A stretch of DNA of 64,000 nucleotides, taken from an uncultured virus (IMG/VR IMGVR_UViG_2061766007_000136). Its lineage: Duplodnaviria > Heunggongvirae > Uroviricota > Caudoviricetes. The notes under the pieces were generated by a model. It was given only the letters and a program-made list of their open reading frames with translations, made no database searches and was not told where the DNA came from. Shown in pieces: positions 1 to 64,000 of this stretch (positions are counted from its first letter, which is position 1; each line of letters starts with the position of its first letter). The stretch lies in the IMG/VR virus record IMGVR_UViG_2061766007_000136, one strand, 5' to 3'. Both the position numbers and the translations under genes were made by a program.

Positions 1-323
1 TGAAAGAGGCAAAGGACTACGTCAAGTTCGACATAAACAAAAATCTACAGCAGTATGACGTGAAAAAATCGACGACGAAGAAAGACGGCGATGGTTGCAT
101 GATTATTGTCGAGTTCGCCGACAAGGGGTTCGCCGTCTATAAGGTCGGCAAGCTTCGCGTGGCGCAAAAGAAGGGGAGCAAACCGAAGACCGTCTCAAGA
201 CGCCAAAGACGAAGCGGTGGTTTGGACTCCGTCGAGGAGGCGATTGAGGACGCAAGGTATATCGCCGAAGTGAACGATTATATCAACAAGCACTGTTGAA
301 AACAACAGTTAAAGGATGGAAAC

Positions 324-1694
324 ATGGAAAAGACCGAATACAATCAAATTCTGCATGTCGCGCAATTGCTGAAGGACAACGGGGGTCGCGCACTGTTGGT
401 CGGCGGTTGCGTCCGTGACTCCATTCTTGGACTTGACTGCAAGGACTATGACATGGAAGTCTACGGGCTGTCTATGGACAGAATCCGAGAGGTTCTGTCC
501 AAGGAGTACGCTCTTGATTTCGTCGGTGCGTCGTTCGGTGTGTTGAAAGTCCACGGTCTCGACGTGGACATCGCGTTGCCCCGCGTGGAGAACAAGACCA
601 GTTCTGGTCACAAGGGCTTCGATGTCCAATTCATCCCCGACCTGAGCTACGAGGACGCAGCGAGCCGTCGTGATTTTACAATCAACGCCATCATGCGCGA
701 CCCCCTGACCGATGAGGTCATCGACCCTTGGAACGGTATGAAGGACTTGAAGAAGGGCGTGATTCGCCATGTCTCCGAACACTTCGCCGAAGACCCGTTG
801 CGGGTGCTCCGAGCCATGCAGTTCGCGTCCCGATTTGATGCGGATGTCGCCGACGAAACCGTGAAGCTTTGCTCCACGCTGTCGCAGGGCGAACTGGCTC
901 AGGAACGCATCGCTACCGAATGGGAGAAGCTCCTGCTGAAAGGCAGACGACCCTCCAAGGGCTTGCGCTTCCTCAAGGCTTGCGGATGGATTGACAACTA
1001 CCCAGAGCTTAAAGCTCTGGTCGGGTGCAAGCAGGAACCACGCTGGCATCCCGAAGGAGACGTGTGGGAGCACACGTTGCATTGCCTCGACGCTGGCGTT
1101 GCGTTGCGCAAGGGCGACTTCGTTGAAGACCTGATTCTCATGCTTGCAGTCCTGTGCCATGACTTCGGCAAACCCGCCACGACGGAAGTGGACGAGGCTC
1201 GCGGTCGCATCATCAGCCACGGTCACGACGAGGCGGGTGTCGAACCAGCGAGGGCGTTCATCAGGCGCATGTGGAGCATGACGGAGCTTGACGACGTGTT
1301 GCCTCTTGTCAGACGGCACATGTTACCCATGACGTTCATTAGCACCAAGGTCTCCGACAAGGCGTACCGTCGTCTGTCGATGGAGGTCAGGAGCATGGGC
1401 TTGCTCGCGGATGTCGCCGAATGCGACTTGAAGGGCGTGGATGTCCCGAAGGAGAGCCTCGAACGCGGTCTATCAGACCTCGCAGAGTTCAGACGGCGTT
1501 CGGAGTCCCTGCACATTTCGACCGAGAAGCCGAAGCCCATCGTGTTGGGACGGCATCTCATCGCCCGTGGGATGAAGCCTGGTCCCAAGATGAAGCCCAT
1601 CCTTGACAAGTGCTTCGATGCGCAACTCGACGGCGAATTCATCGACCTCGAAGGCGGTCTGAAATACCTCGACGGTTTCCTTGAGAGTGTTTGA
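324..1694 (+). CDS. cca: CCA-adding enzyme / tRNA nucleotidyltransferase with HD domain
   Basis: VGGCVRD, DYDMEV, RRDFTINA and EDPLRVLRA class II NTase motifs; HPEGDVWEHT and LCHDFGKP HD-domain motifs. Confidence 0.92.
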   Translation: MEKTEYNQILHVAQLLKDNGGRALLVGGCVRDSILGLDCKDYDMEVYGLSMDRIREVLSKEYALDFVGASFGVLKVHGLDVDIALPRVENKTSSGHKGFDVQFIPDLSYEDAASRRDFTINAIMRDPLTDEVIDPWNGMKDLKKGVIRHVSEHFAEDPLRVLRAMQFASRFDADVADETVKLCSTLSQGELAQERIATEWEKLLLKGRRPSKGLRFLKACGWIDNYPELKALVGCKQEPRWHPEGDVWEHTLHCLDAGVALRKGDFVEDLILMLAVLCHDFGKPATTEVDEARGRIISHGHDEAGVEPARAFIRRMWSMTELDDVLPLVRRHMLPMTFISTKVSDKAYRRLSMEVRSMGLLADVAECDLKGVDVPKESLERGLSDLAEFRRRSESLHISTEKPKPIVLGRHLIARGMKPGPKMKPILDKCFDAQLDGEFIDLEGGLKYLDGFLESV

Positions 1695-1710
1695 CGGCTG
1701 TCGAAAACAA

Positions 1711-1748
1711 AAGCCATGCGGAAAAATCAGCACCGCATGGCTTTTTTA
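1711..1748 (+). terminator. Rho-independent terminator
   Basis: AAGCCATGCGG/CCGCATGGCTT stem followed by a T run, just after the cca stop. Confidence 0.8.
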
Positions 1749-1749
1749 T

Positions 1750-1778
1750 TTGCATTTCCGAAAATTGGATGTATATTA
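1750..1778 (+). promoter_or_regulatory. Recurrent phage promoter motif TTG(CA/AC)W-N16-YATATTA (representative copy)
   Basis: TTGCAT-16 nt-TATATTA; the same motif and spacing recur about 19 times upstream of genes on both strands. Confidence 0.75.
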
Positions 1779-1823
1779 ATAGTGTTGACGTAGAAAACAT
1801 TTAAAATCAAAGGAGAACATATA

Positions 1824-3029
1824 ATGAAGAATCTGATTGTTTTACGTGGAGCACCTGGTTGTGGCAAGTCCACTTTTATCGAGAAATGGAATTTGAAGCA
1901 GTACACCCTGTGCGGTGATTCCATCCGTGAGTTGTTCGAGTCCCCTGTTATGGACAACGAGCATGGTAAGCATACCCTTTCACAGAATCATGATACGGAA
2001 GTCTGGGGCTTGCTCCTGAACCTGCTTGAGCAACGCATGTCGCGTGGCGAGCTGTGCGTCGTGGACGCGACGCACTCCCGTCCGCAGGACTTCCAGAAGT
2101 ACAAGAAGTTCATCGAGAAGTATCGCTACCGCGCATACTGCGTGTCGTTCGCTGACGTACCGATTGAGGTCTGCAAAAAGCAGAATCTGATGCGTCCTGA
2201 GTACAAGCACGTCCCAGAGGAAGTCATCGACAAGATGTACGCACGGATGCAGTCGTTTGACGTGCAGGGCTACTTCAAGGTCGTGAACCACAATGACGAC
2301 GAGACCATCCGCAACATCGTCAACAACTACAAGCCGTTCGATGCGGACAAGTACAGCAAGGTCGTCGTGTTCGGAGACATCCACGGTTGCTTTCAGCCGT
2401 TGAAGGAATACTTCGACGCTAATCCATTCGACGACAACAATCTGTACGTTTTCACGGGCGACTACACCGACCGTGGCATACAGAACAAAGAGGTCGTCGA
2501 GTGGCTGTTGCAACACTACGAGAAGAAGAATGTCATCCTGCTTGAGGGCAACCACGAGCGTTGGGTGCGCGAGTACGCGAACGGCGACTACGACGAGGAG
2601 CTGAAAAAGGGAGAGAAGGACAAGTGCAAGAGTTCCGAATTCTTCTACAATACCGCTCCCCAATTGGTTGATTTCGACAAGAAGGACTTGCGGCAGTTGT
2701 GCCGTTCCTTCCAGACCATCGCATTCTTCAAGTTCGACGGCAAGCGGTACTTCGTGAACCACACGGGTGTCGGATTCCTGCCTGAGCAACTGCTCAGGGA
2801 GAAGGCGAGCCAGTTTGTCTACACGAGCGGTGGCAACGGAACGTACAACGACCCTGTTGACCAGTGGTTCGAGGAGCATGAGTTGGAGCGCAACCCAGAC
2901 TTGTTCCAAATCCACGCCCACCGCAACACGGCGAACGTCCCGATTCGTGCGTCGAAGAATTCGTTCAACCTCTGCGACACCATCGAGGCTGGCGGAAACC
3001 TCCGCATACTTGAAATCACGAAGGACTGA
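1824..3029 (+). CDS. Polynucleotide kinase-phosphatase (P-loop kinase + calcineurin-like metallophosphoesterase)
   Basis: GAPGCGKST Walker A and VVDATH; GDIHG, GDYTDRG and GNHE phosphoesterase motifs; no ligase domain fused. Confidence 0.88.
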   Translation: MKNLIVLRGAPGCGKSTFIEKWNLKQYTLCGDSIRELFESPVMDNEHGKHTLSQNHDTEVWGLLLNLLEQRMSRGELCVVDATHSRPQDFQKYKKFIEKYRYRAYCVSFADVPIEVCKKQNLMRPEYKHVPEEVIDKMYARMQSFDVQGYFKVVNHNDDETIRNIVNNYKPFDADKYSKVVVFGDIHGCFQPLKEYFDANPFDDNNLYVFTGDYTDRGIQNKEVVEWLLQHYEKKNVILLEGNHERWVREYANGDYDEELKKGEKDKCKSSEFFYNTAPQLVDFDKKDLRQLCRSFQTIAFFKFDGKRYFVNHTGVGFLPEQLLREKASQFVYTSGGNGTYNDPVDQWFEEHELERNPDLFQIHAHRNTANVPIRASKNSFNLCDTIEAGGNLRILEITKD

Positions 3030-3030
3030 A

Positions 3031-3729
3031 ATGAATGTCCGTGAATACATCGAACAAGCGATAGACAGGTTCTTCCTGTATCATCCTACATGGTATGTGA
3101 ACCATGACAGGAAGAACCAGCTTATCGAACGTTACGAGAAGAAATACGCTGGCATGGACATGGGGCGGTGCAGTCTGAACATGCTTCAAGTCCTCAACAC
3201 CAACAAGGTGATGTCGCCTTGGACTGAGGAGGAGCGCAACAGGCAACTTGATGAATCCGCATGGCACGAGGCAGGTCATATCCTAGGGTATTTCATCCTC
3301 AACTATCCTCCGAGATACGCATATATCAGCGAGGACGGAGATGGAATCGTCACACCCGATAATGAGGTCGCCAGCATGTTCTATGAACTCAAGAGAATCG
3401 CCTATGTCGGCGGATGGGCTTTCGAGAGAAAGCACTCCACTCTTGACAATTGCAAGATAAGCATAGGGTACGATTATCCAAGGGTGGAAAATTCAGACTG
3501 GGTGATGCTTGGAAAACCGTCAATCGAGGAAATGGACTGTCTTTCACGATACCTGTTCTACCACAACGGGACGGAGGCATTCGCCAAGCTCATCCACGAC
3601 GAGCTGGTTTCAAGGAAACGCCTTTCCCGAAAAAGAATCAGGATGATTTACGAAGAAGGCATGAAAATCAAAAAAATTTCCAAATGCATTTGCAATCTTC
3701 GAAAATGGATGTATATTAGTGGTTGTTAG
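3031..3729 (+). CDS. HEXXH metallopeptidase-like protein (M41/M50-like)
   Basis: AWHEAGH motif; ATG immediately after the previous stop. Confidence 0.55.
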   Translation: MNVREYIEQAIDRFFLYHPTWYVNHDRKNQLIERYEKKYAGMDMGRCSLNMLQVLNTNKVMSPWTEEERNRQLDESAWHEAGHILGYFILNYPPRYAYISEDGDGIVTPDNEVASMFYELKRIAYVGGWAFERKHSTLDNCKISIGYDYPRVENSDWVMLGKPSIEEMDCLSRYLFYHNGTEAFAKLIHDELVSRKRLSRKRIRMIYEEGMKIKKISKCICNLRKWMYISGC

Positions 3730-3804
3730 GAAAAATCGACAAAAAACATGCAGTTTGAATTGACTTTTCCGAAAAACGTACCATATTATATTGTAGTCAT
3801 TTAA

Positions 3805-3881
3805 GTCCCTGTAGTTCAGTTGGACAGAACGGCAGTTTCCTAAACTGCATGTCGCAGGTTCGAGTCCTGTCGGGGATACCA
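3805..3881 (+). tRNA. tRNA-Arg(CCT)
   Basis: Cloverleaf: GTCCCTG/CGGGGAT acceptor, GCAGT-TT CCT AA-ACTGC anticodon arm, GTTCGAGT T loop, CCA end; promoter motif at 3760-3788. Confidence 0.95.
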
Positions 3882-3917
3882 AAGTGTTCAAAGAGTCGTC
3901 ATAAAGGAGTTCGACAC

Positions 3918-4208
3918 ATGAAGAAAGAATCGGTCAAAATCACGAGCGCAAAGAAGAAGCAATTGTCCGTCGCAAGCATCATCGGGATGTCGATGGGGGC
4001 TGAAATCACCAACTACAACCGTCAAATCAAGAATGCGCCGAATGAAAGCGTCAGGAAAGCCTTGATAAAGGCACGTGACTCCTATCTTGAAAAGACGAAA
4101 AAGAAGAAGATTGAAAAGGAAATCGGCAAGCTCAACATTGAAATCCAGAGGAAGACTGCGGAACTCGAAGCTCTGAACCAGCTCAAAATCAAACCGACTG
4201 TCAAATAA
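3918..4208 (+). CDS. Hypothetical basic coiled-coil protein
   Basis: AAGGAG RBS and ORF. Confidence 0.6.
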   Translation: MKKESVKITSAKKKQLSVASIIGMSMGAEITNYNRQIKNAPNESVRKALIKARDSYLEKTKKKKIEKEIGKLNIEIQRKTAELEALNQLKIKPTVK

Positions 4209-4237
4209 GAAAAGCAAAACACACAAGGAGAAAACAC

Positions 4238-6451
4238 ATGAACAAAATGAATTCGTTCAAAATCTCGTCCGCCAAGACCGCCTCTAAAGCCGTCGAAGTC
4301 CCAGTCAACCATATTTTCGTCATTGACTGCTCAGGCTCGATGTCATACGACCTGCCGAAAATCCGCAAACAGTTGAAGAACAAGCTCCCGTCCCTTCTGA
4401 AACAGAACGACACGGTTTCCCTCGTGTGGTTCTCTGGCAAAGGGGAATTTGGCAAGCTGGTCGAGAAAGTCCACATCAACGACGTTTTGGAGTTGCGGCA
4501 ATTGAACGATGCCATCGACCGTTGGCTCAAGCCGATTGGTTGCACTGGCTTTGTCGAACCTCTTCGCACAGTCAAGGACTTGTGCGACACGAACGACGTG
4601 TACTCCATGATGTTCCTTACTGATGGATGTGACAACGAATGGCAACGTTCTGAAATCCTGTCCGCCAGCGAAGACCTCGCCACCCTGCTCGCAAACGCCG
4701 TTTTTGTCGAATACGGCTACTACTGCAACCACTCCCTCCTGACCGAAATGGCTGAAAAGGTGAACGGAGCAGTCCTCTTTGCCGAAGACTTCGACAAGTA
4801 CGACCCGATTTTCGACGGCATCTGCAAGCGCAAGCTGTCGAACAAGCGAATTGAAGTCGAAGTCGGCACCCCCGCCGAAAACTTCGTGTGGAGCGTCTCC
4901 GACGCTGGCGCGATTTCCTACAAGGTCGAAAACGGCAAAGTCTATGTCCCCGAAGACGTGGATGCAGTTTACTGGTTTGACAGCAATGCAACCACCACGG
5001 CTACCGACAGCATGAACTGGAAGCCCCTGTACCAAGGTCTGTCCGCCCTCGCCATGAACCGCAAGTCGGAATTCGTCAAGAAGCAGTTGTCCGACATCGG
5101 CGACGAAGCCCTGTACAACCAGTACGCCAACGCTTTCGGCAAGCAGAACCTCTACGACTTCGCCGACCTCCTGAACCGTGCTGGCACGGACAGCAAGCTC
5201 CGTTTCACGAAAGGCAGGAAAGTCGGTCTGAAACCGAATGAAAATGCGTACACCGTCTTGCAGTTGCTCAACGAGCTTCGCGAAGCGGATGCGCAAATCA
5301 ATCTTGAGAAGTTACAGTACAACCGCATCGGTCGTAGTACCGAAATGAGCGACGAGCTGACGAAAGCCGAGACCGAGGCGTTGAGCGAATCCATCGCCAA
5401 CTCCTCCAATCTCCGTGAAATCAAAGCCCATACGGACGCGGCTGCGCAACTCGCTCAGGAACGCGCACAGATGAAATTCGTCTCGAAGAAGAACATTGTT
5501 CGTATCAATGACTTCACGTACAACGAAACGCGCCCGAACGTCTCCATGCGCGTCAACATCGACGGCACGGTCGGTCTTCCGTCCGATGCCCCGTCCGCGT
5601 TGCCTCATGACTTCCCGACCAGCATCTTCCGCAATTTCACCGTCGTCCGCGACGGCATGGTGAACATCGCGAAGCTTCCTGTCATCATCTCACAGCCGAC
5701 CGTTGACAAGCTGAAAGCAAAAGGCGTTCCGATGACCATCGAAGACGACAGTGTGCGCGTGAATTCGCAGTCCTCAGTCCTCTTCGCCACTCCGAACCCG
5801 AACGGCATCAAATGCACCATCGACCTGCGCTCGATGCCTGTCATCAACGCCAAGATGGTCAAGTCCGTCAGCGCACAGGCTCTCGCGGACAACCTCTACG
5901 AGAACATGAAGTGCAAAGCGGCTGTCAAGGTGTACAAGGGCTTCCTCGACGAACTGGAACCGCCTGAAAAGTCCGCTGGCATCAAAGACCAGTACGGCGA
6001 AGACTGCGCCGAATACCTGAAGTCCCTCGGCATCACGGACGGCGGATTCTCCCCGAAGACCAAACAGGCTGAAGCGACCGACAAGTACATGGCAGTCGAA
6101 ATGGCTATCAAGTTCAAGGGCTTGTCCAAAATCCCGTCCTTCAACGAATTCAAGAAGAAGCTCACGTCAGGCAAGTTCAACGCAGGTGACATGTTGCTGA
6201 AACCCGCCTACGACGAATGCATGGCAAAGAAAGCCTCCATGTCTCAAAAGGATTTCATCGGCTGGCTCAAGACCAACATCAAGACGGCGAACAAGAAAGC
6301 TGGCAATCTCTACGAGAAAGCCATCGAGGACAAGTTCTCCATCGTCGTCGGTCAGACGTGGTTCAACGACCTCGATTTGAACAATCCGACGCTCGTTTCT
6401 AACGGCGTTGACGTGACGTTTGAAATCAAGGACACTGAAGTGGAAATCTGA
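4238..6451 (+). CDS. vWA domain-containing protein
   Basis: N-terminal IFVIDCSGSM MIDAS and FLTDG motifs; 737 aa with strong codon bias. Confidence 0.85.
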   Translation: MNKMNSFKISSAKTASKAVEVPVNHIFVIDCSGSMSYDLPKIRKQLKNKLPSLLKQNDTVSLVWFSGKGEFGKLVEKVHINDVLELRQLNDAIDRWLKPIGCTGFVEPLRTVKDLCDTNDVYSMMFLTDGCDNEWQRSEILSASEDLATLLANAVFVEYGYYCNHSLLTEMAEKVNGAVLFAEDFDKYDPIFDGICKRKLSNKRIEVEVGTPAENFVWSVSDAGAISYKVENGKVYVPEDVDAVYWFDSNATTTATDSMNWKPLYQGLSALAMNRKSEFVKKQLSDIGDEALYNQYANAFGKQNLYDFADLLNRAGTDSKLRFTKGRKVGLKPNENAYTVLQLLNELREADAQINLEKLQYNRIGRSTEMSDELTKAETEALSESIANSSNLREIKAHTDAAAQLAQERAQMKFVSKKNIVRINDFTYNETRPNVSMRVNIDGTVGLPSDAPSALPHDFPTSIFRNFTVVRDGMVNIAKLPVIISQPTVDKLKAKGVPMTIEDDSVRVNSQSSVLFATPNPNGIKCTIDLRSMPVINAKMVKSVSAQALADNLYENMKCKAAVKVYKGFLDELEPPEKSAGIKDQYGEDCAEYLKSLGITDGGFSPKTKQAEATDKYMAVEMAIKFKGLSKIPSFNEFKKKLTSGKFNAGDMLLKPAYDECMAKKASMSQKDFIGWLKTNIKTANKKAGNLYEKAIEDKFSIVVGQTWFNDLDLNNPTLVSNGVDVTFEIKDTEVEI

Positions 6452-6549
6452 CACGAACAATAAAAAAGCGCATGAATTGAAAAAAATTCTCCATCTCCAC
6501 TTGACTTTTTCAATTCATGCGCCATATTAAAGAAAAATGCTGACATGAA

Positions 6550-6595
6550 AAGACTCGAACAGCATTAAAACCAAACAGGAACAAACAGAGTCTAG
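6550..6595 (+). promoter_or_regulatory. 5' leader hairpin with ACAGCA motif (putative protein-binding operator RNA)
   Basis: AAGACTC-GA-ACAGCA...GAGTCTAG lies between the promoter (6501-6529) and the RBS; it matches the terminal stem of the permuted tRNA-like RNAs. Confidence 0.7.
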
Positions 6596-6617
6596 TACAA
6601 AAACAAAGGAGAAAAAC

Positions 6618-8155
6618 ATGTCGAAGATGATTTTTTCAGACGCACTGAAGAACACGCTGAATGATGAGAAGTCCATCACCGAGAACGGGGCGATAGGTTA
6701 CAAGACCTCGAAGTCCGCGCTCGTTGATTTCAACTTCAACGCATCATCGTTCCGCAACAAGGACGAGCAGGAGATTCGCGACGCTTTCGCGGAGGCTTAC
6801 AATGAGAATCCGTTGCTGGCTGTCAAGCTCCTGTTCATGACTGGCGACATCCGTCAGGGCATGGGTGAGCGTCGCACGTTCCGCACGTGCTTCAAGTGGC
6901 TCGCCGAATTCCATGCCAATGACGCGAAGAAGGTCGTGTCCCTCATCCCTGAGTATTCACGTTGGGACATCCTCGTGGACATGCTCGGCACTTCCGTCGA
7001 TACGGAGGCGTTCGGACTGCTCAGGAACCAGTTGGACACCGACACGGACAATTGCCTGAACGGTAAGCCGATTTCGCTCCTCGCGAAGTGGTTGCCTTCA
7101 GTCAACACGTCCAGCCAGACCGCCCGTAAGAAGGCGCGTTCCATCTGTGCCCGTCTCAAGCTGACGGAGCGCACGTACCGCAAGAGGCTGTCACAGCTTC
7201 GCAACTACTCGAACGTCGTCGAGACGAAGATGAGTGCGAACAATTGGGACGGCATCAAGTACGAGGCTGTTCCGTCCAAGGCTAACCTCCTGTACAAGGA
7301 GGCGTTCATGAAGCATGACGAGACCCGCCGCACGGCGTACCTCGATGCTCTTGAGAAGGGCGAGACCAAAATCAACTCCAGTGCGTCGTTCCCTTATGAA
7401 ATCGTTTCACGTTACCACTCCTACGCAGAGGATGCCACGCTTGAGCAGATGTGGAAGGCATTGCCCGACTACACCAACGGCAAGGGCGAGAACACGATTT
7501 GCGTTGTGGACGGAAGCGGTTCCATGTCGTCCAAAATCGGAGGTACGTCCGTCTCCGCAGAAGATGTCGCGCAAAGCCTCGGCATCTACTTCGCTGAGAA
7601 GATGCCTGGTCAGTTCCACAACCAGTACATCACGTTCTCCGAGCGTCCTCAACTCGTCAATTTCGACAACTGCGACACGTTGAAGAGCAAGATTGACGAG
7701 GCGAACCGNNNNNNNNNNNNNNNNNNNNNNNNNNNNNNNNNNNNNNNNNNNTTCTCCGCACGGCGAAGAAGCACAAGCTCTCGCAGAGCGACATGCCGAA
7801 GAGCATCCTCATCCTGTCTGACATGGAATTCGATTCCTGTGTCAGCTTTGGAGACAGGACTCTCTACTGGATGTCGGAGCAGGACAAGCTCAATGCTTGC
7901 AAGACCCTGTTCGAGACCATCGGCGACGAGTACAAGGAGGCGGGCTACGAGCTTCCGAAGCTAGTCTTCTGGAACATCATGTCCCGCACTGGAACCGTCC
8001 CGATGCAGGAAAACAAGAATGGTGTCGTACTGGTGAGCGGGTTCAGCCCGACCATCGCAAGCATGGTTTTCAGCCAGAAGAACAGCCCTTACGAGGTGTT
8101 GCTTGAGAAGCTGAATTCCAAGAGGTACGAGCCTATCGAGCAGGCTCTTGCGTAA
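6618..8155 (+). CDS. DUF2828-family protein (TROVE/Ro60-like helical domain + vWA), interrupted by an N gap
   Basis: TENGA, DIRQGMGERR, RWDIL, SLLAKWLPS, YEAVPSKA, VVDGSGSM, ILSDMEFD, LVFWN and LVSGFSP motifs; two ORF halves either side of the gap at 7709-7750. Confidence 0.85.
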
Positions 8156-8173
8156 GAGGACGTAGCTGACGGG

Positions 8174-8213
8174 AAAGCAGACTGGAAAGGAAACAATCCA
8201 GTCTGCTTTTTTT
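8174..8213 (+). terminator. Rho-independent terminator
   Basis: AAAGCAGACTGGA/TCCAGTCTGCTTT stem followed by a T run. Confidence 0.8.
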
Positions 8214-8229
8214 GTGAAAGAGGAATGCA

Positions 8230-8802
8230 ATGAAAAGACCTTACAATCCAATCGAAGACGGTCATATCAGCCGAAAGAAGATGAATGAATTTCTCCAAGC
8301 GAAGCAACAGAGGAAGAAGTACATCCTGTATGATAAAGTGGGCGACTTGTGGAGAATCATGGCTTGCAATACGATTTGGATGAGCATATATGGAGGAGGG
8401 ATAACTGTCTGGGAAGGGGATATTGGAGGATTTGTCGAATCGGAAGACAATCTTTCACATGATGGAAACTGCTGGATTTACGATACGGCGAAATCAGTCG
8501 GTCATGCGATTGTAAAGGACAATGCGCTTATCAAGCATTCCTCCATTGTAGAACAATACGCAATCGTATCTGGTGATGCAGTGTTGAATGATTGCACAAT
8601 AGTATCTGGAAATGCGACAGTATGTGACAAGGTTGTGACCAACGGAAATGTGTTCATAGTGGACGATGCCGTAGTGTGCGACGAAGCAAAACTGAACGGC
8701 GCAATCTATGTGTGTGGAAATTCGTGCGTCTGCGGACGTGCCAATGTATATACGTATAAAGGCGATTCAAAGATAATAGAAGGAGACATGGTGGTATGCT
8801 GA
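8230..8802 (+). CDS. Phage protein with left-handed beta-helix (hexapeptide-like) repeats
   Basis: GGFVESEDNLSHDGNCW followed by VxGxAxV repeats. Confidence 0.75.
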   Translation: MKRPYNPIEDGHISRKKMNEFLQAKQQRKKYILYDKVGDLWRIMACNTIWMSIYGGGITVWEGDIGGFVESEDNLSHDGNCWIYDTAKSVGHAIVKDNALIKHSSIVEQYAIVSGDAVLNDCTIVSGNATVCDKVVTNGNVFIVDDAVVCDEAKLNGAIYVCGNSCVCGRANVYTYKGDSKIIEGDMVVC

Positions 8803-9914
8803 TAGAAGATTTTAAAAAGACTATTCCAGATGTAATTGAGCTTATGAAAATTACACCACAAAATCCAAAGTGGCATGGAGAAGGCGATGTATGGACGCAT
8901 ACGCAGATGGTCATGGACGCATTGCATCTGATGGATGAATATCATTCTTTAACGGATATTGAACAAAAAGTGCTGGATTATGCATGTTTATTGCATGATA
9001 TTGGAAAAATTGAATGCACCCGTGTCGAAGAAGGGGAGATTACATCTCGTGGACATTCTTTTAGAAGTTCCAAAATGGCTCGCAAATTGATGTGGAATGT
9101 TGGTTTTAATGGGGAAAAACTTCTTGAATTCAGGGAAAGTGTATGCGCTTTGATTCGTATGCACGAAAAACCATTGTACTTTTTCAATGATGCAGAAGAA
9201 GACGAATATGAAGCGAAAATGAGTGTAAGACGTTTGTCTTGTTTCACTCCTGCTCCTTATTATAATCTCAACATGTTGCATATTCTTTCATTTGCTGATA
9301 TGAATGGAAGGATATGCAATGAAAAAACCAATTCTTTTGATTCAGTAGATTTGTTCAGGGAATGTGCCTTTGAAAATGACTGCCTTTATCAGCCTGCCCC
9401 ATGCTATGATGACTTTTCTCGTTATTTATTTCTAAACGGAAAGAAGATGTATCCCAATCAGAGAATGTATGACAACACATGGGGAAAAGTATGCATCATG
9501 TCTGGGCTTCCTGCTTCAGGAAAAACGACATGGATTGAAAAGAACCGTGCGGACAAACCAATTATTTCACTTGATGAAATCAGACGGGAAAACGGAATAA
9601 AGCCGTCGAGATGCCAAGGCAAGGTCATGGATATAGCTTTCAATCAGGCAAAGGAGTATCTCAGGAAGCATCAGGAGTTCACATGGGATGCCACTTGTCT
9701 AAATCCAGATGTCAGGGCTTTAATCATCAAGCTTTGCATGAATTATCACGCATTTGTCTCATTGTCTTATTTTGAAGTAAGTGATGCGGAAAGAGTGGAA
9801 CGCAATGCAAATAGAAAATGGGTGGTTCCAGACAATGTAATGGATGAAATGAAGGAAAATGTCATGCCTCCGATATATAGCGAAGCACATTCTGTTTCGT
9901 GGAATTGTCATTGA
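8796..9914 (+). CDS. HD-domain phosphohydrolase fused to a P-loop (AAA_33-like) kinase
   Basis: HGEGDVWTHT and LLHDIGK; C-terminal GLPASGKTT and WDAT. Confidence 0.85.
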   Translation: MLIEDFKKTIPDVIELMKITPQNPKWHGEGDVWTHTQMVMDALHLMDEYHSLTDIEQKVLDYACLLHDIGKIECTRVEEGEITSRGHSFRSSKMARKLMWNVGFNGEKLLEFRESVCALIRMHEKPLYFFNDAEEDEYEAKMSVRRLSCFTPAPYYNLNMLHILSFADMNGRICNEKTNSFDSVDLFRECAFENDCLYQPAPCYDDFSRYLFLNGKKMYPNQRMYDNTWGKVCIMSGLPASGKTTWIEKNRADKPIISLDEIRRENGIKPSRCQGKVMDIAFNQAKEYLRKHQEFTWDATCLNPDVRALIIKLCMNYHAFVSLSYFEVSDAERVERNANRKWVVPDNVMDEMKENVMPPIYSEAHSVSWNCH

Positions 9915-9987
9915 AATCGTTTGCAATTTCGGAAAAATGGTGTATATTAATTAAAAAGAGCAACATGAAAACCAAAGGAGTGACATC

Positions 9988-10698
9988 ATGAAACTAAAAA
10001 CTGAATATCTTGAAGAAATCAAAAATCAATTTGAACAGGACTGGAACAAATTGCAGGAGAATCTGAATGAGAAATTCGGGAAGCGCACGTTCAAGGACAT
10101 CTTCGACATGACTGAAACAATCATTGCGGATGAAGATTTATGTTTTGAATACCGCAAGATTTTCAAGGAAGCCGATGTCTGGACGAGATTTAGCGAATTC
10201 TCTCTGTATGTCGAAACAAGCACGGACAACATAGTCCGTGAATACAACAGGCTCTACGACAACATGTTTTTCGATTTCATCAATGACGGGCAGTGCCACA
10301 TTGTCAAGCTCACGTACAAGTACAAAGGTTCGGGAAAGGAATGGCATGAATATATGGTCGTCACCACAGACCTGTACAACATGGATGAATTCATGTTCAA
10401 GGAAACAATTCTCCGCAGGTCTCAATATAGCAAGAATGATTTTTTCAATGTAGAATACAAGCCACTCGGAACCGAGGAATACTACAGGCTCATGAGCCTG
10501 ATAGCCGACAGGAAGAATTACACGGACGATGATGAATTGGTCTTGTTTGAAAGCAAGCTCTATGACGAATTCTACGATTCCATCGACGGAATCGAGGACA
10601 TGAAGCCGTTCAAGAAGCTCAACATCGAGAAGTTAAAGAAGAATCTGACAAAAAAGAAAAGAGTAAATGACCATGCCGAAATACGATTACAAATGTGA
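9988..10698 (+). CDS. Hypothetical protein (paralog of 12789..13409)
   Basis: RBS and ORF; shares CH(I/M)VK...H(E/K)Y...Y(Y/W)(R/K)(L/I) pattern. Confidence 0.6.
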   Translation: MKLKTEYLEEIKNQFEQDWNKLQENLNEKFGKRTFKDIFDMTETIIADEDLCFEYRKIFKEADVWTRFSEFSLYVETSTDNIVREYNRLYDNMFFDFINDGQCHIVKLTYKYKGSGKEWHEYMVVTTDLYNMDEFMFKETILRRSQYSKNDFFNVEYKPLGTEEYYRLMSLIADRKNYTDDDELVLFESKLYDEFYDSIDGIEDMKPFKKLNIEKLKKNLTKKKRVNDHAEIRLQM

Positions 10699-10858
10699 AA
10701 AGTGCGGGGTGTTTGAAGTCGAGCAGAAGATAACCGACCCGAAGCTAACTGAATGCCCGAAATGTGGCGGAAAGGTGAGACGGTTGATTTCAAAGGGCGT
10801 GTCGTTGCAGTTCAAAGGCGAAGGGTTCTATTGCACGGACTACAAGGACAAGGAATAA
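10667..10858 (+). CDS. FmdB-family zinc ribbon protein
   Basis: MPKYDYKCEKCG...CPKCGG...RRLIS...FKGEGFYCTDY. Confidence 0.9.
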   Translation: MTMPKYDYKCEKCGVFEVEQKITDPKLTECPKCGGKVRRLISKGVSLQFKGEGFYCTDYKDKE

Positions 10859-10876
10859 GTAAAAAGATTAACTGAC

Positions 10877-11410
10877 ATGAAAAAGGGAAGAAAGGAATCA
10901 ATCAGAAAGCAGTGGTTTGGCGAAGGCTTCGTGAAGGAATTCAGCGAACTCGGATACTATGAGAGTTTCAAGCTCTGGAAGGACATCTGTGAAGTCGCGT
11001 TCAAGGATTTCACCGACGACGAACTGAAGAACCCAGTGTTCGTCAAGAACATGCAGTCGCTTTTCATTGACGAATCCATCCATCATTTCATTCGGTACTT
11101 CTTCGCCACAGCGATATGCCTCGGCATGTTCGGTGACAAATGCTTCGAGAATTCAAGGAATCTTCTGACAGAACAAGGCAACGACGAGGAGTTCAAGAAC
11201 AAGATAACGCACCTCGTGAAATTCGGTATCAACATGACCAAGGATGAGAAAAGACAGAGCCATGAATACATGAACCATGTGTATTTGAAAGAATGCGGTT
11301 ATTCATACGCAGTATGCAAGCTCAACGCCAAGAAATCCGAAGCGAAGGAATTCTTCGACAATTTCGACGACTTAGCTCAAGGCTACTATCTTTCAAAGAA
11401 TCTGGACTGA
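10877..11410 (+). CDS. Hypothetical protein, tandem paralog family member 1
   Basis: LGYYES..L and FIDESI...IRY motif shared with the next three genes. Confidence 0.6.
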   Translation: MKKGRKESIRKQWFGEGFVKEFSELGYYESFKLWKDICEVAFKDFTDDELKNPVFVKNMQSLFIDESIHHFIRYFFATAICLGMFGDKCFENSRNLLTEQGNDEEFKNKITHLVKFGINMTKDEKRQSHEYMNHVYLKECGYSYAVCKLNAKKSEAKEFFDNFDDLAQGYYLSKNLD

Positions 11411-11441
11411 TTTGGAAAAAAGATTTCAAAGGAGTAGTATC

Positions 11442-11891
11442 ATGACGGAGCAAGAAATCAAGGAAAAACTTCAAAGCAACCTCGACGGGATTTTCGACGG
11501 TCTTGGCTTCTATGAGACAGTGGAGCTGTTTCTGGAAATGATTGATGTCATTTCTCACATGGACGGTTATAAAGTCAAATATGTGGTCAAGCCGAATTTC
11601 CAGAAGATGCTGTTTGACAAATCAATCCCGTATCATGTAAGGATGACAATGATAAGATTGATGATTAATAGCGAATGCCCACTCAAAAGAGAACTGTTGA
11701 GTGGGAAAGAGATTTGTGACTGGATACGTTCGAATTTTTATTTAAAAGACAAGGAAATGAGTGCAAAATTGGATTGTATTCGCCACACATTGAACCCGTC
11801 GTTTCTTTTGGAATCATCAAAAGAGAAAAGAAAGGAGTTTTTCAGCAATTTCGACCAGAATGTTGAAAATTACAAAAAAATGAAAAAATAA
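11442..11891 (+). CDS. Hypothetical protein, tandem paralog family member 2
   Basis: LGFYET, MLFDKSIPYHVR, SECP. Confidence 0.6.
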   Translation: MTEQEIKEKLQSNLDGIFDGLGFYETVELFLEMIDVISHMDGYKVKYVVKPNFQKMLFDKSIPYHVRMTMIRLMINSECPLKRELLSGKEICDWIRSNFYLKDKEMSAKLDCIRHTLNPSFLLESSKEKRKEFFSNFDQNVENYKKMKK

Positions 11892-11896
11892 TCCAA

Positions 11897-12310
11897 ATGG
11901 AAAGGGTATTGAGCATGACGAAAGAAGAAATCAAGAAAAGACTGCACAACGGAAACTGCCATGAAATCCTTGGAAGTGCCAGTTTCCTTGAAGCGGTGAA
12001 ACTGTGTTTTGAAATAAACGAAACCATTACCGACATGCCAACGGAGGAAGTGCAAGAGATTGCAACGAATGTCAAGAGTATGATTCTGGACGAATCCGTT
12101 CCGTTGCATGTAAAGTATATGTTCATCAGGATTTTGTGCGAAAGCGAATGCCCACACAAAAGAATGCTGTTGGAAGGGCAAGACGAGTTGAAGAACATCA
12201 TCTCTATCGGAGTTGGAAACTACACAGGTGGATATGATGAGCACTCCGTTGAGCAATTAAAATACATCCGTTGCAATTTCAAAAGATTGAAAGACAAGGA
12301 ACAACAGTGA
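11897..12310 (+). CDS. Hypothetical protein, tandem paralog family member 3
   Basis: FLEAVKL, MILDESVPLHVKY, SECP. Confidence 0.6.
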   Translation: MERVLSMTKEEIKKRLHNGNCHEILGSASFLEAVKLCFEINETITDMPTEEVQEIATNVKSMILDESVPLHVKYMFIRILCESECPHKRMLLEGQDELKNIISIGVGNYTGGYDEHSVEQLKYIRCNFKRLKDKEQQ

Positions 12311-12792
12311 AACAATATGAAAAAAACCAGCGCAATGTCAGACTGATGTTTCATGGACTTGATTTTTATAATTCCATGATGCTGTACAAGAAATTAATTT
12401 TATCATTTTCCTTAATGTCGGCAGAACATATTATTAAATTCATCAAGCCATTTCAAAAAATGTTGCTTGATGAAGAAATTCCATTGTACATCAGATATCT
12501 TTTCATATACATTATTATTTGTGAATATTTTTGTGAAAAACAGCATATAAAAGCATTGCTATGCAATAATAAACGTCTAACAAGCATAGCAAGAGCATCA
12601 ATTTTGCCTTCTGATTTAAGAAAATGGACTGAACAAAAAGATGCCATCAGAATAGGATATATAAAAAAAGGTCTTCACAGTGAAGATGTGCTGAAACTTC
12701 TGAATGGAAACAAAGAAAGTTTCGAGCGGTTTGATAAAATGGCTACAGAATGGTATGAAAAGGAAAAATTGAGTGAAGGATATCTGAAATGA
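12307..12792 (+). CDS. Hypothetical protein, tandem paralog family member 4
   Basis: LDFYNS, MLLDEEIPLYIRY; GTG start overlaps the upstream stop. Confidence 0.55.
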   Translation: MKQYEKNQRNVRLMFHGLDFYNSMMLYKKLILSFSLMSAEHIIKFIKPFQKMLLDEEIPLYIRYLFIYIIICEYFCEKQHIKALLCNNKRLTSIARASILPSDLRKWTEQKDAIRIGYIKKGLHSEDVLKLLNGNKESFERFDKMATEWYEKEKLSEGYLK

Positions 12793-13409
12793 CAAGCAAG
12801 GAAAAATATTTTGAAGATATGAGACAACTCGCCGAATTCCAGTGGAAGACATACGAGAAGTTACTCAATTCAAAAATTCGTGGAAAAACGGGTCGCGCAA
12901 TCATTGAAAAGATTCTGGAAATACATGCCGACAGCACGAATGTGCTGTATTACATTGGATTGTTCTTGTTAAAAGATGTGGCGGAGGATACGATAATAGA
13001 AGATTACCTGTATCTCAATCCAGAAGTAAAAGATTATGTCGCGGAGCGAATCAAGTTTTTAAAGAATCTTTCCTACGCATTTGAATGCGCATGCGAATGC
13101 CACATGGTCAAAATCATGCTTGACCCTTGTTGCGAAGGTTGCAAACCATATCATAAATATGCCATTACGACAAAGCACGTCCATTTGATGAATGAGCAGG
13201 AGAAGCTTGATTTTGCAAGAGGCGTGACAAATACTTACAGAAAGGAATTTAAAGGTCTTGAAAGCAAATTCATGTCTTTCTCGGACTACTGGAAAATACT
13301 CGAAGCATTGGCTGGTGAAACAAGCTATGTTCAAAGAAACAATCCAGTGGCTCCAAAATACTTTGACAAAGCTATATTAGACAAAATCTACGATTCCATT
13401 GAAGAATAA
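12789..13409 (+). CDS. Hypothetical protein (paralog of 9988..10698)
   Basis: ORF coupled to the upstream stop; shared C-terminal pattern. Confidence 0.6.
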   Translation: MTSKEKYFEDMRQLAEFQWKTYEKLLNSKIRGKTGRAIIEKILEIHADSTNVLYYIGLFLLKDVAEDTIIEDYLYLNPEVKDYVAERIKFLKNLSYAFECACECHMVKIMLDPCCEGCKPYHKYAITTKHVHLMNEQEKLDFARGVTNTYRKEFKGLESKFMSFSDYWKILEALAGETSYVQRNNPVAPKYFDKAILDKIYDSIEE

Positions 13410-13424
13410 AAATGGAGACGGAAA

Positions 13425-14165
13425 ATGGAAAAGATACTCAAATATCCTAGAACGCAACATCTGCAAGGCTCGCGTCTGCAAGCTGGGGACGAGGACTTGT
13501 CGCAAGTCCCCTTTTCCGAAATCCGTGGCAGGAAAATCGTCGTCGAGGAAAAGATNNNNNNNNNNNNNNNNNTTCAGCTCCGAAGGCGACCTGCTCTTGC
13601 AGAGCCGTGGGCATTATCTGACAGGCGGTGCTCGTGAAAAGCATTACAACCTGTTCAAGGAATGGGCGAATCACCATGTAGATGCACTGTTCGACATTCT
13701 TGGCGACAGGTATATCCTGTACGGAGAATGGATGTACGCAAAGCACACCGTGTTTTATGACGCGCTCCCACACTACTTCTTCGAATTCGACATTTGGGAC
13801 AAGCAGAGGGAAATCTTCCTTGATACGGCGACAAGGCATGCGATGCTGAAGGATTCGCCTGTGCTGTCCGTCCCAGTCATCACGGAACGCGCCTTCGACA
13901 AGCTGGAGGACTTGACCAGTCTCATCGGGCATTCGCGGTACATCACCGACCATCACATCGAGGCGTTGAAGGAATACTGCGTCCAGAACCCGAAATGCGG
14001 ACCAATCGAGGACAGGCTGAACGAAACCGACCATTCCACGAAGATGGAAGGAATCTACATCAAAATCGAGGAAAATGGTGAGACGGTAGGAAGGCTGAAA
14101 TTCGTCCGCAATGAATTCGTGCAGATGATTGTAAGTTCGAACGAGACATCGAGCCACTGGCTCGC
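13425..14165 (+). CDS. ATP-dependent RNA ligase family protein (broken by gaps, 3' end uncertain)
   Basis: KYPRTQHLQGS, VVEEK (motif I, then gap), YGEWM, FEFDIWD, EGIYIK, LKFVR. Confidence 0.82.
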
Positions 14166-14349
14166 NNNNNNNNNNTCCGCATTACTTCTTCGAATTCGAC
14201 ATCTGGGACAAGCAGAGGGAAATCTTCCTTGATACGGCGACGCGCCATGCGATGCTGAAGGATTCGCCTGTGCTGTCCGTCCCAGTCATCACGGANNNNN
14301 NNNNNGAGGGAGACGATATATCAACCAGTAATAGAAAAGGAGTACAATT

Positions 14350-14760
14350 ATGCCGAATGAATTTGGTGAATTGACAGATGCCGACAGGGAAGAAGTGACA
14401 TTTACTGTGACATGCACAATGAAACGCAGGTGGATTCAGCCATTCATGTCCATGTTGAAGTACATGGAATACTGCGGGAAGGTCGGGCATTCCAGCGATG
14501 TCGGATTGTTCGCCGACGGCGACGGGGATTTCCGCCCGACGTTCAAAGCAGAAGGAGAAGGCGCGGATGTGACGCAGTATTCGCGTCCACGTTCAACTGA
14601 CTACGGATGGGACGAAGTGACGTTCGACGCAGACTGTTATCCAGAGCAAATTGCGTATGTCCTTGACGGAGAAGGTAGCAAGCACATGAACGAAGAAGAC
14701 CTCAAAAAGTGGGAACGCCTCCGCAAGGACGGTTGGGAGCACAAAGAAATCAAAAACTGA
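14350..14760 (+). CDS. Hypothetical phage protein
   Basis: RBS and ORF containing FADGDGDFRP. Confidence 0.6.
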   Translation: MPNEFGELTDADREEVTFTVTCTMKRRWIQPFMSMLKYMEYCGKVGHSSDVGLFADGDGDFRPTFKAEGEGADVTQYSRPRSTDYGWDEVTFDADCYPEQIAYVLDGEGSKHMNEEDLKKWERLRKDGWEHKEIKN

Positions 14761-14847
14761 ACAAGCAAAACATAATTCACTTATAATCCGATGGTATAAT
14801 GTACTATCGGATTTTTGTTTTTCAACATCAACAAGGCAAAGTGAATT

Positions 14848-15657
14848 ATGAACAGCAGATTGAAAATAGCGAAGGACTTGCTTAATGTGGCGAAGATGAT
14901 TCTGGCTAAGGAACTGGTCATCATCCCTTATGACGGAGAGCATTTGAATGTTGACCATCCGTTGAAGGAAATCAACGCTGATGACGACACCGCCGTTGAC
15001 ACAAGCAACATCGGCAACAAGACGGACAAAAGCTTTCCATATGAAATCTGGGCGATTGATGTCAGGGAATCTCTTAGAGGAAGGCAATCGTTTACTGAAA
15101 AAATCAGAAGCCTGATACAGAAGATACAAGGAAATCCATTGAAAAAATGGGTGCTGTGGACTTCTGGAAAGAATCTGGACATCGTCAAGAATTTCTGCAA
15201 AGAACAGGGATTCCAGCCAGATGCCGTCAACGACAACATCGACGAGGTGAAGATATATTATGGTGCGAGCAGTCGAAAGGTATACGCCCATCATTACATC
15301 GACGCAAGAAATGTGACGATGGACAATGTGAATAAAATCAAGGATGAAAACAGACCAGTCGTGTACGCGATTGACTTTGACGGAACCATCGCCGAGACAG
15401 ACAGGACATTCCCGCAGATTGAGAAGCCGATTGACAAAATCGTGAACTTCATCAAGGAAATACAAAAAGACCCGATGAAGCAATGGGTGCTTTACACATG
15501 CCGTGTAGGGGAGGCGGAGAAAATCGCCGAACAATGGTGCCATGAGAACGGACTGTTCCCAGATGCGGTGAACAGCAACGTAAGAAGCCACGGAGAAAGA
15601 AAGATTGACGCTGACTACTACATCGACGACAGGAATGTGGACTTGTCGAAGCTGTAA
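14848..15657 (+). CDS. Tandem HAD-like domain protein with N-terminal IAK-L-AK-LA leader
   Basis: Two internal repeats (WVLWT/WVLYT...PDAVN...RK...YID); only the second has AIDFDGT. Confidence 0.7.
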   Translation: MNSRLKIAKDLLNVAKMILAKELVIIPYDGEHLNVDHPLKEINADDDTAVDTSNIGNKTDKSFPYEIWAIDVRESLRGRQSFTEKIRSLIQKIQGNPLKKWVLWTSGKNLDIVKNFCKEQGFQPDAVNDNIDEVKIYYGASSRKVYAHHYIDARNVTMDNVNKIKDENRPVVYAIDFDGTIAETDRTFPQIEKPIDKIVNFIKEIQKDPMKQWVLYTCRVGEAEKIAEQWCHENGLFPDAVNSNVRSHGERKIDADYYIDDRNVDLSKL

Positions 15658-15679
15658 GGCATTTTTCATTCAAAGTTAC

Positions 15680-15712
15680 AGTCCAGAAGGAATATTCCTT
15701 CTGGACTTTTTT
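15680..15712 (+). terminator. Rho-independent terminator
   Basis: Palindromic AGTCCAGAAGGAAT/ATTCCTTCTGGACT followed by a T run. Confidence 0.75.
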
Positions 15713-15769
15713 GTTTATAATCATCATTATGATAGATTTTAGATAATTGTTCTAATGAGGAGATGAATC

Positions 15770-16381
15770 ATGCTGGCTACATTGAAGAAAATAAAGACCG
15801 CGTTCCTGAACATCCTTGGGGATATCAAGCTGTATCCGTTCCCGTTCTTCATGGTGTACGACCCGTCCACATTCAATGTCAAGGGATTTCATACAAGGCA
15901 GGCGATAAACGCTATCCAGACGGGTTGCATCGTCCTTCGCGGATATAAATGCTATGCTGACGGATACTTTATTCCAGGCGACTTCTCGCATTCTGGAATT
16001 TATGTCGGCGATGGTCAGGTGATACACGCCGTTGCCGAAGGTGTCGAATACATCGACTTGATTGACTTCCTGCGTTGCGACCGTTTCTGCATCCTGAAGC
16101 CAAAAGACCAATTGCTTGGGGCGCAGGCAGCGAAGAAGGCGATGAATTACATCGGCAAGCCATACGACTTTGATTTCGTCGATGGCGAAGATGCATTCTA
16201 TTGCCATGAAATGACGAATGCATGTTATTCGTCCCTGAACCTTCAGAAGCATGAGGTGAAGCTCTTCGGTGTAAAAGTCAGACCGAGATTCACTTGTGAC
16301 ACGTTCCTCGAATGCGACGCTTTTGAGAAAATAATGGAAGTAAATGAGGATAAAGACATTTATTTCATCAAAAATTCTTGA
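15770..16381 (+). CDS. Permuted papain-like NlpC/P60 (YiiX/YebB-like) amidase
   Basis: FSHSGIY, VIHAV, IGKPYDFDF, FYCHE. Confidence 0.85.
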   Translation: MLATLKKIKTAFLNILGDIKLYPFPFFMVYDPSTFNVKGFHTRQAINAIQTGCIVLRGYKCYADGYFIPGDFSHSGIYVGDGQVIHAVAEGVEYIDLIDFLRCDRFCILKPKDQLLGAQAAKKAMNYIGKPYDFDFVDGEDAFYCHEMTNACYSSLNLQKHEVKLFGVKVRPRFTCDTFLECDAFEKIMEVNEDKDIYFIKNS

Positions 16382-16473
16382 CTTTTCCAAAACACACGTC
16401 ATATTAAAAGCGTTGGAAGAAATCCAACCGAGTGTTGTTTGTAAATGAAAGGACAAAACAAAAGGAAAAGCAA

Positions 16474-16803
16474 ATGAAGAACGAAGTATTCTACTACTAC
16501 CTCCGTGACAAGCAGAACCACCCTTACGGCTGTGTCGCCATTCAGGAAACGAACGACGGCAAAATCAACCGTGGCGTGTCCATCTGCTCGAAGGCTGACC
16601 GCTGGGACAGGGCTTGCGCCCGTGGCATCGCGTTCAAGCGTTGCCAAAAGGCTGGTGAATCCCTCTTCCCCATTCCGTTCGGAACCTACAACGGTACGAA
16701 GCGTCATATGCCTGAAATCGCGTTCGCCTACAAGAGCGAACGCAATGCGACTCCGACTGAAGCCGAAGCGAAAATCATCGCCAAGCCCCCAGTCAAGGAC
16801 TGA
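16474..16803 (+). CDS. Hypothetical phage protein
   Basis: Promoter motif at 16378, RBS, ORF containing GVSICSKAD. Confidence 0.6.
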   Translation: MKNEVFYYYLRDKQNHPYGCVAIQETNDGKINRGVSICSKADRWDRACARGIAFKRCQKAGESLFPIPFGTYNGTKRHMPEIAFAYKSERNATPTEAEAKIIAKPPVKD

Positions 16804-16890
16804 TTCCATCGACAGGTAGTTGAAGAAAGCTGGTGCTGTAATGGCGACATTCATGGCACTGGCTTATTTTTTTATAAGGAGGATTATCGG

Positions 16891-17784
16891 ATGAAGAAAG
16901 TAGTGATTGCAGGAGCGGGTCCCGCTGGATTGACATGCGCCATATATCTTGCTAGGGCGGGATACGATGTGGATGTGTTCACGGATGAAATCAATTCGTT
17001 GGGTTCGTTGCAGAACGCGAAGGAAATCAACAACTATCCTGGTTTTCCTGACGGTATCGGCGGTCTCGATTTGCAGATGAAGATGGTCGAGCAGGCGGAG
17101 AAGAACGGGGTCAAATTCCACGAGGCTGGAATCACGAAGGTCATCACGGACACGAAGACAGCCGTTGACAGCTATGGCAAGGAACACAAGTACGACGAAT
17201 ATGTGGAGGCGATTGGACTGAAGCACAAAGAATACGAATGTAAGGGAATCGAGAACATCCCAGTGCATTACTGCGCCGTGTGCGACGCGGATTTGTGCGT
17301 CGGTCAGGATATCGCCATCATCGGGGGTGGGGACACTGCGGTTTCATCGGCATTGTATCTGTGCGACAAGGCGAAATCCGTGACGATGCTTGTCAGGAAG
17401 CCGAATTGCAGAATCACCAACCAGACTGCATTCAAAGAATTGCAGAAAAAGGGAAATTTCAAGCTTATGTACACATCCGAATTGCGAGAAGTGACTGTCG
17501 ACAAAGACGGAAAGCCAGTGTTGCACATTGAAGATACGTCGAAATCCCAAACAGTCGTTCTTACGTCATATCCTCCTCAATACAAGACGGAGCCTTACAT
17601 GATAGAATTGCCAGATGTCACGCATTTGTTCGTATGCATTGGTTTCTCCATCAACAACATCGCCCATTACGGAGAAGAAGGCATCTGGAAATGCGGTGAC
17701 AATGTGGAACGCCATAAGCAAGTAGCGGTCGCCGTAGGCTCTGGAGCGAATGTAGCTCTCGACATCATTGAAAAATGCAGATGA
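16891..17784 (+). CDS. trxB: Thioredoxin reductase-like FAD oxidoreductase
   Basis: GAGPAGLT, NYPGF, YCAVCD redox motif, IIGGGDTA. Confidence 0.85.
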   Translation: MKKVVIAGAGPAGLTCAIYLARAGYDVDVFTDEINSLGSLQNAKEINNYPGFPDGIGGLDLQMKMVEQAEKNGVKFHEAGITKVITDTKTAVDSYGKEHKYDEYVEAIGLKHKEYECKGIENIPVHYCAVCDADLCVGQDIAIIGGGDTAVSSALYLCDKAKSVTMLVRKPNCRITNQTAFKELQKKGNFKLMYTSELREVTVDKDGKPVLHIEDTSKSQTVVLTSYPPQYKTEPYMIELPDVTHLFVCIGFSINNIAHYGEEGIWKCGDNVERHKQVAVAVGSGANVALDIIEKCR

Positions 17785-17896
17785 AAATTTGCAATTTATA
17801 ATTCATGATGTATATTATACTATACATATAAATAAATGGTAAAGACCATTAATAGGAATTGTCATTCACATACTTATAAACAAAGGTGATTTTATA

Positions 17897-18223
17897 ATGA
17901 GACTAGACGAATTGACAAAATCTGAAATTGCCGAATTCAAAAAGGCTGATTGCTTCTATGCGATTATCGAACTTGCTCAGAATCAATACGAAATCGTCAA
18001 GTTGGCGAAGGACGAAGTGGAATTCGACGAATACGGAGACCCGACGTTCTTAAATGGATTTGAACCTGATAAGTTCAAGCATGCATACTGGTTCGACGAT
18101 GAAGACGAAGCCAATGACTATGTGCAGACTTTGCACAGACAGGATAAGCTGGTAGTGGATTTGCGGTCTGCCATCGAACAAAGTGATGAATTGCTGGCAA
18201 AACTTAAAAACGAAAAAGTATAA
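17897..18223 (+). CDS. Hypothetical protein
   Basis: RBS and ORF. Confidence 0.55.
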   Translation: MRLDELTKSEIAEFKKADCFYAIIELAQNQYEIVKLAKDEVEFDEYGDPTFLNGFEPDKFKHAYWFDDEDEANDYVQTLHRQDKLVVDLRSAIEQSDELLAKLKNEKV

Positions 18224-18231
18224 TATACGAT

Positions 18232-18307
18232 AGCCTCTTGGTATAAGCGGTTAGAATATTTGATTTTGATTCAAATGATGCTGGTTCGAGTCCAGCAGAG
18301 GCTGCCA
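18232..18307 (+). tRNA. tRNA-Gln(TTG)
   Basis: AGCCTCT/AGAGGCT acceptor, TTTGA-TT TTG AT-TCAAA anticodon arm, GCTGG-TTCGAGT-CCAGC T arm, G-CCA end. Confidence 0.9.
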
Positions 18308-18554
18308 AATGAATTTTCTTTGTCGAAACTTGCATTTTCAATTTCAGAGTGTATATTATAATGGATTCCATTGAAGCCATAGCGATACGGTCTTACATCG
18401 TAGGTCTTGTTGCTTTTGCAATTGGTTTCGTTGTTTCATTTTTCCATGAACATGCTGGAATGTCCATTATGGCATGGGGAGTGGTCGTCGGACTGTTTTC
18501 GACACTATGGACAATTGCGATGTATCTTGATTGAAGTACAAAGGAGTAATTAAA

Positions 18555-19007
18555 ATGCAAACTGTGAAATGTCCTAACTGCGGGGAGAAAATAGAAATAC
18601 ACGGGCACAAGGCTGAAAGGAAAGCCAAATGCCCGTTTGAAGGAATGTGGAAGAACGTATGGTATGTGTCCATATGCTTTCAAGTTAGACCAGATTCAGG
18701 AGAATTAGCTTTTCTGGATATCGTGAAAGACCGTTATCTTCCTCAGAATGAATCCAAATACGATTTCAAATGGATGGAAATTCAGGAAAAGAAATACTAC
18801 GACTATGGCGACCAAGACTACCGTTCGTACTTCATCTGTGCAAGAAACGAAGAGGAAGTCAAGGAAGCCCAGCGCATCCTGACTGAGAAGTACGAGGAAA
18901 TCATGACCGATGAGATTTCAAGAATTAAGCATTTCATGGCACTGTCGTTCAAAGACATCCATCGTGACCTGACAGATGAAATCAGAAAAGAGTTAACGCA
19001 ATGCTAG
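18555..19007 (+). CDS. Hypothetical protein with N-terminal CxxC
   Basis: RBS, VKCPNCG. Confidence 0.55.
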   Translation: MQTVKCPNCGEKIEIHGHKAERKAKCPFEGMWKNVWYVSICFQVRPDSGELAFLDIVKDRYLPQNESKYDFKWMEIQEKKYYDYGDQDYRSYFICARNEEEVKEAQRILTEKYEEIMTDEISRIKHFMALSFKDIHRDLTDEIRKELTQC

Positions 19008-19112
19008 CATACTTTTTCATTGGACTTGCATTGTATGAATTAAATGGCATGGTGGATATTCTTATTGAACTTATCGCAACCGACCAAGCAGTTATCACAG
19101 AGGAAAACAAAA

Positions 19113-19700
19113 ATGAATGAAATTGAAAAAAACAAAATCATATTCCTCGATTGTGACGGCGTAATCAACAACGATGCCATGATTTCCGACTGGATTTCCA
19201 GACACGGAGAATCGAAGGAAAGCATGGAGATGTTCAGGCAACGGTATTGCCTCCACAACGGAGAGGATGGATATGTCGTGCCTGAACTGGTTGAACGTCT
19301 GAAAAATATTTGCAACAGGACGGAATGCAAAATCGTATGGTCTAGTTCATGGCGCGAAAACTACCTGAAGCGCAATCCAGACACAGGGGATTTTTATTTC
19401 AACTATGCGGCAATCAGAAGCCTCTGGGTGGCAAAGGGATTTCCTGTTGAACGGTTCATCGACTGCACTCCGTGCGAAAACATGACGCATTATTCCTATG
19501 TGCCTCGCGGACTGGAGATACAGGATTGGATTGACAAGTACAAGAACATACTGTATGTCGGCAAATGCGCCATCCTTGACGACAATGAAGACGCTGGATA
19601 CGGAATCAAGGACGAAGGCACGAGATTCTTCCAGACGAGCTTCAGTCTTGGACTGACGAAGGACATTGCGGACGACGTGGTTGAATGGTTGAATAACTGA
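19113..19700 (+). CDS. HAD-family phosphatase (HAD_SAK_2-like, as in RNA-repair proteins)
   Basis: IIFLDCDGVIN, IVWSSSWR, RGLEIQDW, AILDD, GLT. Confidence 0.8.
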   Translation: MNEIEKNKIIFLDCDGVINNDAMISDWISRHGESKESMEMFRQRYCLHNGEDGYVVPELVERLKNICNRTECKIVWSSSWRENYLKRNPDTGDFYFNYAAIRSLWVAKGFPVERFIDCTPCENMTHYSYVPRGLEIQDWIDKYKNILYVGKCAILDDNEDAGYGIKDEGTRFFQTSFSLGLTKDIADDVVEWLNN

Positions 19701-20249
19701 CAAAGGGGATTTATGAAAAAAAGAATCATCAACGTGAACCTGTGGGACGATTACAANNNNNNNNNNNNNNNNNNNNNNNNNNNNNNNNNNNNNNNNNNNN
19801 NNNNNNNNNNNNNNNNNNNNNNNNNNNNNNNNNNNNNNNNNNNNNNNNNNNNNNNNNNNNNNNNNNNNNNNNNNNNNNNNNNNNNNNNNNNNNNNNNNNN
19901 NNNNNNNNNNNNNNNNNNNNNNNNNNNNNNNNNNNNNNNNNNNNNNNNNNNNNNNNNNNNNNNNNNNNNNNNNNNNNNNNNNNNNNNNNNNNNNNNNNNN
20001 NNNNNNNNNNNNNNNNNNNNNNNNNNNNNNNNNNNNNNNNNNNNNNNNNNNNNNNNNNNNNNNNNNNNNNNNNNNNNNNNNNNNNNNNNNNNNNNNNNNN
20101 NNNNNNNNNNNNNNNNNNNNNNNNNNNNNNNNNNNNNNNNNNNNNNNNNNNNNNNNNNNNNNNNNNNNNNNNNNNNNNNNNNNNNNNNNNNNNNNNNCCA
20201 ATGGCTGATGGAAAGCTGAAGAGCCGAATTTTTCACAAAGGAGTCAGAG

Positions 20250-20759
20250 ATGAACAACATAATTAAAAACAGGGCTGGTATGGAAAGTAGAGTAGAAAAC
20301 ACGCAAGAATCAAAAAAAGAAAGCAAAGTTTCGGAACTTCAATCAAGCATCTATGGTTGGTCATTTCGTAAGCCTTTTTCATATAATTTACAAGGTTATG
20401 CCTACCGTGAAGACGGTTTGTGCGAAGAGCATTGGCTTGTGTTTGATTTCAATGTTTGCAAAGACACGCTGAAGTCGAAAGAATATTTTATCACCGTGCA
20501 TAAAGATGAAAAGCTACTGGTGGGACAATATCCGTCCGTAGAAACGACGATGCTTAAAAGCACTCAGCTTGCGGAATTCCATCCTAAAGACAGTGATTTG
20601 AAGGAACAAATGAAAGCATTTCTTCAAAATGAGCAATTCAATCCACATGAAGAGCAAGAAAACTGGAAAGAAATCTGGAAAGGAGTGGCAAGCAATGGAT
20701 TGCGAAAATTAAATCACATGCTCGCATACTTTGAATGGTGTAGTGGCAAAACCGAGTAG
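20250..20759 (+). CDS. Hypothetical protein
   Basis: RBS and ORF. Confidence 0.55.
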   Translation: MNNIIKNRAGMESRVENTQESKKESKVSELQSSIYGWSFRKPFSYNLQGYAYREDGLCEEHWLVFDFNVCKDTLKSKEYFITVHKDEKLLVGQYPSVETTMLKSTQLAEFHPKDSDLKEQMKAFLQNEQFNPHEEQENWKEIWKGVASNGLRKLNHMLAYFEWCSGKTE

Positions 20760-20846
20760 GATTTCTTAAAAACACTCATGGTATAATAAGGTGAACATGC
20801 ACAAAGTGGCATGGGAACCAAGAACCTATTAAAAGGAGAATTAACC

Positions 20847-21305
20847 ATGAGCGAAGAAATTAAAGAAGAAAAGAAACAGAAGAAGACGTTTGGCTGGATT
20901 AAGAACATCATCAGCGCAGTCGCTGGTGCTGTCGTCGCCTTTGCTGCCACCATCGGCATCATCGGCAAGAGCGACGCTGAAATTGCCAAGGAGAAGATTG
21001 ACGGCTGGCTGAACAAGACCGAAGTGGTCTATGTTCAGGTCGAATCCGTCGGCAAAACCATCGCCGAAGTGAAGGCTCTCATTGCCGACAAGAAGTGGAC
21101 GGAAGCTCTTGCGAAGCTCGACACCATCAAGACGAACGCGACCACCACGATTGAAACCATCAAGGAACTCCGTGAGGAAATCACTGAAGCTGCGAAGGCT
21201 CTCGGAGAGGAAATCAAGGAGAAAGGCGAAGAAATCAAGGATGTCGTCGAAGAAGGCAAGGAACAAATCAAAGATGCCGTCGAAGACAAACCCGCCGAAC
21301 CGTAA
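20847..21305 (+). CDS. Membrane-anchored coiled-coil protein
   Basis: Hydrophobic segment IISAVAGAVVAFAATIGII followed by an EK-rich helical region. Confidence 0.6.
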   Translation: MSEEIKEEKKQKKTFGWIKNIISAVAGAVVAFAATIGIIGKSDAEIAKEKIDGWLNKTEVVYVQVESVGKTIAEVKALIADKKWTEALAKLDTIKTNATTTIETIKELREEITEAAKALGEEIKEKGEEIKDVVEEGKEQIKDAVEDKPAEP

Positions 21306-21436
21306 TCNNNNNNNNNNNNNNNNNNNNNNNNNNNNNNNNNNNNNNNNNNNNNNNNNNNNNNNNNNNNNNNNNNNNNNNNNNNNNNNNNNNNNNNNNNNNN
21401 NNNNNNNNNNNNNNNNNNNNNNNNNNNNNNNNNNNC

Positions 21437-22106
21437 TGATGAAGCGATGGCAATGAGGGCATGACATTTTTCCAGCCTTCGATTTTCTATCAACTACGGC
21501 AACGCCTTTTCTGCATTCAGAAAAAAGCTCTTCAACAGGAATTCCGTTTTCATCATTGACAGGTGATTCAATGCCATGAGCCAGCAATCTTGCTGTTGCT
21601 GGCACGGAATATGAATTGCCTTTCCATGCCTGATTTGGACAAATAGACCAGTCGGCATTTGAATTTTCTCCATTGGAGCATGTAATCATTGAATCATAGA
21701 ATGCAGGATATGGAAGGTCGTCCCAAGAATACGGGACGCACACATGACCGAAACGGGCGGACAACATGTTGTGGATGCGCACGTCGTCGTCTTTCCAAGA
21801 CATTGAAATGGAAAGGATGTCGCAATCTGGAAGGAGAGACAGAGAATACGCCAGACCATCGTATCCAGTCTTCGGATTATAACAGGACACATGCAGTTCA
21901 AGACCATTTAACGGATACTTCCTGTCCAACGCCGTGAATATGGACAGCATCCTGTCGCCATGTTCGGTTCCATTATGATAATTTGTCCCATGCAAAGTCG
22001 CATATGACGGAAGCAAAGAGAATCCAGAATCCACCATCCCGACTCTTATCTTTTTACCGTGGTCGGCAAGCAAATCAGCATTGATTGACGTAATCATGGT
22101 CAGCAC
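21437..22106 (-). CDS. Compact subtilisin-like (S8) serine peptidase; 3' end runs into a gap
   Basis: VGMVDSG (Asp), HGTEHG (His), GNSYSVP (Ser) in S8 order; C-terminal CPHC. Confidence 0.65.
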
Positions 22107-22441
22107 GCCTTTCCAATATATATCTTCACTACAGACATGCCATCATCCTTACGACCATGCACGACAATGATGTTTTCGTCAAGGGAATTGTCTATCACCA
22201 TGTCGGCGTTCATGAACTTCATCGTCCTGACACTGCGTTCATAGACCGTATTCTCCATTTTGTTGTCAAAAGCATTGCAGACAAACTGGCAGAACATCTT
22301 TTGATGCATCCTGACTTCCACAGCCCTGTCACCGAAATCCTCAAGCATGGAGAACGCATTTACAAGCGTCACCGCATTAAAACGTTGCGACGTGAGCTTA
22401 TGGCATTCCTCCTTGCTAGCCATAAAATCATATATTGTCAT
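22100..22441 (-). CDS. Hypothetical protein
   Basis: RBS and ORF overlapping the peptidase start. Confidence 0.55.
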   Translation of the reverse strand: MTIYDFMASKEECHKLTSQRFNAVTLVNAFSMLEDFGDRAVEVRMHQKMFCQFVCNAFDNKMENTVYERSVRTMKFMNADMVIDNSLDENIIVVHGRKDDGMSVVKIYIGKAC

Positions 22442-22625
22442 AATGGTACTCCTTTCATAATGGGTTTACAAAATATTATACAACACATATAAATAAACAG
22501 TAAAAACAATCAACAGAAATTGCTATTCTATAACACTTTTGAACTTAAATTATTATGAATTTTATTTTTTTGTTTATATTATACATAAAATATGTTAGCA
22601 ACAGAGCATGATGTTAATTAATTAT

Positions 22626-23912
22626 ATGAAAACGATTAAACTTAAAATAAAGAATGAAGCAAATCTAACTAAAGAATTAAAGGAATTTAATTCAATAGTT
22701 AGATATTCATTTAATCGTTTTCAAGAAGGCTCAAAAGAAAAAGAAGTTCGTTCTTTAGTTAATGAACTATTCAAAAATAATTGTTGGTTTAATCAATGTG
22801 CTATTAAAGTTGGACAACAATTATTCAAGAAACATAAAGACAAAAGAATAATATTTGGTGGTAAAAGATTATTAGTAAATTACTTAAAGAAATTAATAAC
22901 TAAGGAAGAANNNNNNNNNNNNNNCAGTATCCAAGGCGAAGCAAAACAAAAAGGAAATAGATTATTCAATTTTGATTTAGTAAATTCAAAACTTACTTTA
23001 AAACTTTCAAAGAAGAATCATCAAGAAATTGAATTTTATAAGCCTAACAAAAATCAATTTAGAGAACTTTCAAGGATTCAAGAATTAGTTGATAATAAGC
23101 ACATTACACTAACAGTTTCTTTAAATAATGAATACATCTGGTTGACTTTTGATGAATCTATTTTAAATCTTCATAAAAAATTTCAGAATCTTAAATCCAA
23201 TAGAGTTCTTGGATTGGACTTAAATCCAAATTATATTGGTTTAAGTGTACTTGAATTCAATAAAAATGATGAATTTAAAGTAATTTATAAACAAGTTTTT
23301 GATTTATTATCTTTAAATATAACTTCAAAGAAATCTTCAGAAGATAAATCATCTAAATATTTAACAAATAAACGTAAATTTGAATTGATTCAAGTTTGTT
23401 ACGAAATCAACGAATTGATGAATTATTGGAAATGTTCAAAACTTTGTGTTGAAGATTTAAACATTAAATCAAGTGATAAAAAACAAGGAAAAACTTTCAA
23501 TAGACTCTGCAATAATGTTTGGAATAGAAATTTGGTTGTAAATAAATTGAAAATGTTGTCAGTGATTTATGGTTATGAATTAATTGAAGTGAATCCAGTT
23601 TATTCTTCATTCATAGGAAATATTCTTTATGGTTCTGAAAATACTCCCGATATGATAGCTTCTTCAATAGAAATAGCTAGAAGAGGTTTTAAAAAACATT
23701 CTAAAGGTTGGTTTTATCCAATCTTCAATGTAGATAACTTAAATGAGCAATGGAAGCAAACATTAAGTGGAATTGAAGATTGGAAATCAGCTTTTAATCA
23801 AATTAAAAAATCTAAATTAAAATATAGGTTTCAGCTAGTTGATTATATCAATAATACTGTTTTTAGTAAAAATTATAAACAAAAGAAAATAAAATTATAT
23901 TGTTTTATATAA
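22626..23912 (+). CDS. tnpB: TnpB-like RuvC nuclease (solo, no adjacent transposase)
   Basis: RuvC I VLGLDLNP, RuvC II CVEDLN, VNPVYSS, RuvC III PDMIASSIEIA; very AT-rich relative to flanks. Confidence 0.8.
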   Translation: MKTIKLKIKNEANLTKELKEFNSIVRYSFNRFQEGSKEKEVRSLVNELFKNNCWFNQCAIKVGQQLFKKHKDKRIIFGGKRLLVNYLKKLITKEEXXXXXSIQGEAKQKGNRLFNFDLVNSKLTLKLSKKNHQEIEFYKPNKNQFRELSRIQELVDNKHITLTVSLNNEYIWLTFDESILNLHKKFQNLKSNRVLGLDLNPNYIGLSVLEFNKNDEFKVIYKQVFDLLSLNITSKKSSEDKSSKYLTNKRKFELIQVCYEINELMNYWKCSKLCVEDLNIKSSDKKQGKTFNRLCNNVWNRNLVVNKLKMLSVIYGYELIEVNPVYSSFIGNILYGSENTPDMIASSIEIARRGFKKHSKGWFYPIFNVDNLNEQWKQTLSGIEDWKSAFNQIKKSKLKYRFQLVDYINNTVFSKNYKQKKIKLYCFI

Positions 23913-23957
23913 TTGTTGATAGTTTTTATATTTTATACCGTTTATATGGAACATGTA

Positions 23958-24012
23958 TAATAATGGCGTATTTTAATAATGGTGTATTTTAATAATGGTG
24001 TATTTTAATAAT
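23958..24012. repeat. Tandem 16-nt repeat TAATAATGG(C/T)GTATTT, about 3.4 copies
   Basis: Units at 23958, 23974 and 23990, partial at 24006; no spacers. Confidence 0.9.
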
Positions 24013-24031
24013 TATAATGGAGAATTATGTT

Positions 24032-25906
24032 ATGAGAAACAACATAAAGATAGCCAAGGATTTAATAAGGATAGCCAAGATGCTCCTTGCTTTCAGCAGG
24101 AATGAACTTGAAAGGCAGTTGAAGCAAATGAATGTTCCAAATTTGAACATTGATGAAAATTTGGAATGTCTTGAGAAGATGTCTCCAAAATCACAGAAGG
24201 CAGCATTGTTCTGGATTAGAAGAGGTTCTTTAATTCTTCCTGAAGATTTAAGTAAATTCGAGCAGGCAATGAACCTGATAAACAAACAGCGTCTTGATTT
24301 TCAAAAATTCGACAGTCCAATGGATGTGATAAACAGAAATGACAAATCCACAAAGAAAATCAAAAGCCAAGACATCTCATTCAATCCCGATACAGAACCA
24401 GCATTTTTCAATAAAAAAGCTTTGAAAAATGGAGTAACTGTATATTATGTAAAAAACACAAAGGAAGGACAGATAGCAGTAAGAAAGGCAATAGATGCCA
24501 ACTGGGGCTATGACAAAAACCCGTGGTGTCTCGCAGCAAGAAAATCTGGATTCGACCAGCAGGAAATTGATTCATTAACTGAAGAACAAAAAGAACGTTT
24601 AGGATTGTATGGAGGTGAACTGGATACCGCTTGGACTTATTGGAATCGTTATAACAAATATCAAAAAAGAATCGCTTTCCAGAATGGGAAACTTCTGGCT
24701 TTCTGTGCCAATGATTGTTATGAAATAGTATGGTGGGATAAGAATGACAAATCTTCTGACAACATCCCAGGTCTTGATTTCATTGATGATGATATGGAGT
24801 TTCTCATGAAATATGAACAAAAGAAGTTGTCCAAAAATTTTCATACACCTCCAGAAATATTAGAGCAACTGGCAAACAGTCATGACTATGATGTAAAATT
24901 GTCCGTTGCTGAAAATCCGAACACACCTATAAAAGTATTAGAGCAACTGGTAAATTACGATAATGATGATATAAAAATCTCCATTGCCAAAAATCCCAAA
25001 GCATCTTCTGAAATGCTTGAAAAATTGTCGAATGACAAGAATATGGAGATAAAACAATTAGTCGCCAAGAATCCAAATACATCAGCAGGCACTCTGGAAA
25101 AGCTGTCATCTGAAGAAAATTTAAAACTAGATATAGCTTGTAATCCAAATACATCTGCTGAAACGCTTGATAAACTGGTAAAAATCGACGACATACACGA
25201 ATTAGATTTTAGTCAATTCAAACTGTTGAGTTGTATAGCCGAACATCCAAATATTTCTGATAAAACACTTTTAAAAATGATAAATAATGAAACTATTTCA
25301 TCACTTATATCATATTCAATCCTTGAAAATCCAAATGTGCCTGTCAGCATTATCGAAAAATTGGCGTGTGAAGGAAACGAAGAGACAAAATGTCGTGTCG
25401 CCACATGCCCGAAGACACCAATCAGCATATTGAAAATACTAGCAAATGACCAGTCACTTCACGTGAGACGCTCTGTTGCTTCAAATCCGAACATATCAGA
25501 TGAAATGCTGGCAAATTTCATGAATGATGAAAACAATTACAAAAAAAGCCTTTCCAAGAATCCAAAGACTCCTTCGGAAATGCTCGCAAGACTGGCTGAT
25601 GACGAAAACGATGAAATAAAAACAAATGTCTGTAACAATCCTAATACTCCAGTCAATATACTGGAAAAATTTTCAAATGACAGTAATTGGCGTATAAGAA
25701 GAGCAGTTGCTTCAAATACAAGCGCGACTGAGGAAATACTTGATAGGCTATCAAATGACCGTGAGATAGGAGTAAGAGTTGCTGTTTCCTATAATCCTAA
25801 AACACCAATGTGGATACTGGAAAATTTAGCACGTGAAAAAGAAACAGGGGTAGGTAGTGTTGCAATCGAACGATTAAAAAAAGTAAAACAGCAATCAGAG
25901 TTGTAA
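24032..25906 (+). CDS. Protein with IAK-L-AK-LLA leader and many LRV/HEAT-like (NPNTP) repeats
   Basis: About 14 repeats of the VAxNPNTPxxxLxxL type in the C-terminal half; NPWCL motif. Confidence 0.8.
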   Translation: MRNNIKIAKDLIRIAKMLLAFSRNELERQLKQMNVPNLNIDENLECLEKMSPKSQKAALFWIRRGSLILPEDLSKFEQAMNLINKQRLDFQKFDSPMDVINRNDKSTKKIKSQDISFNPDTEPAFFNKKALKNGVTVYYVKNTKEGQIAVRKAIDANWGYDKNPWCLAARKSGFDQQEIDSLTEEQKERLGLYGGELDTAWTYWNRYNKYQKRIAFQNGKLLAFCANDCYEIVWWDKNDKSSDNIPGLDFIDDDMEFLMKYEQKKLSKNFHTPPEILEQLANSHDYDVKLSVAENPNTPIKVLEQLVNYDNDDIKISIAKNPKASSEMLEKLSNDKNMEIKQLVAKNPNTSAGTLEKLSSEENLKLDIACNPNTSAETLDKLVKIDDIHELDFSQFKLLSCIAEHPNISDKTLLKMINNETISSLISYSILENPNVPVSIIEKLACEGNEETKCRVATCPKTPISILKILANDQSLHVRRSVASNPNISDEMLANFMNDENNYKKSLSKNPKTPSEMLARLADDENDEIKTNVCNNPNTPVNILEKFSNDSNWRIRRAVASNTSATEEILDRLSNDREIGVRVAVSYNPKTPMWILENLAREKETGVGSVAIERLKKVKQQSEL

Positions 25907-25909
25907 AAA

Positions 25910-26617
25910 TTACAACAAAAACATTTGCTCTGGTCTTTTTTCTATCTTGGCGTTATTCTCAATGACTTGTTTTTCGCCAGTCGAATTGTTGACGATGGTT
26001 TTGCCGATGAACGAACCAAGCTCGTAAGTCGAATTGTCACCCTTCGGATATGGAAGCACTTCGTATCTCAATGCATTCGTCCATTCCTTCCTAAGTTTCT
26101 TCGAATTTGTGCAGAAATAGACATAGCGATGCTTGATAGAACGCTCGACACTATATTCATCTTTTCTCACATCGAACGAATCCGCATGCCTGTTATGCTT
26201 CGTCTTGTCAGGACTGTACTTGTCGGCATGAGGAGATGAAGTGCCCGTGTACATGAAATTACAAGCTTGATAAACATAGCCGTGGTGGTTCATGGCAAGG
26301 TCGGAATACGACACCACAATCCAGTCCAACGGCTTGAGCATTTTGAGCGTAGCAGATACAAAATGGGACAGTTGCTTCTTGTATGTCTCCAGACGGCACA
26401 TGCGGTTGAGTTCATAGACGTTTCCAGACCATTTCTCCCCGCAAATCCCCTTGCAGATAGTGGGGCTTGCTGGTTTTCCGTAAGTGATTACCGCTTGCAG
26501 GATTCCATCCTCAACCAATCCAAATGCCTTGCTGACGACTGGTTTCCTACCAGAGTAATGACGGGGGAGGAGAAAATTGATTGCGTCGTCATGTGATATT
26601 TCAATGATTGACTCCAT
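25910..26617 (-). CDS. Mom-family adenine-modifying GNAT acetyltransferase
   Basis: HYSGR, YGKPAS, YELNR, VVSYSD, HHGYVYQACNFMYTG, KHRYVY. Confidence 0.8.
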   Translation of the reverse strand: MESIIEISHDDAINFLLPRHYSGRKPVVSKAFGLVEDGILQAVITYGKPASPTICKGICGEKWSGNVYELNRMCRLETYKKQLSHFVSATLKMLKPLDWIVVSYSDLAMNHHGYVYQACNFMYTGTSSPHADKYSPDKTKHNRHADSFDVRKDEYSVERSIKHRYVYFCTNSKKLRKEWTNALRYEVLPYPKGDNSTYELGSFIGKTIVNNSTGEKQVIENNAKIEKRPEQMFLL

Positions 26618-27051
26618 CAATGCCACCCCCAATTCGACTTCGTATCCCTCGCGTCTTTCAGGATATCCTTAAAATCCTTAAAACGCATCGGTTTATCACA
26701 TCCAGCATATCCATATATCTGGTCGTCATCATAATCACCAATAAGATTTAGCAACATGCTTGCGGTATAATGACCAAATTTGCCTTCACAATCCGAGCAA
26801 TAAAGAAAGTCTATTATTTTACCGTACTTCTTCCGATATTTACGATAGAGTTTCTCGGTCTTCGCATCGTACTTTTTATAGAATTCCTTATCATCAGTAA
26901 AACCGACATCGTCTAAAAGTATATAATGCTCCCTGAGTTCATCGCATGGAATCAGGTTTCCAATTGTCCTGCGCAATCTTCTGAACCCGCCATAACCCAT
27001 GTCATTGCTCAAATTCTTTGAAAAAATCGTAATGCCCATGACTGACCTCAA
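26617..27051 (-). CDS. Hypothetical phage protein
   Basis: GYGGF..LR and FLYCSDCEG; coupled to the next gene. Confidence 0.55.
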   Translation of the reverse strand: MRSVMGITIFSKNLSNDMGYGGFRRLRRTIGNLIPCDELREHYILLDDVGFTDDKEFYKKYDAKTEKLYRKYRKKYGKIIDFLYCSDCEGKFGHYTASMLLNLIGDYDDDQIYGYAGCDKPMRFKDFKDILKDARDTKSNWGWH

Positions 27052-28444
27052 TTCAAACTTTGTACCAGCATTTCAGTATACCAAGGACATTTCTTATTGA
27101 CGGCAAGTATCTTGTCAAGACAGATACATCCTTTGGTTTTCTTATCACATCCTTCACAGCATTCATATTCCTTGTTTTCCAACGTCACGACATTTCTTCC
27201 ATTCATGAACATCATGTCCTTGATGAATGGAAACATGCTTTCAAGGAGAAGACCAAAATCCATTTCGGCATACTCTTTCTTGAAAGCACCATAATCCATC
27301 TTCATGTCGAATCCATCGACTTCGCATCTTTCATCGTCTAGGTCAAAACATGCCTCGTTGCATTCCTGTGGGCAACAGCATCCTGAAATGAACAAATCAT
27401 CCAGATACGATGTAGAAGCCACATAACTACTAGAAGACGCATAACTATTTGTATGGTACAGCTCAATGTCATTGACATATGCATATTTGCGGGTGAAAGG
27501 CGAAAGATAGCCTTTGTGAAAGAAATGATTGATGCATGATGTCATCTCATAATAATCCGAGCACCACATCATTTCAATTTGTGAATAATTTTGAAAACTA
27601 ATGTCAATCGTCTCATATCCGTAAATGCCAGTGTCATGATGCATATTCACATTTTTATTCTTCAAAAGGAATTCATTATCATTATACGCATCGAACATAT
27701 CGTTCGGATTCGCATACATGACAACATGATAATCTCCAGCATAGGAAGAGGCATGGTTGACAGCCTCTTCCATCAACCATGTCCTCAGACTATTCCTGTG
27801 GAATTGTGTCTTGACCTTTATTTCCATCTTCGACCGCGCCTTTTTCTTCGGAAGGCTTGTTGAAAAGTCTATCCATGAATGCATCGCAAATGCAATCATT
27901 GCAGGCTTTAAATTCGATTCCATTCCTGCTATGGACAGTCTGTACTGCATTTATAGGTTTGTCCAGATTGCAGATGGAGCATCTTGTCTTTATAAGACCA
28001 CAATCCTTCATTATTCCAGCAACTAGAAGTGCCGCCCATAAAATCATCATGCAAAACCAGAATATCTTCATTTTTGTCCTCTTTTATGTTTATTAATTCT
28101 TTTAGAAAAGCGAGCAGTTGACTCGCGTGGGTTCGTACTTGTCGGTAAATGCGTTCACCGCCTTCACCAGGAGCATCATGTCCCCGTGACGCTGTTCGGA
28201 CGTATTGGCGATGACATCGGACAGCCTTCCACGCGAATCCTGATATTTCATCCTGTTCTGCTCCTCGACGAAGTTCTCATACTCGTCATCATCCATCAGA
28301 AGCTCGATTGTCCTACCATCGTATCTTTCAATAATCGTCTTGCCTTCGTATCTCTTGCGGATGGTGGTCTTCACATCTGTGATGTCGAAAATCTGTTCCT
28401 CGCCAATTCCAGTGGCAATGCGTAGATTCATAGTTCAGCTCTCC

Positions 28445-29344
28445 TTATTTTTCCAATGAATTGACAAAATCAAGCTCATGCACAAAAGCGTCGGTCAGCA
28501 TCCCGATGTCGGGGTTTGGCAACCCGAAGCGCAACTTGATGAATTTATAATTCACCATCAGGTATTCGAGTTCGTCAAGGTTCCTCGCCATCAGCGTCCT
28601 GACCTCTGGTTCATCCTTGCCAGTGAGATGTTGCAGGAACTTTTTCTCACACTCATGAAAACAGCAGTTCCCGTCGAAATAGTGCATCCTGTCAAACCAG
28701 TCCACCATGCCTCCCGTTTCAGATACGCTGTCGGATTTTGTCGTAGCATATCCGTGCATCAGCTTCCATACCATGCGGATGGAAGAACCATTCGCCTTTA
28801 CAAGGTACGCCTTGCAATGGTGATTGCGCCTGTAATAGAAATCGGCATTTCTCGAAGGCATATTGGACAGGAAGAAATCCATCACCGTGCTGTGCATCTT
28901 GCGAAGCGGTATCCTTTCGGCAGTGTCCTTGACGACGAATGCGCTCAGCCCCTTGTGGATTTTGAAAACCACGTCCATCAGAGGGGAGACGACCTTGTTC
29001 TGGATGTTCTCGTCGATTTTATTACGATACGTCCACCTTCTCACATCCTTGAAAATCTCGTCTTCCTTGTCTGGATTCTCCTTGAGGCGGTTTCCAAGAG
29101 TGTGCCAGATTTCAGGGTCGTAACCGCATCTGGAAAGCGAACCAGCGTCCATAAGCTCAAGCTTCATCACCCCGTCGTCGCCGAAGTCCTTGTAGAAAGT
29201 CCAGCACTTGTCGAACTTGTCGTCAAGGTCGGCAATCGGTCGAGAGAACCAGTATTTGTTCTCTTTTGCTTTGTACCCGTCGTATTTGTGATACTCGTTA
29301 GCAATCGCTTCAATCGCGTTGTTCTCAATCGAATACTCTGACAT
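28445..29344 (-). CDS. Hypothetical protein
   Basis: Promoter motif at 29394-29422, RBS, long ORF. Confidence 0.6.
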   Translation of the reverse strand: MSEYSIENNAIEAIANEYHKYDGYKAKENKYWFSRPIADLDDKFDKCWTFYKDFGDDGVMKLELMDAGSLSRCGYDPEIWHTLGNRLKENPDKEDEIFKDVRRWTYRNKIDENIQNKVVSPLMDVVFKIHKGLSAFVVKDTAERIPLRKMHSTVMDFFLSNMPSRNADFYYRRNHHCKAYLVKANGSSIRMVWKLMHGYATTKSDSVSETGGMVDWFDRMHYFDGNCCFHECEKKFLQHLTGKDEPEVRTLMARNLDELEYLMVNYKFIKLRFGLPNPDIGMLTDAFVHELDFVNSLEK

Positions 29345-29435
29345 TTTCAAAACTCCTTTGTTTATGTTTAATGCTTGTCTGTTGAAACAATAATAATATA
29401 CATCGGAATATTAAAAATGCAATTTTCTATCATGG

Positions 29436-30755
29436 TTATTTTCCTTTGTATTTGTCAATCACCTGTCGTTCAATTATTTTGATGTACCAGTCGTTGATGG
29501 CATTGAAGTTGGAAGAATTCGGTAAATTCGATTTCTCGAACATCCCGTCCATCTCATCCATCATCTTGGTCGCCTTGTTCAACACTTCTTCATAAGAATA
29601 AACCCCATTGCGGATGTTCAAGAGGTATTCCCGTTCCTCTCCTTCAAAATTAACTTTCGGAATTCCAGTCTTCGCGATGGATTCGGAACAGATGAGAAGT
29701 CTCATGGTGTGCATGAGATTCTTCCAATCGACCTTACCTTCGCTATCCCAGTCATTCGTGTATCTCGCCTCGTTACGGTTGTTCATCCATTCCCAGAAAG
29801 AAGCGTATTCTTTACGAGCGCGGGTGTATCCTTCGATGTCAATGCTAATGACACCTTCCCAGTCGTCGATTTCGCGTTCCTTGGAAATAGACTCGAATTT
29901 GAGGTTCATCGCCTCTTCGTCGAAGAAGCCCTTTCCGTTGCGGTACAGACGATAGACATTTGGGATGCCTTCGACTTTGGAAATGTCGTACTTGTCGAAA
30001 TCCTCGTTGAATTCGCGTGGTCTGAACGGGAATCCATTCAAATCCCTGCGGTACGAGTAGACGAAGCTCCTGAACGTAGGAGGAAGCATGCTTTTGACTT
30101 CTTTAGACAGGAACAGCATGATGGAGCCATCACCAATCTTGTTCCAGTCGATGATGTTGGGTTTCAGCAACGGGTCGTCAGGATTCCACTCGACATTCTC
30201 TTTTTGGAGATAGGCGAGAAAATCAGAACCGAAATGCTGTTGAATCCACATCTTGTTCAAGTCGGACTGCATCACCCTCGTCATGCAGTTGCATGGTTGG
30301 TTCAGAAGCATGCGGAGAAGCTTGATTCCGTCTTCATTGACGTACTTGGACACGGAATTGCCCTTCTTGTTCAAGCCTTTGGCTCTCTGAATCTGGGCAT
30401 AGGCGTAACCCTTGAACGTATGCAGAGCGCGTTTGCTCATGAACCACTCGCGATGGCTGATAAGTTCGTCATACAAAGGGGATTTGTAGAGAATCGCCCT
30501 TTCAGGAACCCACAGCAACTCGATGATGTTCGGATTGCATTCGCTCGCAAGTTTCAGGAACTTACCGAGAGAGTAGTATTTCGTATCCTGCTTGTCGTCG
30601 GCAATCTCGCCGTTTTGACGACCGTTGATGTTCAGGACATCGCGGATGTCTTCAAGGTAGATTCCTCTTTTGTCCAAATCGGACGACGGGGTGTTAAGCC
30701 CGTAAAGATGGCTTCCAGCCACGGATTCAAAAATCAAATTTTTTGGTCTTTCCAT
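29436..30755 (-). CDS. DNA polymerase beta-superfamily nucleotidyltransferase (YcgL/RlaP-like)
   Basis: GSHLYGLNTPSSDLDKRG, CNPNIIELLW, KNLMHTMRL, LLNIRNG. Confidence 0.85.
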   Translation of the reverse strand: MERPKNLIFESVAGSHLYGLNTPSSDLDKRGIYLEDIRDVLNINGRQNGEIADDKQDTKYYSLGKFLKLASECNPNIIELLWVPERAILYKSPLYDELISHREWFMSKRALHTFKGYAYAQIQRAKGLNKKGNSVSKYVNEDGIKLLRMLLNQPCNCMTRVMQSDLNKMWIQQHFGSDFLAYLQKENVEWNPDDPLLKPNIIDWNKIGDGSIMLFLSKEVKSMLPPTFRSFVYSYRRDLNGFPFRPREFNEDFDKYDISKVEGIPNVYRLYRNGKGFFDEEAMNLKFESISKEREIDDWEGVISIDIEGYTRARKEYASFWEWMNNRNEARYTNDWDSEGKVDWKNLMHTMRLLICSESIAKTGIPKVNFEGEEREYLLNIRNGVYSYEEVLNKATKMMDEMDGMFEKSNLPNSSNFNAINDWYIKIIERQVIDKYKGK

Positions 30756-30764
30756 ATTTACACC

Positions 30765-31106
30765 TTATTGAAAAAGAGATTTGTCCAAGTATTCGTATAT
30801 TCGCTTCAATTCCTGTTCGGTCGGTACATGACCGTCTTTGAATTCAATGAACGACGGGAGGAATTTCCTGTCGGTCGGTTTCCAGTTCTTCCGTGCATCT
30901 TCTGCAAGGCGTTCAAGTTCATGCGATTCTTGTTTTGACAAGCCGAGCATTTGTTCTACTTCTGAAAGGTCGTCGATAGGCGGAATGATACCGATTTCCA
31001 TCTTGCTGTATTCATCCGCCCTGATGCCAGTCGATTCACATAGTTTTCTCAACGTCAGTCTTTTCGCTTTCCTTCTTGTAAACAGATAATCCGTGAATTC
31101 ACTCAT
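30765..31106 (-). CDS. XRE-family helix-turn-helix protein
   Basis: RKAKRLTLRKLCESTGI...YSKMEIG. Confidence 0.7.
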   Translation of the reverse strand: MSEFTDYLFTRRKAKRLTLRKLCESTGIRADEYSKMEIGIIPPIDDLSEVEQMLGLSKQESHELERLAEDARKNWKPTDRKFLPSFIEFKDGHVPTEQELKRIYEYLDKSLFQ

Positions 31107-31926
31107 CTTTCTTCTCCGTTTTAAGATATTTGTCAATCGCCTTGAAAAGCTCCTGTCTTATTTCAGACAGAATCAGGAACAAGACCATCCCGACCATGAT
31201 GATGAAAAAGCCAGTGGCAATTTCCACCCCGTATTTCGACAGGAGCATTGTCCCATAAAACAGGACAAGAATAAATGATACAATGATGAGGACAAGCAAT
31301 TCTACAGACATGATGAAAAGAATGATGTTACGGGCAAACGGATTCGCCCACACCTTTCTCATCATGGTCATTATGGTGTTTCTGAAATCGTTCATTATAA
31401 AAACTCCTTTGTCAATACCATACTTCAAGTACGCAGGACATATCCTTGTGCTCTGCAAGAACATCCCTGACGATTTTCGCCTCTATTAGAATGTAACACA
31501 GCTCCTCTGGCACATGTTCATAGTATTTGCAGAAGTCTTTTCCGAAAATGGAGTTGAGTTCCTCCTTCGCATTCTTGTCCTCACGTTCAATCGAAAGGAC
31601 TGCAAGCCGTTTTATCTCATTGACAAACCGAATAGCCTCCTTGTGGTCAAGGCAGTACACCGCTCTGCAATCGCTTTTGCTGAATGCCTTTAGAACAGGA
31701 ACTTTGAGCAAGGTCAACAGCGTGTCAACCATCCATTCCTTGTTTGGAAAACACCCTCCTCCGCCATAGAAATCATCCAGTTCAGAAAATGGCATATGCT
31801 CAATGCCTTCTTTAGACCAGTTGAACTGCCTGACTTCATTGGTCTTTATCCATTTTATTGTCAAATCAGCACTCATGTTTCATAGTCCTTTACTATTAAT
31901 ATACATCTTTTTCATGAAAATGCAAA

Positions 31927-32609
31927 TTATTCCTCGATGATTTTTGCATGAATAGTTTTTTCGTTTCTGTCGATTAATAACATGGATAAATCCTGCAAGC
32001 GAGTTTCAATCTTGATGACGACATTTTCATAATAAAAGCAATTGTTCATGTCAATAATAATAAAATCCCATCCAGCCATTTGCATGAATGCACGGGAAAG
32101 ATTGTTAGACATGACGATATAATTAATATCCTCACGCCAAAGCATTTTCAGAAACGCCCTTTCCGAACTAAGACTGAACGAGAATTTCCTATCCGCATTG
32201 AGCAAGCCCATCAGGACAATCGAATAATCAGAATACTGTTTTATGAAATGGTCTAAGTCCATGTTAGAATCCGATTTTGCTTATTGATGTTCACATGTAC
32301 CGTATTGCCTTTGAAATCAATCAGGAGCATGGAATTTGCGTCCATATTACTGTTTACCATGAAAGTCACTCCAAATACCTTGTATGCTTCATTAAATGAA
32401 AAAGAAGAAAATGAAGCGTGGTTATGCCGTATCAAGAAAAGTAACGAATCTATCGACATGACACAAAAAAATGTATGCTCTTTTGAAAACAATTCAGACA
32501 AGTCGTATATGCTGTTCCATATGAAATCCGTCGTCCTGTCGGCATTCATCATTTCGACAAGGACGATGGAATAATCTGAATACTTTTCCAACAGTTCAGC
32601 ACTGTTCAT
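31927..32609 (-). CDS. Two adjacent paralogous hypothetical genes (31927..32262 and 32253..32609)
   Basis: Both contain YSDYSIVL...NADR and SMLLID...T(I/V)H. Confidence 0.6.
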
Positions 32610-33254
32610 TTCCGTGAAATCCGCCGAATCTCAAGATTCGTGTCGCGTTTCTTGATGGCTTCTCTTTTGTCAAAGTGCTTCTTTCCTCGGCAAAGCCCTA
32701 TCAGGAGCTTTATCTTACCGTTCTCGGCAACGTGCATGTCAAGCGGGATGATGGTCATCCCGTTCTTCTCGACTTCCGCTTTGAGCTTTCGTATTTGCCT
32801 TTTATGCAAAAGCAGACGGCGTTCGCGGTTCTTGTCATGGTTCATGTACGATGAATTGGTGTACTGGGCTATCATCGACTGGAGCATGAACACTTCACCG
32901 CCCCTGACAATGCAGTACGCCTCGGAAATGGAGACTTCCTTTGCGACGCACGACTTGACTTCGCTTCCAACAAGGCTGATTCCAGCCTCGAATGTCTCGA
33001 CGACGGTATAATCGTGGCGAGCCTTNNNNNNNNNNCGAATTGGCGTACTGCGCTATCATGGACTGTAGCATGAACACCTCGCCACCCCTGACGACGCAGT
33101 AAGCCTCCGAAATGGACACTTCCTTCGCGACGCAGGACTTGACTTCGCTTCCAACAAGACTGATTCCAGCCTCGAATGTCTCGACGACGGTATAATCGTG
33201 GCGAGCCTTGCGGTTGACAGTGATGATTTTATCTTCTTTCTTTTCCTTTTTCAT
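32606..33254 (-). CDS. smpB: SsrA-binding protein SmpB (internal duplication around an N gap is an assembly artefact)
   Basis: NRKARHDY, EAGISLVGSEVKS, RRLLLHK, GKKHFDKREAIKKRD. Confidence 0.92.
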
Positions 33255-33539
33255 GCTTCCAGTCTCCTTTGCTGTAAAAATAAAGCCACGTCACATGCTT
33301 GATATGGCGTGGCTTTACCGTCAATAATTGTAAACACCCCTTTGTGGATTACTGTTCCTTTTCCTCATTCTCCTTCGCGTAATTCTTACAATTCTGGCAA
33401 TCCTTGTACAAATCAACGCGCTTGGATTCTGGATTAAGATGGCAAAGGCACTTTTCAATCCTGTCTCCATAGACGTTCATGAACACCTCAATCCAACGGC
33501 AGTTTTTACCATTATTTTCTTGCATGTCATTCTCTCTGA

Positions 33540-33899
33540 TTACTTGTGGATGATACGGATGCCGACCTTGGAACCCTTGTTCTGCTTCTTGCAGGTGCAG
33601 GTGGTCTTCTTGGTCGATTTCTTGGTGGAGGTCGTCTGCGTGTCGGTCACACGACGCTTCTGGCAGTTGGCACGGCGGGTTTCCCAGGCGAGGTAGCCAG
33701 CACGAACCATCTTGTTGTGCTGATTCTCAGTCCTGATGGCGTTTTCACGATTGGCGATGAATTCGTCACGGGCATCTTCAAGAGCCTTGCGCTCGTTGCC
33801 AGTGGCAGCATTCACCTTGCGGTTGTAGTTGGCTTTGTAGCCAGCCATCTTCTGCGTGATTTCCTTCTCGGTCAGGACTTTGACATCATTCGGATTCAT
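33540..33899 (-). CDS. Hypothetical basic protein
   Basis: RBS and ORF, AGYLAWETRR. Confidence 0.55.
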   Translation of the reverse strand: MNPNDVKVLTEKEITQKMAGYKANYNRKVNAATGNERKALEDARDEFIANRENAIRTENQHNKMVRAGYLAWETRRANCQKRRVTDTQTTSTKKSTKKTTCTCKKQNKGSKVGIRIIHK

Positions 33900-34196
33900 T
33901 TTTCATTCTCCTTTGTTTCTTTGTTTTTGTTATTTGAACTGGTTGCGTCAAACAACGCCACCGACCAGTTCTGAAAATCTTTCGCGTCAATCCCTTTGTT
34001 GTGGAGATTGTTCAGTGAAAACACCTTGTAGCGGTTCTTGTTGGCGTAAGCCACAGCTTCCTGCTCGGTATTAAAACCACAGACAATCTTGTTGTCGGAG
34101 TTGACGGCGTAAAATTTGTATTCTAATTTCATCGCCATGTTTGTTGCTCCTTTGATTTACGTTATTAATATGATTTGATTTTTCCGTTTGTCAAGT

Positions 34197-36224
34197 TTAT
34201 TTCTTGCAAAAATTCAAAAATTCATCTTCGCGGATGATTTTCGTCCCGTATTTTTGTGCTTTCTTGCATTTGCTCGAAGTCAAATCCTCGCTGTCCGCGA
34301 CGACAAGAATACTTAGGTCTTTCGTCACGGCATCTACAGGTGTATATCCCGCTGATTGCGCGATTGACTGCATTTCAGAACGCTTCATTCTCATCGCGCC
34401 AGTAAAGCACACCGTTCCTTTGCTTTCAGTCTGTTCATTTTCCTTTTCATCTTCCTCGAACGTAAACAGGTTGGCAAGACTAATCATGCATCCCTTGTTC
34501 TCTCCATCATTCACCTGCATCCAGTCCATGATGCGTTTCGCCATGATATCACCCACTCCGTCAAGTTCGGATAGATTTTCAAACGTCGCGTCCGATATGA
34601 AATTGTAAATGGAATGGAATTTTTTCTTGATTTCACGTCCGATTTTCACACCGACATTCGGTATTCCCAACGCAGCGATGAACTTTTCCACAGTCGTATG
34701 CAAAATCTTGTTAGTCTCATCAACGATGATTTGCGCCGACGCATCGCCGAATGTCGGCAAACAAGAAATCTTGTCTTTTAAATATGGAATACACAATATC
34801 CACCAGTTCAAGTTAATTTGATTTATATTCGCGAATGCTTCATAAATCGTCGTGACAGTCGCCTCTCCGACATTCTTGATGCCGAGCTGTACAAGGGATT
34901 CATAGACACGGTGGATTTTCTTTCTCTTGCAATTCGGATTCAAGCAACGCACACCGCTGTCCACCACTTCAATCTCCCCTCCGCAGAAGGGACATTTGTC
35001 GATGGTGAAAAACACGCTCGTCGGGGCAGGACTGACACTTGTGATATGCGGAATGACATCCCCTGCGCGTTCAACGGTCAGCAACGCATCCAGATTGTAA
35101 TTGCCTTTCATAATGCACGGCAATGTCTTGCTGTTCATCGGGACGACGGCTCTTGACACGGTTACTCCATTCAGGTTGACTGGCTGGAAGATGGCTGTAG
35201 CCGTAATGTATTCCTTTCCCATTCCCCATTCGATATCCTTCAAATATGTCTGTGCAGACACATTCGCGAATTTGAATGCCATTGCTCCTTTCGGATGATG
35301 CGCTGTGAACCCCTGTTGCTCGCGCCATATCGGGTCGGCAATCTTCACCACGATTCCGTCCATAGGATAGTCCAAGTCCATGATATACGTCCTGAACAGA
35401 TTCCATTTGAGGTCGAAATCAGCCAGCTTCATGCGAAGAGAATACTTGTCGTAGTCAACAAGCGTCAGCACCGCTCCCTGCTTCTTGTAGAAATTGTAGT
35501 CGTCTGCATTGAGGATGCCAGCCACTGCGTTTCGGCTGTTCTTGAACGTCTCGCCGTTGTCGCGTCTCACATTTTTATAGATGGTATTGAAATCGCTTTT
35601 CTTGATGACGATTTCGCCATAGAAGTCGATTTTGCCATATTCGTTGTCCTTCATGTCGAATTTCGCAATCGCGGAGCACACGTCGGATACGTTTTCACCA
35701 ACATTCCCGTCACCACGGGTGGAAAACATGCCCTTCTGATAATGGCAACTGATTCCGTCGTACTTGGGCTGGATAAGAAATTCCTCGTCATCATTTCGGC
35801 TGACGGACTTCATCCAATCATATAGAGCTTCTTTATTATAAACTTTCTGCAAAGACAGCATCGGAACAACGTGGGCGACCTTTCCCTTGCTCTTTGAATC
35901 TCCATGTTCAGGAGTAGTCAAAAGCGGATTCTGAGGGTCAATAGTGCGAAGCTCCTCCACAAGCGCATCATATTCACTGTCAGGAGTCGTGCAATTGCCG
36001 TCCCAATAGTCCTTTCTCAACTGTTTAATCTTTTGTTCGAGTTCTTTCTTTCTATCCATTTTATTCACCAAATTGCTCATTGTCCTTTCGTAATCTACAA
36101 TAAAGATATTATCATTCTTCCTGTCCTCGCTCCAGTTTCTCAAATTCGGGCTGGAAAGCAACATCAAATGAGGGCAGACTTTTTCAAGTTGCTCAAGTTG
36201 TCTCACCAGTTCTTCTTTCATCAT
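34197..36224 (-). CDS. ligA: NAD-dependent DNA ligase with C-terminal BRCT (start uncertain, 36059 possible)
   Basis: PMLSLQK, KYDG, TRGDG, RNAVAG, DGIVVK, AFKF, RAGDVIP, CPFC zinc finger, VCFTG BRCT. Confidence 0.93.
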   Translation of the reverse strand: MMKEELVRQLEQLEKVCPHLMLLSSPNLRNWSEDRKNDNIFIVDYERTMSNLVNKMDRKKELEQKIKQLRKDYWDGNCTTPDSEYDALVEELRTIDPQNPLLTTPEHGDSKSKGKVAHVVPMLSLQKVYNKEALYDWMKSVSRNDDEEFLIQPKYDGISCHYQKGMFSTRGDGNVGENVSDVCSAIAKFDMKDNEYGKIDFYGEIVIKKSDFNTIYKNVRRDNGETFKNSRNAVAGILNADDYNFYKKQGAVLTLVDYDKYSLRMKLADFDLKWNLFRTYIMDLDYPMDGIVVKIADPIWREQQGFTAHHPKGAMAFKFANVSAQTYLKDIEWGMGKEYITATAIFQPVNLNGVTVSRAVVPMNSKTLPCIMKGNYNLDALLTVERAGDVIPHITSVSPAPTSVFFTIDKCPFCGGEIEVVDSGVRCLNPNCKRKKIHRVYESLVQLGIKNVGEATVTTIYEAFANINQINLNWWILCIPYLKDKISCLPTFGDASAQIIVDETNKILHTTVEKFIAALGIPNVGVKIGREIKKKFHSIYNFISDATFENLSELDGVGDIMAKRIMDWMQVNDGENKGCMISLANLFTFEEDEKENEQTESKGTVCFTGAMRMKRSEMQSIAQSAGYTPVDAVTKDLSILVVADSEDLTSSKCKKAQKYGTKIIREDEFLNFCKK

Positions 36225-37016
36225 TTTCGATTTCCTTAATGTCATCAAGCACTTTGTCCATATCAGCGACCAACTTCCCATAGGCAAAATCAACCATCCC
36301 CCTTGCGCCATGATATTCCTCGTCCGTCATGGACATCAGACCATTCAGGACGTTTCTAGCCCTTACAAGTGTCTGATACATATTCGGCAACTTTTTAAAC
36401 AGATTCATGAACCTTTCGCAGTCCTGAATCGTAAAATCACCATTTTCCCTGAATTCCGCTATGACATCCTCCTTGTTGTTGACAAGGACGAAATCATATG
36501 GGAATCCGATTCCTTTTGTAAATGACGCGCCACGCCACGGTGTATTCAAATCGAGTTCATTATTCATATTTTATTCTTTTTTTTAATATACATCGAAAAA
36601 TCGAAAATGCAATTCAGAGCATCACTTTTTTTCGCATAATTCGTCGATTTTCTTCTGGACATCCTCGTTTTTGAAATAATTCTTCAACGCAGGAATCCAT
36701 GCCTCTTCCTCGGAATCGGAATTGAAAAACATGTAGATGAACATATCTACCAATCTCTTGTCTGAATATCCAAAAGCCTCCCTCATATATCCAGACACCA
36801 TCCGAATCATGTCGGCAATCGCCATGTCATAGTCTTCTTCTCGGAGCAACCAGTCCTCATGCTCTTGGTCGTAGCTTAAATCACTTGTTCTCATTATTTG
36901 ATTCCTTTTCGTTTTTATTTTAATATTATTCATGTAAACGAAAAGTCAAATCGACAAAAACAAAAAAGCCACCGAATTGAAGTGAATTCGGTGGCATGAC
37001 ATTATAAATATTTGCC

Positions 37017-37772
37017 TTACGGCATGTCGGCGAGAATCTTGTCAAAGTTCTCCTCATTGTCCTTATGCTGGAAATAAAGGAATGCCAATACATCTGCCGC
37101 TCCATCAATCCCCTTTTTCTGACAATGCTCCTGAAACGCCTTCACGTCGTCGGGCGAAGACCAATCCAAATTGGAGGCAATCGCCTTGAATGTTACTTCA
37201 TTCTCCTTTCCTTCGCCTTCATCGAATTCCTTGATGAACAAATTCATGCGTTCGATGTATTCTTCGTATTTGTCTTGGTCGAGATACTCGTCTTTCTTGG
37301 ATTCGTCGAATGCGTCATCGTCTTCACTCAAGGACAATTCATCGGATTCCTCTGGATTCTTTTCTGTTTCCCCTTCGGCAGGCTTTTCCTCAGTCTCCTC
37401 CTGCTCCTCCTCCTTGCCTTTCTCATCCGTCACGAATTCATCCTGTCCGCCTTTGTCATCAAAGAGATTTTCCTTCTCTTCTTCGTTTTCTGGTTTTTCA
37501 GCATCAGCAGGATTGGCATCGTCGAGAGACAGGTCGAGCTTTTGTGGCTTTTCCTCTTCCTGTTTTATTTCATCGGGTTTTGATTCAGGTTCTGGCTCAG
37601 GTGTGCTTGGAGACGTATCATGGACAGGCGGACTCACTTTACTATCGTCTGTGGTTGACCATCCAGAATTCGTCCGTTTCCAATCACCAGAAGGCTTGTC
37701 ATTATGATTCGGGTCATACACATAATGATACCCAGCCAGAATGTCCATCGCTATCTTTATCGCCTTGTTCAT
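37017..37772 (-). CDS. Acidic low-complexity protein with short KIA-xx-ILA leader
   Basis: MNKAIKIAMDILAG, then E/D-rich. Confidence 0.6.
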   Translation of the reverse strand: MNKAIKIAMDILAGYHYVYDPNHNDKPSGDWKRTNSGWSTTDDSKVSPPVHDTSPSTPEPEPESKPDEIKQEEEKPQKLDLSLDDANPADAEKPENEEEKENLFDDKGGQDEFVTDEKGKEEEQEETEEKPAEGETEKNPEESDELSLSEDDDAFDESKKDEYLDQDKYEEYIERMNLFIKEFDEGEGKENEVTFKAIASNLDWSSPDDVKAFQEHCQKKGIDGAADVLAFLYFQHKDNEENFDKILADMP

Positions 37773-38266
37773 ACAATCCCTCCGAAAAATCTGCCATAGA
37801 GCAACCTCTTCACAAGGTTGTTCATATGTCTCGTGTTCGCATATAAATCCTCGTATTCATTATACTCTTCTGGATTCGGGCTGATTCCATATTCGCTGTT
37901 GAACCAGAGATTGAGAATGTACCCAGTCGCCTGACTGCGGGATTTACCAGCAGTACAATGCACAAGATATCCCCTTCCGTTGTCCTTCGTCCTCTGGACG
38001 AAATCGTACACCTTGTCGGCATCCGACTCGTTCATCAGCACCACGTCGTCGTCCCATTGAAACTCCGTGTCGTGGAATTTCAGGACAAGCACATTGCTCG
38101 CATTCCTGTATTCCTCTGAAAAAGGAATGTCCTCTTCCTCGAAGTTCTTCTTGGGATAAGCAGGAGTGATGATGGAGATGACATTCCATTTCTGGAATAT
38201 GTCCTTTTCCTCATCAGTCCCCTTCCTGTCGAGGAACCACTTTCTTGGAACCACCCTTATCTTCAT
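37769..38266 (-). CDS. Cys-based (PTP/dual-specificity-like) phosphatase
   Basis: LVHCTAGKSRS (CX5R). Confidence 0.85.
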   Translation of the reverse strand: MKIRVVPRKWFLDRKGTDEEKDIFQKWNVISIITPAYPKKNFEEEDIPFSEEYRNASNVLVLKFHDTEFQWDDDVVLMNESDADKVYDFVQRTKDNGRGYLVHCTAGKSRSQATGYILNLWFNSEYGISPNPEEYNEYEDLYANTRHMNNLVKRLLYGRFFGGIV

Positions 38267-38294
38267 AATAATCAGAAAGATTATAAGCGAAAAC

Positions 38295-39338
38295 TTACTT
38301 TGAAATTATCATGCATGCCTCGAACAAATCAGCCTTGAAGGACGGCATCGGATTCCTGTCCGTATAGAAACCCTTGTCGAACACGCGGAAGGCTCGTAGC
38401 ATCATTTCTGCACGTTCCTTGTTATTTCTCTTCATGGCATACTCGATTTCATTGCAAAGCCATGTCCTGACAATGAGACGCGCTCCTTCTACCTCGAACG
38501 AATCCCCGCATTTCTCTATCTGCTGAAGCACGCTCTGGAAATCACCCTTGATGACCGCCTTGGCGATTCCGACGAAATCCTGCTGGAACAATTCCTCGAT
38601 GGAGTCCGTACCACCGCCTTTCATGAATTTGTCAAGCCTCATCAGGATTTCCCTGAATCCAAGTCCTACGCATGCTGAAAGTATCTGCATGCGCTGTTCG
38701 ACTGTCATGCTTGGCATCTCTTGCTTGACGACGCATCCGAGCAACTGCTTGACATCGTTATTGGTAGGATTCTTAAAACCGTACTGCAAGCATCTGGTCT
38801 TGATGGTCTTGATGATTTTCTGCGGGTCGGTCGTCGCAAGAATCACATACGTGTTCGGCGGTGGCTCCTCAAGTGTCTTCAACATAAGGTTTTGGCTTCC
38901 CGTAGACATGCCTTGCACTTCATCTAACACAATGACGTTGTTGCGTCCAGTGAAGCTTGAATCGTACATGTCGTTCACAATCCTGTCTGCTTCGTCCTTC
39001 GTCGTCAAAGCCGACATGTTGTATTCCTTGATGTGCATCGCCTCTCCGTTCATCGCTGCGATACAAGACGGGCATTTGCAACACGGGTTCACCGTGTCGC
39101 CTTCCTCGCAGTTCAAGCCCATAGCGAGAATTCTCGCCACGGTCGTCTTTCCATCACCAGACATCCCGTGCAACAGAATCGCTTTGCCTCTCTTCTCACC
39201 GCTTTCCATCCATTTCGCCAACGCTTCCTTCGTCTCATTGTTGCCGATTACCTCGTGAAACGTGCGTGGGCGGTATCTTTCATTGATTGCCTTGTCGCCA
39301 CGAGCCACCAAACCTGTGAAATTAAATGTATTGTCCAT
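38295..39338 (-). CDS. dnaX: DNA polymerase III gamma/tau-like clamp loader subunit
   Basis: RYRPRTF, GDGKTT, Cys zinc module, LDEV, LKTLEEPP, TIKTRC. Confidence 0.88.
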   Translation of the reverse strand: MDNTFNFTGLVARGDKAINERYRPRTFHEVIGNNETKEALAKWMESGEKRGKAILLHGMSGDGKTTVARILAMGLNCEEGDTVNPCCKCPSCIAAMNGEAMHIKEYNMSALTTKDEADRIVNDMYDSSFTGRNNVIVLDEVQGMSTGSQNLMLKTLEEPPPNTYVILATTDPQKIIKTIKTRCLQYGFKNPTNNDVKQLLGCVVKQEMPSMTVEQRMQILSACVGLGFREILMRLDKFMKGGGTDSIEELFQQDFVGIAKAVIKGDFQSVLQQIEKCGDSFEVEGARLIVRTWLCNEIEYAMKRNNKERAEMMLRAFRVFDKGFYTDRNPMPSFKADLFEACMIISK

Positions 39339-40665
39339 AATTATAAATTCTCCATAAAAGATTCCTCAAACATGCTTTCAAGACCATCACTGTCTTTTTC
39401 CTTTTTCAATTCCATTTGCTCTTTTTCCTTGTTCGTCAAAGCTCCTGGACCTTCAAGAAATGCCTGCGACAATTTCTCAAGAGCATTATTCACTCCGTCA
39501 GATGACTTTTGAAGAGCATCGCCGTATTCTGAAAGGAATGAAACCGCTTTTTCAACGGATTTTGAAAACCCTTCAATACATTCGTCAAGCAAACAATTAT
39601 AGACATTGTTTTCATCAACAATAGACAAATGATATACTTCATCTTCCATTGCATTTTCTTTGACAATGCTGACTGAAATACCGTTATACCATAATTTGAA
39701 TTCTTGTTCTTGTTTTTTCTTTTTTCTTGCAGGAGATTTCTTTTTCTTTGAATCACGGAAAAGAGATATTCTCTTGCTTTCGACTACAGCAACTGTCGGT
39801 TTCTTGTCTATCGTACTCATTATTGCTCCTGTTTTTCATCGTTTAACGAATAAATCATTCTTTCCGTATAAAGATGGCATGTTTCAATGAAACTGTCTGG
39901 ACAAAGAATGAATTTTGCATTGTACGGTTCCATGTCTTTATGACTCTTTTTACAGCAGACAAACCATTTGCCACTTGCAATCATATATTTCTTGTCAAGA
40001 TTGTCGCAATGCAGACAATCTTGCATAAAACTTTCTTCATTTAACATTTGCGTCATACAATTTACAAATCCTGACTTCCTCAAGGCTTCCGTCCACAACA
40101 ATATCACTTCTTGAAGAATTGGACAAGTCAAAAAAATCCATTCCAGCAATCTGACACNNNNNNNNNNGCAATCTTGCATAAAACTTTCTTCATTCAATAT
40201 TTGCGTCATACAATTTACAAATCCTGACTTCCTCAAGGCTTCCATCCACAACAATATTGTTTCTTGAAGAATTGGACAAGTCAAAAAAATCCATTCCAGC
40301 AATCTGACACAAGTCCATAGCCGTCATTGTCTTTGACACGGTTATAATGCAGTCTGCCAGAATTTCCTTCAGCGACTTCCTTTCCACGTTTATCAACACT
40401 ATCTTGCAAGACGGGGCATCTTTTGGGAAATGGAGATATCCACCGCTCTGGTTCATCTCGCTGTCATGAGTGCAAGGCTTGTACAAATACAGTTCCAACA
40501 CATACTTTGTTGATTTGTTATAGCGTATAATCCTTGCCAACATGCAGTATTCACAACCTATGCAATTAGAATGGCAGAACCTCAAATCCTTCTCGTAAAT
40601 CGTCTTGTCGAAGAAAGGCTCCTTTATTTCGGTGAATCCGAGGGAAACTAAGAATTCCTCATTCG

Positions 40666-41488
40666 TCATTGCTCATCTCGCGCAGTAAGTTCGTCAAACA
40701 ACGGAAGCGTATGAATCCACTTGCAGACATCCCGCCATTCCTGCAACGGATGGTTGGAACGCTGGCGAATCCATGTCTTCAACTGTCGGTAGTTTGTGAC
40801 GATTCTTGTAGTCTGCAAATACCCCTCTGGGAGTATGGCTTTCAGTCTGGCGACCAGCTCGTTCGTCCCTTCGTCCCACTGATTCTTATCTTCTGGCAAC
40901 TTGTCCAAAAGTTCCTTGGCGACTTCAAGAAACACATTCACCACACGGCGGTCGGTGTACGGGCAGAAGAACTGGTCTATCTTCGACGGGTCTTCCAGCA
41001 TCGCATTTACATTACGTTTGAGGTAGTGCATCGTGGAGGAAGCCGTCACGATGTCCATGAAATGATAACGCTGGACTTCTGGCATGACGAGNNNNNNNNN
41101 NCACGTTGCGCTTGAGGTAGTGCATCGTGGAGGATGCCGTCACGATGTCCATGAAATGATAACGCTGGACTTCTGGCATGACGAGGCGGGGGCATGTCAT
41201 GTTGAATGAAACCGTAATACCGCACAACGCACAGTCATGGCTCTCTCCACCAGCGCACGAACCCAAAGTCTTCATGCGCCTTATCTGCTTTGCACACCAT
41301 GTTTCTTCCTCAACGGACAAGTCAATTAACGGAAGATTAAGAGGAGTATTGTAATACTTGGCTAGATACTGGTTTAGCAATTTCTTCTGCTTGTTCATCT
41401 CATCTGAGTCGAAATCAGACCTGAACGCAAAACCAGACGCGAGAATCGCATTCTCAAGACCATGTACTTCAACATTCGTGATTTTCAT
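40666..41488 (-). CDS. ThyX-like fold protein (duplicated segment around an N gap)
   Basis: EVQRYHF, SSTMH, TNYRQLK...QRSNHPLQEW resemble phage ThyX-like proteins. Confidence 0.45.
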
Positions 41489-42294
41489 TCTTCTTTCTCC
41501 TTTTCAAGCATTTTCGAATATTCGTTGTAAAGTCTCGCACAAGCACCAAGTATCTTCACAGATTCCTTTTTGTATCTGGACAGGACATCCTTTCCAGCCC
41601 ATGCAGAAAAATGATAGCAAATCATTTCTTTTTCATCTATGAAATACTTGCCGTTGCAGTATGTCATAAATCCGCGTTCATTCAAATTCCAGTAAGCCAC
41701 ATTTATGGCGATGTCGTCAGACAGGATGTAGTCCTTGTGCATCCACGGAAGATAATTGTAAAGGCACTGTTGCCAGTAAATCGGAGTCGTCGGATTTGGC
41801 TTCGTATTGTAGCCATGCTCGATTTTCTTGCTCATCATATCGAGAATCTTCAAAAATGTAACAGTCGCTTCGTCATTCACAAGCCAGTAGATTCCAATAT
41901 TGATGTATCCGTCCTCTATGAACCAACGCGGATTGCACTCACCTATCTTGTCCACCTGATGAGGTGTGAACATGCTTTTCCTGTATGTCGGAAATGTATT
42001 TGTGAAATATATGTCGCTATCGCAGTAAAGCACATATTTGTATCCCATGTCAAACAATTCAAGGTGGGATTGGGGACGAATCATCTCAAGCCACGAGAAC
42101 TTCGTAATTCCTTCCCTTGTAAAGCGAGGCTCCAATATGGAAATCGTCTTGACTCCTTCCATTTTGATGTCTTCATCCGTGAACAGCACGACATCGAATC
42201 CCTTGTTGTACTTCAAAAAGGATTTTATCATGACACGCGCCTGCGGGAAATATTCGTGCGTGACGACGCTGGTAAGGACTTTTTTGTTTTTCAT
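41485..42294 (-). CDS. GT-A glycosyltransferase
   Basis: VLYCDSDIYF DxD motif, TPH, NVAYWNL, YHFS. Confidence 0.75.
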   Translation of the reverse strand: MKNKKVLTSVVTHEYFPQARVMIKSFLKYNKGFDVVLFTDEDIKMEGVKTISILEPRFTREGITKFSWLEMIRPQSHLELFDMGYKYVLYCDSDIYFTNTFPTYRKSMFTPHQVDKIGECNPRWFIEDGYINIGIYWLVNDEATVTFLKILDMMSKKIEHGYNTKPNPTTPIYWQQCLYNYLPWMHKDYILSDDIAINVAYWNLNERGFMTYCNGKYFIDEKEMICYHFSAWAGKDVLSRYKKESVKILGACARLYNEYSKMLEKEKEE

Positions 42295-42805
42295 AAATGT
42301 ATTCCTGAATGTTAATTAAATATGGCATGATTCAGGAGATTATTCCTATAAAAACACAAAAATCCACCAAGTGACATTGATGGATTTTTGCATGACACGC
42401 AAATTATCTGCTTGTTTTATTTGTCTTCATCATCGTCTTCAAAACTGTTGTCGCCATAGGTCTTTCTAATGTATTCTTCCTCTGTCTCGCAGAAGGCTTC
42501 ATACAACTGCTCCACAGTGTCGAACTTCACCAGCTTTGCTTCGATAATAAGGTATTTCCCTTTTTCAAAATCGATTTTCCTTCCTTTTTCAATTTCCTTG
42601 ATTCCAGAAGCATAGTTGATGTCTTCGTCGTCAAGACTGCCAAAACGCTTCATGAAGGCTTCGTACAGGTCTTTCTTCAGGAAATCGACATAGTAAAGCC
42701 CTTCCCAAGACCATACGAACCCATAGGTCGGAAGCTCTTTCTTAATCCTTCCCTTGATGGAGGATTTTTTAATAAGAGTAGCAATAACCATAGCAATCTC
42801 CTTTG

Positions 42806-43198
42806 TCAAGCCCTTCTCATAAGCCATTTCATGAACATCTTGTCGTCGGCGTTGTCATTCCAAGGGGAACTCTCGTCCTTGTTGACTTCATACAGTCTTC
42901 CGCCAGTCAGCGGTTCCTTGACATCAACGATATCAGTTCCCCATATTTTAATCACATCGTAAAATTTCGCGTCTTTCAAGGACACGTCGTATTTCTTGAA
43001 CAAATCGAACCTGTCCTTTGTCATCGTGAACACGAAGTCACCGCAGTCACCGCTTGTTCCAGCCCCTTCAAAGACGCACATGATGTTTTTACTCTTGTCC
43101 TTGATTGCTTTTATCGCTTCATCATAAACAAGTTTGTTTCCGTAGATAATGAAGCTGGAAGAACTGCTGTTGCTCACATAACTATATCTGATTTTCAT
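42806..43198 (-). CDS. Conserved phage protein with MKIR...VSNSSSSSF N-terminus
   Basis: Characteristic N-terminal motif; promoter motif at 43227-43254. Confidence 0.65.
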   Translation of the reverse strand: MKIRYSYVSNSSSSSFIIYGNKLVYDEAIKAIKDKSKNIMCVFEGAGTSGDCGDFVFTMTKDRFDLFKKYDVSLKDAKFYDVIKIWGTDIVDVKEPLTGGRLYEVNKDESSPWNDNADDKMFMKWLMRRA

Positions 43199-43589
43199 AT
43201 TAAACTCCTTTGATGCTTTTTCATATAATATACCGTAGTTTTCGGATTTGTCAAGTAAAATCAGTTGTTTTCTTCCTTTGTGCCTTGCAATTCATTCAGC
43301 CTCTTTTCATTTTCAGCCAAATCCTCGTACAATCTGTATATCTTAATCTTCAAATCGCGTATCTCGTTCTCTTTTGCATATTCCTTGTAGCTTTCCTCGT
43401 CCGTGAACAATTCATCAAAGCAATAGCCTTCCGCCTTCTTGCTCGCAATGAACTTGTCCATCCCCGTCGATACATGGAAATTAATCCTGTCCATCGGAAT
43501 CGCTTCACCTTTGTTGTTGAAGTACAACCGTTCTGGATTGCACGGGACAAAATGCTTCAAATCCTCAAGTGTCTTGCATTCGCTCAGTC

Positions 43590-45191
43590 TCATATTTTTT
43601 CTCCTTGGTCTTCTGCTGTTTCCAATATCAGTGCATCGAACTTTTCAAGCGTATAATGGTCGATATGCACTTTTCCATTGATGATTGACACTGGGAACAC
43701 CATCACATTCCCTTTCTTGAAAATACTCGGTATCCTGCCCATGATGGTGATGCTTTCATATCCATCATTGATAACTATCTTGTCAAATGTCTTGTTTCCG
43801 AACTTGCTCATCAGACCCCTTGCCTCTGAAGTGACTTTGGCGAGCACCCATCTGTTCTTGAACTTGTCTTCCTCGACTTCCTCCTGCATGATGTCCGACA
43901 ACTTCCAGATTCTCCGTTTCGGGGAGTTGTAGGATTCATTGTGTTTCACTTCGGCTACCTTAGCCATCCCTTGCTCAAAATATTCATGGTATTTGTTCTG
44001 AATGTTCTCGTGAATCACGAATCCGTTGATGTCAAGGCATTTATCCTCAAGCTCGGAAGCGGTGAATTTCTTAATGATTTCTGGCACTTCGGAGGAAGAA
44101 TCCTCTTCTTCCTCCACTACTACGGAAAATTCATCTTCAAAAAGACTAAGCTGGCTTTCGTCTTTTTTCTTCTTTTTCTTTTCCTTCTTTTCGCGTTCCT
44201 TTTCCTTCTCCTTGTCTTTCAGATAGTGATTGTAGTACCAGTTGTAGAGATATTCGATGTCGCCAAATGCACTCAAAGCTCTTGCAAAAAGAAGCGTCTC
44301 GAATTTGTTATGGTTGAACTTCGTTCTGTCGAGAAAATCCTTCAGGTCAACAAACGGTTGTTCCTCCCGATTGCTGATGATGTTAGACACATCCTTGTCG
44401 GAAAAGCCCTTGATGTTCTTCAACGGGGCATACATGGTTCCAGCCCTGAGTTCCCATTTGTCCGTCGAAGTCGTGACATCTGGATACCTGACTGTCATCC
44501 CATGTTTCATGCAGTATTCGATTCGCTCGTTCAGCACACCGACTCCCTTCTTTTCCTTTGCTCGGTCGATATGCCTCAGCAAAGCGCACATGTATTCATC
44601 GAAGAAATGCTCCTGCAACCACATCTGGACGGCGGAGTAAACCGAATACGACGTGGCATGCGCCTTGCAATTGTGTACAATGCATCCATTCGCATAGAAC
44701 AAATGGTCGTCACCAGAAATCGTGATGTCCATGACTGGGAACATCCCCATGTATTCGACGCATGTGATTCTGTTGGAAACACCTCCTTGGAACATGACCT
44801 TACATTCCTTCCCATCAACATACATATCAACCATCTGCTTTGCACTTCTCAATTTACCATCTTCGCAATACAATGGATGGTCAAGTGTAGCATACAGGCT
44901 TATCCTGTTGGCGAATTTAATCCTGAAAAGCTCTTTCTTGCCTTGCGGTAAAATATTCAGAACTTCCTGCCAGCAGTCACCACCATTTTTGTCAGGACAA
45001 AGTATCGAATCACCGACCACCAGCTTCCCTATTGGAAAAGCCCCGACATCTTTCTTAATCACAGGCACATCATATCCGAGGCAGAAACCATATCCTTGGA
45101 ACGCAAGCAGTTCCTTGAACGTCTCCTCCGCATAATCCATGTCGATTTCGCCAGTGCCAACTTCCGTCTTTTTTACGTTCTTTATCTTCAT
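43590..45191 (-). CDS. dnaE: DNA polymerase III alpha subunit, C-terminal fragment containing a mini-intein
   Basis: FQGYGF|intein|CKAHATSYS, YMCALL, PDV, LKNIKG (HhH), PFVDLKDF; no PHP or palm domain in this ORF. Confidence 0.85.
   Translation of the reverse strand: MKIKNVKKTEVGTGEIDMDYAEETFKELLAFQGYGFCLGYDVPVIKKDVGAFPIGKLVVGDSILCPDKNGGDCWQEVLNILPQGKKELFRIKFANRISLYATLDHPLYCEDGKLRSAKQMVDMYVDGKECKVMFQGGVSNRITCVEYMGMFPVMDITISGDDHLFYANGCIVHNCKAHATSYSVYSAVQMWLQEHFFDEYMCALLRHIDRAKEKKGVGVLNERIEYCMKHGMTVRYPDVTTSTDKWELRAGTMYAPLKNIKGFSDKDVSNIISNREEQPFVDLKDFLDRTKFNHNKFETLLFARALSAFGDIEYLYNWYYNHYLKDKEKEKEREKKEKKKKKKDESQLSLFEDEFSVVVEEEEDSSSEVPEIIKKFTASELEDKCLDINGFVIHENIQNKYHEYFEQGMAKVAEVKHNESYNSPKRRIWKLSDIMQEEVEEDKFKNRWVLAKVTSEARGLMSKFGNKTFDKIVINDGYESITIMGRIPSIFKKGNVMVFPVSIINGKVHIDHYTLEKFDALILETAEDQGEKI
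44670..45083 (-). mobile_element. Mini-intein (138 aa) in DnaE fragment
   Basis: Starts with CL, has ATLDHP (block B) and MDITI...FYANGCIVHN followed by Cys +1; too short for an endonuclease. Confidence 0.9.
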
Positions 45192-46234
45192 AATCAATTC
45201 CTCTTCCAGTAAATACCGTCGTTCACCACAGTTACTTTCATCTTTGGAAAAGATTCACTGACTTTATGGTATTGCTTTCTATTCAGAATTTTGTTTAGAT
45301 TGAATACCTGATATGCATTAAGGTTCTCAAAACTGATTTTCTTCATTTCAAACACCTTCTGCACGACTTTGTAGAACTTTTCCGTACATTCCTCATGTCC
45401 TTCCACATGCCATTGCAACACATCGTAATCGCCTTGCTCCTCAAGTTTGTCAACCGCCTCGAAAAATATCTTCCTCAATTCGTCGTCGGAAAAACCATTT
45501 CCCTCCAAAGGCTGTTCAAGTCTGTCAAAATATTCATCCTTGATTGCCATTTTCTGTTCCTTCCTTTTCAAAAGCGACTCTTTTCTGGGACGTGATTTCA
45601 TCCCAGATGAAGTTACTGATATAATCCTTGTCGTCTTCGCTGTATGGCATTTCCTCGACCGCCCTCAGCATCCTGCACTCGGCATTGTACCAGTCCCCGT
45701 CCACACAATCAATGAATATCTCGTTTTCATATATGTTGCAATCGTCTTCTTTCTTTTTAAGAAGGTATAATCCGACCTCATCCTTCGCATCTATCGGATT
45801 GTCCATAGAATCAAAACGGAACATCAGTCTCACTGGCTTGAAGAACAACTGGAATCTCTTGTCCTCGCTGTAAATAGACGATTCAAACCATCTGTTTGGT
45901 ATATTAATCATAGGTCTACAATTCGCAAATATGTTACTCATACGTTTTTTCCTTTATTAAGCCCAAGCCTCGCATGATAGTCCTTCGCATTCTCCTCAAC
46001 CGTATCGCCGAGCATCCACACAAGATGCTCCGTGTAGTAAGGACATTCCTTCGGAGCCTCCGTATATAATATGGTAGACAACTTGTGCCATTTGCCATAA
46101 TGATTGTACCGTCCTTCATTTTCCTCGATTTTGCAACAATACACTGGATATCTTTCCCGTGTATAGGAATGTTCGAGGTTTTTGCACTTCATGCAAAGCT
46201 CCTTGTCCTTCAACTCCTGCATTTCATATCTCCA

Positions 46235-47020
46235 TCACACTTCAATCTCATCAAACACGACCTCACCTGTCTTAAAGTAGTAGTCGTTTCCAGAATTGAC
46301 GCAATGGATTGCCTTGCCTTCTTGCGTCACATGATTGTATTCGACCCGCCTATGAGTATGACCGCACAACGCCAAGTCTGGATGGACATTTTCCGAATCA
46401 AAGAGATTGTCCACGCCAGAATAGCAGTTCGGTATGCTCATAGGCATGTCAATGTCGAACAGGTTGAGCTTCCGATGGGGGACGCAATGCGTCACGAGGA
46501 CTAGCTTTTTCTTCCTGACATTGCGTTGCGCCTTCTTTATCTGGGCGACGCACTTTTTGTGTTCATCGAGTGCATTGAATCCGACAATCGTAGAATCAAG
46601 CCAGCCTTCGTAAATCGTGTTCATGTACTTTGTCTTGTACATTCCATTGTAAAGACTGCCGTCGTACCACAGGACGTTCCCGTAGAAACGGACACCCATT
46701 GTGTCAAAATGTCCCTCTGTGTCAAGACAATGTACATTTTTGACACCATGCGACACACACACTTCATAGTCGTGAGTGTACTTTTCCAGCGTTTCCTTTA
46801 TACTGGAACGGGCGAATTCATGATTCCCTAGGCAGAACACCACTGGCAGGTCGAATTCGCTGAAAAACGCATACGTGTTGTAGCTTGGCATGTCGCTGAC
46901 ATCGCCAGAAATCACCAAAGCATCTGGATTGGAATCAGATAGCTTCCTGCGAATCACGCACAGGATGTTATCCACGGTGTCGCCGTACATGTGCAAATCG
47001 GATGTGAAAAGAAGTTTCAT
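46235..47020 (-). CDS. Calcineurin-like metallophosphoesterase
   Basis: SDLH, SGD, GNHE, THCVP, GHTH. Confidence 0.88.
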   Translation of the reverse strand: MKLLFTSDLHMYGDTVDNILCVIRRKLSDSNPDALVISGDVSDMPSYNTYAFFSEFDLPVVFCLGNHEFARSSIKETLEKYTHDYEVCVSHGVKNVHCLDTEGHFDTMGVRFYGNVLWYDGSLYNGMYKTKYMNTIYEGWLDSTIVGFNALDEHKKCVAQIKKAQRNVRKKKLVLVTHCVPHRKLNLFDIDMPMSIPNCYSGVDNLFDSENVHPDLALCGHTHRRVEYNHVTQEGKAIHCVNSGNDYYFKTGEVVFDEIEV

Positions 47021-47026
47021 TGAAAG

Positions 47027-47043
47027 TTGGCACGGTAATTGCT
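47027..47043 (+). promoter_or_regulatory. Sigma-54 (-24/-12) promoter-like site upstream of hsp20
   Basis: TTGGCACGGTAATTGCT fits YTGGCACG-N4-TTGCW. Confidence 0.55.
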
Positions 47044-47217
47044 AATATGAAAAATGTAATCGTTTTACTTGTTAATATGGTTCGAGAAATCAGATTTTCA
47101 AGCAAAGCATTGCAAAAAGTTTTTGGTTCATGTCAGACCAAAGAGTAAAAACCGTGCGCCAGAGATGGGCACAAAACAATCAAACGCATGCCGAAAGGAT
47201 GCAAAGGAGAAGAAATT

Positions 47218-47703
47218 ATGATGAATCTAGTTCGTAGAAATGAAGAAGACCTTTTTGATGGATTGCTCACACCGTCCCGCCTTTTCAACGAGGCAATCGG
47301 AACATTGTTCGGAAACGAATCCATCTGGAACCCTAACCGCTGGGCAAGAGAATCAAGCCTCTACCCCATGAACGTCGTCCGTGTCAAGAAGGACGGCAAG
47401 TCCGTCGCCCAACGTCTTGAGTACGCCCTTGCAGGATTTACGAAGGATGAAATCAAGGTCACGCTGAAAGACGACACGTTGCTGGTCGAAGCTGAACACA
47501 AACCCGAAGAAAACAAAGACGAGGAAGCCGAATACAACGGCATCTCCTACAAGAAGATGTCCTGCCAGTACCAGCTCACCGACGACGCTGACAAGGAAGC
47601 GGTCGCCTGCGCTTTCAAGGATGGTTTGCTGACCATCACCGTCCCTTTCAAGAAAGAAGAGGAAAAACCCGTCGATGAAGCGAAACGCATCGACATCCAG
47701 TAA
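47218..47703 (+). CDS. Small heat shock protein (Hsp20/alpha-crystallin)
   Basis: YPMNV, ALAGFTKDEIKV, FKDGLLTITVP, C-terminal IDI motif. Confidence 0.92.
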   Translation: MMNLVRRNEEDLFDGLLTPSRLFNEAIGTLFGNESIWNPNRWARESSLYPMNVVRVKKDGKSVAQRLEYALAGFTKDEIKVTLKDDTLLVEAEHKPEENKDEEAEYNGISYKKMSCQYQLTDDADKEAVACAFKDGLLTITVPFKKEEEKPVDEAKRIDIQ

Positions 47704-47734
47704 GCTCTGGAAATAAGTTGTTGGGTCTGACATG

Positions 47735-47775
47735 AAAAAAGGCTCGTGGAACAAAATCCACGAGCCTTTTCTTTT
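47735..47775. terminator. Bidirectional terminator
   Basis: AAAAAAGGCTCGTGGA/TCCACGAGCCTTTT between convergent genes. Confidence 0.85.
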
Positions 47776-48586
47776 TACACCAGCAGGAGGAGTGAACTCA
47801 AGCCTATGAGAAGCACGACCATCACGAAACTGACGAAAATGTAGTCCTCCTGCACGTTCGAATATTGTGCGCATGCGTCGTCAGATTCCCCGACCGCCTT
47901 GTTGTGCATTTTCGAGAACCACGACTTGCATTCGCATCTCATGTCGCCAATCAGCCTTGCTGGATGCTTCGAGCAGAATGTGCAACTGCCACAGGTCTTC
48001 TTTTCTTTCGCCATAGTCAGACTCCTTATGATTTTAATGATTGTTGACCCAACGCATCAGCAGGATGAACAGGAACGACAACGCACCGCCACCGACGAGG
48101 ACAAGCAACACAATCCATTCTGGTGCCTGACCGACGAAATAATCGCATGCCTTCTCGTCGTCACGGACATGTTGCCCGTACTTTCCAGAATCCCATTCAT
48201 CGCACACGCAATATTTGCATGTGTTCCCTTTCGACATGTATGACTTGGTTCTGCGCTTTCCACATTCACCACATGTCTTCTTGCTCCATTCTTCTTCTGT
48301 CATAGTCTTGCTCCTATTCAAGTTGTTATCCGAATATGAAAAACAGGGAGAACATGAAGAGAAGAAACGCCAGATATGCGTAAGGCACGTACTTGCAGAA
48401 CAACTGCTCCCATTTCTGGAACGGGACGAAATCCTCGCATGCCTCGTCACCATAGTACCGATGCTCTCCGTAATGCATGGAGCCTTCATTGCCACAATAG
48501 CACAAGACTTCCCACTCGTCGTTCTGGTCTGTTTCCGACATCTGGCAGTCCGCGCATTTCTTGCATTGTTTGCATTTTTCCGACAT
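47775..48586 (-). CDS. Three tandem small Cys-rich proteins with a C-terminal TM helix (47775..48014, 48034..48303, 48326..48586)
   Basis: CxxC...C...AC-x-x-(F/Y) followed by a hydrophobic tail in each. Confidence 0.65.
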
Positions 48587-49429
48587 AACACACTCCTTTG
48601 AAAATAAAAACCGTGATGTATTTTCCAATAATATACACCACGGTTTTGAAAATGCAACTGTAATTAAATTATTTTTTTAATTATCTTCTCACAATGAATA
48701 TAAACCATTTGCCGTTGTCGTCACGGGCGTAATTGCCGACGCGATACGCAGGCACTTCGTCGATGATGTTGTTCTGAAGTGTGGTAAACAAACTTCTAGG
48801 AGACGTTCCCAATGTCTCACCAATATGGTCGCGCCAATTGATTTCCCCTCCAGAAGCCCCATTGGATTCAAGGTATTCATTGTCATAACGCTCGAATGTA
48901 TAGACCCTGAAGCATCCGCCGTCGAAATTCACGGTGGTCAAATCCTTTCCAAGCCTGTTGACCAGTCCCTTGTCGTCGAAGTCGATTCCGAAGTTCTCGT
49001 CTCCCTTCGTCCATTGCACCATCTCGTCTGGAGTCCACAAGCCAGTCGGTTCATTCTGGTTGGCGAAACGGCGTTCGAATCCAGCCTTGAGGAAATAAGA
49101 CCCGTTGATGGTGAACATGCCCCCGTTCGATGCCTTATGCGGGAATTTCGCTGCTGCATCGCAGTCCATGTAGTGCCCGTCGTCTGACGGGATGAAATTC
49201 ACAATCGTGCCTGGAAGCCAGCCCTTCAAAAGCTCGCCCCTAGGTCTCAACGGGAGCACGCTCCCTTCCTTTGCCCTGAATACTGGTATGCTNNNNNNNN
49301 NNCATGTCAATGTCGAACAGATTGAGCTTCCGATGAGGGACGCAATGCGTCACGAGGACTAACTTTTTCTTCCTGACATTGCGTTGCGCCTTCTTTATCT
49401 GGGCGACGCACTNNNNNNNNNNATGTCCT

Positions 49430-50014
49430 TCAGTTCGATGAACTCGATTCGCCTTCTTCCGTCTCGCGAGACGTGTTTATCTGCAATCCCTGCCCGTTGT
49501 ATTTGATGTCGCGGGTGCCTATTTGCTGGCGAATTGCTCCATCCTCCGTATCCACGTCGCCTTCAATCTTCAACAATCTGTCGTCCGTGTCGTTGACAAT
49601 CCCTCCTTTATGGATGAAATTAAAGTCGTAAGCCATGTTGACAAGCCCCCATTTCCATGTCGGGATGCGGTTGTCGCACTGCCAGCGACGGTCAATGTCC
49701 ATAGCCTTCAGCTTTTCAACCGTGTCCGCGTCAATCCCGTTGCACGCGATTTTCGTGCGAATCGTGTTCGGAGACTGGTTGTAGTGTGGCAATGCCTCGC
49801 TTTCAGCGGATTCGTCTTCCGAGGACGAATCTGAAGTATCCGACGCACCAGATGATTCCTCCGTGTTTAAATCATCCGTCGTATCCTGCTGTCCAGATTC
49901 GCTTCCAGAAGAAATTCCTCCTTCATTGTCCTGCGGTTCAACTGGGTCTGTCGCCGTAGGAGTCGTCGTCTGGTTTTCGTCATCGTCTATATTGTTCTGT
50001 TGTTCTTCTGACAT
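49430..50014 (-). CDS. Hypothetical protein with acidic low-complexity N-terminus
   Basis: RBS and ORF. Confidence 0.55.
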   Translation of the reverse strand: MSEEQQNNIDDDENQTTTPTATDPVEPQDNEGGISSGSESGQQDTTDDLNTEESSGASDTSDSSSEDESAESEALPHYNQSPNTIRTKIACNGIDADTVEKLKAMDIDRRWQCDNRIPTWKWGLVNMAYDFNFIHKGGIVNDTDDRLLKIEGDVDTEDGAIRQQIGTRDIKYNGQGLQINTSRETEEGESSSSN

Positions 50015-50104
50015 ATTCGTGTCTCCTAGCAAAAATAAGCCGTCCATAAAACTATTTTACGTTTCATAGACGGCTAAATATAAACGAAATGTTTCAATAA
50101 GACC

Positions 50105-50731
50105 TTAGCATACCCATAAGCGGTTCCTGAATATCTCGTCCTTCAGATAAGTGGACATTGCTGGAAGATGCAGGCACCAGTGACCTTTCTTGTATCTATT
50201 CACTAATTTCTGCCCTTCGTACATGTCTAGGTACTGGTTCCATCCAATCTCCTGCGGAGGCTCGATTACAATGTCGCTCCAGTCATGCTTGAAAGAATAG
50301 ACCATCGCCACCTGGTCGTGCCATCCTTCCTGAAATCTAGGGTCTTCACGCAGGCTGTTGATATGTTCCAGCCATTCGACACTGCGCTTTCTGTTCGGAA
50401 TGGCGAACACCCCAGAATTCCATCCGTTCACATCCTTCGCCATGATTATCTTATCGTCTTTGCAAGAAGCGAGATATTTCCCAAGATTGAAATCCATCCC
50501 GACTATCGTGGCATCGGCATCTATCCATACAATCCAATCGTACTGTGGCATGACATCTAGCAGAATCTGCGGTTTGCACCATTGCGGATGAAGATGGGGG
50601 AACGGGTTCCTTTCCGTGCAAACATAGTCCATCTTCCATTTGTCGCAATACTGTTTCTTGTAATAATCGGTCTTTTCAACCCAGAATGGAATCGGGTCGT
50701 AGATTCTGTTCGTCACAATCGCGATTTTCAT
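50105..50731 (-). CDS. Glycosyltransferase, GT34 (GMA12/MNN10-like)
   Basis: WCKP, YDWIVWIDADA, NSGVF, DQ, HLP. Confidence 0.8.
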   Translation of the reverse strand: MKIAIVTNRIYDPIPFWVEKTDYYKKQYCDKWKMDYVCTERNPFPHLHPQWCKPQILLDVMPQYDWIVWIDADATIVGMDFNLGKYLASCKDDKIIMAKDVNGWNSGVFAIPNRKRSVEWLEHINSLREDPRFQEGWHDQVAMVYSFKHDWSDIVIEPPQEIGWNQYLDMYEGQKLVNRYKKGHWCLHLPAMSTYLKDEIFRNRLWVC

Positions 50732-50755
50732 TGTACTCTTACTTTTCTAAATGAA

Positions 50756-51484
50756 TTATTTCTTGTCGGTTTCGATGTCGAAATCCGCTGGCTGGCTGGG
50801 TTCCGCCTCCTGCGCCACCGCATTGGCAAGGACATCCCTTATCGCATTCCACAACTCGAACGTCGTCTCGCAACGTATCTCGATGTTCTGCGCCGTGAAC
50901 TTGTCCATCAGGTCGCGTATCTCCTTGATTTGGTCAACATCGGCAAGGACGAAAGGATAGCCCATGAGGATGATGGAAATCTGGTCGTCGGCGGAGACTG
51001 GAGCTTCCTTCTTCTCCTCCTTCGGCTTCTTCTCCTTCTTCTCCTTCTTGTCGTCGTCGAACAGGCTTCCCTCATGGAACTGGAGCATCTTGTCCAGCTC
51101 GTCATTGTCGTAGCCCGTCAGACCCAACAAGTCTGAATCCATGTCCTGCAACATGTCGAGCAGGTTCTTCTCGTCGTTCTCGGACAAATCGGAAGTCCTG
51201 TTGTCGGCAATCATGAGGGCTTTCGCCCTGTCCTCGTCGATATCTATAATATGGCATTGGATTTCCTTCCAACCCAACGCGACCGCTGCCTCGTATGTGC
51301 CGTTACCGCACAGAATCTCCATTGACTCGCGTCTTACGACTATTGGTTTTGTTTGACCAAAAGCCTCTAAAGACTTCTTGATTGCGTCAAGGTTCCTCTT
51401 GCCGTGGATTCTCGTGTTCTTGGAATAAGGATGGAGGTCTTCCACCTTCACCGTGTCGATTTTCATCTCAGATAATTTCATCAA
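50756..51484 (-). CDS. ParB/Srx N-terminal domain protein
   Basis: LHPYSKNTRIH, SLEAFGQTKPIVV, GNGT, IADNR. Confidence 0.85.
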   Translation of the reverse strand: MMKLSEMKIDTVKVEDLHPYSKNTRIHGKRNLDAIKKSLEAFGQTKPIVVRRESMEILCGNGTYEAAVALGWKEIQCHIIDIDEDRAKALMIADNRTSDLSENDEKNLLDMLQDMDSDLLGLTGYDNDELDKMLQFHEGSLFDDDKKEKKEKKPKEEKKEAPVSADDQISIILMGYPFVLADVDQIKEIRDLMDKFTAQNIEIRCETTFELWNAIRDVLANAVAQEAEPSQPADFDIETDKK

Positions 51485-51502
51485 TCGTACTCCTTGTCAA
51501 TT

Positions 51503-52600
51503 TTACAAATCGAAATGGATTCCAAACCACTTGACGAGATTATTGTCAAGCGAGCGAAGGAATTCATATTCATTCTTATAGGAATCAATGAGCTTGGACA
51601 TTGACCACAATTGCTTTTGGTTGCCGTCCAGAATTCCGTAAACCGTGACAGTCAGATTGTATTCCGAATATTCCTTCCTGTTTTGGTTTTTTTCATTCAC
51701 CACCCTGTTGGATTCATCAGCTTCGGACTTGAACACAATCTTCACTTTGAAGTCGATGTCCTGAGCATTTTCAAATTTGTCCTTTTCCGCTTCGATGGCT
51801 GACTTCACCGCGTCGCGTTCCTTGTCATAGTCTTCCTTCTTGTCGCCTTCGCTGATTCCGTACTTTGTATACAGTTCGTCGTAGAAATCGTCGATTCTGG
51901 ACAAGTCAAGCACATGGTCGGGGAACAAATCAACAATGTCTCCAGAATACGCAATATCAGCCTTGCTTGAAATGCATGAATACAAAATGTTTTCAAAAGT
52001 CTGGTAAGCCTTGTCGATTACCTTGGCAATATATTTTGATTCTTCATTGTTATACCCGATTTCCTGATACAGGTTGTTGGCGTTTTTCTCGGTAAGAGTA
52101 AAAAGAACAGTTCCATTTTCACCAGACGGAACAGTTTGGAACACGTCTGAGCTAAAACGAGATTCGTCAAAACGATAATCGAATGTCAAATCTCCAGTCC
52201 ATGTGTCATCCATGTAACCAGCCGTCACAATGCTTGCTATATTTCTGACTTTCGCTGACTTGGCTTTTTCCTTCTTATGGTATTCGTATTTTTCCTGTAC
52301 GCTTTTCACAAGCTTGTCCTCCTTATTCTTTAAATATTCGATTGCTTCCTGCCATGAACCAAGAGACAGAATCTTGTCGATGTACTCGTCACCACCAGAA
52401 TTGTAGTCTGTCTCGGCTTCGATTTCAACTTTTCTGTCATCCTCACCGTTCAGGACGATAGCGTACTTGTCGTTCTCATCCACTTTATGTTCAAATGCAA
52501 ATACGCATTTGGAGCCTTTGCGCATGCCGACATACTCGAAATCCTTGATTTTGATTTTCTTCAATTCAGAATCAATATACTGCAAGTCTTTCTTTTCCAT
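51503..52600 (-). CDS. Hypothetical acidic protein
   Basis: Long ORF with internal VRNIASIVTAG motif. Confidence 0.6.
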   Translation of the reverse strand: MEKKDLQYIDSELKKIKIKDFEYVGMRKGSKCVFAFEHKVDENDKYAIVLNGEDDRKVEIEAETDYNSGGDEYIDKILSLGSWQEAIEYLKNKEDKLVKSVQEKYEYHKKEKAKSAKVRNIASIVTAGYMDDTWTGDLTFDYRFDESRFSSDVFQTVPSGENGTVLFTLTEKNANNLYQEIGYNNEESKYIAKVIDKAYQTFENILYSCISSKADIAYSGDIVDLFPDHVLDLSRIDDFYDELYTKYGISEGDKKEDYDKERDAVKSAIEAEKDKFENAQDIDFKVKIVFKSEADESNRVVNEKNQNRKEYSEYNLTVTVYGILDGNQKQLWSMSKLIDSYKNEYEFLRSLDNNLVKWFGIHFDL

Positions 52601-52620
52601 AATGGAAAATCTCCTATATA

Positions 52621-53013
52621 TTAATCAAGTTCATCAGACATGCCATTGTTGGCAAGTTCTAATTCAATGTCGTCTGCAACAATAGATGAGATGTCATCTT
52701 CGAATTTATTAAGTTTGACATTCACAACAAATGTACCGAAATCAGATTCATGCTTCATAGCAGGAGATACAGATGCAACTCCGTCAATATCCTTTATGTC
52801 ATTACGGACGGCATCCAAATCAGACAAATGTTTCTTTCCATCATCTCCAAAAAACGCTTCATTTGGAGAATAACTAAAATATACAACTATATTGTCTGGG
52901 TGTGTTTCTTCCACCCATCCAATCCATTTATAGCCACCACGGTCGTCAACAGTAGCCAAAAGACTCTTTGCAAGTTTTACAAGTTGTTTTGCAATTCTGA
53001 TGTTTTTATTCAT
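52621..53013 (-). CDS. Hypothetical protein with IAK-L-AK-LLA leader
   Basis: MNKNIRIAKQLVKLAKSLLA. Confidence 0.65.
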   Translation of the reverse strand: MNKNIRIAKQLVKLAKSLLATVDDRGGYKWIGWVEETHPDNIVVYFSYSPNEAFFGDDGKKHLSDLDAVRNDIKDIDGVASVSPAMKHESDFGTFVVNVKLNKFEDDISSIVADDIELELANNGMSDELD

Positions 53014-53294
53014 TATTCCTGCTCCTTCAACACGCTCAGTTTTATTGAATATGACAACGCCTTGTCCGTCACCCTGTCAATCGTGTCGATGAGCGTGTCG
53101 ATATCGATGCCAGTCTCCGTATTGACCTTGCCTTTCAGCTTCTTGACGGCGAGAGCTGCCTCCCATTTGCGCAGAATGAGAATCGCCTCGTTCATAAGTT
53201 TGCAAGCCTTGTCGATTTCCTTCGTGGATGTCTCCATCTCGAAAATCTCCTTGGCTTCATTAGCACGCATCGTCTTCATTCCGCGCCCTCCTGA

Positions 53295-53537
53295 TTAATC
53301 TTCCTTCATGAGTTCACTTGCGACCGCGAGGAGTTCCTCTGCAATCTTCTCCATCGGTTCGTTCGAGATGTCGTCTTCTTCGTCAGCGAGAGATTCCTTG
53401 ACGCTCTTGAACTGGCTTTGGTTGAGCTTCAAACCAGTCGTCTGGTTGAATGTCCTGCGCTTGCTGTAATCATTGACCGCCATAAGCTCTTTCGCAGCTT
53501 CAAGCATTTCCTTTGCGATTTTAAGATTTTCTTTCAT
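53295..53537 (-). CDS. Small protein with two IA-L-A-LM motifs
   Basis: KIAKEMLEAAKELMA and KIAEELLAVASELM. Confidence 0.6.
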   Translation of the reverse strand: MKENLKIAKEMLEAAKELMAVNDYSKRRTFNQTTGLKLNQSQFKSVKESLADEEDDISNEPMEKIAEELLAVASELMKED

Positions 53538-53933
53538 TTCAGTCTTCTCCTGTTATGATTAATTATCGTATTTGACTTCCTTGATTCCCGCGCTTCTCAA
53601 TGCGTGCAATGTCGTATCATTGTCCTCGCCTTGGAAGCTCCATATCATGATAAGCTCGCCGTTGTCCGTCGCACTGACCAGCGGAGTCTCTGTCTTGGCA
53701 TAGAAGTAATCCTTTATCAATGTCTTGTACGATGCCTTGACAGCACGCACGAATTCGTCGCCGTATGCCTTGATTTCCGTCACGGTCAAGACATCCATCC
53801 TGATGGCGAACGAAAGACACACGCCAGAACGGTTGTGGCACCAAGCCGAGCTGATGATGTCAACATTGTCGTCGTCATCGTCGTCGGCAAATATAATCAT
53901 GTTCTGGATTCCCTTCATCTGGATGCCTCCTGA

Positions 53934-54533
53934 TTAGTTTTCCTCGTTCGGTTCTTCAGGAGTATTGTCCTGAGCCTTGATTTGCTCGAATCCGAGCTTG
54001 GTCAGGAAATCCGTAATCTGCTTGACATCCGTGACGATGTTGCATTCAAATGAAACAATCGCGTCAATCTTGATGCAGGACTTCTTGAAGTCGATGACGG
54101 CTTCACCGCAGTATTCGAATTCGGTATTGAATGTCGGGTTCATTTTGGCTTCGTCGCTCGCCACCCTGCTCGCAAGAAGCTCGCGGACTATTCCGAGGTC
54201 GTCCAGCGTCGAACCGTCGAGGTTGCCGAACACCGCCCAGCGCAACGCAAAACGGTAGTTGTTCCTTGTGGACGATGAAAGCTGTTTGTATGTCTTCTCG
54301 ATTCTGAATTCATCGGACGAAGCCGTGATGAGCGACGCAATCCTGTCCACCTTGGCGAAGCGAATCGTCCCGTTCTCATCTTTGATGGTCTTGATGCCAC
54401 GGTCGCACTTGTCGTATCCCTTCTCCATCTGCTTCATCATCCAGCTTCCGTCTTCCTTGTAGTCGGTCAACTTACCGCTACCAGCGTAAGGTGCGCACCC
54501 CACATCGGCTTTCTTTTCGAGTTTGTCATCCAT
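53934..54533 (-). CDS. Hypothetical protein
   Basis: RBS and ORF with internal VDRIASLITA motif. Confidence 0.6.
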   Translation of the reverse strand: MDDKLEKKADVGCAPYAGSGKLTDYKEDGSWMMKQMEKGYDKCDRGIKTIKDENGTIRFAKVDRIASLITASSDEFRIEKTYKQLSSSTRNNYRFALRWAVFGNLDGSTLDDLGIVRELLASRVASDEAKMNPTFNTEFEYCGEAVIDFKKSCIKIDAIVSFECNIVTDVKQITDFLTKLGFEQIKAQDNTPEEPNEEN

Positions 54534-54612
54534 TATATGTTCTCCTGTATGTATTCAAATTGACATATTATTCTACCCAGTAGGCGGTTTATAAATAAAA
54601 AGTGCATTTCCG

Positions 54613-54921
54613 TCAATGGATTATTCCGAAATCCGTGTGAAACGGAAATGGCGGAACAAAATAATAGCTTGGGAAAGGCGGATAAAACGAAGGCGACTGA
54701 GGGAACGGAGGTCTTGGAGGAAACGGCGGGGGTGGCGGAGGCTCCTTGACATACCTCTTCTCGAACACCCCGAAACCGATATGGAAGGTCGGCTCGGTTG
54801 ACATGTTGACCCCGACTCCTTTTACCGTCCATGTATTGTCGTGCTTCACGGCGTACCCGATGCACCCGTTGATGAAAAGCACGGACAATAGAAGAATGGC
54901 TGAAAAGATGGTGTTTTTCAT
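54613..54921 (-). CDS. Putative lipoprotein with Pro-rich tail
   Basis: Signal-like LLLSVLFINGC; PPPPPPFPPRPPFP. Confidence 0.5.
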   Translation of the reverse strand: MKNTIFSAILLLSVLFINGCIGYAVKHDNTWTVKGVGVNMSTEPTFHIGFGVFEKRYVKEPPPPPPFPPRPPFPQSPSFYPPFPSYYFVPPFPFHTDFGIIH

Positions 54922-55147
54922 TTTTTATTGATTGTCAGTTCTTTGTGCTTCTTGATATGCTCTATTGCGAGGTTGTTCGCCTTCAGCGATGTCGGCTGTG
55001 CCTTCGACGTGTAGATGACCTTCGCATCGTCGTCCGTCTCGTAAAGCACCACCGCGTAGTATCTGCAATCTTCCTTCTGATATGTCTTTATCGTATAATC
55101 GTCGCCGTAGAATCGGCATGACTTGAATTCATCTTTGTTCTTCATAC

Positions 55148-55906
55148 TCAATACCCCTTGTTTCTCCAAATGTAAACCACCCTGTTGATTAGCCTCTGGA
55201 CAGCCATGTTGACATTCTCCTCCGTCACCATGCCACCCTTGGCTTTAACGCTTTTCACCATCAGCTCGCGCCATTCCTCTATCGCGTCCAGCAACTCGTG
55301 GTCGATGTCGTTCTTGTAGTAGTTCCCGTCGTTCTTGTCAAAGTACGTGTCTATGCTTCCCTTGATGACGGAATCATATGAAAACGTATCCCACAGATAG
55401 TCGAATTCGTTTTCGTAATTGTCGAATGTAATGTACTTCACCCGCGCCTTGTCAGCCGTGTCGTCGTCCTTCGGAGGTTTCCGTGTGTCATACACCGCCA
55501 TCTCCTCGAAATCCGTCAGGATTGAAATCGGCTTCGCCATGTGCGTCGCATATTGCCTTAGCTGGAGGGCGTACTTGTCGGCATTCAGGATTTTGACGGA
55601 CGGGGGTTTCGCCTCGACATAAAACACAGGGCGACCGCCCATGCACAACGCATAGTCTGGATGCTTGACGACACCGCGTTCATTCGCCTTCGCCTCCATG
55701 ACGACTTCCTTGTACTTCGGGGCGACTCCGTTCTCATTGTTCACGTCCCAGTTCAAGGCAATCAGGAGCTTGTTGATGAATTCCGTTCTGCAATTCGCCT
55801 CAAGATACTCCTCCGACTTGTAGTAACGGAGATTCTTCCTGAACATGGCGACCAGCCCTTTCACCTGCTCGAACGCTTCTTCCTTCGTATGTCTTTCAAA
55901 TCCCAT
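55148..55906 (-). CDS. Stand-alone HsdR-N/type IIG-like PD-(D/E)XK endonuclease domain (apparently truncated)
   Basis: EANCRTEFI, LNWDV, PDYAL, VEAK, QLRQY, LTDFEE; ends shortly after VQRLINR. Confidence 0.75.
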   Translation of the reverse strand: MGFERHTKEEAFEQVKGLVAMFRKNLRYYKSEEYLEANCRTEFINKLLIALNWDVNNENGVAPKYKEVVMEAKANERGVVKHPDYALCMGGRPVFYVEAKPPSVKILNADKYALQLRQYATHMAKPISILTDFEEMAVYDTRKPPKDDDTADKARVKYITFDNYENEFDYLWDTFSYDSVIKGSIDTYFDKNDGNYYKNDIDHELLDAIEEWRELMVKSVKAKGGMVTEENVNMAVQRLINRVVYIWRNKGY

Positions 55907-55987
55907 ATCTATATAATCCTGTTATGCTCAAAATGTTTTACAACGTAATATATTATAGTTATAAATTTCAATGAAAATCAATGAAAT

Positions 55988-57176
55988 TTACTTTAATGGT
56001 GTTATCACCACTGGCGTACCACACACCTCTATCGGGTACTTTACTTTTCTATCAGAAGAAAAGGCTCTTTCTCCGACTACTTTTCTCATTATGTTTAAAC
56101 TTCCGTTCAAGTCTGCATTAATGAGTCTTCCTGTTTGACTTTTGAAAAGTCCTCTCTTTATTCTACTTCCAACATAAGCATCATGATGTCTAATTTCCTC
56201 AAAATCAACGAAGCTACATTTACTTGTATAAGATTCATTGATTTTCAAAACATTGATTCCCATCAATCTGCATTTGTAGAAAAGCATTTTAATGAACTTT
56301 TCAAATGGAATTGAAACAAAGTTCTGATTGTTTCTTCCACCGATGTTCACGTCTTGTTTCCATCCGTCATTCTTCCCTATGATTAGAGTATTGACATGAT
56401 TGGAAACTAGTTGATTCGTGATAAATCGGCTTGCCTTATGAAGATAATCAGAAATTTTATTATTTCTTTTCCTATTTAAAGATTTTGATTTGTTTGATTT
56501 TAAATTCTGTAATGTTGCCTTTTTCTTATTGTAAAACTGATTTATTGACTTCAATGGNNNNNNNNNNNNNNNNNNNNNNNNNNAAATTAAATGAAACAGT
56601 AGCAAGATTATTCACTCCCAAATCAATTGAAGCATATTTTCCATTGTCGTTTTTCAATAATGATTCATTTACTTCATAAATAATTTCAATTGACATAGTA
56701 TTCAGTGTAACTCGTGGAACAATTCTTACTTCTTTAATTTTCTGGATTTCAGGTCTTATTTTTATTACTTCATTGATTCCTGAAAGTTTTAAAATATTTT
56801 GCTTAAGCAATTTGCTTGAAATTGCCTGATTGGTAAAAACAGTTACATATCTTCCATCCTTTTCAAGATAACGTGGTATTTTAACCTTTCCATTCTTCAA
56901 TTTTAAAAGCCCGAAAAACGATTTGAAATTCTGGTCAGCCATCTTCATTGTCTGTTGACTTACTTTAGTAGGCAAAGCATAATAATCTGGATTCCTTGTC
57001 TGTATGAAAATTCCGTTTGAAGCAGAATAGTTCAAATACTTTCCAGTTTTGAAAAAGTGCTGTCTGATAGCATATAAAGAAGCATTATACAAGTTCTTGG
57101 ACAAAAAACAAAAATTATCCAATTCCTTATATAAGGCTGTCCCTTTATTCACTTGTATTGTTTCAGTCAATCTCAT
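55988..57176 (-). CDS. tnpB: IS607 TnpB RNA-guided nuclease (N gap inside)
   Basis: SKNLYN, ASIDLGVNNL, DYLHKAS, ESYTSKCS, NADLNGSLNI. Confidence 0.9.
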
Positions 57177-57747
57177 CTTTCTTTTTCAGTTCTTCAATCA
57201 ATTGCTCTGTTTTTCTTTTGCTTCTTCTCAATCCATACACTCTCGCACAAAAACTGGTAATTACACTTACGAAATCTTGAATCAAATCCTGCTTATCTTC
57301 AATTACTTCATTAACTATTTCAATATCTCGTCCTTGAGAATTGAGAAGTTTCTTGATGTAATTCACTCCGAATCTTGCCAGTCTATCTTTGTGTTCAACG
57401 ACAATCAAATCAATTGAACGGTCTGTCAATAAGCTCTCCAATTTTTTACGATTGTCATTCAAACCAGAGCCAATTTCCATCTCAATTCGACTGACCTTGT
57501 ATCCTTTCGCATTGCAAAAGGAAATCAATCTGTCTGCCTGGGATTGAAGATTTGACTTGTTTTCACTTGAACTCACTCTGGCATAAACTGCAACTTTCTT
57601 TTCGTGATTATCGTCAAAAACAATCCTTACTCGTCCAGTTGCAGTTCTCTCTATCTGGACTTCCCCTTTGCGTATCCAGTTCCAGACTGTCCTATTCGTG
57701 ACATTCTTCATTCTGGCGTATTCTGATATTTTGTACTGTTGCTTCAT
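57163..57747 (-). CDS. tnpA: IS607 transposase TnpA (HTH + serine recombinase)
   Basis: VYARVSS, EIGSGLN, EHKDRLARFG, SFCARVYG. Confidence 0.93.
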   Translation of the reverse strand: MKQQYKISEYARMKNVTNRTVWNWIRKGEVQIERTATGRVRIVFDDNHEKKVAVYARVSSSENKSNLQSQADRLISFCNAKGYKVSRIEMEIGSGLNDNRKKLESLLTDRSIDLIVVEHKDRLARFGVNYIKKLLNSQGRDIEIVNEVIEDKQDLIQDFVSVITSFCARVYGLRRSKRKTEQLIEELKKKDEID

Positions 57748-57913
57748 ACTAATTATATCCAATATAAACAAAAAGTGAAATTTTTCATTTGTTTTACATG
57801 AAAATTCATTAAAATCTAATATCTGTTATTATACTTTTCAATATGCCGTGATTTGTAAAATTCACTACATGAATCATATTAATATAAGCGATAAATCAAC
57901 AGGAGAAAACATT

Positions 57914-58570
57914 ATGAAAACGATGGTAAATGAAATACTGGGAAAATGCAATTGCAACTACAAAAGCGAGGACTTCAAGAAAGTCCCGAAAAGCGACACA
58001 TTCTTCTTCTGTACAATCGAGGAGGCGAAATACTTGCAGAACCAGATGCTCGGCACGGTCGCATACGACGACAAGATATTCAATGTATCAAGCTGGTTGC
58101 CGATGATTGAGGACAAAGCCTTGAACTGGGAAGACTCGTACTACATACACGCGGGACAAATTTCCGACCGCGAGATAGGCAAGTTCTGCCGTTCGGACAA
58201 GGGAGACAAAATCTGGTCTGGTCAAGTCATCAGGGACAAGGCTGATATCGAATTAATCAAAGCCCAAGTCCCTTCCGACACGCTCTTGTTCATCGCCCCG
58301 AAGACTCAGATTTCCCGCGAATGGCGCATCTGGATGACAAACGGAAAATGCATGGCTTCAGCTTCCTACGACAATCCGTTCTGCGAATACACGGAGGAAG
58401 GAGGCGAGGAAGATGGAGCAATCAAGTTCGCCTGCAAGCTCGCCGAAATGCTGTACGAGCCAGACGAACGCTATGNNNNNNNNNNCGAATACAACGCCTA
58501 CTCCACAAGCGGATTCTACGATGTCGATGTGGAAAAATTGCTGAAAAACACAATCGAAAATTTCAAGTAA
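57914..58570 (+). CDS. ATP-grasp (DUF4343/R2K-like) protein
   Basis: KIWSGQV, REWRIW, ASASY, EYNAYSTSGFY. Confidence 0.6.
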   Translation: MKTMVNEILGKCNCNYKSEDFKKVPKSDTFFFCTIEEAKYLQNQMLGTVAYDDKIFNVSSWLPMIEDKALNWEDSYYIHAGQISDREIGKFCRSDKGDKIWSGQVIRDKADIELIKAQVPSDTLLFIAPKTQISREWRIWMTNGKCMASASYDNPFCEYTEEGGEEDGAIKFACKLAEMLYEPDERYXXXXEYNAYSTSGFYDVDVEKLLKNTIENFK

Positions 58571-59552
58571 AATTTCTCATTGCGCTAGTTCCGACTTTCT
58601 CTTCTGATTTTTTTAAAATTCATGCCCTCGCCGTTGGCACCGCACACCTGCTCCATCCACGCGGGGCAGTTGTCGCACACCCACGACAGGTCGCAACTTT
58701 TGCACGGCTTCCCCTTTTTGACCTTGTTGAAGAGGTACACTTCGCCGTCAACCACGATTCCATCCAGATTCCCGTTCCTTTTCCTGCTCATCCTTCAGCC
58801 TCCGCCTGTCCATTCGTCTTCCAACTCTTTCGGGGTATGGAATCAGCACCCATACCATATATATAATATATGCCGTGAAACGGATTTTGCAAATCCAGCC
58901 ATCCGAAAAATCATGGCGCAATCGCCTCCGCGTCAAGCCCCCTGCTCGCGTCCCACGCTGCGCGGTACAGGAACCTGCACCCGTGCAACACGGACTCGTC
59001 CGCCACGCATTTCAGCCCTCCAGCCACCGTCGCCGCCTTCTCCATGAACCACTGGATGTCGTCGGCGGAGCCTTTCACCTCCAGATGGTCTAAGCATTCC
59101 AAGTAGTCTTGCTCCCGCCATGTCGTCAGCGTCAGCACCGACTCCTCCCCCTTCAGCAACGGGAACCTGAGCGTCACGTCGGCTCTACCCTCCCACAGGT
59201 CCCCGCTTCGGTACGTCCTCCCCTTCCTGCACAGCATGGACCGCTCCACCCTCACGTCGCCCGTGATTCCGTCCTTCTTCTCGAACGACAGGTCTGGCAA
59301 CATCCTCACGGCACCTTCCACCCCGTCCTCGGAGGAGCACTCCCCGTCCATCTTGGACATCAAGTAGTAGAACGCCCTCGCCGCGCCGTACACCCCGATG
59401 CAAATCCTGTCCTCGGCGAACCGAGGGATGGAGCACTCGTCCACCCCGCCCGCCTCGACCTTCACGTGGCACGGGCACATGCTCCCCACGACCACCTTCG
59501 ACTCGAACTTCATCATAATCCTTAAACTCCTTTTCAAACAAATTCCGCTTGC

Positions 59553-60071
59553 TCACGCCCTCTTCGGCACCGACTTGCCGAGGAAGCACCGCATCGCCGA
59601 CTCGAAGTCGTCGAACCCGTGGCACTCGCTCCCCACGACCTCATGCCTGTTGTGGTCATACGTGCTCGAATACACCGAGAACGCGAACTTCCCGCCGACG
59701 TTAAGCTCCGTCTTCCCCTCCCATCCGTCAATCCGCCTCCCGCTCCCGTCCACGCAGTTCCCCTCGTACTGGAACAGCGTCTTCGAGGTCGGGAACCACG
59801 TCATCATCGAACCGTAGTGGTTCTGGATGCCACAGATGTTATTCTTCCATACATCCGCGAACTCCCTGTATGTGCCGAAATTCAGGGTCGCCAGCAGCCT
59901 CAGACGCTTGTAGTCCCTGAGCCTATCGGACCCGTTTCGGCTCAAGTCCTCGCGTATCTGACGTATCCTCTCGTCCTCGATTCTCGGCAATACGTGCTTC
60001 CTGTGATGCCACCGCCTCACAGCCACCGCCATCCCCCTGAACCAATCGCGCACATTTTTCAAAATCTTCAT
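59553..60071 (-). CDS. Hypothetical protein (GC-rich segment)
   Basis: ORF with RBS; coding-like composition. Confidence 0.5.
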   Translation of the reverse strand: MKILKNVRDWFRGMAVAVRRWHHRKHVLPRIEDERIRQIREDLSRNGSDRLRDYKRLRLLATLNFGTYREFADVWKNNICGIQNHYGSMMTWFPTSKTLFQYEGNCVDGSGRRIDGWEGKTELNVGGKFAFSVYSSTYDHNRHEVVGSECHGFDDFESAMRCFLGKSVPKRA

Positions 60072-60262
60072 CGCTTGTGCCTCTTACTTTTCTTCCTTGA
60101 TTCTATCCAAACAAAAACTCCAAACAAGTCAGATTCTGAGAAACCGACCTTTTAGAAAAGCCCCGCCATTCGACAGGGCAACTTCCCTTAATATACACCA
60201 TCCAGAAGGAATTGCAAGAGGCACCAACAAAAAATCTTTAATTAAACTAATTCAATGAAAAC

Positions 60263-60303
60263 AAAAAAGCCCCTGTATGGAAACCGCCATACAGGGGCTT
60301 TTT
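60263..60303. terminator. Terminator closing the minus-strand tRNA/ncRNA island
   Basis: AAAAAAGCCCCTGTATGG/CCATACAGGGGCTTTTT. Confidence 0.85.
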
Positions 60304-60590
60304 ACTTTTAACAAGACAGAGTATGTTAGCACTGTTTGTTGAAAAGCAAATCTAATACACGGTGCAGACATGGCTGACTAGACCTTTCCTTTACCGTGTG
60401 GCTTCTGTGCCTTGATGCATTGGTTTGCATACGGCTTTCCACCGCCAAGGCAAGCATGAGGCACATGGTCGTCAACCTGATTTCACCGATTAGCCGAGCC
60501 AGTCCGACCACGGTTACATTCACCCCATGCTATTTGCGACTTTACTGTTCGCCGTCAGTCCAAGCAAGCCTGAGTAACTTGCCTAAAAGA

Positions 60591-60820
60591 AAAAGATGGT
60601 TGCAATGATTACGACTGGGTTTCGTAGGAGCACTTCATCGGGACTATATCGCTTCCTGTTCTCCCGCAGACTACTTCATGCCATTTGTTATTCCCCGTCT
60701 GCGGTCATACTCATCATGCAGTACATTGCAATATGGAGACCACGTATCTTTGGTACGTTGCGCCTTTCGGCGCATTTGGCGATGGCAACGCCTACTCTTT
60801 ACTCTTTTTTACCATCTTTT
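60591..60820 (-). ncRNA. Structured ncRNA, family B copy 1 (unknown class)
   Basis: Closed by AAAAGAUGGU/ACCAUCUUUU; shares motifs and covarying helices with 62974..63237. Confidence 0.7.
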
Positions 60821-60826
60821 GAAACT

Positions 60827-60903
60827 TGGTGGAGCTGGTGGGACTTGAACCCGCGACCCCCTGCATGCCATGCAGGTGCTCTAGCCAACTGAGCTACAAC
60901 CCC
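60827..60903 (-). tRNA. tRNA-Ala(GGC)
   Basis: Cloverleaf with G3:U70, CCTGC-AT GGC AT-GCAGG, A-CCA end. Confidence 0.95.
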
Positions 60904-60907
60904 ATTA

Positions 60908-61055
60908 AACAACTTGAACAAGCATACTGTTTTAACCACATAAACTACCGCTTGGCACTGTGTACCGCGCAGCCGCGATTCGAACACGGTTCTTCATGTC
61001 CAGTTGGTCGTCACCACAAGCTAGCATCGACAACGACACTGTAATCCAAGTTGTT
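60908..61055 (-). ncRNA. Permuted tRNA-like RNA, divergent copy (5)
   Basis: Terminal stem AACAACUUGGA/UUCAAGUUGUU then UU-ACAGUG; T arm CCGUG-UUCGAAU-CGCGG precedes a CAAGCGGUA D-loop-like segment. Confidence 0.6.
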
Positions 61056-61061
61056 CAAAAT

Positions 61062-61133
61062 TGGTAGCGGATTGCGAGTCGAACGCATTGGTCAGGTTAT
61101 GAGTCTGACTACCTCTCCGTAGGTGTATCCGCA
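61062..61133 (-). tRNA. Atypical tRNA with CAT anticodon (Met/fMet-like)
   Basis: GCGGAT/ATCCGC acceptor with 1:72 mismatch, CT CAT AA loop, TTCGACT T loop, A-CCA; short D arm. Confidence 0.7.
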
Positions 61134-61648
61134 ATCATAAAATCTTCTGTTTTTCAAAGAACACTAATTAATATGGCTCGCTTTTCTGAAAAGTCAAGCC
61201 GATTTGTCGAAAAATCCAGATTTTTCCCATCGTCCTGCTGTTACCAAGACAACAGGAAAAATCCAGAGGTGGCAATCGCCTCATCCACTATCGGCTTCCG
61301 CTTGCTCCCGCCAAGGTGGATTAGGGACGAGGTGGAACTCTCACTTACGGATAGCGTTGGCGACCGTCCTGCATGAATGCCGTCATGCACCAGCGAGCGT
61401 ACAATCTTCAATGAAAAACCCACTCAAAAGATTGATTCATGCTGGCTCGGCGATGTCTAGACAATGCCGAGGGTGTTTTGACCTCTTGCGAGGCATGATT
61501 TGAAAGAAAATCAAGACGCTGTTTTTTCTTTTTGCATGTTGCCATNNNNNNNNNNCCCACTCAAAAGATTGATTCATGCTGGCTCGGCGATGTCTAGACA
61601 AAGCCGAGGGTGTTTCGACCTCTTGCGAGGCGTGATTTGAAAGAAAAT

Positions 61649-61776
61649 CAAGACGCTGTTTTTTCTTTTTGCATGTTGCCATTACACCAAGTCTTCCTTT
61701 CGGTTGACTGCGGGATTCGAACCCGCATCTTTTCTTTAACAGAGAAATAAGAAGAAATAGTCGCTGTAAGCGTCTT
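61649..61776 (-). ncRNA. Permuted tRNA-like RNA copy 1
   Basis: AAGACGC-UU-ACAGCGA...GCGUCUUG; T arm GCGGG-UUCGAAU-CCCGC, GAAA-capped acceptor stem, then D arm; own promoter motif at 61794-61821. Confidence 0.8.
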
Positions 61777-61841
61777 TTTTAACTTACACTATTAATATGA
61801 TACGTTTTTCTGAAAAGTCAAGTCATATTGATGATTTTTTA

Positions 61842-61932
61842 TGGCGGAGGGTGAAGGATTCGAACCTTCGGTGCGCTTTCGCGACACGGCGACTTTCGAG
61901 GTCGCTACCATAAACCGCTCGGACAACCCTCC
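61842..61932 (-). tRNA. tRNA-Ser(CGA)
   Basis: GCGAC-CT CGA AA-GTCGC, long variable arm, G-CCA end. Confidence 0.95.
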
Positions 61933-61947
61933 ATCGGGAAAATCCTA

Positions 61948-62038
61948 TGGCGGAGGGTACAGGATTCGAACCTGTGAGCCATGTTTCAGACTATCGAGCT
62001 TCCAACTCGACGCAATAGACCAACTCTGCCAACCCTCC
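61948..62038 (-). tRNA. tRNA-Ser(GGA)
   Basis: TCGAG-TT GGA AG-CTCGA, long variable arm, G-CCA end. Confidence 0.95.
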
Positions 62039-62049
62039 ACTTTTAAAAA

Positions 62050-62176
62050 CAAGGCGCGTAATGTTTCATAATAGACGCTCTGACCAATCTGAGCTACCTC
62101 GTCTTTTCGGACGCAGGACGGGACTCGAACCCGCGACATTCTATGCCCATGAATGAATGTTTGCTGTAAACGCCTT
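62050..62176 (-). ncRNA. Permuted tRNA-like RNA copy 2
   Basis: AAGGCGU-UU-ACAGCAA...GCGCCUUG; AUAGA/UCUAU anticodon-like stem, T arm, looped acceptor stem, D arm UAGCUCAGAUUGGUCAGAGC. Confidence 0.88.
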
Positions 62177-62191
62177 AAAAATCTTATGCAA

Positions 62192-62269
62192 TGGCAGGAG
62201 CAACAGGATTCGAACCTATACCATGAGATTTGGAGTCACATATGCTAGCCATTGAAACACCATGCTCCT
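62192..62269 (-). tRNA. tRNA-Trp(CCA)
   Basis: AGGAGCA/TGCTCCT acceptor, CT CCA AA loop, G-CCA end. Confidence 0.92.
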
Positions 62270-62317
62270 GCTTGTCATACAATTAATATACACCGACTTT
62301 CTGAAAAGTCAAGTAAT

Positions 62318-62425
62318 CAAGACACGTTTTTTTCTTGCGTTAGACCGCTCCGCCAAGCCTTTGCAGGCTACGAGATTCGAACTCGTGTCATCTTCCAGAT
62401 GAGAATGATTTGCTGTCCGCGTCTT
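62318..62425 (-). ncRNA. Permuted tRNA-like RNA copy 3
   Basis: AAGACGC-GG-ACAGCAA...GUGUCUUG; ACGAG-UUCGAAU-CUCGU, AGCCU-GCAA-AGGCU, GCG-GAGCGGUCUAA-CGC. Confidence 0.85.
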
Positions 62426-62435
62426 ATTAAAAAAC

Positions 62436-62576
62436 CAAGGCACAGTTTTGTAATTGTCCTTCGTGTACGCCACACCACCTAGCCGTCCCTTTCGGGAGAC
62501 TGCGGGATTCGAACCCGCGAGTTGCTTTCGCATGCTAAAGGATTTCATCCAAATGTATATTTGCTGCGTGTGCCTT
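62436..62576 (-). ncRNA. Permuted tRNA-like RNA copy 4
   Basis: AAGGCAC-AC-GCAGCAA...GUGCCUUG; variable-arm-like UGC-GAAA-GCA, T arm, UCCC-GAAA-GGGA acceptor cap, D-arm-like hairpin, UCCUU/AAGGA stem. Confidence 0.85.
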
Positions 62577-62587
62577 TATGAAAATCA

Positions 62588-62665
62588 TGGTAGCGAAGGA
62601 GAGGGTCGAACTCTCAACAAATGGCTTCTAAGACCACCGCGTCTGCCAGATTGCGCCACTTCGCC
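62588..62665 (-). tRNA. tRNA-Leu(TAG), short variable loop
   Basis: GTGGT-CT TAG AA-GCCAT; 5-nt variable loop; A-CCA end. Confidence 0.88.
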
Positions 62666-62668
62666 ATC

Positions 62669-62754
62669 TGGTATCTGGGGAGGGACTCGAACCCTCAAGG
62701 ATTGCTCCACATGGACCTCAACCATGCGCGTCTGCCAAATTGCGCCACCCAGAC
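62669..62754 (-). tRNA. tRNA-Leu(GAG)
   Basis: CATGG-TT GAG GT-CCATG; long variable arm; A-CCA end. Confidence 0.93.
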
Positions 62755-62771
62755 ATGATGTGAAAACCTGA

Positions 62772-62845
62772 TACCCACGGTGGGACTCGAACCCACAATC
62801 ACCGCGTCCTGAACACGGCGCGTCTGCCGATTGCGCCACATGGGT
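62772..62845 (-). tRNA. tRNA-Leu(CAG), short variable loop, CCA not encoded
   Basis: CCGTG-TT CAG GA-CGCGG; 5-nt variable loop; A73 followed by TCA. Confidence 0.88.
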
Positions 62846-62858
62846 ATCGCAAAAGAAA

Positions 62859-62962
62859 AAAGGGCTGGAGGTCTCGAACCTCCGATTCCTATCCACCACA
62901 AGCGTTTTTCCAATGCGGGGAAGCCTAGGCTTCCAAACTTCCCTGTCCGAACTACGCCCTTT
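62859..62962 (-). ncRNA. tRNA-like element (acceptor stem + T arm, non-canonical interior)
   Basis: AAGGGC/GCCCUU ends, UAGUUC after the 5' strand, GGAGG-UUCGAGA-CCUCC T arm; no canonical anticodon arm or CCA. Confidence 0.45.
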
Positions 62963-62973
62963 TCTCAAAGGAT

Positions 62974-63237
62974 AAAGACGGCTACCGTGATTTCGACTGG
63001 ATTTCGTGTCCGATACGCAATCGGGATGTGCCCAGTAATCAGACGACTCCTCACCAAGGTTACTTGTTTGCAAGATTCTGTCCCGCCACAGGGTGAGTAT
63101 CACTCATACGCAGTACACGGCAGTAAAGGGATAATCCATAATTCATGAGAATTAATGCATCGCGAAGACACTGCTTGTCAGGGGGATGGGATTTAAAGCC
63201 TTGCAAGTCTTTTTCCCAATCTCTTTTTACCGTCTTT
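62974..63237 (-). ncRNA. Structured ncRNA, family B copy 2 (unknown class)
   Basis: Closed by AAAGACGGU/GCCGUCUUU; paralogous to 60591..60820. Confidence 0.7.
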
Positions 63238-63254
63238 GTGAAAACTTATGTTAT

Positions 63255-63328
63255 TGGTACCACGAGAGGGACTCGAACCCTCGACCCCTGAATGGGAATC
63301 AGGAATTTTACCCCTAAACTATCATGGC
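63255..63328 (-). tRNA. tRNA with CCC anticodon (Gly), A73 discriminator
   Basis: GCCATGA/TCGTGGT acceptor, CCTGA-TT CCC AT-TCAGG, A-CCA end. Confidence 0.88.
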
Positions 63329-63356
63329 ACTTTAAAAATTGTATCTGTAAAAACCT

Positions 63357-63399
63357 TGGAGCCAGCGGTCAGGCTCGAACTGACGACCTACGCATTACC
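63357..63399 (-). tRNA. 3' half of a tRNA-Thr (NGT), starting at the anticodon
   Basis: GGT AA TGCGT AGGTC GTCAG-TTCGAGC-CTGAC CGCTGGC T CCA, directly after the HNH stop codon. Confidence 0.75.
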
Positions 63400-63400
63400 T

Positions 63401-64000
63401 TTAATAAGATTTTCCTTCTTTGTATCTTTGCATTCTCCAAAACCTTCCACTATGACGATTCTTTCCAGTAAAGGTATCAGTTTGCATATTACAATTTCCA
63501 CATATCAAACGGAAATTATCAATAGAACTATTTTCACTATTTCCATCTATATGGTCAACAACCAAAGGAATTGGTTGACCCATCCATTCTGTATTTCCGC
63601 ATATTTGGCATTTATGTCCATCTCGTTCAAGAAGAAATCGTCTAACTATCTTTCTGCTTGCTTCTCCATTTTTTCCATTTTTAAAAGAACCTGTTTCAAG
63701 AATCTCTTTCTTTATTTCATTCCATTGAAAATCATTTTGACATTGATTATTACAATATATTTTTTTCTTACTTATTGGCTTTCCGCAATACAAACAATGA
63801 TTTTCTTGTTTTCTTAAATGATTGTTATGCTTTGCTGAACAAGATTGAGAACAAAATTTGTTATAACGATGTTCATAATCTAATTCTTTTCCACATTCTT
63901 GACAAACTCTTGGAGAATCTTGATAATCTTGACGACGCTTTTCATTCGCCTGTTCTCTTTTTTCCTTTGATTTCTCCCAACCAAGCTTGCCGCATTCAGA
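63401..64000 (-). CDS. HNH homing endonuclease with CxxCGK...CS..C zinc-finger repeats (5' end outside window)
   Basis: Frame is open to the window edge; CQECGK...FCSQSC, CLYCGK...YCNNQC, CQICG, VDHIDGN, N..LICGNCN. Confidence 0.88.
   Translation of the reverse strand, partial: SECGKLGWEKSKEKREQANEKRRQDYQDSPRVCQECGKELDYEHRYNKFCSQSCSAKHNNHLRKQENHCLYCGKPISKKKIYCNNQCQNDFQWNEIKKEILETGSFKNGKNGEASRKIVRRFLLERDGHKCQICGNTEWMGQPIPLVVDHIDGNSENSSIDNFRLICGNCNMQTDTFTGKNRHSGRFWRMQRYKEGKSY

Follow-up and report, generated by a model that had tools for sequence, protein, structure and literature searches.

The question raised by this locus is why the messenger RNA of a phage DUF2828 protein should carry, just before its ribosome-binding site, a hairpin and ACAGCA motif like those of a set of small structured RNAs encoded about 55 kb away. 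The window referred to below is the whole stretch of DNA analyzed, 64,000 nucleotides in length. An earlier note had described the leader as a stem followed by GA, ACAGCA, and an A-rich loop, with about 10 nt to AAGGAG; all of these parts were found in place (Table 1). The stem has 6 bp, 10 nt separate the tail G from AAGGAG, and, with the ATG in Table 1 as the start codon, the N terminus of the protein aligns with those of its relatives. The hairpin was present in both the minimum-energy and the centroid folds; it is thermodynamically weak (-6.3 kcal/mol alone), and the z-score of the whole leader, -0.99, was uninformative, so that thermodynamic support was dropped from the argument. A further helix in the minimum-energy fold, 6542-6547 with 6617-6622 in the start-codon region, encloses the module. 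No terminator-like site (intrinsic terminator or attenuator) was found within 6530-6618, an A-rich stretch following the 3′ arm, and comparison of the leader with Rfam returned no family at E ≤ 10.

Table 1. Features of the window discussed in the text (R3 is a covariance model described below)
Feature	Position	Strand	Description
CCA-adding enzyme	324-1694		RNA-repair island
Kinase and metallophosphatase	1824-3029		RNA-repair island
tRNA-Arg	3805-3881		RNA-repair island
vWA protein	4238-6451		RNA-repair island; 737 aa
Inverted repeat	6468-6522	+	Perfect, 17 bp (6468-6484 with 6506-6522); after the upstream gene; arm alignment
Promoter of phage-specific class	6501-6530	+	-35 TTGACT (6501-6506), 18 nt, -10 TATTAA (6525-6530)
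Leader module	6550-6595	+	5′ UTR of the DUF2828 gene; sequence inspection and R3
Leader 5′ arm	6551-6556	+	AGACUC; unpaired A at 6550
Leader spacer	6557-6558	+	GA, 2 nt
Leader core	6559-6565	+	ACAGCAU (ACAGCA, 6559-6564)
Leader loop		+	A-rich, 23 nt, between ACAGCA and the 3′ arm
Leader 3′ arm	6588-6593	+	GAGUCU, then tail AG (6594-6595)
Shine-Dalgarno sequence	6606-6611	+	AAGGAG; start codon ATG at 6618-6620
DUF2828 and DUF7788 gene	6618-8155	+	Pfam; phrog_850 "RNA-binding protein" (PHROGs)
HD and kinase protein	8796-9914		RNA-repair island
RNA ligase	13399-14232		RNA-repair island
Y4	61649-61776	-	Architecture as Y1; own promoter at 61792-61821; R3 25.6 bits
Y3	62050-62176	-	Architecture as Y1; R3 21.3 bits
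Y2	62318-62425	-	Architecture as Y1; R3 22.6 bits
Y1	62436-62576	-	YrlA-like permuted-tRNA RNA; stem AAGGCAC/GUGCCUU, core GCAGCAA; R3 28.8 bits, E 5.6e-5

The RNAs that the leader resembles, Y1 to Y4, are 108-141 nt long and lie on the minus strand at 61.6-62.6 kb among tRNA genes. The consensus previously written for them matched exactly four sites in the window, all on the minus strand within 61761-62576, against 0.61 expected. Alignment and consensus folding showed a T arm, an acceptor-like hairpin, and a terminal stem of 7 bp in which compensatory changes occur; a D arm was clear in one of the four. The best match to the Rfam YrlA family (RF02553) was given by Y3, with 28.8 bits at 62072-62142, below the gathering threshold of 69, and Y4 matched the Rfam tRNA model with 30.8 bits at 61705-61762.

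Several other observations were made in and near this cluster. At about 61430-61660, a 10-N run (61546-61555) is flanked by a near-identical duplication of about 110 bases that takes in the 3′ end of Y4, apparently an artefact of assembly. A 17-base identity (ACAGCGTCTTGATTTTC) to the 3′ end of Y4 and its flank was seen at 24280-24296, apparently in coding sequence. Two minus-strand stretches, about 62870-63230 and 60560-60800, are without long ORFs, adjoin tRNA genes, and have similarity blocks in common; they may be larger non-coding RNAs, and no Rfam match at gathering score was obtained for either. On the same strand, 63355-64000 holds an ORF with many cysteine pairs, by eye resembling an HNH endonuclease, and an apparent 3′ half of a tRNA (T arm and acceptor strand) follows directly after it; the region could be an interrupted tRNA gene.

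Simple searches leave room for the explanation that the leader and the four RNAs are alike by chance. The 16-mer pattern with 2 mismatches allowed had 16 matches in the window versus 8.0 expected, and R1, a covariance model made from the four Y-like RNAs of the window only, scored the window leader at 11.9 bits with an E-value of 2.9 (the E-values of R1, R2, and R3 are rough). Within the window alone, the sequence evidence for the resemblance is weak. R1 found the leaders of three related loci, L001-L003, at E of about 0.03; an R1 match at 24112-24173 was rejected, being inside coding sequence with the core GAAGCAA. A second model, R2, was made from 17 short copies of the module, the window leader included. 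The third, R3, was made from 103 R2 hits representing 65 non-redundant loci, with the window and loci L001-L012 excluded; its training rows are foreign sequences, and their choice was not blind because R2 contained the window leader. When R3 was run on the window, five matches were obtained at E < 0.01, namely Y1, Y4, Y2, Y3, and the leader; the last ranked fifth with 21.1 bits (E 0.0062), and the next match had 12.6 bits. No other gene of the window was found to have the module in its leader, the R2 and R3 matches below the top five scoring at most 14 bits and lacking a proper stem. Comparative evidence, at the level of sequence, is decisive for the resemblance: locus, strand, position, R3, and the scans of whole records described below effectively refute chance, which we regard as exceedingly improbable.

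Covariation in the stem was assessed over the 103 copies. Double changes occurred in 7/7 pairs, and 0/500 shuffles reached the observed score. Paired cells made up 99.2%, a figure partly built in, since pairing-aware tools had been used to gather the copies, whereas the range of pair types is free of this bias. The earlier note had called a U-A pair unique to the leader. This holds within the window, where it stands at stem position 6, and fails family-wide, as 10/103 copies have U-A. The leader module is real and homologous to the handle of the Y-like RNAs.

In IMG/VR, the three nearest relatives show the module where the window has it, with compensatory stem changes. Their DUF2828 proteins are 68-69% (L001 and L003) and 48% (L002) identical to that of the window. 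The leaders of L001 and L003 combine an AGGCUC/GAGUCU stem with ACAGCAA, and that of L002 has AGAUAC/GUAUCU, which differs by two compensatory pairs. Scanning of the whole records with R3 gave 3 hits in the 255-kb contig of L001 (leader E 0.009), 3 in the 329-kb contig of L003 (leader E 0.012), and 5 in the 61-kb contig of L002, where the leader was the top hit with 49.2 bits. The non-leader hits in the contigs of L001 and L003 form a tandem pair about 26 kb from the DUF2828 gene.

A profile of 69 family members was used to collect 80 further DUF2828 loci, out of at least 551. The earlier note had proposed that a covariance model be scanned upstream of DUF2828 genes in other genomes, and the module was indeed concentrated around these genes: R2, run over 79 loci (570,927 bases), gave 192 hits at E ≤ 1, 191 of them on the strand of the DUF2828 gene, and at E ≤ 0.01 the figure was 103/103. 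The sole strong hits in the 131-kb genome of Listeria phage P100 were two copies directly upstream of gp165, a DUF2828 homologue 36% identical to the L001 protein; beside them is a third copy with a longer loop. The module is specific to DUF2828 loci. It matched no family of Rfam 15, and five module-rich loci compared with that database were also without a match. Genes annotated "tRNA-OTHER/Undet", 110-121 nt in length, lie just 3′ of DUF2828 in Cronobacter phage S13 (L101, 3390-3632) and Synechococcus phage B23 (L103, 3372-3481); most likely they encode tRNA mimics of the Y-like kind. Several records of Listeria phages show small hypothetical proteins annotated where the module lies.

This distribution also bears on the reading in which stem and ACAGCAA are a processing or stability signal for a phage or host ribonuclease, punctuating tRNA, Y-RNA, and mRNA transcripts, instead of a handle for the DUF2828 protein. 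Copies are located in tRNA-rich, polycistronic regions, and the leader of L001 and L003 is preceded by a tRNA on the same transcript, both of which favour such a signal. However, the module tracks the DUF2828 gene and not tRNA arrays generally: the 131 kb of P100 give only 2-3 hits, which lie directly upstream of the gene except for a weak one, the contigs of L001 and L003 have only their 3 hits each, and the other tRNA spacers of the window were without the module in the R3 scan. A processing signal is accordingly considered improbable.

The DUF2828 gene of the window lies within an RNA-repair and tRNA-maturation island (324-14232; Table 1). Its apparent split into two ORFs (6618-7964 and 7793-8155) arises where the record has a gap, filled with N (7709-7752), and a frameshift was rejected; in relatives the gene is a single ORF of 514-519 aa. 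Because of this gap, the L001 protein (69% identical to that of the window) was modelled instead, with a 69-row alignment. The AlphaFold model had a pLDDT of 91.8 and a pTM of 0.91. When it was compared with the PDB by Foldseek, every match at E ≤ 0.001 was a Ro60/TROVE structure aligning along the full length (about 530-590 columns; TM scores of 0.43-0.58); Xenopus and human Ro60, Deinococcus Rsr, and the Ro60 of Thermus phage phiLo were included. Isolated vWA/MIDAS domains came after these, and the MIDAS residues D300, S302, and S304 (DxSxS) are invariant. As modelled, the DUF2828 protein folds like Ro60, with a TROVE HEAT-repeat ring and a vWA domain with a MIDAS site. At the sequence level, Pfam gave DUF2828 and DUF7788 only and not TROVE (PF05731), and a profile search of PDB sequences with the DUF2828 protein returned no Ro60 chain. 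The family is large, with 6,487 clusters at 50% identity (E ≤ 0.001) and 704 phage records.

The earlier note had argued that the motif links the DUF2828 protein to the RNAs, and this is supported by the concentration of the module at DUF2828 genes, its near-absence elsewhere in the records, and the Ro60 fold. Considering the R3 result in the window, the leader copies in 46-50 of 75 clusters of loci (see below), and this fold, a link between the protein and the RNA handle is strongly supported by comparative data, and from it we infer that the protein binds the handle.

The position of the module relative to the start codon was determined as follows. Start codons were predicted, four of them being corrected manually, and duplicates (L003, L004, L005, L007, and L047) were removed; the remaining 88 loci formed 75 clusters, L048 and L049 being kept as two similar clusters. 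A strict descriptor was used, requiring at least 6 bp with at most 1 G-U pair, a 2-nt spacer, NCAGCAN, and 8-140 nt from core to 3′ arm. In 46/75 clusters, a copy satisfying this descriptor has its end no more than 60 nt before, and no more than 10 nt beyond, the first base of the start codon. R2 matches added L016, L017, L031, and L063, giving 50/75 clusters with a leader copy; 25 to 29 of the 75, L012 among them, are without one. Among the first nine loci, a leader copy was found in 7/9, compared with 0.042 expected from shuffles, and an eighth (L009) lay beyond the 150-nt limit. The position profile contained 48 sites at -70 to -1, then 27, 12, and 11 in bins further upstream, on a background of about 1 per bin, with a second rise past the stop codon (10, 11, and 9 sites per bin); strand totals were 279 sites on the plus strand versus 83 on the minus strand. 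Position of the module at the ribosome-binding site is conserved, not universal.

These positions bear on the main rival of a regulatory role, in which the leader copy is nothing more than a mini Y RNA, the final or sole one of its locus, co-transcribed with the protein gene so that both products arise together, perhaps processed out, and with no effect on translation. Arrays of the module are found on the same strand upstream and directly downstream of the DUF2828 gene, and Y RNA genes have been described immediately 5′ of Ro60 genes, as for Yrl1 and Yrl2 in Thermus phage phiLo (PMC12135203), both as would be expected of mini Y RNAs. About a third of the clusters lack a leader copy, and in 16/46 the module ends 31-60 nt from the ATG, which is far for steric occlusion. 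On the other hand, the distance from stem to ATG is at most 30 nt in 30/46 clusters, leaving no room for a terminator or promoter, and in 14/46 the stem ends within 3 nt of, or overlaps, the best Shine-Dalgarno-like hexamer. Vibrio phage nt-1 and locus L010 have the Shine-Dalgarno sequence in the loop and the AUG covered by the 3′ arm, while 10 nt separate the 3′ arm from the AUG in Stenotrophomonas phage DLP_6 and 7 nt in Synechococcus phage B23; copies so placed on or near the start region are parts of the mRNA and cannot be separate RNA genes. A protein bound over the AUG or at the Shine-Dalgarno sequence would hardly be neutral for initiation. In the window, as in L001 and L003, the leader copy is moreover the sole copy near the gene, the others being 26-55 kb away.

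Seven cultured phages were checked, and a copy within 60 nt of the start was found in four (nt-1, EF1, B23, and DLP_6); the last copy is 73 nt upstream in Listeria phage P100 and 85 nt upstream in Bacillus phage PK-3, where a T run follows it. Cronobacter phage S13, which is outside the 75-cluster set, had no leader copy. The copies themselves gave no sign of a specialised, weaker operator: leader-proximal and stand-alone copies (46 versus 135) were not measurably different, with the core ACAGCAA in 31/46 versus 101/135, a CUAG tail in 12/46 versus 24/135, and a mismatched outer pair likewise in 12/46 versus 24/135. A CUAG tail or a weakened outer pair had appeared as a leader-specific signature in the first few loci; it did not hold family-wide and was rejected. 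That leader and stand-alone copies are indistinguishable is again as expected of mini Y RNAs. Taking both sides together, a co-transcribed mini Y RNA without regulatory role is judged unlikely, though a serious contender.

The promoter of the leader belongs to a class with the pattern TTGACTTTT, 12-16 nt, ATATTAA, which has 6 exact matches in the window versus 0 expected. Three of the 6 (61168, 61792, and 62283) drive the Y-RNA/tRNA cluster, and a promoter class common to this cluster and the DUF2828 gene is consistent with coordinated synthesis. From the promoter, the leader transcript is predicted to start near 6537. The inverted repeat at 6468-6522 has the -35 box of this promoter in its 3′ arm, and on the minus strand it is followed by a T run.

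RNA evidence consisted of assembled contigs from four metatranscriptome studies (X4, X11, X14, and X19), in which depth is not comparable between parts of the gene. No contig over the leader was found in X11, X14, or X19. One low-depth contig of X4 spans 6473-6622; because its first base precedes the predicted promoter, the contig does not confirm the transcript start and does not place the leader on the main mRNA. Contigs over the DUF2828 coding sequence begin at 6633-6652 in 4/4 runs and break at about 7364-7426 in 3/4. A join of 7388 back to 6635 in X4, and of 7387 to 6633 in X11, gives a circular-looking 754-nt piece of the DUF2828 mRNA; this 6633-7388 join could reflect RNA circularisation (RNA ligases are encoded by the phage), template switching, or an error of assembly.

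A stem plus ACAGCA before the ribosome-binding site, recurring in many related phages, suggests that the DUF2828 protein limits its own production. Among the mechanisms considered, autogenous translational repression by target mimicry fits the comparative data best; the conserved position of the module at the ribosome-binding site supports it indirectly, and we give it about an even chance. The leader hairpin would be a cis copy of the handle, that is, a helix of 6-8 bp, 2 nt, and RCAGCAA on the 5′ strand, and the Ro60-like protein would recognise the same handle on the Y-like RNAs of the phage. With the protein gene and the Y-RNA/tRNA cluster transcribed from one promoter class, Y-like RNAs in excess would be loaded with the protein; once free protein accumulated, it would bind the copy of the handle located in the 5′ UTR of its mRNA, 10 nt away from the Shine-Dalgarno sequence, hinder binding of the 30S subunit, and so repress its own translation, the mRNA being a competitor of the Y-like RNAs. 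Two features looked for in such an operator are present: a 5′ UTR element resembling the ligand (by the R3 E-value above, and assuming that the Y-like RNAs are the ligand), and its placement adjoining or overlapping the ribosome-binding site, seen in the window and, with a gap of at most 3 nt, in the 14 clusters noted above.

The positional evidence for repression is identical to that for a positive action, in which the protein, by opening or stabilising the 5′ UTR once bound or by co-translational assembly on its own mRNA, raises expression or stability. Since the enclosing helix of the minimum-energy fold includes the start codon, a protein-induced rearrangement is conceivable. However, this outer pairing was not evident in L001-L003 and belongs to a fold with a z-score of only -0.99, and a 3′ arm over the AUG fits occlusion better. 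Positive action is thus considered quite improbable, even beside a processing signal.

Extending the repression model, we propose tentatively, and with somewhat less than even confidence, that DUF2828 is a very large phage branch of the Ro60 fold with its own handle, helix-NN-ACAGCAA, common to tRNA-mimic Y RNAs, mini Y RNAs, and the ribosome-binding region of its own mRNA. Within an RNA-repair island of the phage, protein and RNAs together would make up a self-titrating ribonucleoprotein, the amount of protein being set by the supply of Y-like RNAs or by competing damaged RNAs. The role of bacterial and phage Ro60 is poorly understood, and the DUF2828 branch has been without a described RNA partner. 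A defined handle of 20 nt would make partner RNAs annotatable across hundreds of phage genomes, some of them currently mis-called as small ORFs or odd tRNAs, and offers a precise target for mutation. The leader copy makes a simple circuit testable in cultured phages (Enterococcus EF1, Vibrio nt-1, Listeria P100, and Bacillus PK-3). If true, this would be the first known autogenous control of a Ro60-type protein, the literature search having yielded no counter-example.

Autogenous operators that mimic an RNA target include the E. coli thrS leader, which resembles the anticodon arm of tRNA-Thr, the operators of ribosomal proteins, and those of T4 RegA and gp32. The DUF2828 leader is like the thrS type in that a ligand-like structure occupies or adjoins the ribosome-binding site in the 5′ UTR of the mRNA for the protein itself, and in the expected logic, by which ligand and mRNA compete for free protein. 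It differs in that the protein is a Ro60-like ring and in that repression here is predicted.

Literature searches returned nothing about phage RNA for DUF2828, nothing relevant for Ro60 autoregulation, and no binding, footprint, or reporter work on any DUF2828 protein; the handle helix-NN-RCAGCAA and its leader copy were found in neither Rfam 15 nor the literature searched. ROT/TROVE proteins have been noted in jumbo phages by Iyer et al. (PMC7824862, available part), and the available text on phiLo Ro60 makes no mention of mRNA, autoregulation, or a handle copy in a 5′ UTR (PMC12135203). A close case is the P100-like Listeria phage CKA15, for which, in the accessible portion of the report, abundant non-coding transcripts are described upstream of the Rsr-like gene CKA15_055, and Y RNAs are suggested to be encoded there on the same strand (PMC12282133). 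This gene and that of P100, which has three module copies upstream, belong to the same family. Neither a motif or handle nor a leader copy is described in that portion of the report (PMC12282133). The one transcribed region with coordinates given in the text, 26,236-26,727, does not overlap the three-module stretch, located by BLAST at 25,214-25,632 in CKA15, and that stretch could not be linked to the highly transcribed regions (PMC12282133, available text). CKA15_055, of DUF2828 type, was also detected by mass spectrometry in purified virions, as the same text states (PMC12282133), so the protein may be packaged.

Comparison with the ribonucleoproteins of Ro60 (Rsr) and Y RNA shows differences at the level of sequence and a parallel in architecture. 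YrlA was defined by Chen et al. 2014, with the permuted order of T arm, acceptor-like hairpin, and D arm, and the part of that paper available to us gives GNCGAAN0-1G or GGUCCGA as the 5′-strand motif of Y RNAs bound by TROVE proteins (PMC4201824). Unlike these, the DUF2828 handle is helix-NN-RCAGCAA (motifs from the same part of PMC4201824), the protein is DUF2828/DUF7788 and not Pfam TROVE by sequence, and the RNAs of the window fall below the gathering threshold of Rfam YrlA. Ro60 contacts mainly the 5′ strand, again by the portion available, and in the DUF2828 handle too the sole conserved strand beside the helix is the 5′ strand (PMC4201824). Like the Ro60 systems, the DUF2828 protein is, as modelled, a ring plus vWA domain; its putative partner RNAs have an end-closing stem beside a 5′-strand motif, some with a permuted tRNA-like domain; and the genes for these RNAs are grouped with that for the protein and with those for RNA repair.

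Follow-up and report, generated by a model that had tools for sequence, protein, structure and literature searches.

Paralogous structured RNAs of a candidate lineage-restricted family in the tRNA island of a large cattle-gut phage

Two RNA loci within a phage tRNA island

The window analysed here, a 64,000-nucleotide piece of a large phage scaffold from the cattle gut, contains a 3-kb island of tRNAs and Y-RNA-like RNAs that surrounds two further RNA loci, designated copy A and copy B. The first-pass annotation had placed both on the minus strand, each starting just downstream of a tRNA. The coordinates and strand proved right for both copies, all of the sequence strings quoted for them were found there, and A begins 6 nt after tRNA-Ala(GGC) and B 17 nt after tRNA-Gly(CCC). 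The loci and their flanking features are as follows.

60591-60820, minus strand: copy A, whole RNA, 230 nt (minimum free energy, covariance-model score and RNA-library contigs refer to this span)
62974-63237, minus strand: copy B, whole RNA, 264 nt (covariance-model match and RNA-library contigs)
60827-60903, minus strand: tRNA-Ala(GGC), immediately upstream of A
63255-63328, minus strand: tRNA-Gly(CCC), immediately upstream of B
61170-61197, minus strand: promoter-like site of the operon with A, of the TTGACTTTTCAGAAA-N8-ATA type
60264-60303, minus strand: terminator-like hairpin at the end of the operon with A, also kept in the cattle-gut contig L181

The operon with A is bracketed by these promoter-like and terminator-like sites, and each copy immediately follows a tRNA within a tRNA/ncRNA operon of the sigma-70 type. 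The TTGACTTTTCAGAAA-N8-ATA promoter type has three exact occurrences within the island; in IMG/VR its pattern retrieved seven loci, none with similarity to the island. The island also holds permuted-tRNA-like RNAs, one of which is a weak YrlA match (28.8 bits; gathering score 69). Proteins encoded in the window include a CCA-adding enzyme, a Pnkp-like kinase-phosphatase, RlaP, and DUF2828 (TROVE-like) and VWA proteins. The DUF2828 match (E 3.4e-37) is accompanied by a VWA-like domain, and a 737-aa VWA protein is encoded next to it; the TROVE-like gene, at 6618-7964 on the plus strand, is located about 53 kb from A and B and on the opposite strand.

A common core and its divergent peripheral domains

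A and B have in common a core of nested helices, P1-P2-P2a-P3. The 9-bp terminal P1 stacks straight on the 7-bp P2 to give a continuous 16-bp helix, inward of which lie a 1x6 internal loop with a GNAA tetrad, the 4-bp P2a, an internal loop with GA on one strand and GAAA on the other, and the 3-bp P3. Domain D1 branches between P1 and P2, and domain D2 caps P3. The elements, all on the minus strand, are listed below.

60811-60819, minus strand: A P1, 5' strand, pairing with 60592-60600 (nine pairs: six invariant, two with one-sided changes, one compensatory)
60592-60600, minus strand: A P1, 3' strand, partner of 60811-60819
A 60802-60810, B 63221-63228, minus strand: J1, an A-rich joiner conserved in the alignments
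A 60731-60801, B 63123-63220, minus strand: D1, in A three hairpins under a short closing stem
60724-60730, minus strand: A P2, 5' strand, pairing with 60601-60607 (seven pairs: two compensatory, one G-C to G-U)
60601-60607, minus strand: A P2, 3' strand, running on from the P1 3' strand
63116-63122 with 62983-62989, minus strand: B P2, counterpart of A P2
60719-60722 (ACUG) with 60614-60617 (CAGU), minus strand: A P2a, invariant in A, its orthologue and B
63111-63114 with 62996-62999, minus strand: B P2a, counterpart of A P2a
A 60708-60718 (P3 at 60708-60710), B 63101-63110, minus strand: 5' side of the internal loop, ending in GA, and P3 5' strand
A 60627-60707, B 63009-63100, minus strand: D2, in A an 8-bp hairpin, P4, and a second arm
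A 60624-60626, B 63006-63008, minus strand: P3, 3' strand (three pairs, one compensatory)
A 60608-60623, B 62990-63005, minus strand: conserved 3'-strand block GAAACC-CAGU-CGUAAU, with the GNRA-like tetrads GAAA and GNAA

The compensatory changes on which the RNA call was originally based are real: P1 carries U-A in A and C-G in B, P2 shows A-U to C-G and A-U to G-C replacements in addition to one G-C to G-U change, and P3 shows A-U to G-C. In a three-sequence alignment of A, its orthologue and B, pairing is complete at all 131 cells, whereas shuffles reach 92.8 +/- 1.6 %. Two-sided pair changes number 11; shuffles give 3.5 +/- 1.6 and slid controls 0-2, and not one of 500 shuffles reached either the pairing fraction or the two-sided change count. 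This alignment was fitted to the model and, with A and the orthologue 97 % identical, effectively represents two lineages; the covariation statistics are weak by R-scape standards because no more than about four different sequences, belonging to two paralogue lineages, are available. P1 and P2 have their G-U pairs only in a reading of the minus strand, which is that of the tRNAs.

The predicted fold of A is unusually stable (minimum free energy -64.3 kcal/mol, z -2.67, with none of 200 shuffles as stable), while that of B is by itself ordinary (z -1.03; 31 of 200 shuffles as stable). All model searches relied on a covariance model for which A and its orthologue were the only inputs, B being left out. 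Under this model A scores 301.8 bits and B 53.7 bits (E 4e-15), the sole further match in the window being noise (6.5 bits, E 0.87).

The peripheral domains differ between the copies, as had been remarked: neither the two D1 domains nor the two D2 domains can be aligned. Despite this, a 20-nt 3' motif is nearly identical between the paralogues, and allowing up to three mismatches it occurs exactly twice in the window (expected 0.08; two or more occurrences in 0 of 100 shuffles). The further proposal that the loop bases AUGA, GAAA and CGWAAU are conserved stands for A and B, but AUGA is not universal, a diverged variant keeping only GA. The 5' side of this internal loop also varies in length, from 8 nt in A and 7 nt in B to 4 nt in an RNA-library variant of A. 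In a kink-turn, a bulge of three nucleotides leads into tandem G-A pairs, and the second strand continues without a break into the following helix; in this family, GA lies opposite GA beside P3, the 5' bulge measures 2-6 nt, and 3-4 additional bases precede P2a on the 3' strand. We note separately that the D2 string UCCCGAU, present in both copies, could possibly pair with a G-rich loop.

Relatives, RNA-library contigs and searches for a known class

A near-identical orthologue of A (300.1 bits) is found in L181 and L182, two contigs of cattle-gut metagenomic origin, where it lies between tRNA-Ala and tRNA-Glu; in L181 its terminal helix is extendable. Beyond this orthologue, no homologue came from the phage and genome databases scanned, namely IMG/VR, 185,579 species genomes, GenBank phages (best matches merely 26-31 nt, E 0.7-0.9) and three related phage records. 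The loci listed by pattern scans of IMG/VR were all taken as chance: two loci with the same coding sequence; 60 loci with eight distinct sequences, none of which has the loop or stem features; one locus without a match to the model; and at least 118 loci, in which the upstream motif stood in a family-like setting in none of the matches listed. Ten loci from a scan of genome contigs were likewise rejected (the model matched none of the ten with an E of 10 or less; chance by eye).

The three related records were found via their TROVE-like protein (43-69 % identity): G001 (255 kb), G002 (329 kb) and G003 (94 kb), whose estimated completeness is 78 %, 100 % and 76 %, respectively, so that records may be incomplete. 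Relaxed regular expressions on G001 and G002 gave nothing family-like, the model search of G003 gave no match, and a 15.3-bit model candidate at G002:134687-134764 was rejected as lying inside an ORF. With none of these three relatives having the RNA, it is not an obligate companion of the TROVE-like protein. As far as can be seen, the family is restricted to one lineage of large cattle-gut phages.

Copy A is present in contigs from all four bovine-gut RNA libraries searched (four studies) and B in two of the four, the evidence being assembled contigs in which DNA carry-over is possible and whose depth, counted per contig, cannot rank RNAs. The A contigs cover 60599-60821, and the B contigs 62979-63213 and 62985-63213. 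RNA-library contigs are 157-449 nt long, roughly the size of the RNAs, and one of them ends at 60821, 6 nt from tRNA-Ala. B-bearing contigs are absent from libraries X17 and X18, and several bins of the island are without cover; neither gap carries weight. In X11, one record spans A into the next RNA and a second spans tRNA-Ala into A, suggesting that processing is perhaps incomplete.

Sequence variants in these libraries bear on the predicted helices. In a variant of A recovered from two studies, the 23 substitutions listed include 15 at unpaired model positions, four that make up two compensatory pairs, one matched by a 3-nt deletion on the opposite strand, and two that break modelled pairs (U-C, and C-A in P3). 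P2 and P4 are untouched by substitutions, and both P2a strands are altered, the reading of that change being uncertain. Within D1 of A, hairpin 2 changes from U-A to C-G in the RNA-library variant, and hairpin 3 from G-C to U-A both in this variant and in the L181 orthologue. An A-U to C-G change at positions 167/192 of the variant would fit a short helix beside P3. Variants of B from two studies preserve pairing at four of five substitutions on predicted pairs, and the P2 G-U pair of B is A-U in two of them.

Neither core was matched by any of the 4227 models of Rfam 15 at E up to 10. The whole window gave nine matches at the gathering threshold, all of them tRNA, and none of the 39 Rfam matches in 60200-63700 at E up to 10 lay on either core; two sub-threshold matches overlapped the edges (RF04321, 14.6 bits against 47; RF01759, 16.5 bits against 50). 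The original description of a structured non-coding RNA of unrecognised class is therefore borne out by the lack of an Rfam match, covarying helices, minus-strand-specific G-U pairs and occurrence in RNA-library contigs. Of the two roles suggested at that stage, ribozyme or protein-binding RNA, the former has a single concrete resemblance in its favour, a hammerhead-like core, and this is contradicted.

Possible roles and comparison with known systems

The best reading of A and B is as two paralogous genes whose product is a small RNA of about 230-265 nt, stable and highly structured. On balance, we consider it probable that they represent a new, lineage-restricted family of structured RNAs that is freed from tRNA transcripts and acts as a folded scaffold or decoy rather than by self-cleavage. 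The two RNAs would be transcribed together with the tRNAs and released by tRNA-processing enzymes, RNase P acting at a downstream tRNA and 3'-end processing at the upstream one. With two GNRA-like internal loops and an A-rich joiner, the core may then form a rigid platform recognised in trans, most likely by a protein belonging either to the phage's own RNA-handling set or to the host, and the variable domains might tune or diversify the two paralogues. Partner and function are what we infer here. A broader proposal, that this is an ornate phage RNA with its own function, serving as subunit or decoy of an RNA-repair or quality-control machine (CCA-adding enzyme, Pnkp, RlaP, Ro-like protein) or being catalytic or self-assembling, with paralogues diversified in a 3-kb 'RNA factory', appears unlikely.

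Somewhat less likely again is that A and B are, by analogy, Y-RNA-like partners of the Ro-like (TROVE/VWA) protein, with the ACGAAA block of the terminal stem as putative binding site; the same holds for the added suggestion that the variable domains might bring in other factors, in the way that Y RNA links Ro60 to PNPase. Besides the DUF2828 and VWA proteins and the permuted-tRNA-like RNAs with their one weak YrlA match, CGAA is kept in the stem region of both copies, and PMC4201824 describes a GNCGAAN0-1G motif, thought to be the Ro60 site, in the terminal stem of bacterial Y RNAs and close to their 5' end. A precedent is available in Thermus, where, according to PMC12135203, a phage Ro60 binds two phage-encoded Y-like RNAs found via the CGAA motif. 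In A and B, however, CGAA is preceded by UA or CA and followed by AC or AU, the motif G two bases before it being U or C, and the block lies on the 3' strand and not near the 5' end. Both copies are without T arm, D arm or tRNA or YrlA match at E up to 10, and a T-loop sequence is absent from D1 and D2. Whereas YrlA genes are described as lying within 4 kb of a Ro60 gene on the same strand (PMC4201824), the RNAs are at 60.6 and 63.0 kb on the minus strand, far from the plus-strand TROVE-like gene, and the three relatives with this protein lack the RNA.

We give slightly less credence to a cis-acting spacer, a fold that would merely organise processing or stabilise the polycistronic tRNA transcript, for example through P1-P2 as a processing stem, and that would have no function of its own after release. 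The RNA always lies directly after a tRNA, with tRNAs on both sides in L181, and the 16-bp P1-P2 helix is extendable there. RNA-library contig stops also coincide, for A at 60797 in two studies, one of which has a further contig stopping at 60795, and for B twice at 63213; lying about 24 nt inside the predicted 5' end, and with one contig ending in adapter, they are a weak hint only. Yet a spacer needs no conserved loop sequence, and 20 nt are nearly identical between the paralogues; nor does it need 230-265 nt of structure, the tRNA-tRNA spacers elsewhere in the island measuring just 3-16 nt.

A self-cleaving or otherwise catalytic RNA is improbable. A conserved core with a variable periphery is typical of ribozymes, and the succession CUG...AUGA...GAAA...GUC is reminiscent of the hammerhead, with GA and GAAA flanking a short helix, much as in hammerhead domain 2, and CUG and GUC strings nearby. 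In the hammerhead consensus, a CUGAUGA box and GAAA are conserved and a three-helix junction leaves the cleavage triplet unpaired. Copy A has an interrupted box, B has CGUAUGA in its place, and the A variant retains GA alone; CUG pairs with CAG as P2a, the AGU of the would-be cleavage triplet being paired with CUG in every copy, and helix III is absent where the hammerhead requires it. No ribozyme family in Rfam, hammerhead, twister, pistol and hatchet included, was matched at E up to 10. Contigs from the RNA libraries pass without a break over the would-be cleavage site, which is a hint only.

We regard as just as improbable a protein-free, RNA-only assembly, a smaller analogue of ROOL and GOLLD that would multimerise via loop-loop contacts. 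The ROOL and GOLLD models of Rfam are unmatched, and no palindromic loop common to A and B is seen by eye. The 230-265 nt of A and B also contrast with the roughly 580 nt of ROOL. Many GOLLD members exceed 800 nt, ROOL was named after its rumen origin, and these phage or prophage RNAs, described as 'often near tRNA islands', form nanocages (bioRxiv 10.1101/2024.12.08.627333); A and B share the rumen habitat and the tRNA-island context.

Least probable of all is a divergent housekeeping RNA (RNase P RNA, tmRNA, 6S or SRP) or a coding or DNA-level repeat: the 5'/3' terminal pairing, multi-domain build and a loose likeness of the 3' block to a conserved strand recall RNase P RNA, and there is a sub-threshold permuted-tmRNA match (14.6 bits against 47, E 5.4), but the latter is merely an edge overlap of tRNA-Ala and the first 39 nt of A, all four families are beyond E 10 on the cores, the helices are all nested and leave no P4-type pseudoknot, a T arm and tag reading frame are absent, the overlapping ORFs also traverse tRNA genes, and the G-U pairs are strand-specific.

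Few structured RNAs are as poorly understood as the non-tRNA RNAs of large-phage tRNA islands (ROOL, GOLLD, phage Y RNAs). To these, the proposed scaffold or decoy family adds a compact example of 230-265 nt with a well-defined core, two paralogues and RNA-library evidence. It lies beside Y-like RNAs, and the same genome encodes Ro-like and RNA-repair proteins. A and B are small enough for probing, crystallography, cryo-EM and pull-downs with a short list of phage-protein candidates, and their study could reveal the purpose of such phage RNAs; their narrow distribution limits their general importance.

Phage T4 'species 1' and 'species 2' are small stable RNAs of unknown function that are co-transcribed and co-processed with phage tRNAs; A and B may be of a comparable kind, although the sizes differ and GenBank phages are without sequence similarity. 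Y RNAs (YrlA, Yrn1; RF02553) are likewise modular, with a 5'/3' closing stem that includes a CGAA block and a Ro-like protein encoded in the same genome, and they sometimes occur as two or more different copies, as A and B do here; they differ in their T and D arms, in the motif and the stem strand that bears it, and in the distance of the Ro-like gene. From ROOL and GOLLD, A and B are set apart by the lack of an Rfam match, their length of only 230-264 nt and a narrow rather than wide distribution, while sharing with them the absence of a known partner or function, an ornate structure, and a phage-encoded position beside a tRNA island.

Two RNA copies in a tRNA island

The first-pass annotation had placed two paralogous RNAs of 230 and 264 nt just downstream of tRNA genes; the coordinates and the minus strand were borne out, and all of the strings that it quoted are present in the window.

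Paralogous RNAs
60591-60820, minus: copy A, 230 nt, starting 6 nt past tRNA-Ala(GGC)
62974-63237, minus: copy B, 264 nt, starting 17 nt past tRNA-Gly(CCC)

Near their 3' ends A and B share a 20-nt block; a search of the 64 kb that allowed up to three mismatches returned just these two sites, where 0.08 matches are expected by chance and none of 100 shuffles yielded two. Column identity between A and B in a MAFFT alignment is 72 % overall and is concentrated in the ends and a central block.

The surrounding region (60300-63400) is a coding-free island of 8 tRNAs, several permuted-tRNA-like RNAs and other conserved RNAs, in which one promoter type occurs three times and terminators are also present. 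The promoter type, TTGACTTTTCAGAAA-N8-ATA, has five matches in the window, a number seen in 0 of 100 shuffles, and the operon containing A runs from the promoter at 61197 to a terminator at 60264. The permuted-tRNA-like RNAs consist of a T-arm, a loop-closed acceptor-like stem, a D-arm and a long closing stem, a layout that they share with YrlA, a bacterial Y RNA; one of them gives a weak match to RF02553, its 28.8 bits falling below the gathering score of 69. They are probably the first ncRNA family of the first-pass annotation. The window itself is a large-phage scaffold encoding an NAD ligase, a clamp loader, a Pol III fragment, ParB, Mom and HNH proteins, together with an RNA-handling set made up of a CCA-adding enzyme, a Pnkp-like kinase-phosphatase, an HD-kinase, RlaP, a VWA protein, and a protein in which DUF2828 (TROVE-like) is joined to a VWA-like domain.

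Promoters, permuted-tRNA-like RNAs and RNA-handling genes
62312, 61821 and 61197, minus; 3760 and 16378, plus: promoter type, three exact and two with 1-2 mismatches
~62580-62440, 62430-62320, 62180-62050, 61780-61650 and perhaps 61050-60920, minus: four or five permuted-tRNA-like RNAs
324-9914, plus, and 29436-30755, minus: RNA repair or quality-control gene set (VWA protein, 737 aa)
324-1694: CCA-adding enzyme
1824-3029: Pnkp-like protein
4238-6451: VWA protein
6618-7964: TROVE-like protein
29436-30755, minus: RlaP

Several other elements of the region deserve mention. Two non-coding minus-strand segments, 60330-60585 and 61210-61440, neither of which has an Rfam match, are kept at 72-75 % identity in L181, a cattle-gut metagenome contig, and occur in RNA-library contigs; they are probably further structured RNAs of a class that we do not recognise. 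Directly past copy B lies a tRNA-like element (62860-62960, minus) called by neither ARAGORN nor Rfam; its T-arm is good, its acceptor-like stem has 4 bp and it carries a long insert. At 63355-64000 (minus), an HNH endonuclease ORF is followed, directly after its stop codon, by a tRNA 3' half (T-arm, acceptor strand and CCA), an arrangement suggestive of a homing-endonuclease intron within a tRNA gene whose 5' part lies past the window end. A run of 10 N at 61546-61555, one of 15 N runs in the window, sits between imperfect repeat copies of ~95 nt and resembles a join left in the island by the assembly. Outside the island, a tRNA-Arg with the island's promoter type maps in the middle of the RNA repair gene set (3760-3881), and a low-GC (0.32) insert at 56526-57771 (minus) carries an IS607-type serine recombinase and a TnpB-like piece that an N run breaks; two related phage records (G001 and G002) share a string with the surroundings of this insert.

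The common core and its covariation

A and B have a common nested core. From the ends inwards, the RNA is closed by P1 (9 bp), whose 3' strand continues unbroken into that of P2 (7 bp), while the 5' strands of the two helices are separated by an A-rich joiner and D1, a domain of several hairpins. Inward of P2 come a 1x6 internal loop in which U faces CGNAAU, GNAA being a GNRA-type tetrad, then P2a (ACUG/CAGU), then a second internal loop whose 5' strand ends in GA and whose 3' strand starts with GAAA, and finally P3 (3 bp), the innermost core helix, capped by domain D2. The G-U pairs in P1 and P2 are possible only if the RNA is read from the minus strand. The fold of copy A is more stable than all of 200 shuffles (z -2.67); that of copy B is not unusual in stability (z -1.03, with 31 of 200 shuffles equally stable).

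A covariance model trained on A and its metagenomic orthologue, with B left out, recovers B at 53.7 bits (E 4e-15), its single further match in the rest of the window being noise (6.5 bits, E 0.87). In the alignment of A, the orthologue and B, which is model-fitted and in which two of the three rows (A and the orthologue) are 97 % identical, 131 of 131 cells pair and 11 of 48 pairs are changed on both sides; shuffles give 3.5 +/- 1.6 such pairs, none of 500 reaching 11, and a slid-partner control gives 0-2. The three covarying helices proposed from the sequence alone correspond to P1, P2 and P3, each of which holds such changes.

Substitutions in the core helices of the three-sequence alignment
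P1: 9 pairs; both sides changed in 1, one side in 2
P2: 7 pairs; both sides changed in 2, one side in 1
P2a: 4 pairs, invariant; both sides changed in 0, one side in 0
P3: 3 pairs; both sides changed in 1, one side in 0

Contigs from RNA libraries provided additional variants. A diverged variant of A, occurring in two studies, has 23 listed substitutions: 15 fall at unpaired model positions, four account for two compensatory exchanges, in D1 hairpin 2 (U-A to C-G) and D1 hairpin 3 (G-C to U-A), and two disrupt pairs (U-C in hairpin 2 and C-A in P3). P2 and P4, the D2 hairpin, are free of substitutions, and a change of A-U to C-G at positions 167/192 fits a short helix next to P3. The first base of CAGU is changed from C to A and the opposite strand has a 3-nt deletion; if the deletion position denotes the first omitted letter, with which a single-base deletion at 60658 agrees, and is counted upward, as we assume, P2a would become a perfect 5-bp helix, ACUUG/CAAGU, in the variant, whereas downward counting would cost one pair. 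Among the B variants, four of five substitutions on predicted pairs keep pairing; one turns a P2 G-U into A-U, so that A has G-C at this pair, B has G-U and the B variants have A-U. As for the internal-loop bases earlier described as conserved, GAAA and CGNAAU are retained across the three forms, but the 5' loop varies in length (8, 7 and 4 nt), with nothing but the GA at its end retained.

Occurrence in RNA libraries and in related phages

Words from the island were found in 20 of 24 listed public runs from 15 studies, whose records are bovine gut or gut metagenomes. When contigs of four metatranscriptome runs (four studies) were placed on 60300-63400, A was covered in all four and B in two (X11 and X20).

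Metatranscriptome contigs on A and B
60372-60797, A: X11, 1 difference
60599-60778, A: X17, 0 differences
60639-60795, A: X18, 0 differences
60585-60797, A: X18, 26 differences
60615-60821, A: X20, 0 differences
60659-60810, A: X20, 20 differences
62985-63213, B: X11
62979-63213, B: X20

These contigs are short and roughly RNA-sized, one terminating 6 nt from a tRNA, although alone they do not prove transcription. On A, one X11 contig and one X18 contig, from separate studies, both end at 60797, one of them finishing in adapter sequence, and a second X18 contig ends at 60795; the B contigs of two studies end at 63213, the equivalent position, ~24 nt inside the predicted 5' end. The matching inner stops may mark a site of RNA processing, or may stem from halted reverse transcription or from assembly.

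A metagenome scan identified two contigs, L181 and L182, in which the same orthologue of A, scoring 300.1 bits, is flanked by tRNA-Ala and tRNA-Glu; both contigs also have the island's neighbouring RNAs and promoter type, and one of the orthologue's differences is a D1 hairpin pair that is G-C in A and U-A here. Only chance matches came from pattern scans of IMG/VR (among the matches listed), from 185,579 species genomes and from GenBank phages, and in the databases searched the family is thus seen in a single lineage. Three related IMG/VR phage records encode the same TROVE-like protein (43-69 % identity), and the RNA family is absent from all three. Two of them, of 255 and 329 kb with terminal repeats (G001 and G002), have tRNA islands with a motif similar to the window's promoter type and, within these islands, a tmRNA (RF00023; L228 6879-7274 in G001 and L216 11138-11533 in G002) scoring above the gathering threshold at 56.5 and 57.7 bits; no tmRNA was seen in the window.

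Proposed function and comparison with known RNAs

A and B have a conserved, covarying, strand-specific fold, lie within tRNA operons and are present in RNA libraries, and we are confident that they represent a genuine structured RNA gene family. Somewhat better than even, in our judgment, is a fuller reading in which they would be co-transcribed with the tRNAs, released by tRNA-processing enzymes and act in trans as a rigid folded platform recognised by a protein. The platform would comprise the A-rich joiner, the P1-P2 stack and both GNRA-like internal loops; the reach of each paralogue would differ through its divergent D1 and D2. The most evident candidate for the partner is the Ro-like protein; an obligate pairing is argued against by the absence of the RNA from the three relatives that have the protein.

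The class was unrecognised at first reading and stayed so, neither core having a match among the Rfam 15 families at E values up to 10, RNase P, tmRNA, ROOL and GOLLD included. Membership in YrlA is argued against by several features: the bacterial Y RNA motif GNCGAAN0-1G, published in PMC4201824, does not occur in A or B and would sit on the wrong strand, both RNAs are without T or D arms, and the gene lies 53 kb from the Ro-like gene. A hammerhead reading of CUG, AUGA, GAAA and GUC fails because the box is interrupted and not conserved, CUG pairs with the AGU of the would-be GUC triplet and a third helix is missing. We found the family described neither in Rfam 15 nor in the literature, the latter searched by text rather than by sequence, and an unnamed earlier sighting is possible. 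A and B make up a new RNA family, one that belongs with the functionally uncharacterised structured RNAs already known from phage tRNA islands.

What the first reader, a model, noticed from the sequence alone, without database searches (positions are those of the whole stretch)
61649..62576. Array of circularly permuted tRNA-mimic RNAs (YrlA-like topology) with a novel conserved terminal module
Four - strand elements (61649-61776, 62050-62176, 62318-62425, 62436-62576) are interleaved with real tRNAs. Each reads 5' stem, RCAGC(A/G)A, linker, T arm (GUUCGA loop), acceptor stem closed by a GNRA-type or A-rich loop, D arm with GG, linker, 3' stem. This is a tRNA opened at the anticodon and sealed at the acceptor end, so it can be neither charged nor decode. 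Copies 2 and 4 retain an anticodon-like stem, and copy 4 a variable-arm-like hairpin. Terminal stems covary: AAGACGC/GCGUCUU, AAGGCGU/GCGCCUU, AAGACGC/GUGUCUU, AAGGCAC/GUGCCUU. Established: bacterial YrlA Y RNAs have this T-before-D topology on a Ro60-binding stem. Here the YrlA-type GNCGAA Ro-binding motif is absent from the terminal stems and ACAGCA is conserved instead; no canonical Ro60 is visible in the window.
Basis: partly seen in the sequence, partly recalled or inferred. Interest (0 to 1): 0.95.

Follow-up and report, generated by a model that had tools for sequence, protein, structure and literature searches.

The report
Phage Ro-like protein's tRNA-mimic RNAs
Four small RNA genes in this rumen phage's tRNA cluster are back-to-front tRNA look-alikes with a conserved handle, members of a large apparently undescribed RNA family that always travels with a phage relative of the Ro60 RNA-binding ring protein.

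Summary
All four minus-strand elements have a covarying terminal helix, RCAGCRA, a T arm, a sealed acceptor stem and a D arm.

They belong to a large family. On 102 sequences, 96.2% of cells pair, against 69.4% in shuffles.

Rfam places them only below threshold on YrlA (28.8 bits in the window, up to 48.2 in relatives; cut-off 69). The YrlA GNCGAA motif is absent.

The likely partner is DUF2828 (window 6618-7964). Its model matches Ro60 structures only. DUF2828 is present in 15 of 15 RNA-bearing contigs tested. In 7 of 8 diverse GenBank DUF2828 phages, 2-6 handle RNAs lie beside the gene.

The handle also occurs without the tRNA body, and as a closed hairpin inside normally ordered tRNA-like genes.

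Best reading: Y-RNA-type partners of a Ro60-like protein within a phage RNA-repair gene set. Binding and function are inferred.

The break lies 5' of the anticodon arm, not in the anticodon loop. Of 102 relatives, 27 still encode NCCA at the sealed end.

Earlier notes of this scan describe handle-less permuted tRNA mimics in other phages. I found no paper describing this family.

The parts
61649..61776 (-). Element 1 (128 nt): stem 61770-61776 / 61650-61656, ACAGCGA 61761-61767, anticodon-like hairpin 61731-61747, T arm 61710-61726, acceptor sealed by GAAA 61690-61709, D arm 61673-61687
   Evidence: R1 76.2 bits; fold; coordinates; covered by short RNA-library contigs, e.g. 154 nt = 61652-61800 with no differences
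62050..62176 (-). Element 2 (127 nt): ACAGCAA 62161-62167, T arm 62118-62134, bulged acceptor sealed by an A-rich loop 62097-62117, canonical D arm 62077-62094
   Evidence: R1 70.4 bits; Rfam YrlA 28.8 bits at 62072-62142, model positions 23-86 of 114
62318..62425 (-). Element 3 (108 nt): ACAGCAA 62410-62416, hairpin with 7-nt loop 62388-62402, T arm 62370-62386, 5-bp acceptor sealed by GCAA 62356-62369, D arm 62337-62353
   Evidence: R1 67.7 bits; fold z -2.23
62436..62576 (-). Element 4 (141 nt): GCAGCAA 62561-62567, small hairpin 62540-62550, variable-arm-like hairpin 62521-62535, T arm 62502-62518, acceptor sealed by GAAA 62481-62501, D arm 62463-62475
   Evidence: R1 54.5 bits
6618..7964 (+). 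DUF2828 + DUF7788 protein (Ro60-like ring plus vWA domain), the proposed protein partner; an N run at 7709-7751 interrupts the ORF
   Evidence: Pfam PF11443 E 9e-37; phrog_850 'RNA-binding protein' E 4e-97; the model of a 486-aa relative matches only Ro60 structures at E<=1e-5
6550..6595 (+). Handle-like mini element in the DUF2828 leader: 6-bp stem, ACAGCAU, 3' strand then G, between a promoter-like site and the ribosome-binding site
   Evidence: Read; one-mismatch pattern hit. Weak on its own; 7 of 15 related contigs have a handle RNA within 600 nt upstream of DUF2828
324..14232 (+). RNA-repair gene island around DUF2828: CCA-adding enzyme 324-1694, kinase-phosphatase 1824-3029, vWA protein 4238-6451, HD-kinase 8796-9914, RNA ligase 13399-14232
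   Evidence: Pfam hits; context only
61794..61821 (-). Sigma-70-like promoter just upstream of element 1; the same TTGACT repeat recurs at 62285-62312 and 61170-61197
   Evidence: 5 sites found against 3.3 expected, so weak; the repeat is seen

Best explanation
The four elements are genes for stable small RNAs of a large phage family. Each RNA has two modules. The first is a handle: a terminal helix whose 5' strand is followed by single-stranded RCAGCAA, with one unpaired G after the 3' strand. The second is a cargo. Here the cargo is a circularly permuted tRNA body whose T arm and D arm can form the tRNA elbow, whose acceptor stem is sealed by a short loop, and which has no usable anticodon stem.

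I propose that the handle is the binding site of the phage's DUF2828 protein, a Ro60-like ring with a vWA domain. On this reading the RNAs are that protein's Y RNAs. By analogy with Ro60/YrlA, the tRNA-like module would tether tRNA-recognising enzymes to the ring, or gate access to it. The particle would then act in tRNA repair or quality control during infection, for example against host anticodon nucleases.

Shown here: the RNA structure and its covariation, the size of the family, the Ro60 fold of DUF2828, and the genomic linkage. Inferred: binding, tethering, and the repair or quality-control role.
For: Structure. On 102 sequences, 96.2% of cells pair, against 69.4% in shuffles (0 of 500 reach it) and 36-44% when partners are slid. 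The covariation score is 0.73 against 0.19. Sixteen of 21 pairs show double changes. There are about 92 G-U cells against about 16 A-C cells, which fits this strand.

Family size. The model found 195 hits in 80 of those loci. In the genome collection, 38 of 80 loci searched score 50 bits or more.

Partner. DUF2828 is present in 15 of 15 RNA-bearing contigs, and within 10 kb of the matched copy in 12 of 15. Only 707 of 50,697 GenBank phage records carry it. In 7 of 8 DUF2828 phages from different hosts, 2-6 handle RNAs sit beside the gene on the same strand: Bacillus PJN02, Felix O1, Listeria LP-125, Staphylococcus 6ec, Mycobacterium LeBron, Campylobacter F357 and Enterococcus EfV12-phi1. T4 and T5 lack DUF2828 and give only 33.2 bits (a Leu/Gly tRNA junction) and 24 bits.

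Fold. All 12 top PDB matches are Ro60, Rsr or phage Ro60 (E 1.8e-8, TM 0.57).

The handle is the constant part. Copies of 53-91 nt lack the tRNA body. Closed-hairpin versions lie inside normally ordered tRNA-like genes of KVP40, Aeh1 and locus L038.

Context. RNA-repair genes flank DUF2828 here and in LP-125 and LeBron.

Precedent. YrlA is a tRNA mimic encoded near Ro60, and M. smegmatis YrlA is cut by RNase P and receives CCA (PMC4201824, passages).
Against: No binding or expression experiment exists. The RNA-library data are assembled contigs, which cannot prove transcription or map ends.

In this window the array lies about 54 kb from DUF2828. In 3 of 15 contigs the matched copy is more than 10 kb away.

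Sequence profiles do not link DUF2828 to Ro60: the best PDB hit has E 0.061 and is a vWA domain.

Many IMG/VR contigs come from one metagenome and may be related to each other. The model and my regex finder both favour the motif. Aeh1 has no open-ended handle RNA within 5 kb. What the tRNA-like module recruits is unknown.
Confidence: 0.6

Rival explanations
1. They are decoys or sponges for host tRNA-targeting defences such as anticodon nucleases or tRNA-sensing systems. The tRNA body or the anticodon-like hairpins soak up the nuclease. DUF2828 would at most stabilise the RNA.
For: Mini versions keep small hairpins with 7-nt anticodon-like loops such as CUUUUAA, CUUGAAA and CUGAAAA. Anticodon-like hairpins are present in 43 of 102 copies, against 15.9 in shuffles with a maximum of 25. 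The phages carry large tRNA arrays and RNA-repair genes.
Against: The anticodon arm is the least conserved part: it is absent or degenerate in 59 of 102 copies, and copies 2 and 4 of the window lack a canonical one. The invariant part is the handle, which no tRNA has. This reading does not explain the tight linkage to DUF2828.
Confidence: 0.15
2. They are circularly permuted tRNA genes. The ends at the terminal helix would be processed and ligated by the phage kinase-phosphatase and RNA ligase. RNase P, 3' trimming and the CCA-adding enzyme would then open the acceptor end to give a decoding tRNA.
For: NCCA plus a 1-8 nt spacer directly follows the 7-nt acceptor 3' strand in 27 of 102 relatives, where about 1.6 are expected by chance. 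Acceptor stems have at least 6 of 7 pairs in 94 of 102. KVP40 Pseudo-3 is an intact Asn-type tRNA with a 41-nt insert between positions 28 and 29. The window encodes a CCA-adding enzyme, a kinase-phosphatase and an RNA ligase. A neighbouring RNA with the same kind of terminal stem appears head-to-tail in RNA contigs.
Against: The four window copies are sealed by GAAA, GCAA or A-rich loops with no CCA. Their anticodon stems cannot be rebuilt. The mini forms have no tRNA body. No head-to-tail joint was seen for the four elements. No splicing endonuclease was identified.
Confidence: 0.07
3. The handle is only a cis-acting signal: processing punctuation of the tRNA-array transcript, or an operator for DUF2828 autoregulation. 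There would be no trans-acting RNA.
For: Handle copies lie in the leader of DUF2828 in the window and in 7 of 15 contigs. A conserved hairpin abuts the ribosome-binding site in most of the others.
Against: The elements lie upstream of, downstream of, or up to 54 kb from the gene. They carry a conserved and covarying tRNA body. Element 1 has its own promoter-like site.
Confidence: 0.05
4. They are decayed relics, or tail-to-head junctions of tandem tRNA genes misread as units.
For: Dimeric tRNA junctions do score with the model, for example T4 Leu/Gly at 33.2 bits. Chen 2014 warns of the same artefact (passage).
Against: Loops of 2-7 nt seal the acceptor within one unit. The terminal helices covary. 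The four score 54-76 bits. Elements 1 and 2 are single units between ordinary tRNAs. The family is conserved across phages of unrelated hosts.
Confidence: 0.02

Closest known systems
YrlA (Y RNA-like A, Rfam RF02553; Chen et al. 2014, PMC4201824)
   Same: Same order of parts: 5' handle, V hairpin, T arm, sealed acceptor-like stem, D arm, 3' strand. Both are tRNA mimics encoded near a Ro60-type protein and RNA-repair genes. M. smegmatis YrlA is cut by RNase P and gets CCA, which fits the NCCA relics seen here.
   Different: The handle motif is RCAGCAA, not GNCGAAN0-1G. The partner is DUF2828, not a Pfam TROVE Ro60. Scores stay below the Rfam cut-off (28.6-48.2 against 69). Copies come in multiples inside tRNA arrays. 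Handle-only and unpermuted forms exist. None of the 22 phages in their Table S2 is among the DUF2828 phages examined here.
Ro60 with Y RNAs of animals and Deinococcus, and Thermus phage phiLo Ro60 with Yrl1/Yrl2 (PMC12135203)
   Same: A ring protein with a vWA domain plus a small RNA whose 5'/3' stem carries the binding site. The phage encodes both.
   Different: Those RNAs use a CGAA-type motif in a bulged stem. phiLo Ro60 is a recognisable TROVE protein, and no tRNA-like body was reported in the passages I read.
Circularly permuted tRNA genes of Cyanidioschyzon merolae and Thermofilum (recalled; seen only in search listings)
   Same: The 3' part lies before the 5' part. In 27 of 102 relatives there is NCCA plus a short spacer before the 5' end.
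   Different: The break is 5' of the anticodon arm and carries a conserved handle, with no bulge-helix-bulge motif seen. The setting is bacterial phages. Many copies are sealed without CCA.
'tRNA pseudogenes' of Vibrio phage KVP40 (Pseudo-3, -4, -5) and the 122-nt 'tRNA-Val' of Aeromonas phage Aeh1, as annotated in GenBank
   Same: Both are DUF2828 phages. A tRNA body carries a 41-53 nt insert in the anticodon arm: a 5-bp hairpin with a UGAYAA-type loop, followed by a CAGCA / CUGCAA / ACCGCAA motif.
   Different: Gene order is normal, with an open acceptor end and CCA. The hairpin is closed where the window elements have their 5' and 3' ends.

Membership tests
YrlA (RF02553) | Reaches the Rfam gathering score (69 bits) | tested here: not met
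   The window's only YrlA match (element 2) scores 28.8 bits. Fourteen elements in 9 of 10 related loci score 28.6-48.2 bits.
YrlA (RF02553) | GNCGAAN0-1G motif near the 5' end | tested here: not met
   G.CGAA occurs in 0 of 4 window elements anywhere, and in the first 35 nt of 5 of 98 relatives. RCAGCRA occupies positions 10-16 instead.
YrlA (RF02553) | tRNA-like domain in the order V, T arm, closed acceptor-like stem, D arm | tested here: met
   compared with section 6 of PMC4201824.
YrlA (RF02553) | Encoded within about 4 kb of a TROVE-domain Ro60 gene on the same strand | tested here: not met
   None of the 66 window ORFs scanned has a TROVE hit. The Ro60-like DUF2828 gene is about 54 kb away on the other strand. 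In relatives the RNA is adjacent to DUF2828 and on the same strand.
Y RNA in the functional sense (RNA partner of a Ro60-type ring) | Physical binding to the ring protein through the terminal stem | not testable with these tools
   Only co-occurrence (15 of 15; 7 of 8) and the Ro60 fold of DUF2828.
tRNA (RF00005) | Contiguous cloverleaf with anticodon arm and free acceptor end | tested here: not met
   ARAGORN calls none of the four. Rfam at gathering lists none. Only a 30.8-bit partial match lies inside element 1.
Circularly permuted tRNA gene | The 3' part lies upstream of the 5' part, and the two acceptor strands pair | tested here: met
   Acceptor stems have at least 6 of 7 pairs in 94 of 102. 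NCCA is kept in 27 of 102.
Circularly permuted tRNA gene | Joining the ends restores an intact anticodon stem-loop and yields a mature tRNA | tested here: inconclusive
   Some relatives keep pairs 27-28/42-43 and a typical loop (by eye). The four window copies do not. No joined form was seen in RNA contigs, and contigs cannot exclude one.

The most novel reading that the evidence does not exclude
The terminal helix may be an RNA end-joining site. The 5' AAG and the 3' CUUG would be the two halves of a broken hairpin loop, which the phage's kinase-phosphatase and RNA ligase would seal, perhaps on the DUF2828 ring. The permuted RNAs would then become closed or circular molecules equivalent to the closed-hairpin forms of KVP40, Aeh1 and L038. 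If so, these phages run a protein-guided RNA circularisation pathway for permuted RNA genes. Two hints support this. A 264-267 nt RNA next door (62973-63239) has the same AAGACGG/CCGUCUU ends and appears head-to-tail in two metatranscriptome assemblies. The DUF2828 leaders carry a hairpin that looks like the sealed helix end.
Probability: 0.15. Interest if true: 0.9.

Novelty: new variant of a known kind. Interest (0 to 1): 0.8.

Why it matters
Ro60 with its Y RNAs is a conserved but poorly understood RNA-surveillance particle. Bacterial and phage examples have so far been tied to TROVE-annotated Ro60 and the YrlA handle.

This finding links a second, much more common phage protein family to its own RNA family. 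DUF2828 occurs in 707 GenBank phage records, including Felix O1-like, Listeria, Staphylococcus, Enterococcus and Campylobacter phages and cluster L mycobacteriophages. Its RNAs carry a different handle and a modular cargo.

That gives tractable laboratory phage systems for asking what a Ro-type ring with a tRNA mimic does during infection. It also explains many "pseudo-tRNAs" and unannotated gaps in phage tRNA arrays, and it provides a sequence signature for annotation.

Tried and rejected
- blastn of the region against GenBank phages found only tRNA-Ser similarities.
- No whole genome is held for the window.
- phmmer and a profile of DUF2828 against PDB sequences gave no Ro60 hit. Only the fold search did.
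- blastn of the three unannotated RNA-like stretches (62860-63250, 61195-61440, 60900-61130) against all loci held at that point found nothing.
- The fold of 62973-63236 is not unusually stable (z -0.77).
- Look-ups of this scan's own notes by place and by sequence gave nothing.
- Literature searches found no description of a DUF2828-associated RNA. The terms were 'permuted tRNA'+phage, YrlA+phage, DUF2828, TROVE+bacteriophage+'Y RNA', Ro-like+phage+tRNA, and Ro60+phage+tRNA-like. The library lacks most subscription journals.
- RNA-library contigs show no head-to-tail joint for the four elements, and parts of the stretch are uncovered in some runs. Contigs cannot show absence, ends or strand.
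- A possible fifth permuted element at 60905-61057 was not found by the model at E<=1, so I do not count it.
- I considered reading adjacent elements 4 and 3 as one unpermuted unit. I rejected this because pairing within each element is better and elements 1 and 2 stand alone.
- No complex prediction was run, because the tool takes no RNA.
Full report
**Observation**

The minus strand of 60.8-63.4 kb is a phage tRNA array. ARAGORN finds eight tRNAs there, and none overlaps the four elements. Rfam at gathering thresholds sees only tRNAs.

The four elements begin with AAGRCNNNNRCAGCRA, which has exact matches nowhere else in the 64 kb. The combination CAGCRA-N(20-50)-GTTCGARTC occurs four times, against 0.02 expected. 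RCAGCRA alone is not enriched, at 30 against 31.6.

Folding each element alone gives the terminal helix, the T arm and a hairpin-sealed acceptor stem. The z-scores are modest, -0.9 to -2.3.

Copy 1 keeps a complete anticodon-like hairpin with loop CUGUUAA, and copy 3 has one as well. Relatives show that the break lies between the D arm and the anticodon arm, about positions 26-29, not in the anticodon loop.

**A large family**

I scanned IMG/VR with a pattern that fixes only AAGRC, RCAGCRA, the T loop and a final CTTG. Most lie on 100-400 kb contigs, with at least 71 distinct contigs among the 80 listed. By my own estimate, chance would give about 2-3 matches.

Of 102 distinct sequences, 98 have at least 7 of 9 terminal-helix pairs, although only 3 pairs were forced by the pattern.

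On the alignment of the four elements plus these 98 (A1), RNAalifold predicts 21 pairs, 16 of them with compensatory changes. My pair count gives the following:
- 96.2% of cells paired, against 69.4% in shuffles (0 of 500 reach it) and 36-44% when partners are slid by 1-3 columns.
- A covariation score of 0.73, against 0.19 in shuffles.

G-U cells (about 92) far outnumber A-C cells (about 16), which fits an RNA read from this strand.

A covariance model (R1) scores the four window elements 76.2, 70.4, 67.7 and 54.5 bits, with the next hit at 25.9. The four are part of the seed.

In 80 IMG/VR loci (392 kb) the model finds 195 hits at E<=0.001, many of which did not match the pattern. In 33 such full-length copies, positions 10-16 read as follows. 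The model favours the motif, so this is not an unbiased sample.

| Positions 10-16 | Copies |
|---|---|
| ACAGCAA | 17 |
| ACAGCUA | 5 |
| ACUGCAA | 3 |
| ACAGCGA | 3 |
| GCAGCAA | 2 |
| other | 3 |

The same pattern finds 81 loci in the bacterial and archaeal genome collection, mostly gut and rumen MAG contigs. Of the 80 loci searched with R1, 38 score at least 50 bits.

**Anatomy of the tRNA part**
- The T stem has 5 of 5 pairs in 99 of 102 sequences.
- The 7-nt acceptor strands pair at 6 or more positions in 94 of 102.
- The closing loop is usually 5-7 nt.
- In 27 of 102 the loop begins with NCCA followed by a short spacer such as UAU. Others look like decayed versions of that.

The family therefore descends from a tRNA 3'-end/5'-end junction. 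The window copies have lost the CCA and carry GAAA, GCAA or A-rich loops instead.

An anticodon-like hairpin (at least 3 bp, a 7-nt loop with U33 and R37) is present in 43 of 102. Shuffles give 15.9 with a maximum of 25. It is the least conserved part.

**The handle is the constant part**

About 30 model hits are only 53-91 nt long. They consist of the terminal helix, ACAGCAA and small hairpins, with no T arm, acceptor stem or D arm.

In Vibrio phage KVP40 and Aeromonas phage Aeh1, GenBank's "tRNA pseudogenes" and a 122-nt "tRNA-Val" are normally ordered tRNA bodies. Each has a 41-53 nt insert in the anticodon arm: a 5-bp hairpin with a UGAYAA-type loop, followed by CAGCA, CUGCAA or ACCGCAA.

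IMG/VR locus L038 holds similar unpermuted units. Their module hairpin is closed by a tetraloop exactly where the window elements have their ends (read by eye).

The same two-module design therefore exists in both circular permutations.

**The protein partner**

The window encodes no Pfam TROVE protein. It does encode a DUF2828/DUF7788 protein at 6618-7964, which sits inside an RNA-repair island:
- a CCA-adding enzyme;
- a kinase-phosphatase;
- a vWA protein;
- an HD-kinase;
- an RNA ligase;
- an RlaP-family protein further away.

DUF2828 matches phrog_850, annotated "RNA-binding protein". Some GenBank records call it "Ro-like RNA binding protein".

Sequence searches against the PDB do not reach Ro60. 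An AlphaFold model of a 486-aa relative does. That model has pLDDT 91.7 and was built with an alignment of 49 sequences. Its 12 best PDB matches are all Ro60, Rsr or Thermus phage Ro60 (best E 1.8e-8, TM 0.57/0.54), followed only by vWA domains.

**Linkage**

DUF2828 is present in 15 of 15 RNA-bearing IMG/VR contigs tested. It lies within 10 kb of the pattern-matched copy in 12 of 15 (with positions). By contrast, tblastn finds DUF2828 in only 707 of 50,697 GenBank phage records.

In 7 of 8 GenBank DUF2828 phages from different hosts and families, 2-6 handle RNAs lie directly beside the gene on its strand:

| Phage | Handle RNAs beside DUF2828 |
|---|---|
| Bacillus PJN02 | at least 6, two of them tRNA-like at 79.7 and 74.9 bits |
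| Felix O1 | 4, one tRNA-like at 58.4 bits |
| Listeria LP-125 | 3 |
| Staphylococcus 6ec | 3 |
| Mycobacterium LeBron | 3, one at 58.3 bits |
| Campylobacter F357 | 2 |
| Enterococcus EfV12-phi1 | 4 |
| Aeromonas Aeh1 | none of the open-ended type within 5 kb |

In these phages the stem sequences differ (AGACC, UAGGAAUC, UGGACUC and others). ACAGCAA and the unpaired 3' G are kept.

T4 and T5, which lack DUF2828, give only 33.2 bits (the Leu/Gly tRNA junction) and 24 bits.

In the window itself, a handle-like mini element lies at 6550-6595 in the DUF2828 leader. It has a 6-bp stem and ACAGCAU. Seven of 15 related contigs have a handle RNA within 600 nt upstream of DUF2828. Most of the rest carry a conserved hairpin (NNYCUUG-UCC-CAAGRNN) next to the ribosome-binding site (by eye).

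**Caveats**
- Many IMG/VR contigs share one source metagenome.
- My finder and the model are biased towards the motif.
- In the window the array is 54 kb from the gene.

**Expression**

The best DNA holders are bovine gut metagenomes. Contigs from four metatranscriptome runs of two studies cover the elements. One example is a 154-nt contig spanning 61652-61800 with no differences, and its end lies near a promoter-like site. Contigs cannot prove transcription or map ends.

**Comparison with what is known**

YrlA has the same order of parts and the same kind of partner (PMC4201824; abstract, passages, section 6 and Table S2 read). Four things differ:
- The elements reach only 28.6-48.2 bits against the Rfam cut-off of 69.
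- They lack GNCGAA.
- They pair with DUF2828 rather than a TROVE Ro60.
- The 22 phages in that paper (phage G, CcrColossus, cluster C mycobacteriophages) carry 469-552 aa TROVE Ro60 proteins.

Other papers I checked by passages:
- phiLo Ro60 binds two CGAA-type Yrl RNAs (PMC12135203).
- A LeBron overexpression screen calls gp53 Ro-like but names no RNA (PMC13148394).

Six full-text searches found no description of this RNA family.

Notes of this scan on other phages describe permuted tRNA mimics without a handle or a partner. I did not test those notes.

**Verdict**

This is a real, widespread and apparently undescribed RNA family. It is best read as the Y-RNA-type partners of a Ro60-like phage protein. 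Function is inferred by analogy. The rival readings are decoy, permuted tRNA gene and cis signal. The bolder end-joining idea remains open and testable.

Noticed in passing
window 62973-63239 (-): An unannotated stretch between tRNA-Gly and tRNA-Leu has the highest depth in three RNA libraries (34-80, against 2-10 beside it). In two runs the contig runs head-to-tail (63236 or 63239 joined to 62973), giving a circular or tandem form of 264-267 nt. Its ends are AAGACGG ... CCGUCUU plus UA, the same kind of terminal stem as the four elements, but without RCAGCAA. No Rfam hit.
   Followed up: partly
window 61440-61545 and 61556-61668: About 110 nt on either side of the N run 61546-61555 are near-identical (3 differences). 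The lower-coordinate copy (61440-61545) repeats the 3' end of element 1. This looks like an unmerged scaffold overlap, not a second gene.
   Followed up: no
window 63345-63400 (-), after the HNH ORF 63401-64000: A T arm plus acceptor 3' strand plus CCA, with no 5' half in view, directly follows an HNH endonuclease ORF. It may be the 3' exon of a tRNA split by an intron or homing-endonuclease insertion that runs off the window.
   Followed up: no
window 60905-61127 (-): A tRNA-like sequence with a CAU anticodon loop and an odd D arm (about 61055-61127) is not called by ARAGORN. It is followed by a 150-nt unit with a 9-10 bp terminal helix, a T arm and ACAGUGU in place of the motif. The model does not detect this unit.
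   Followed up: partly
L132 (KVP40 179301-179416, 180967-181213); L135 9181-9302 (Aeh1): GenBank 'tRNA-Pseudo-3/4/5' and a 122-nt 'tRNA-Val' are intact tRNA bodies with a conserved hairpin-plus-motif insert in the anticodon arm. They are unpermuted relatives of the window elements, in phages that carry DUF2828.
   Followed up: partly
L220-L228 (upstream of DUF2828 in G004-G012): A conserved leader hairpin with covarying outer pairs (CCUCUUG-UCC-CAAGAGG type) lies about 10 nt before the DUF2828 ribosome-binding site in 8-9 of 15 contigs. It resembles a sealed version of the terminal helix end and could be an autoregulatory operator.
   Followed up: no
L053 350-437; L028 4843-4894; L003 3963-4030; L020 3161-3516; L005 598-897: Related phage tRNA arrays also hold other Rfam and ARAGORN matches. 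There is a partial OLE RNA match (53.4 bits, cut-off 50) and a type-P1 twister match below its cut-off (49.4 against 67.2). There is an HDV-like ribozyme match below its cut-off (38.4 against 44). There are also tmRNA genes.
   Followed up: no
L038 2480-3300 (-): Tandem units in which tRNA 5' parts and 3' parts alternate, with module hairpins closed by tetraloops (UAAC, GUUU). The permuted and unpermuted readings coexist in one array.
   Followed up: partly
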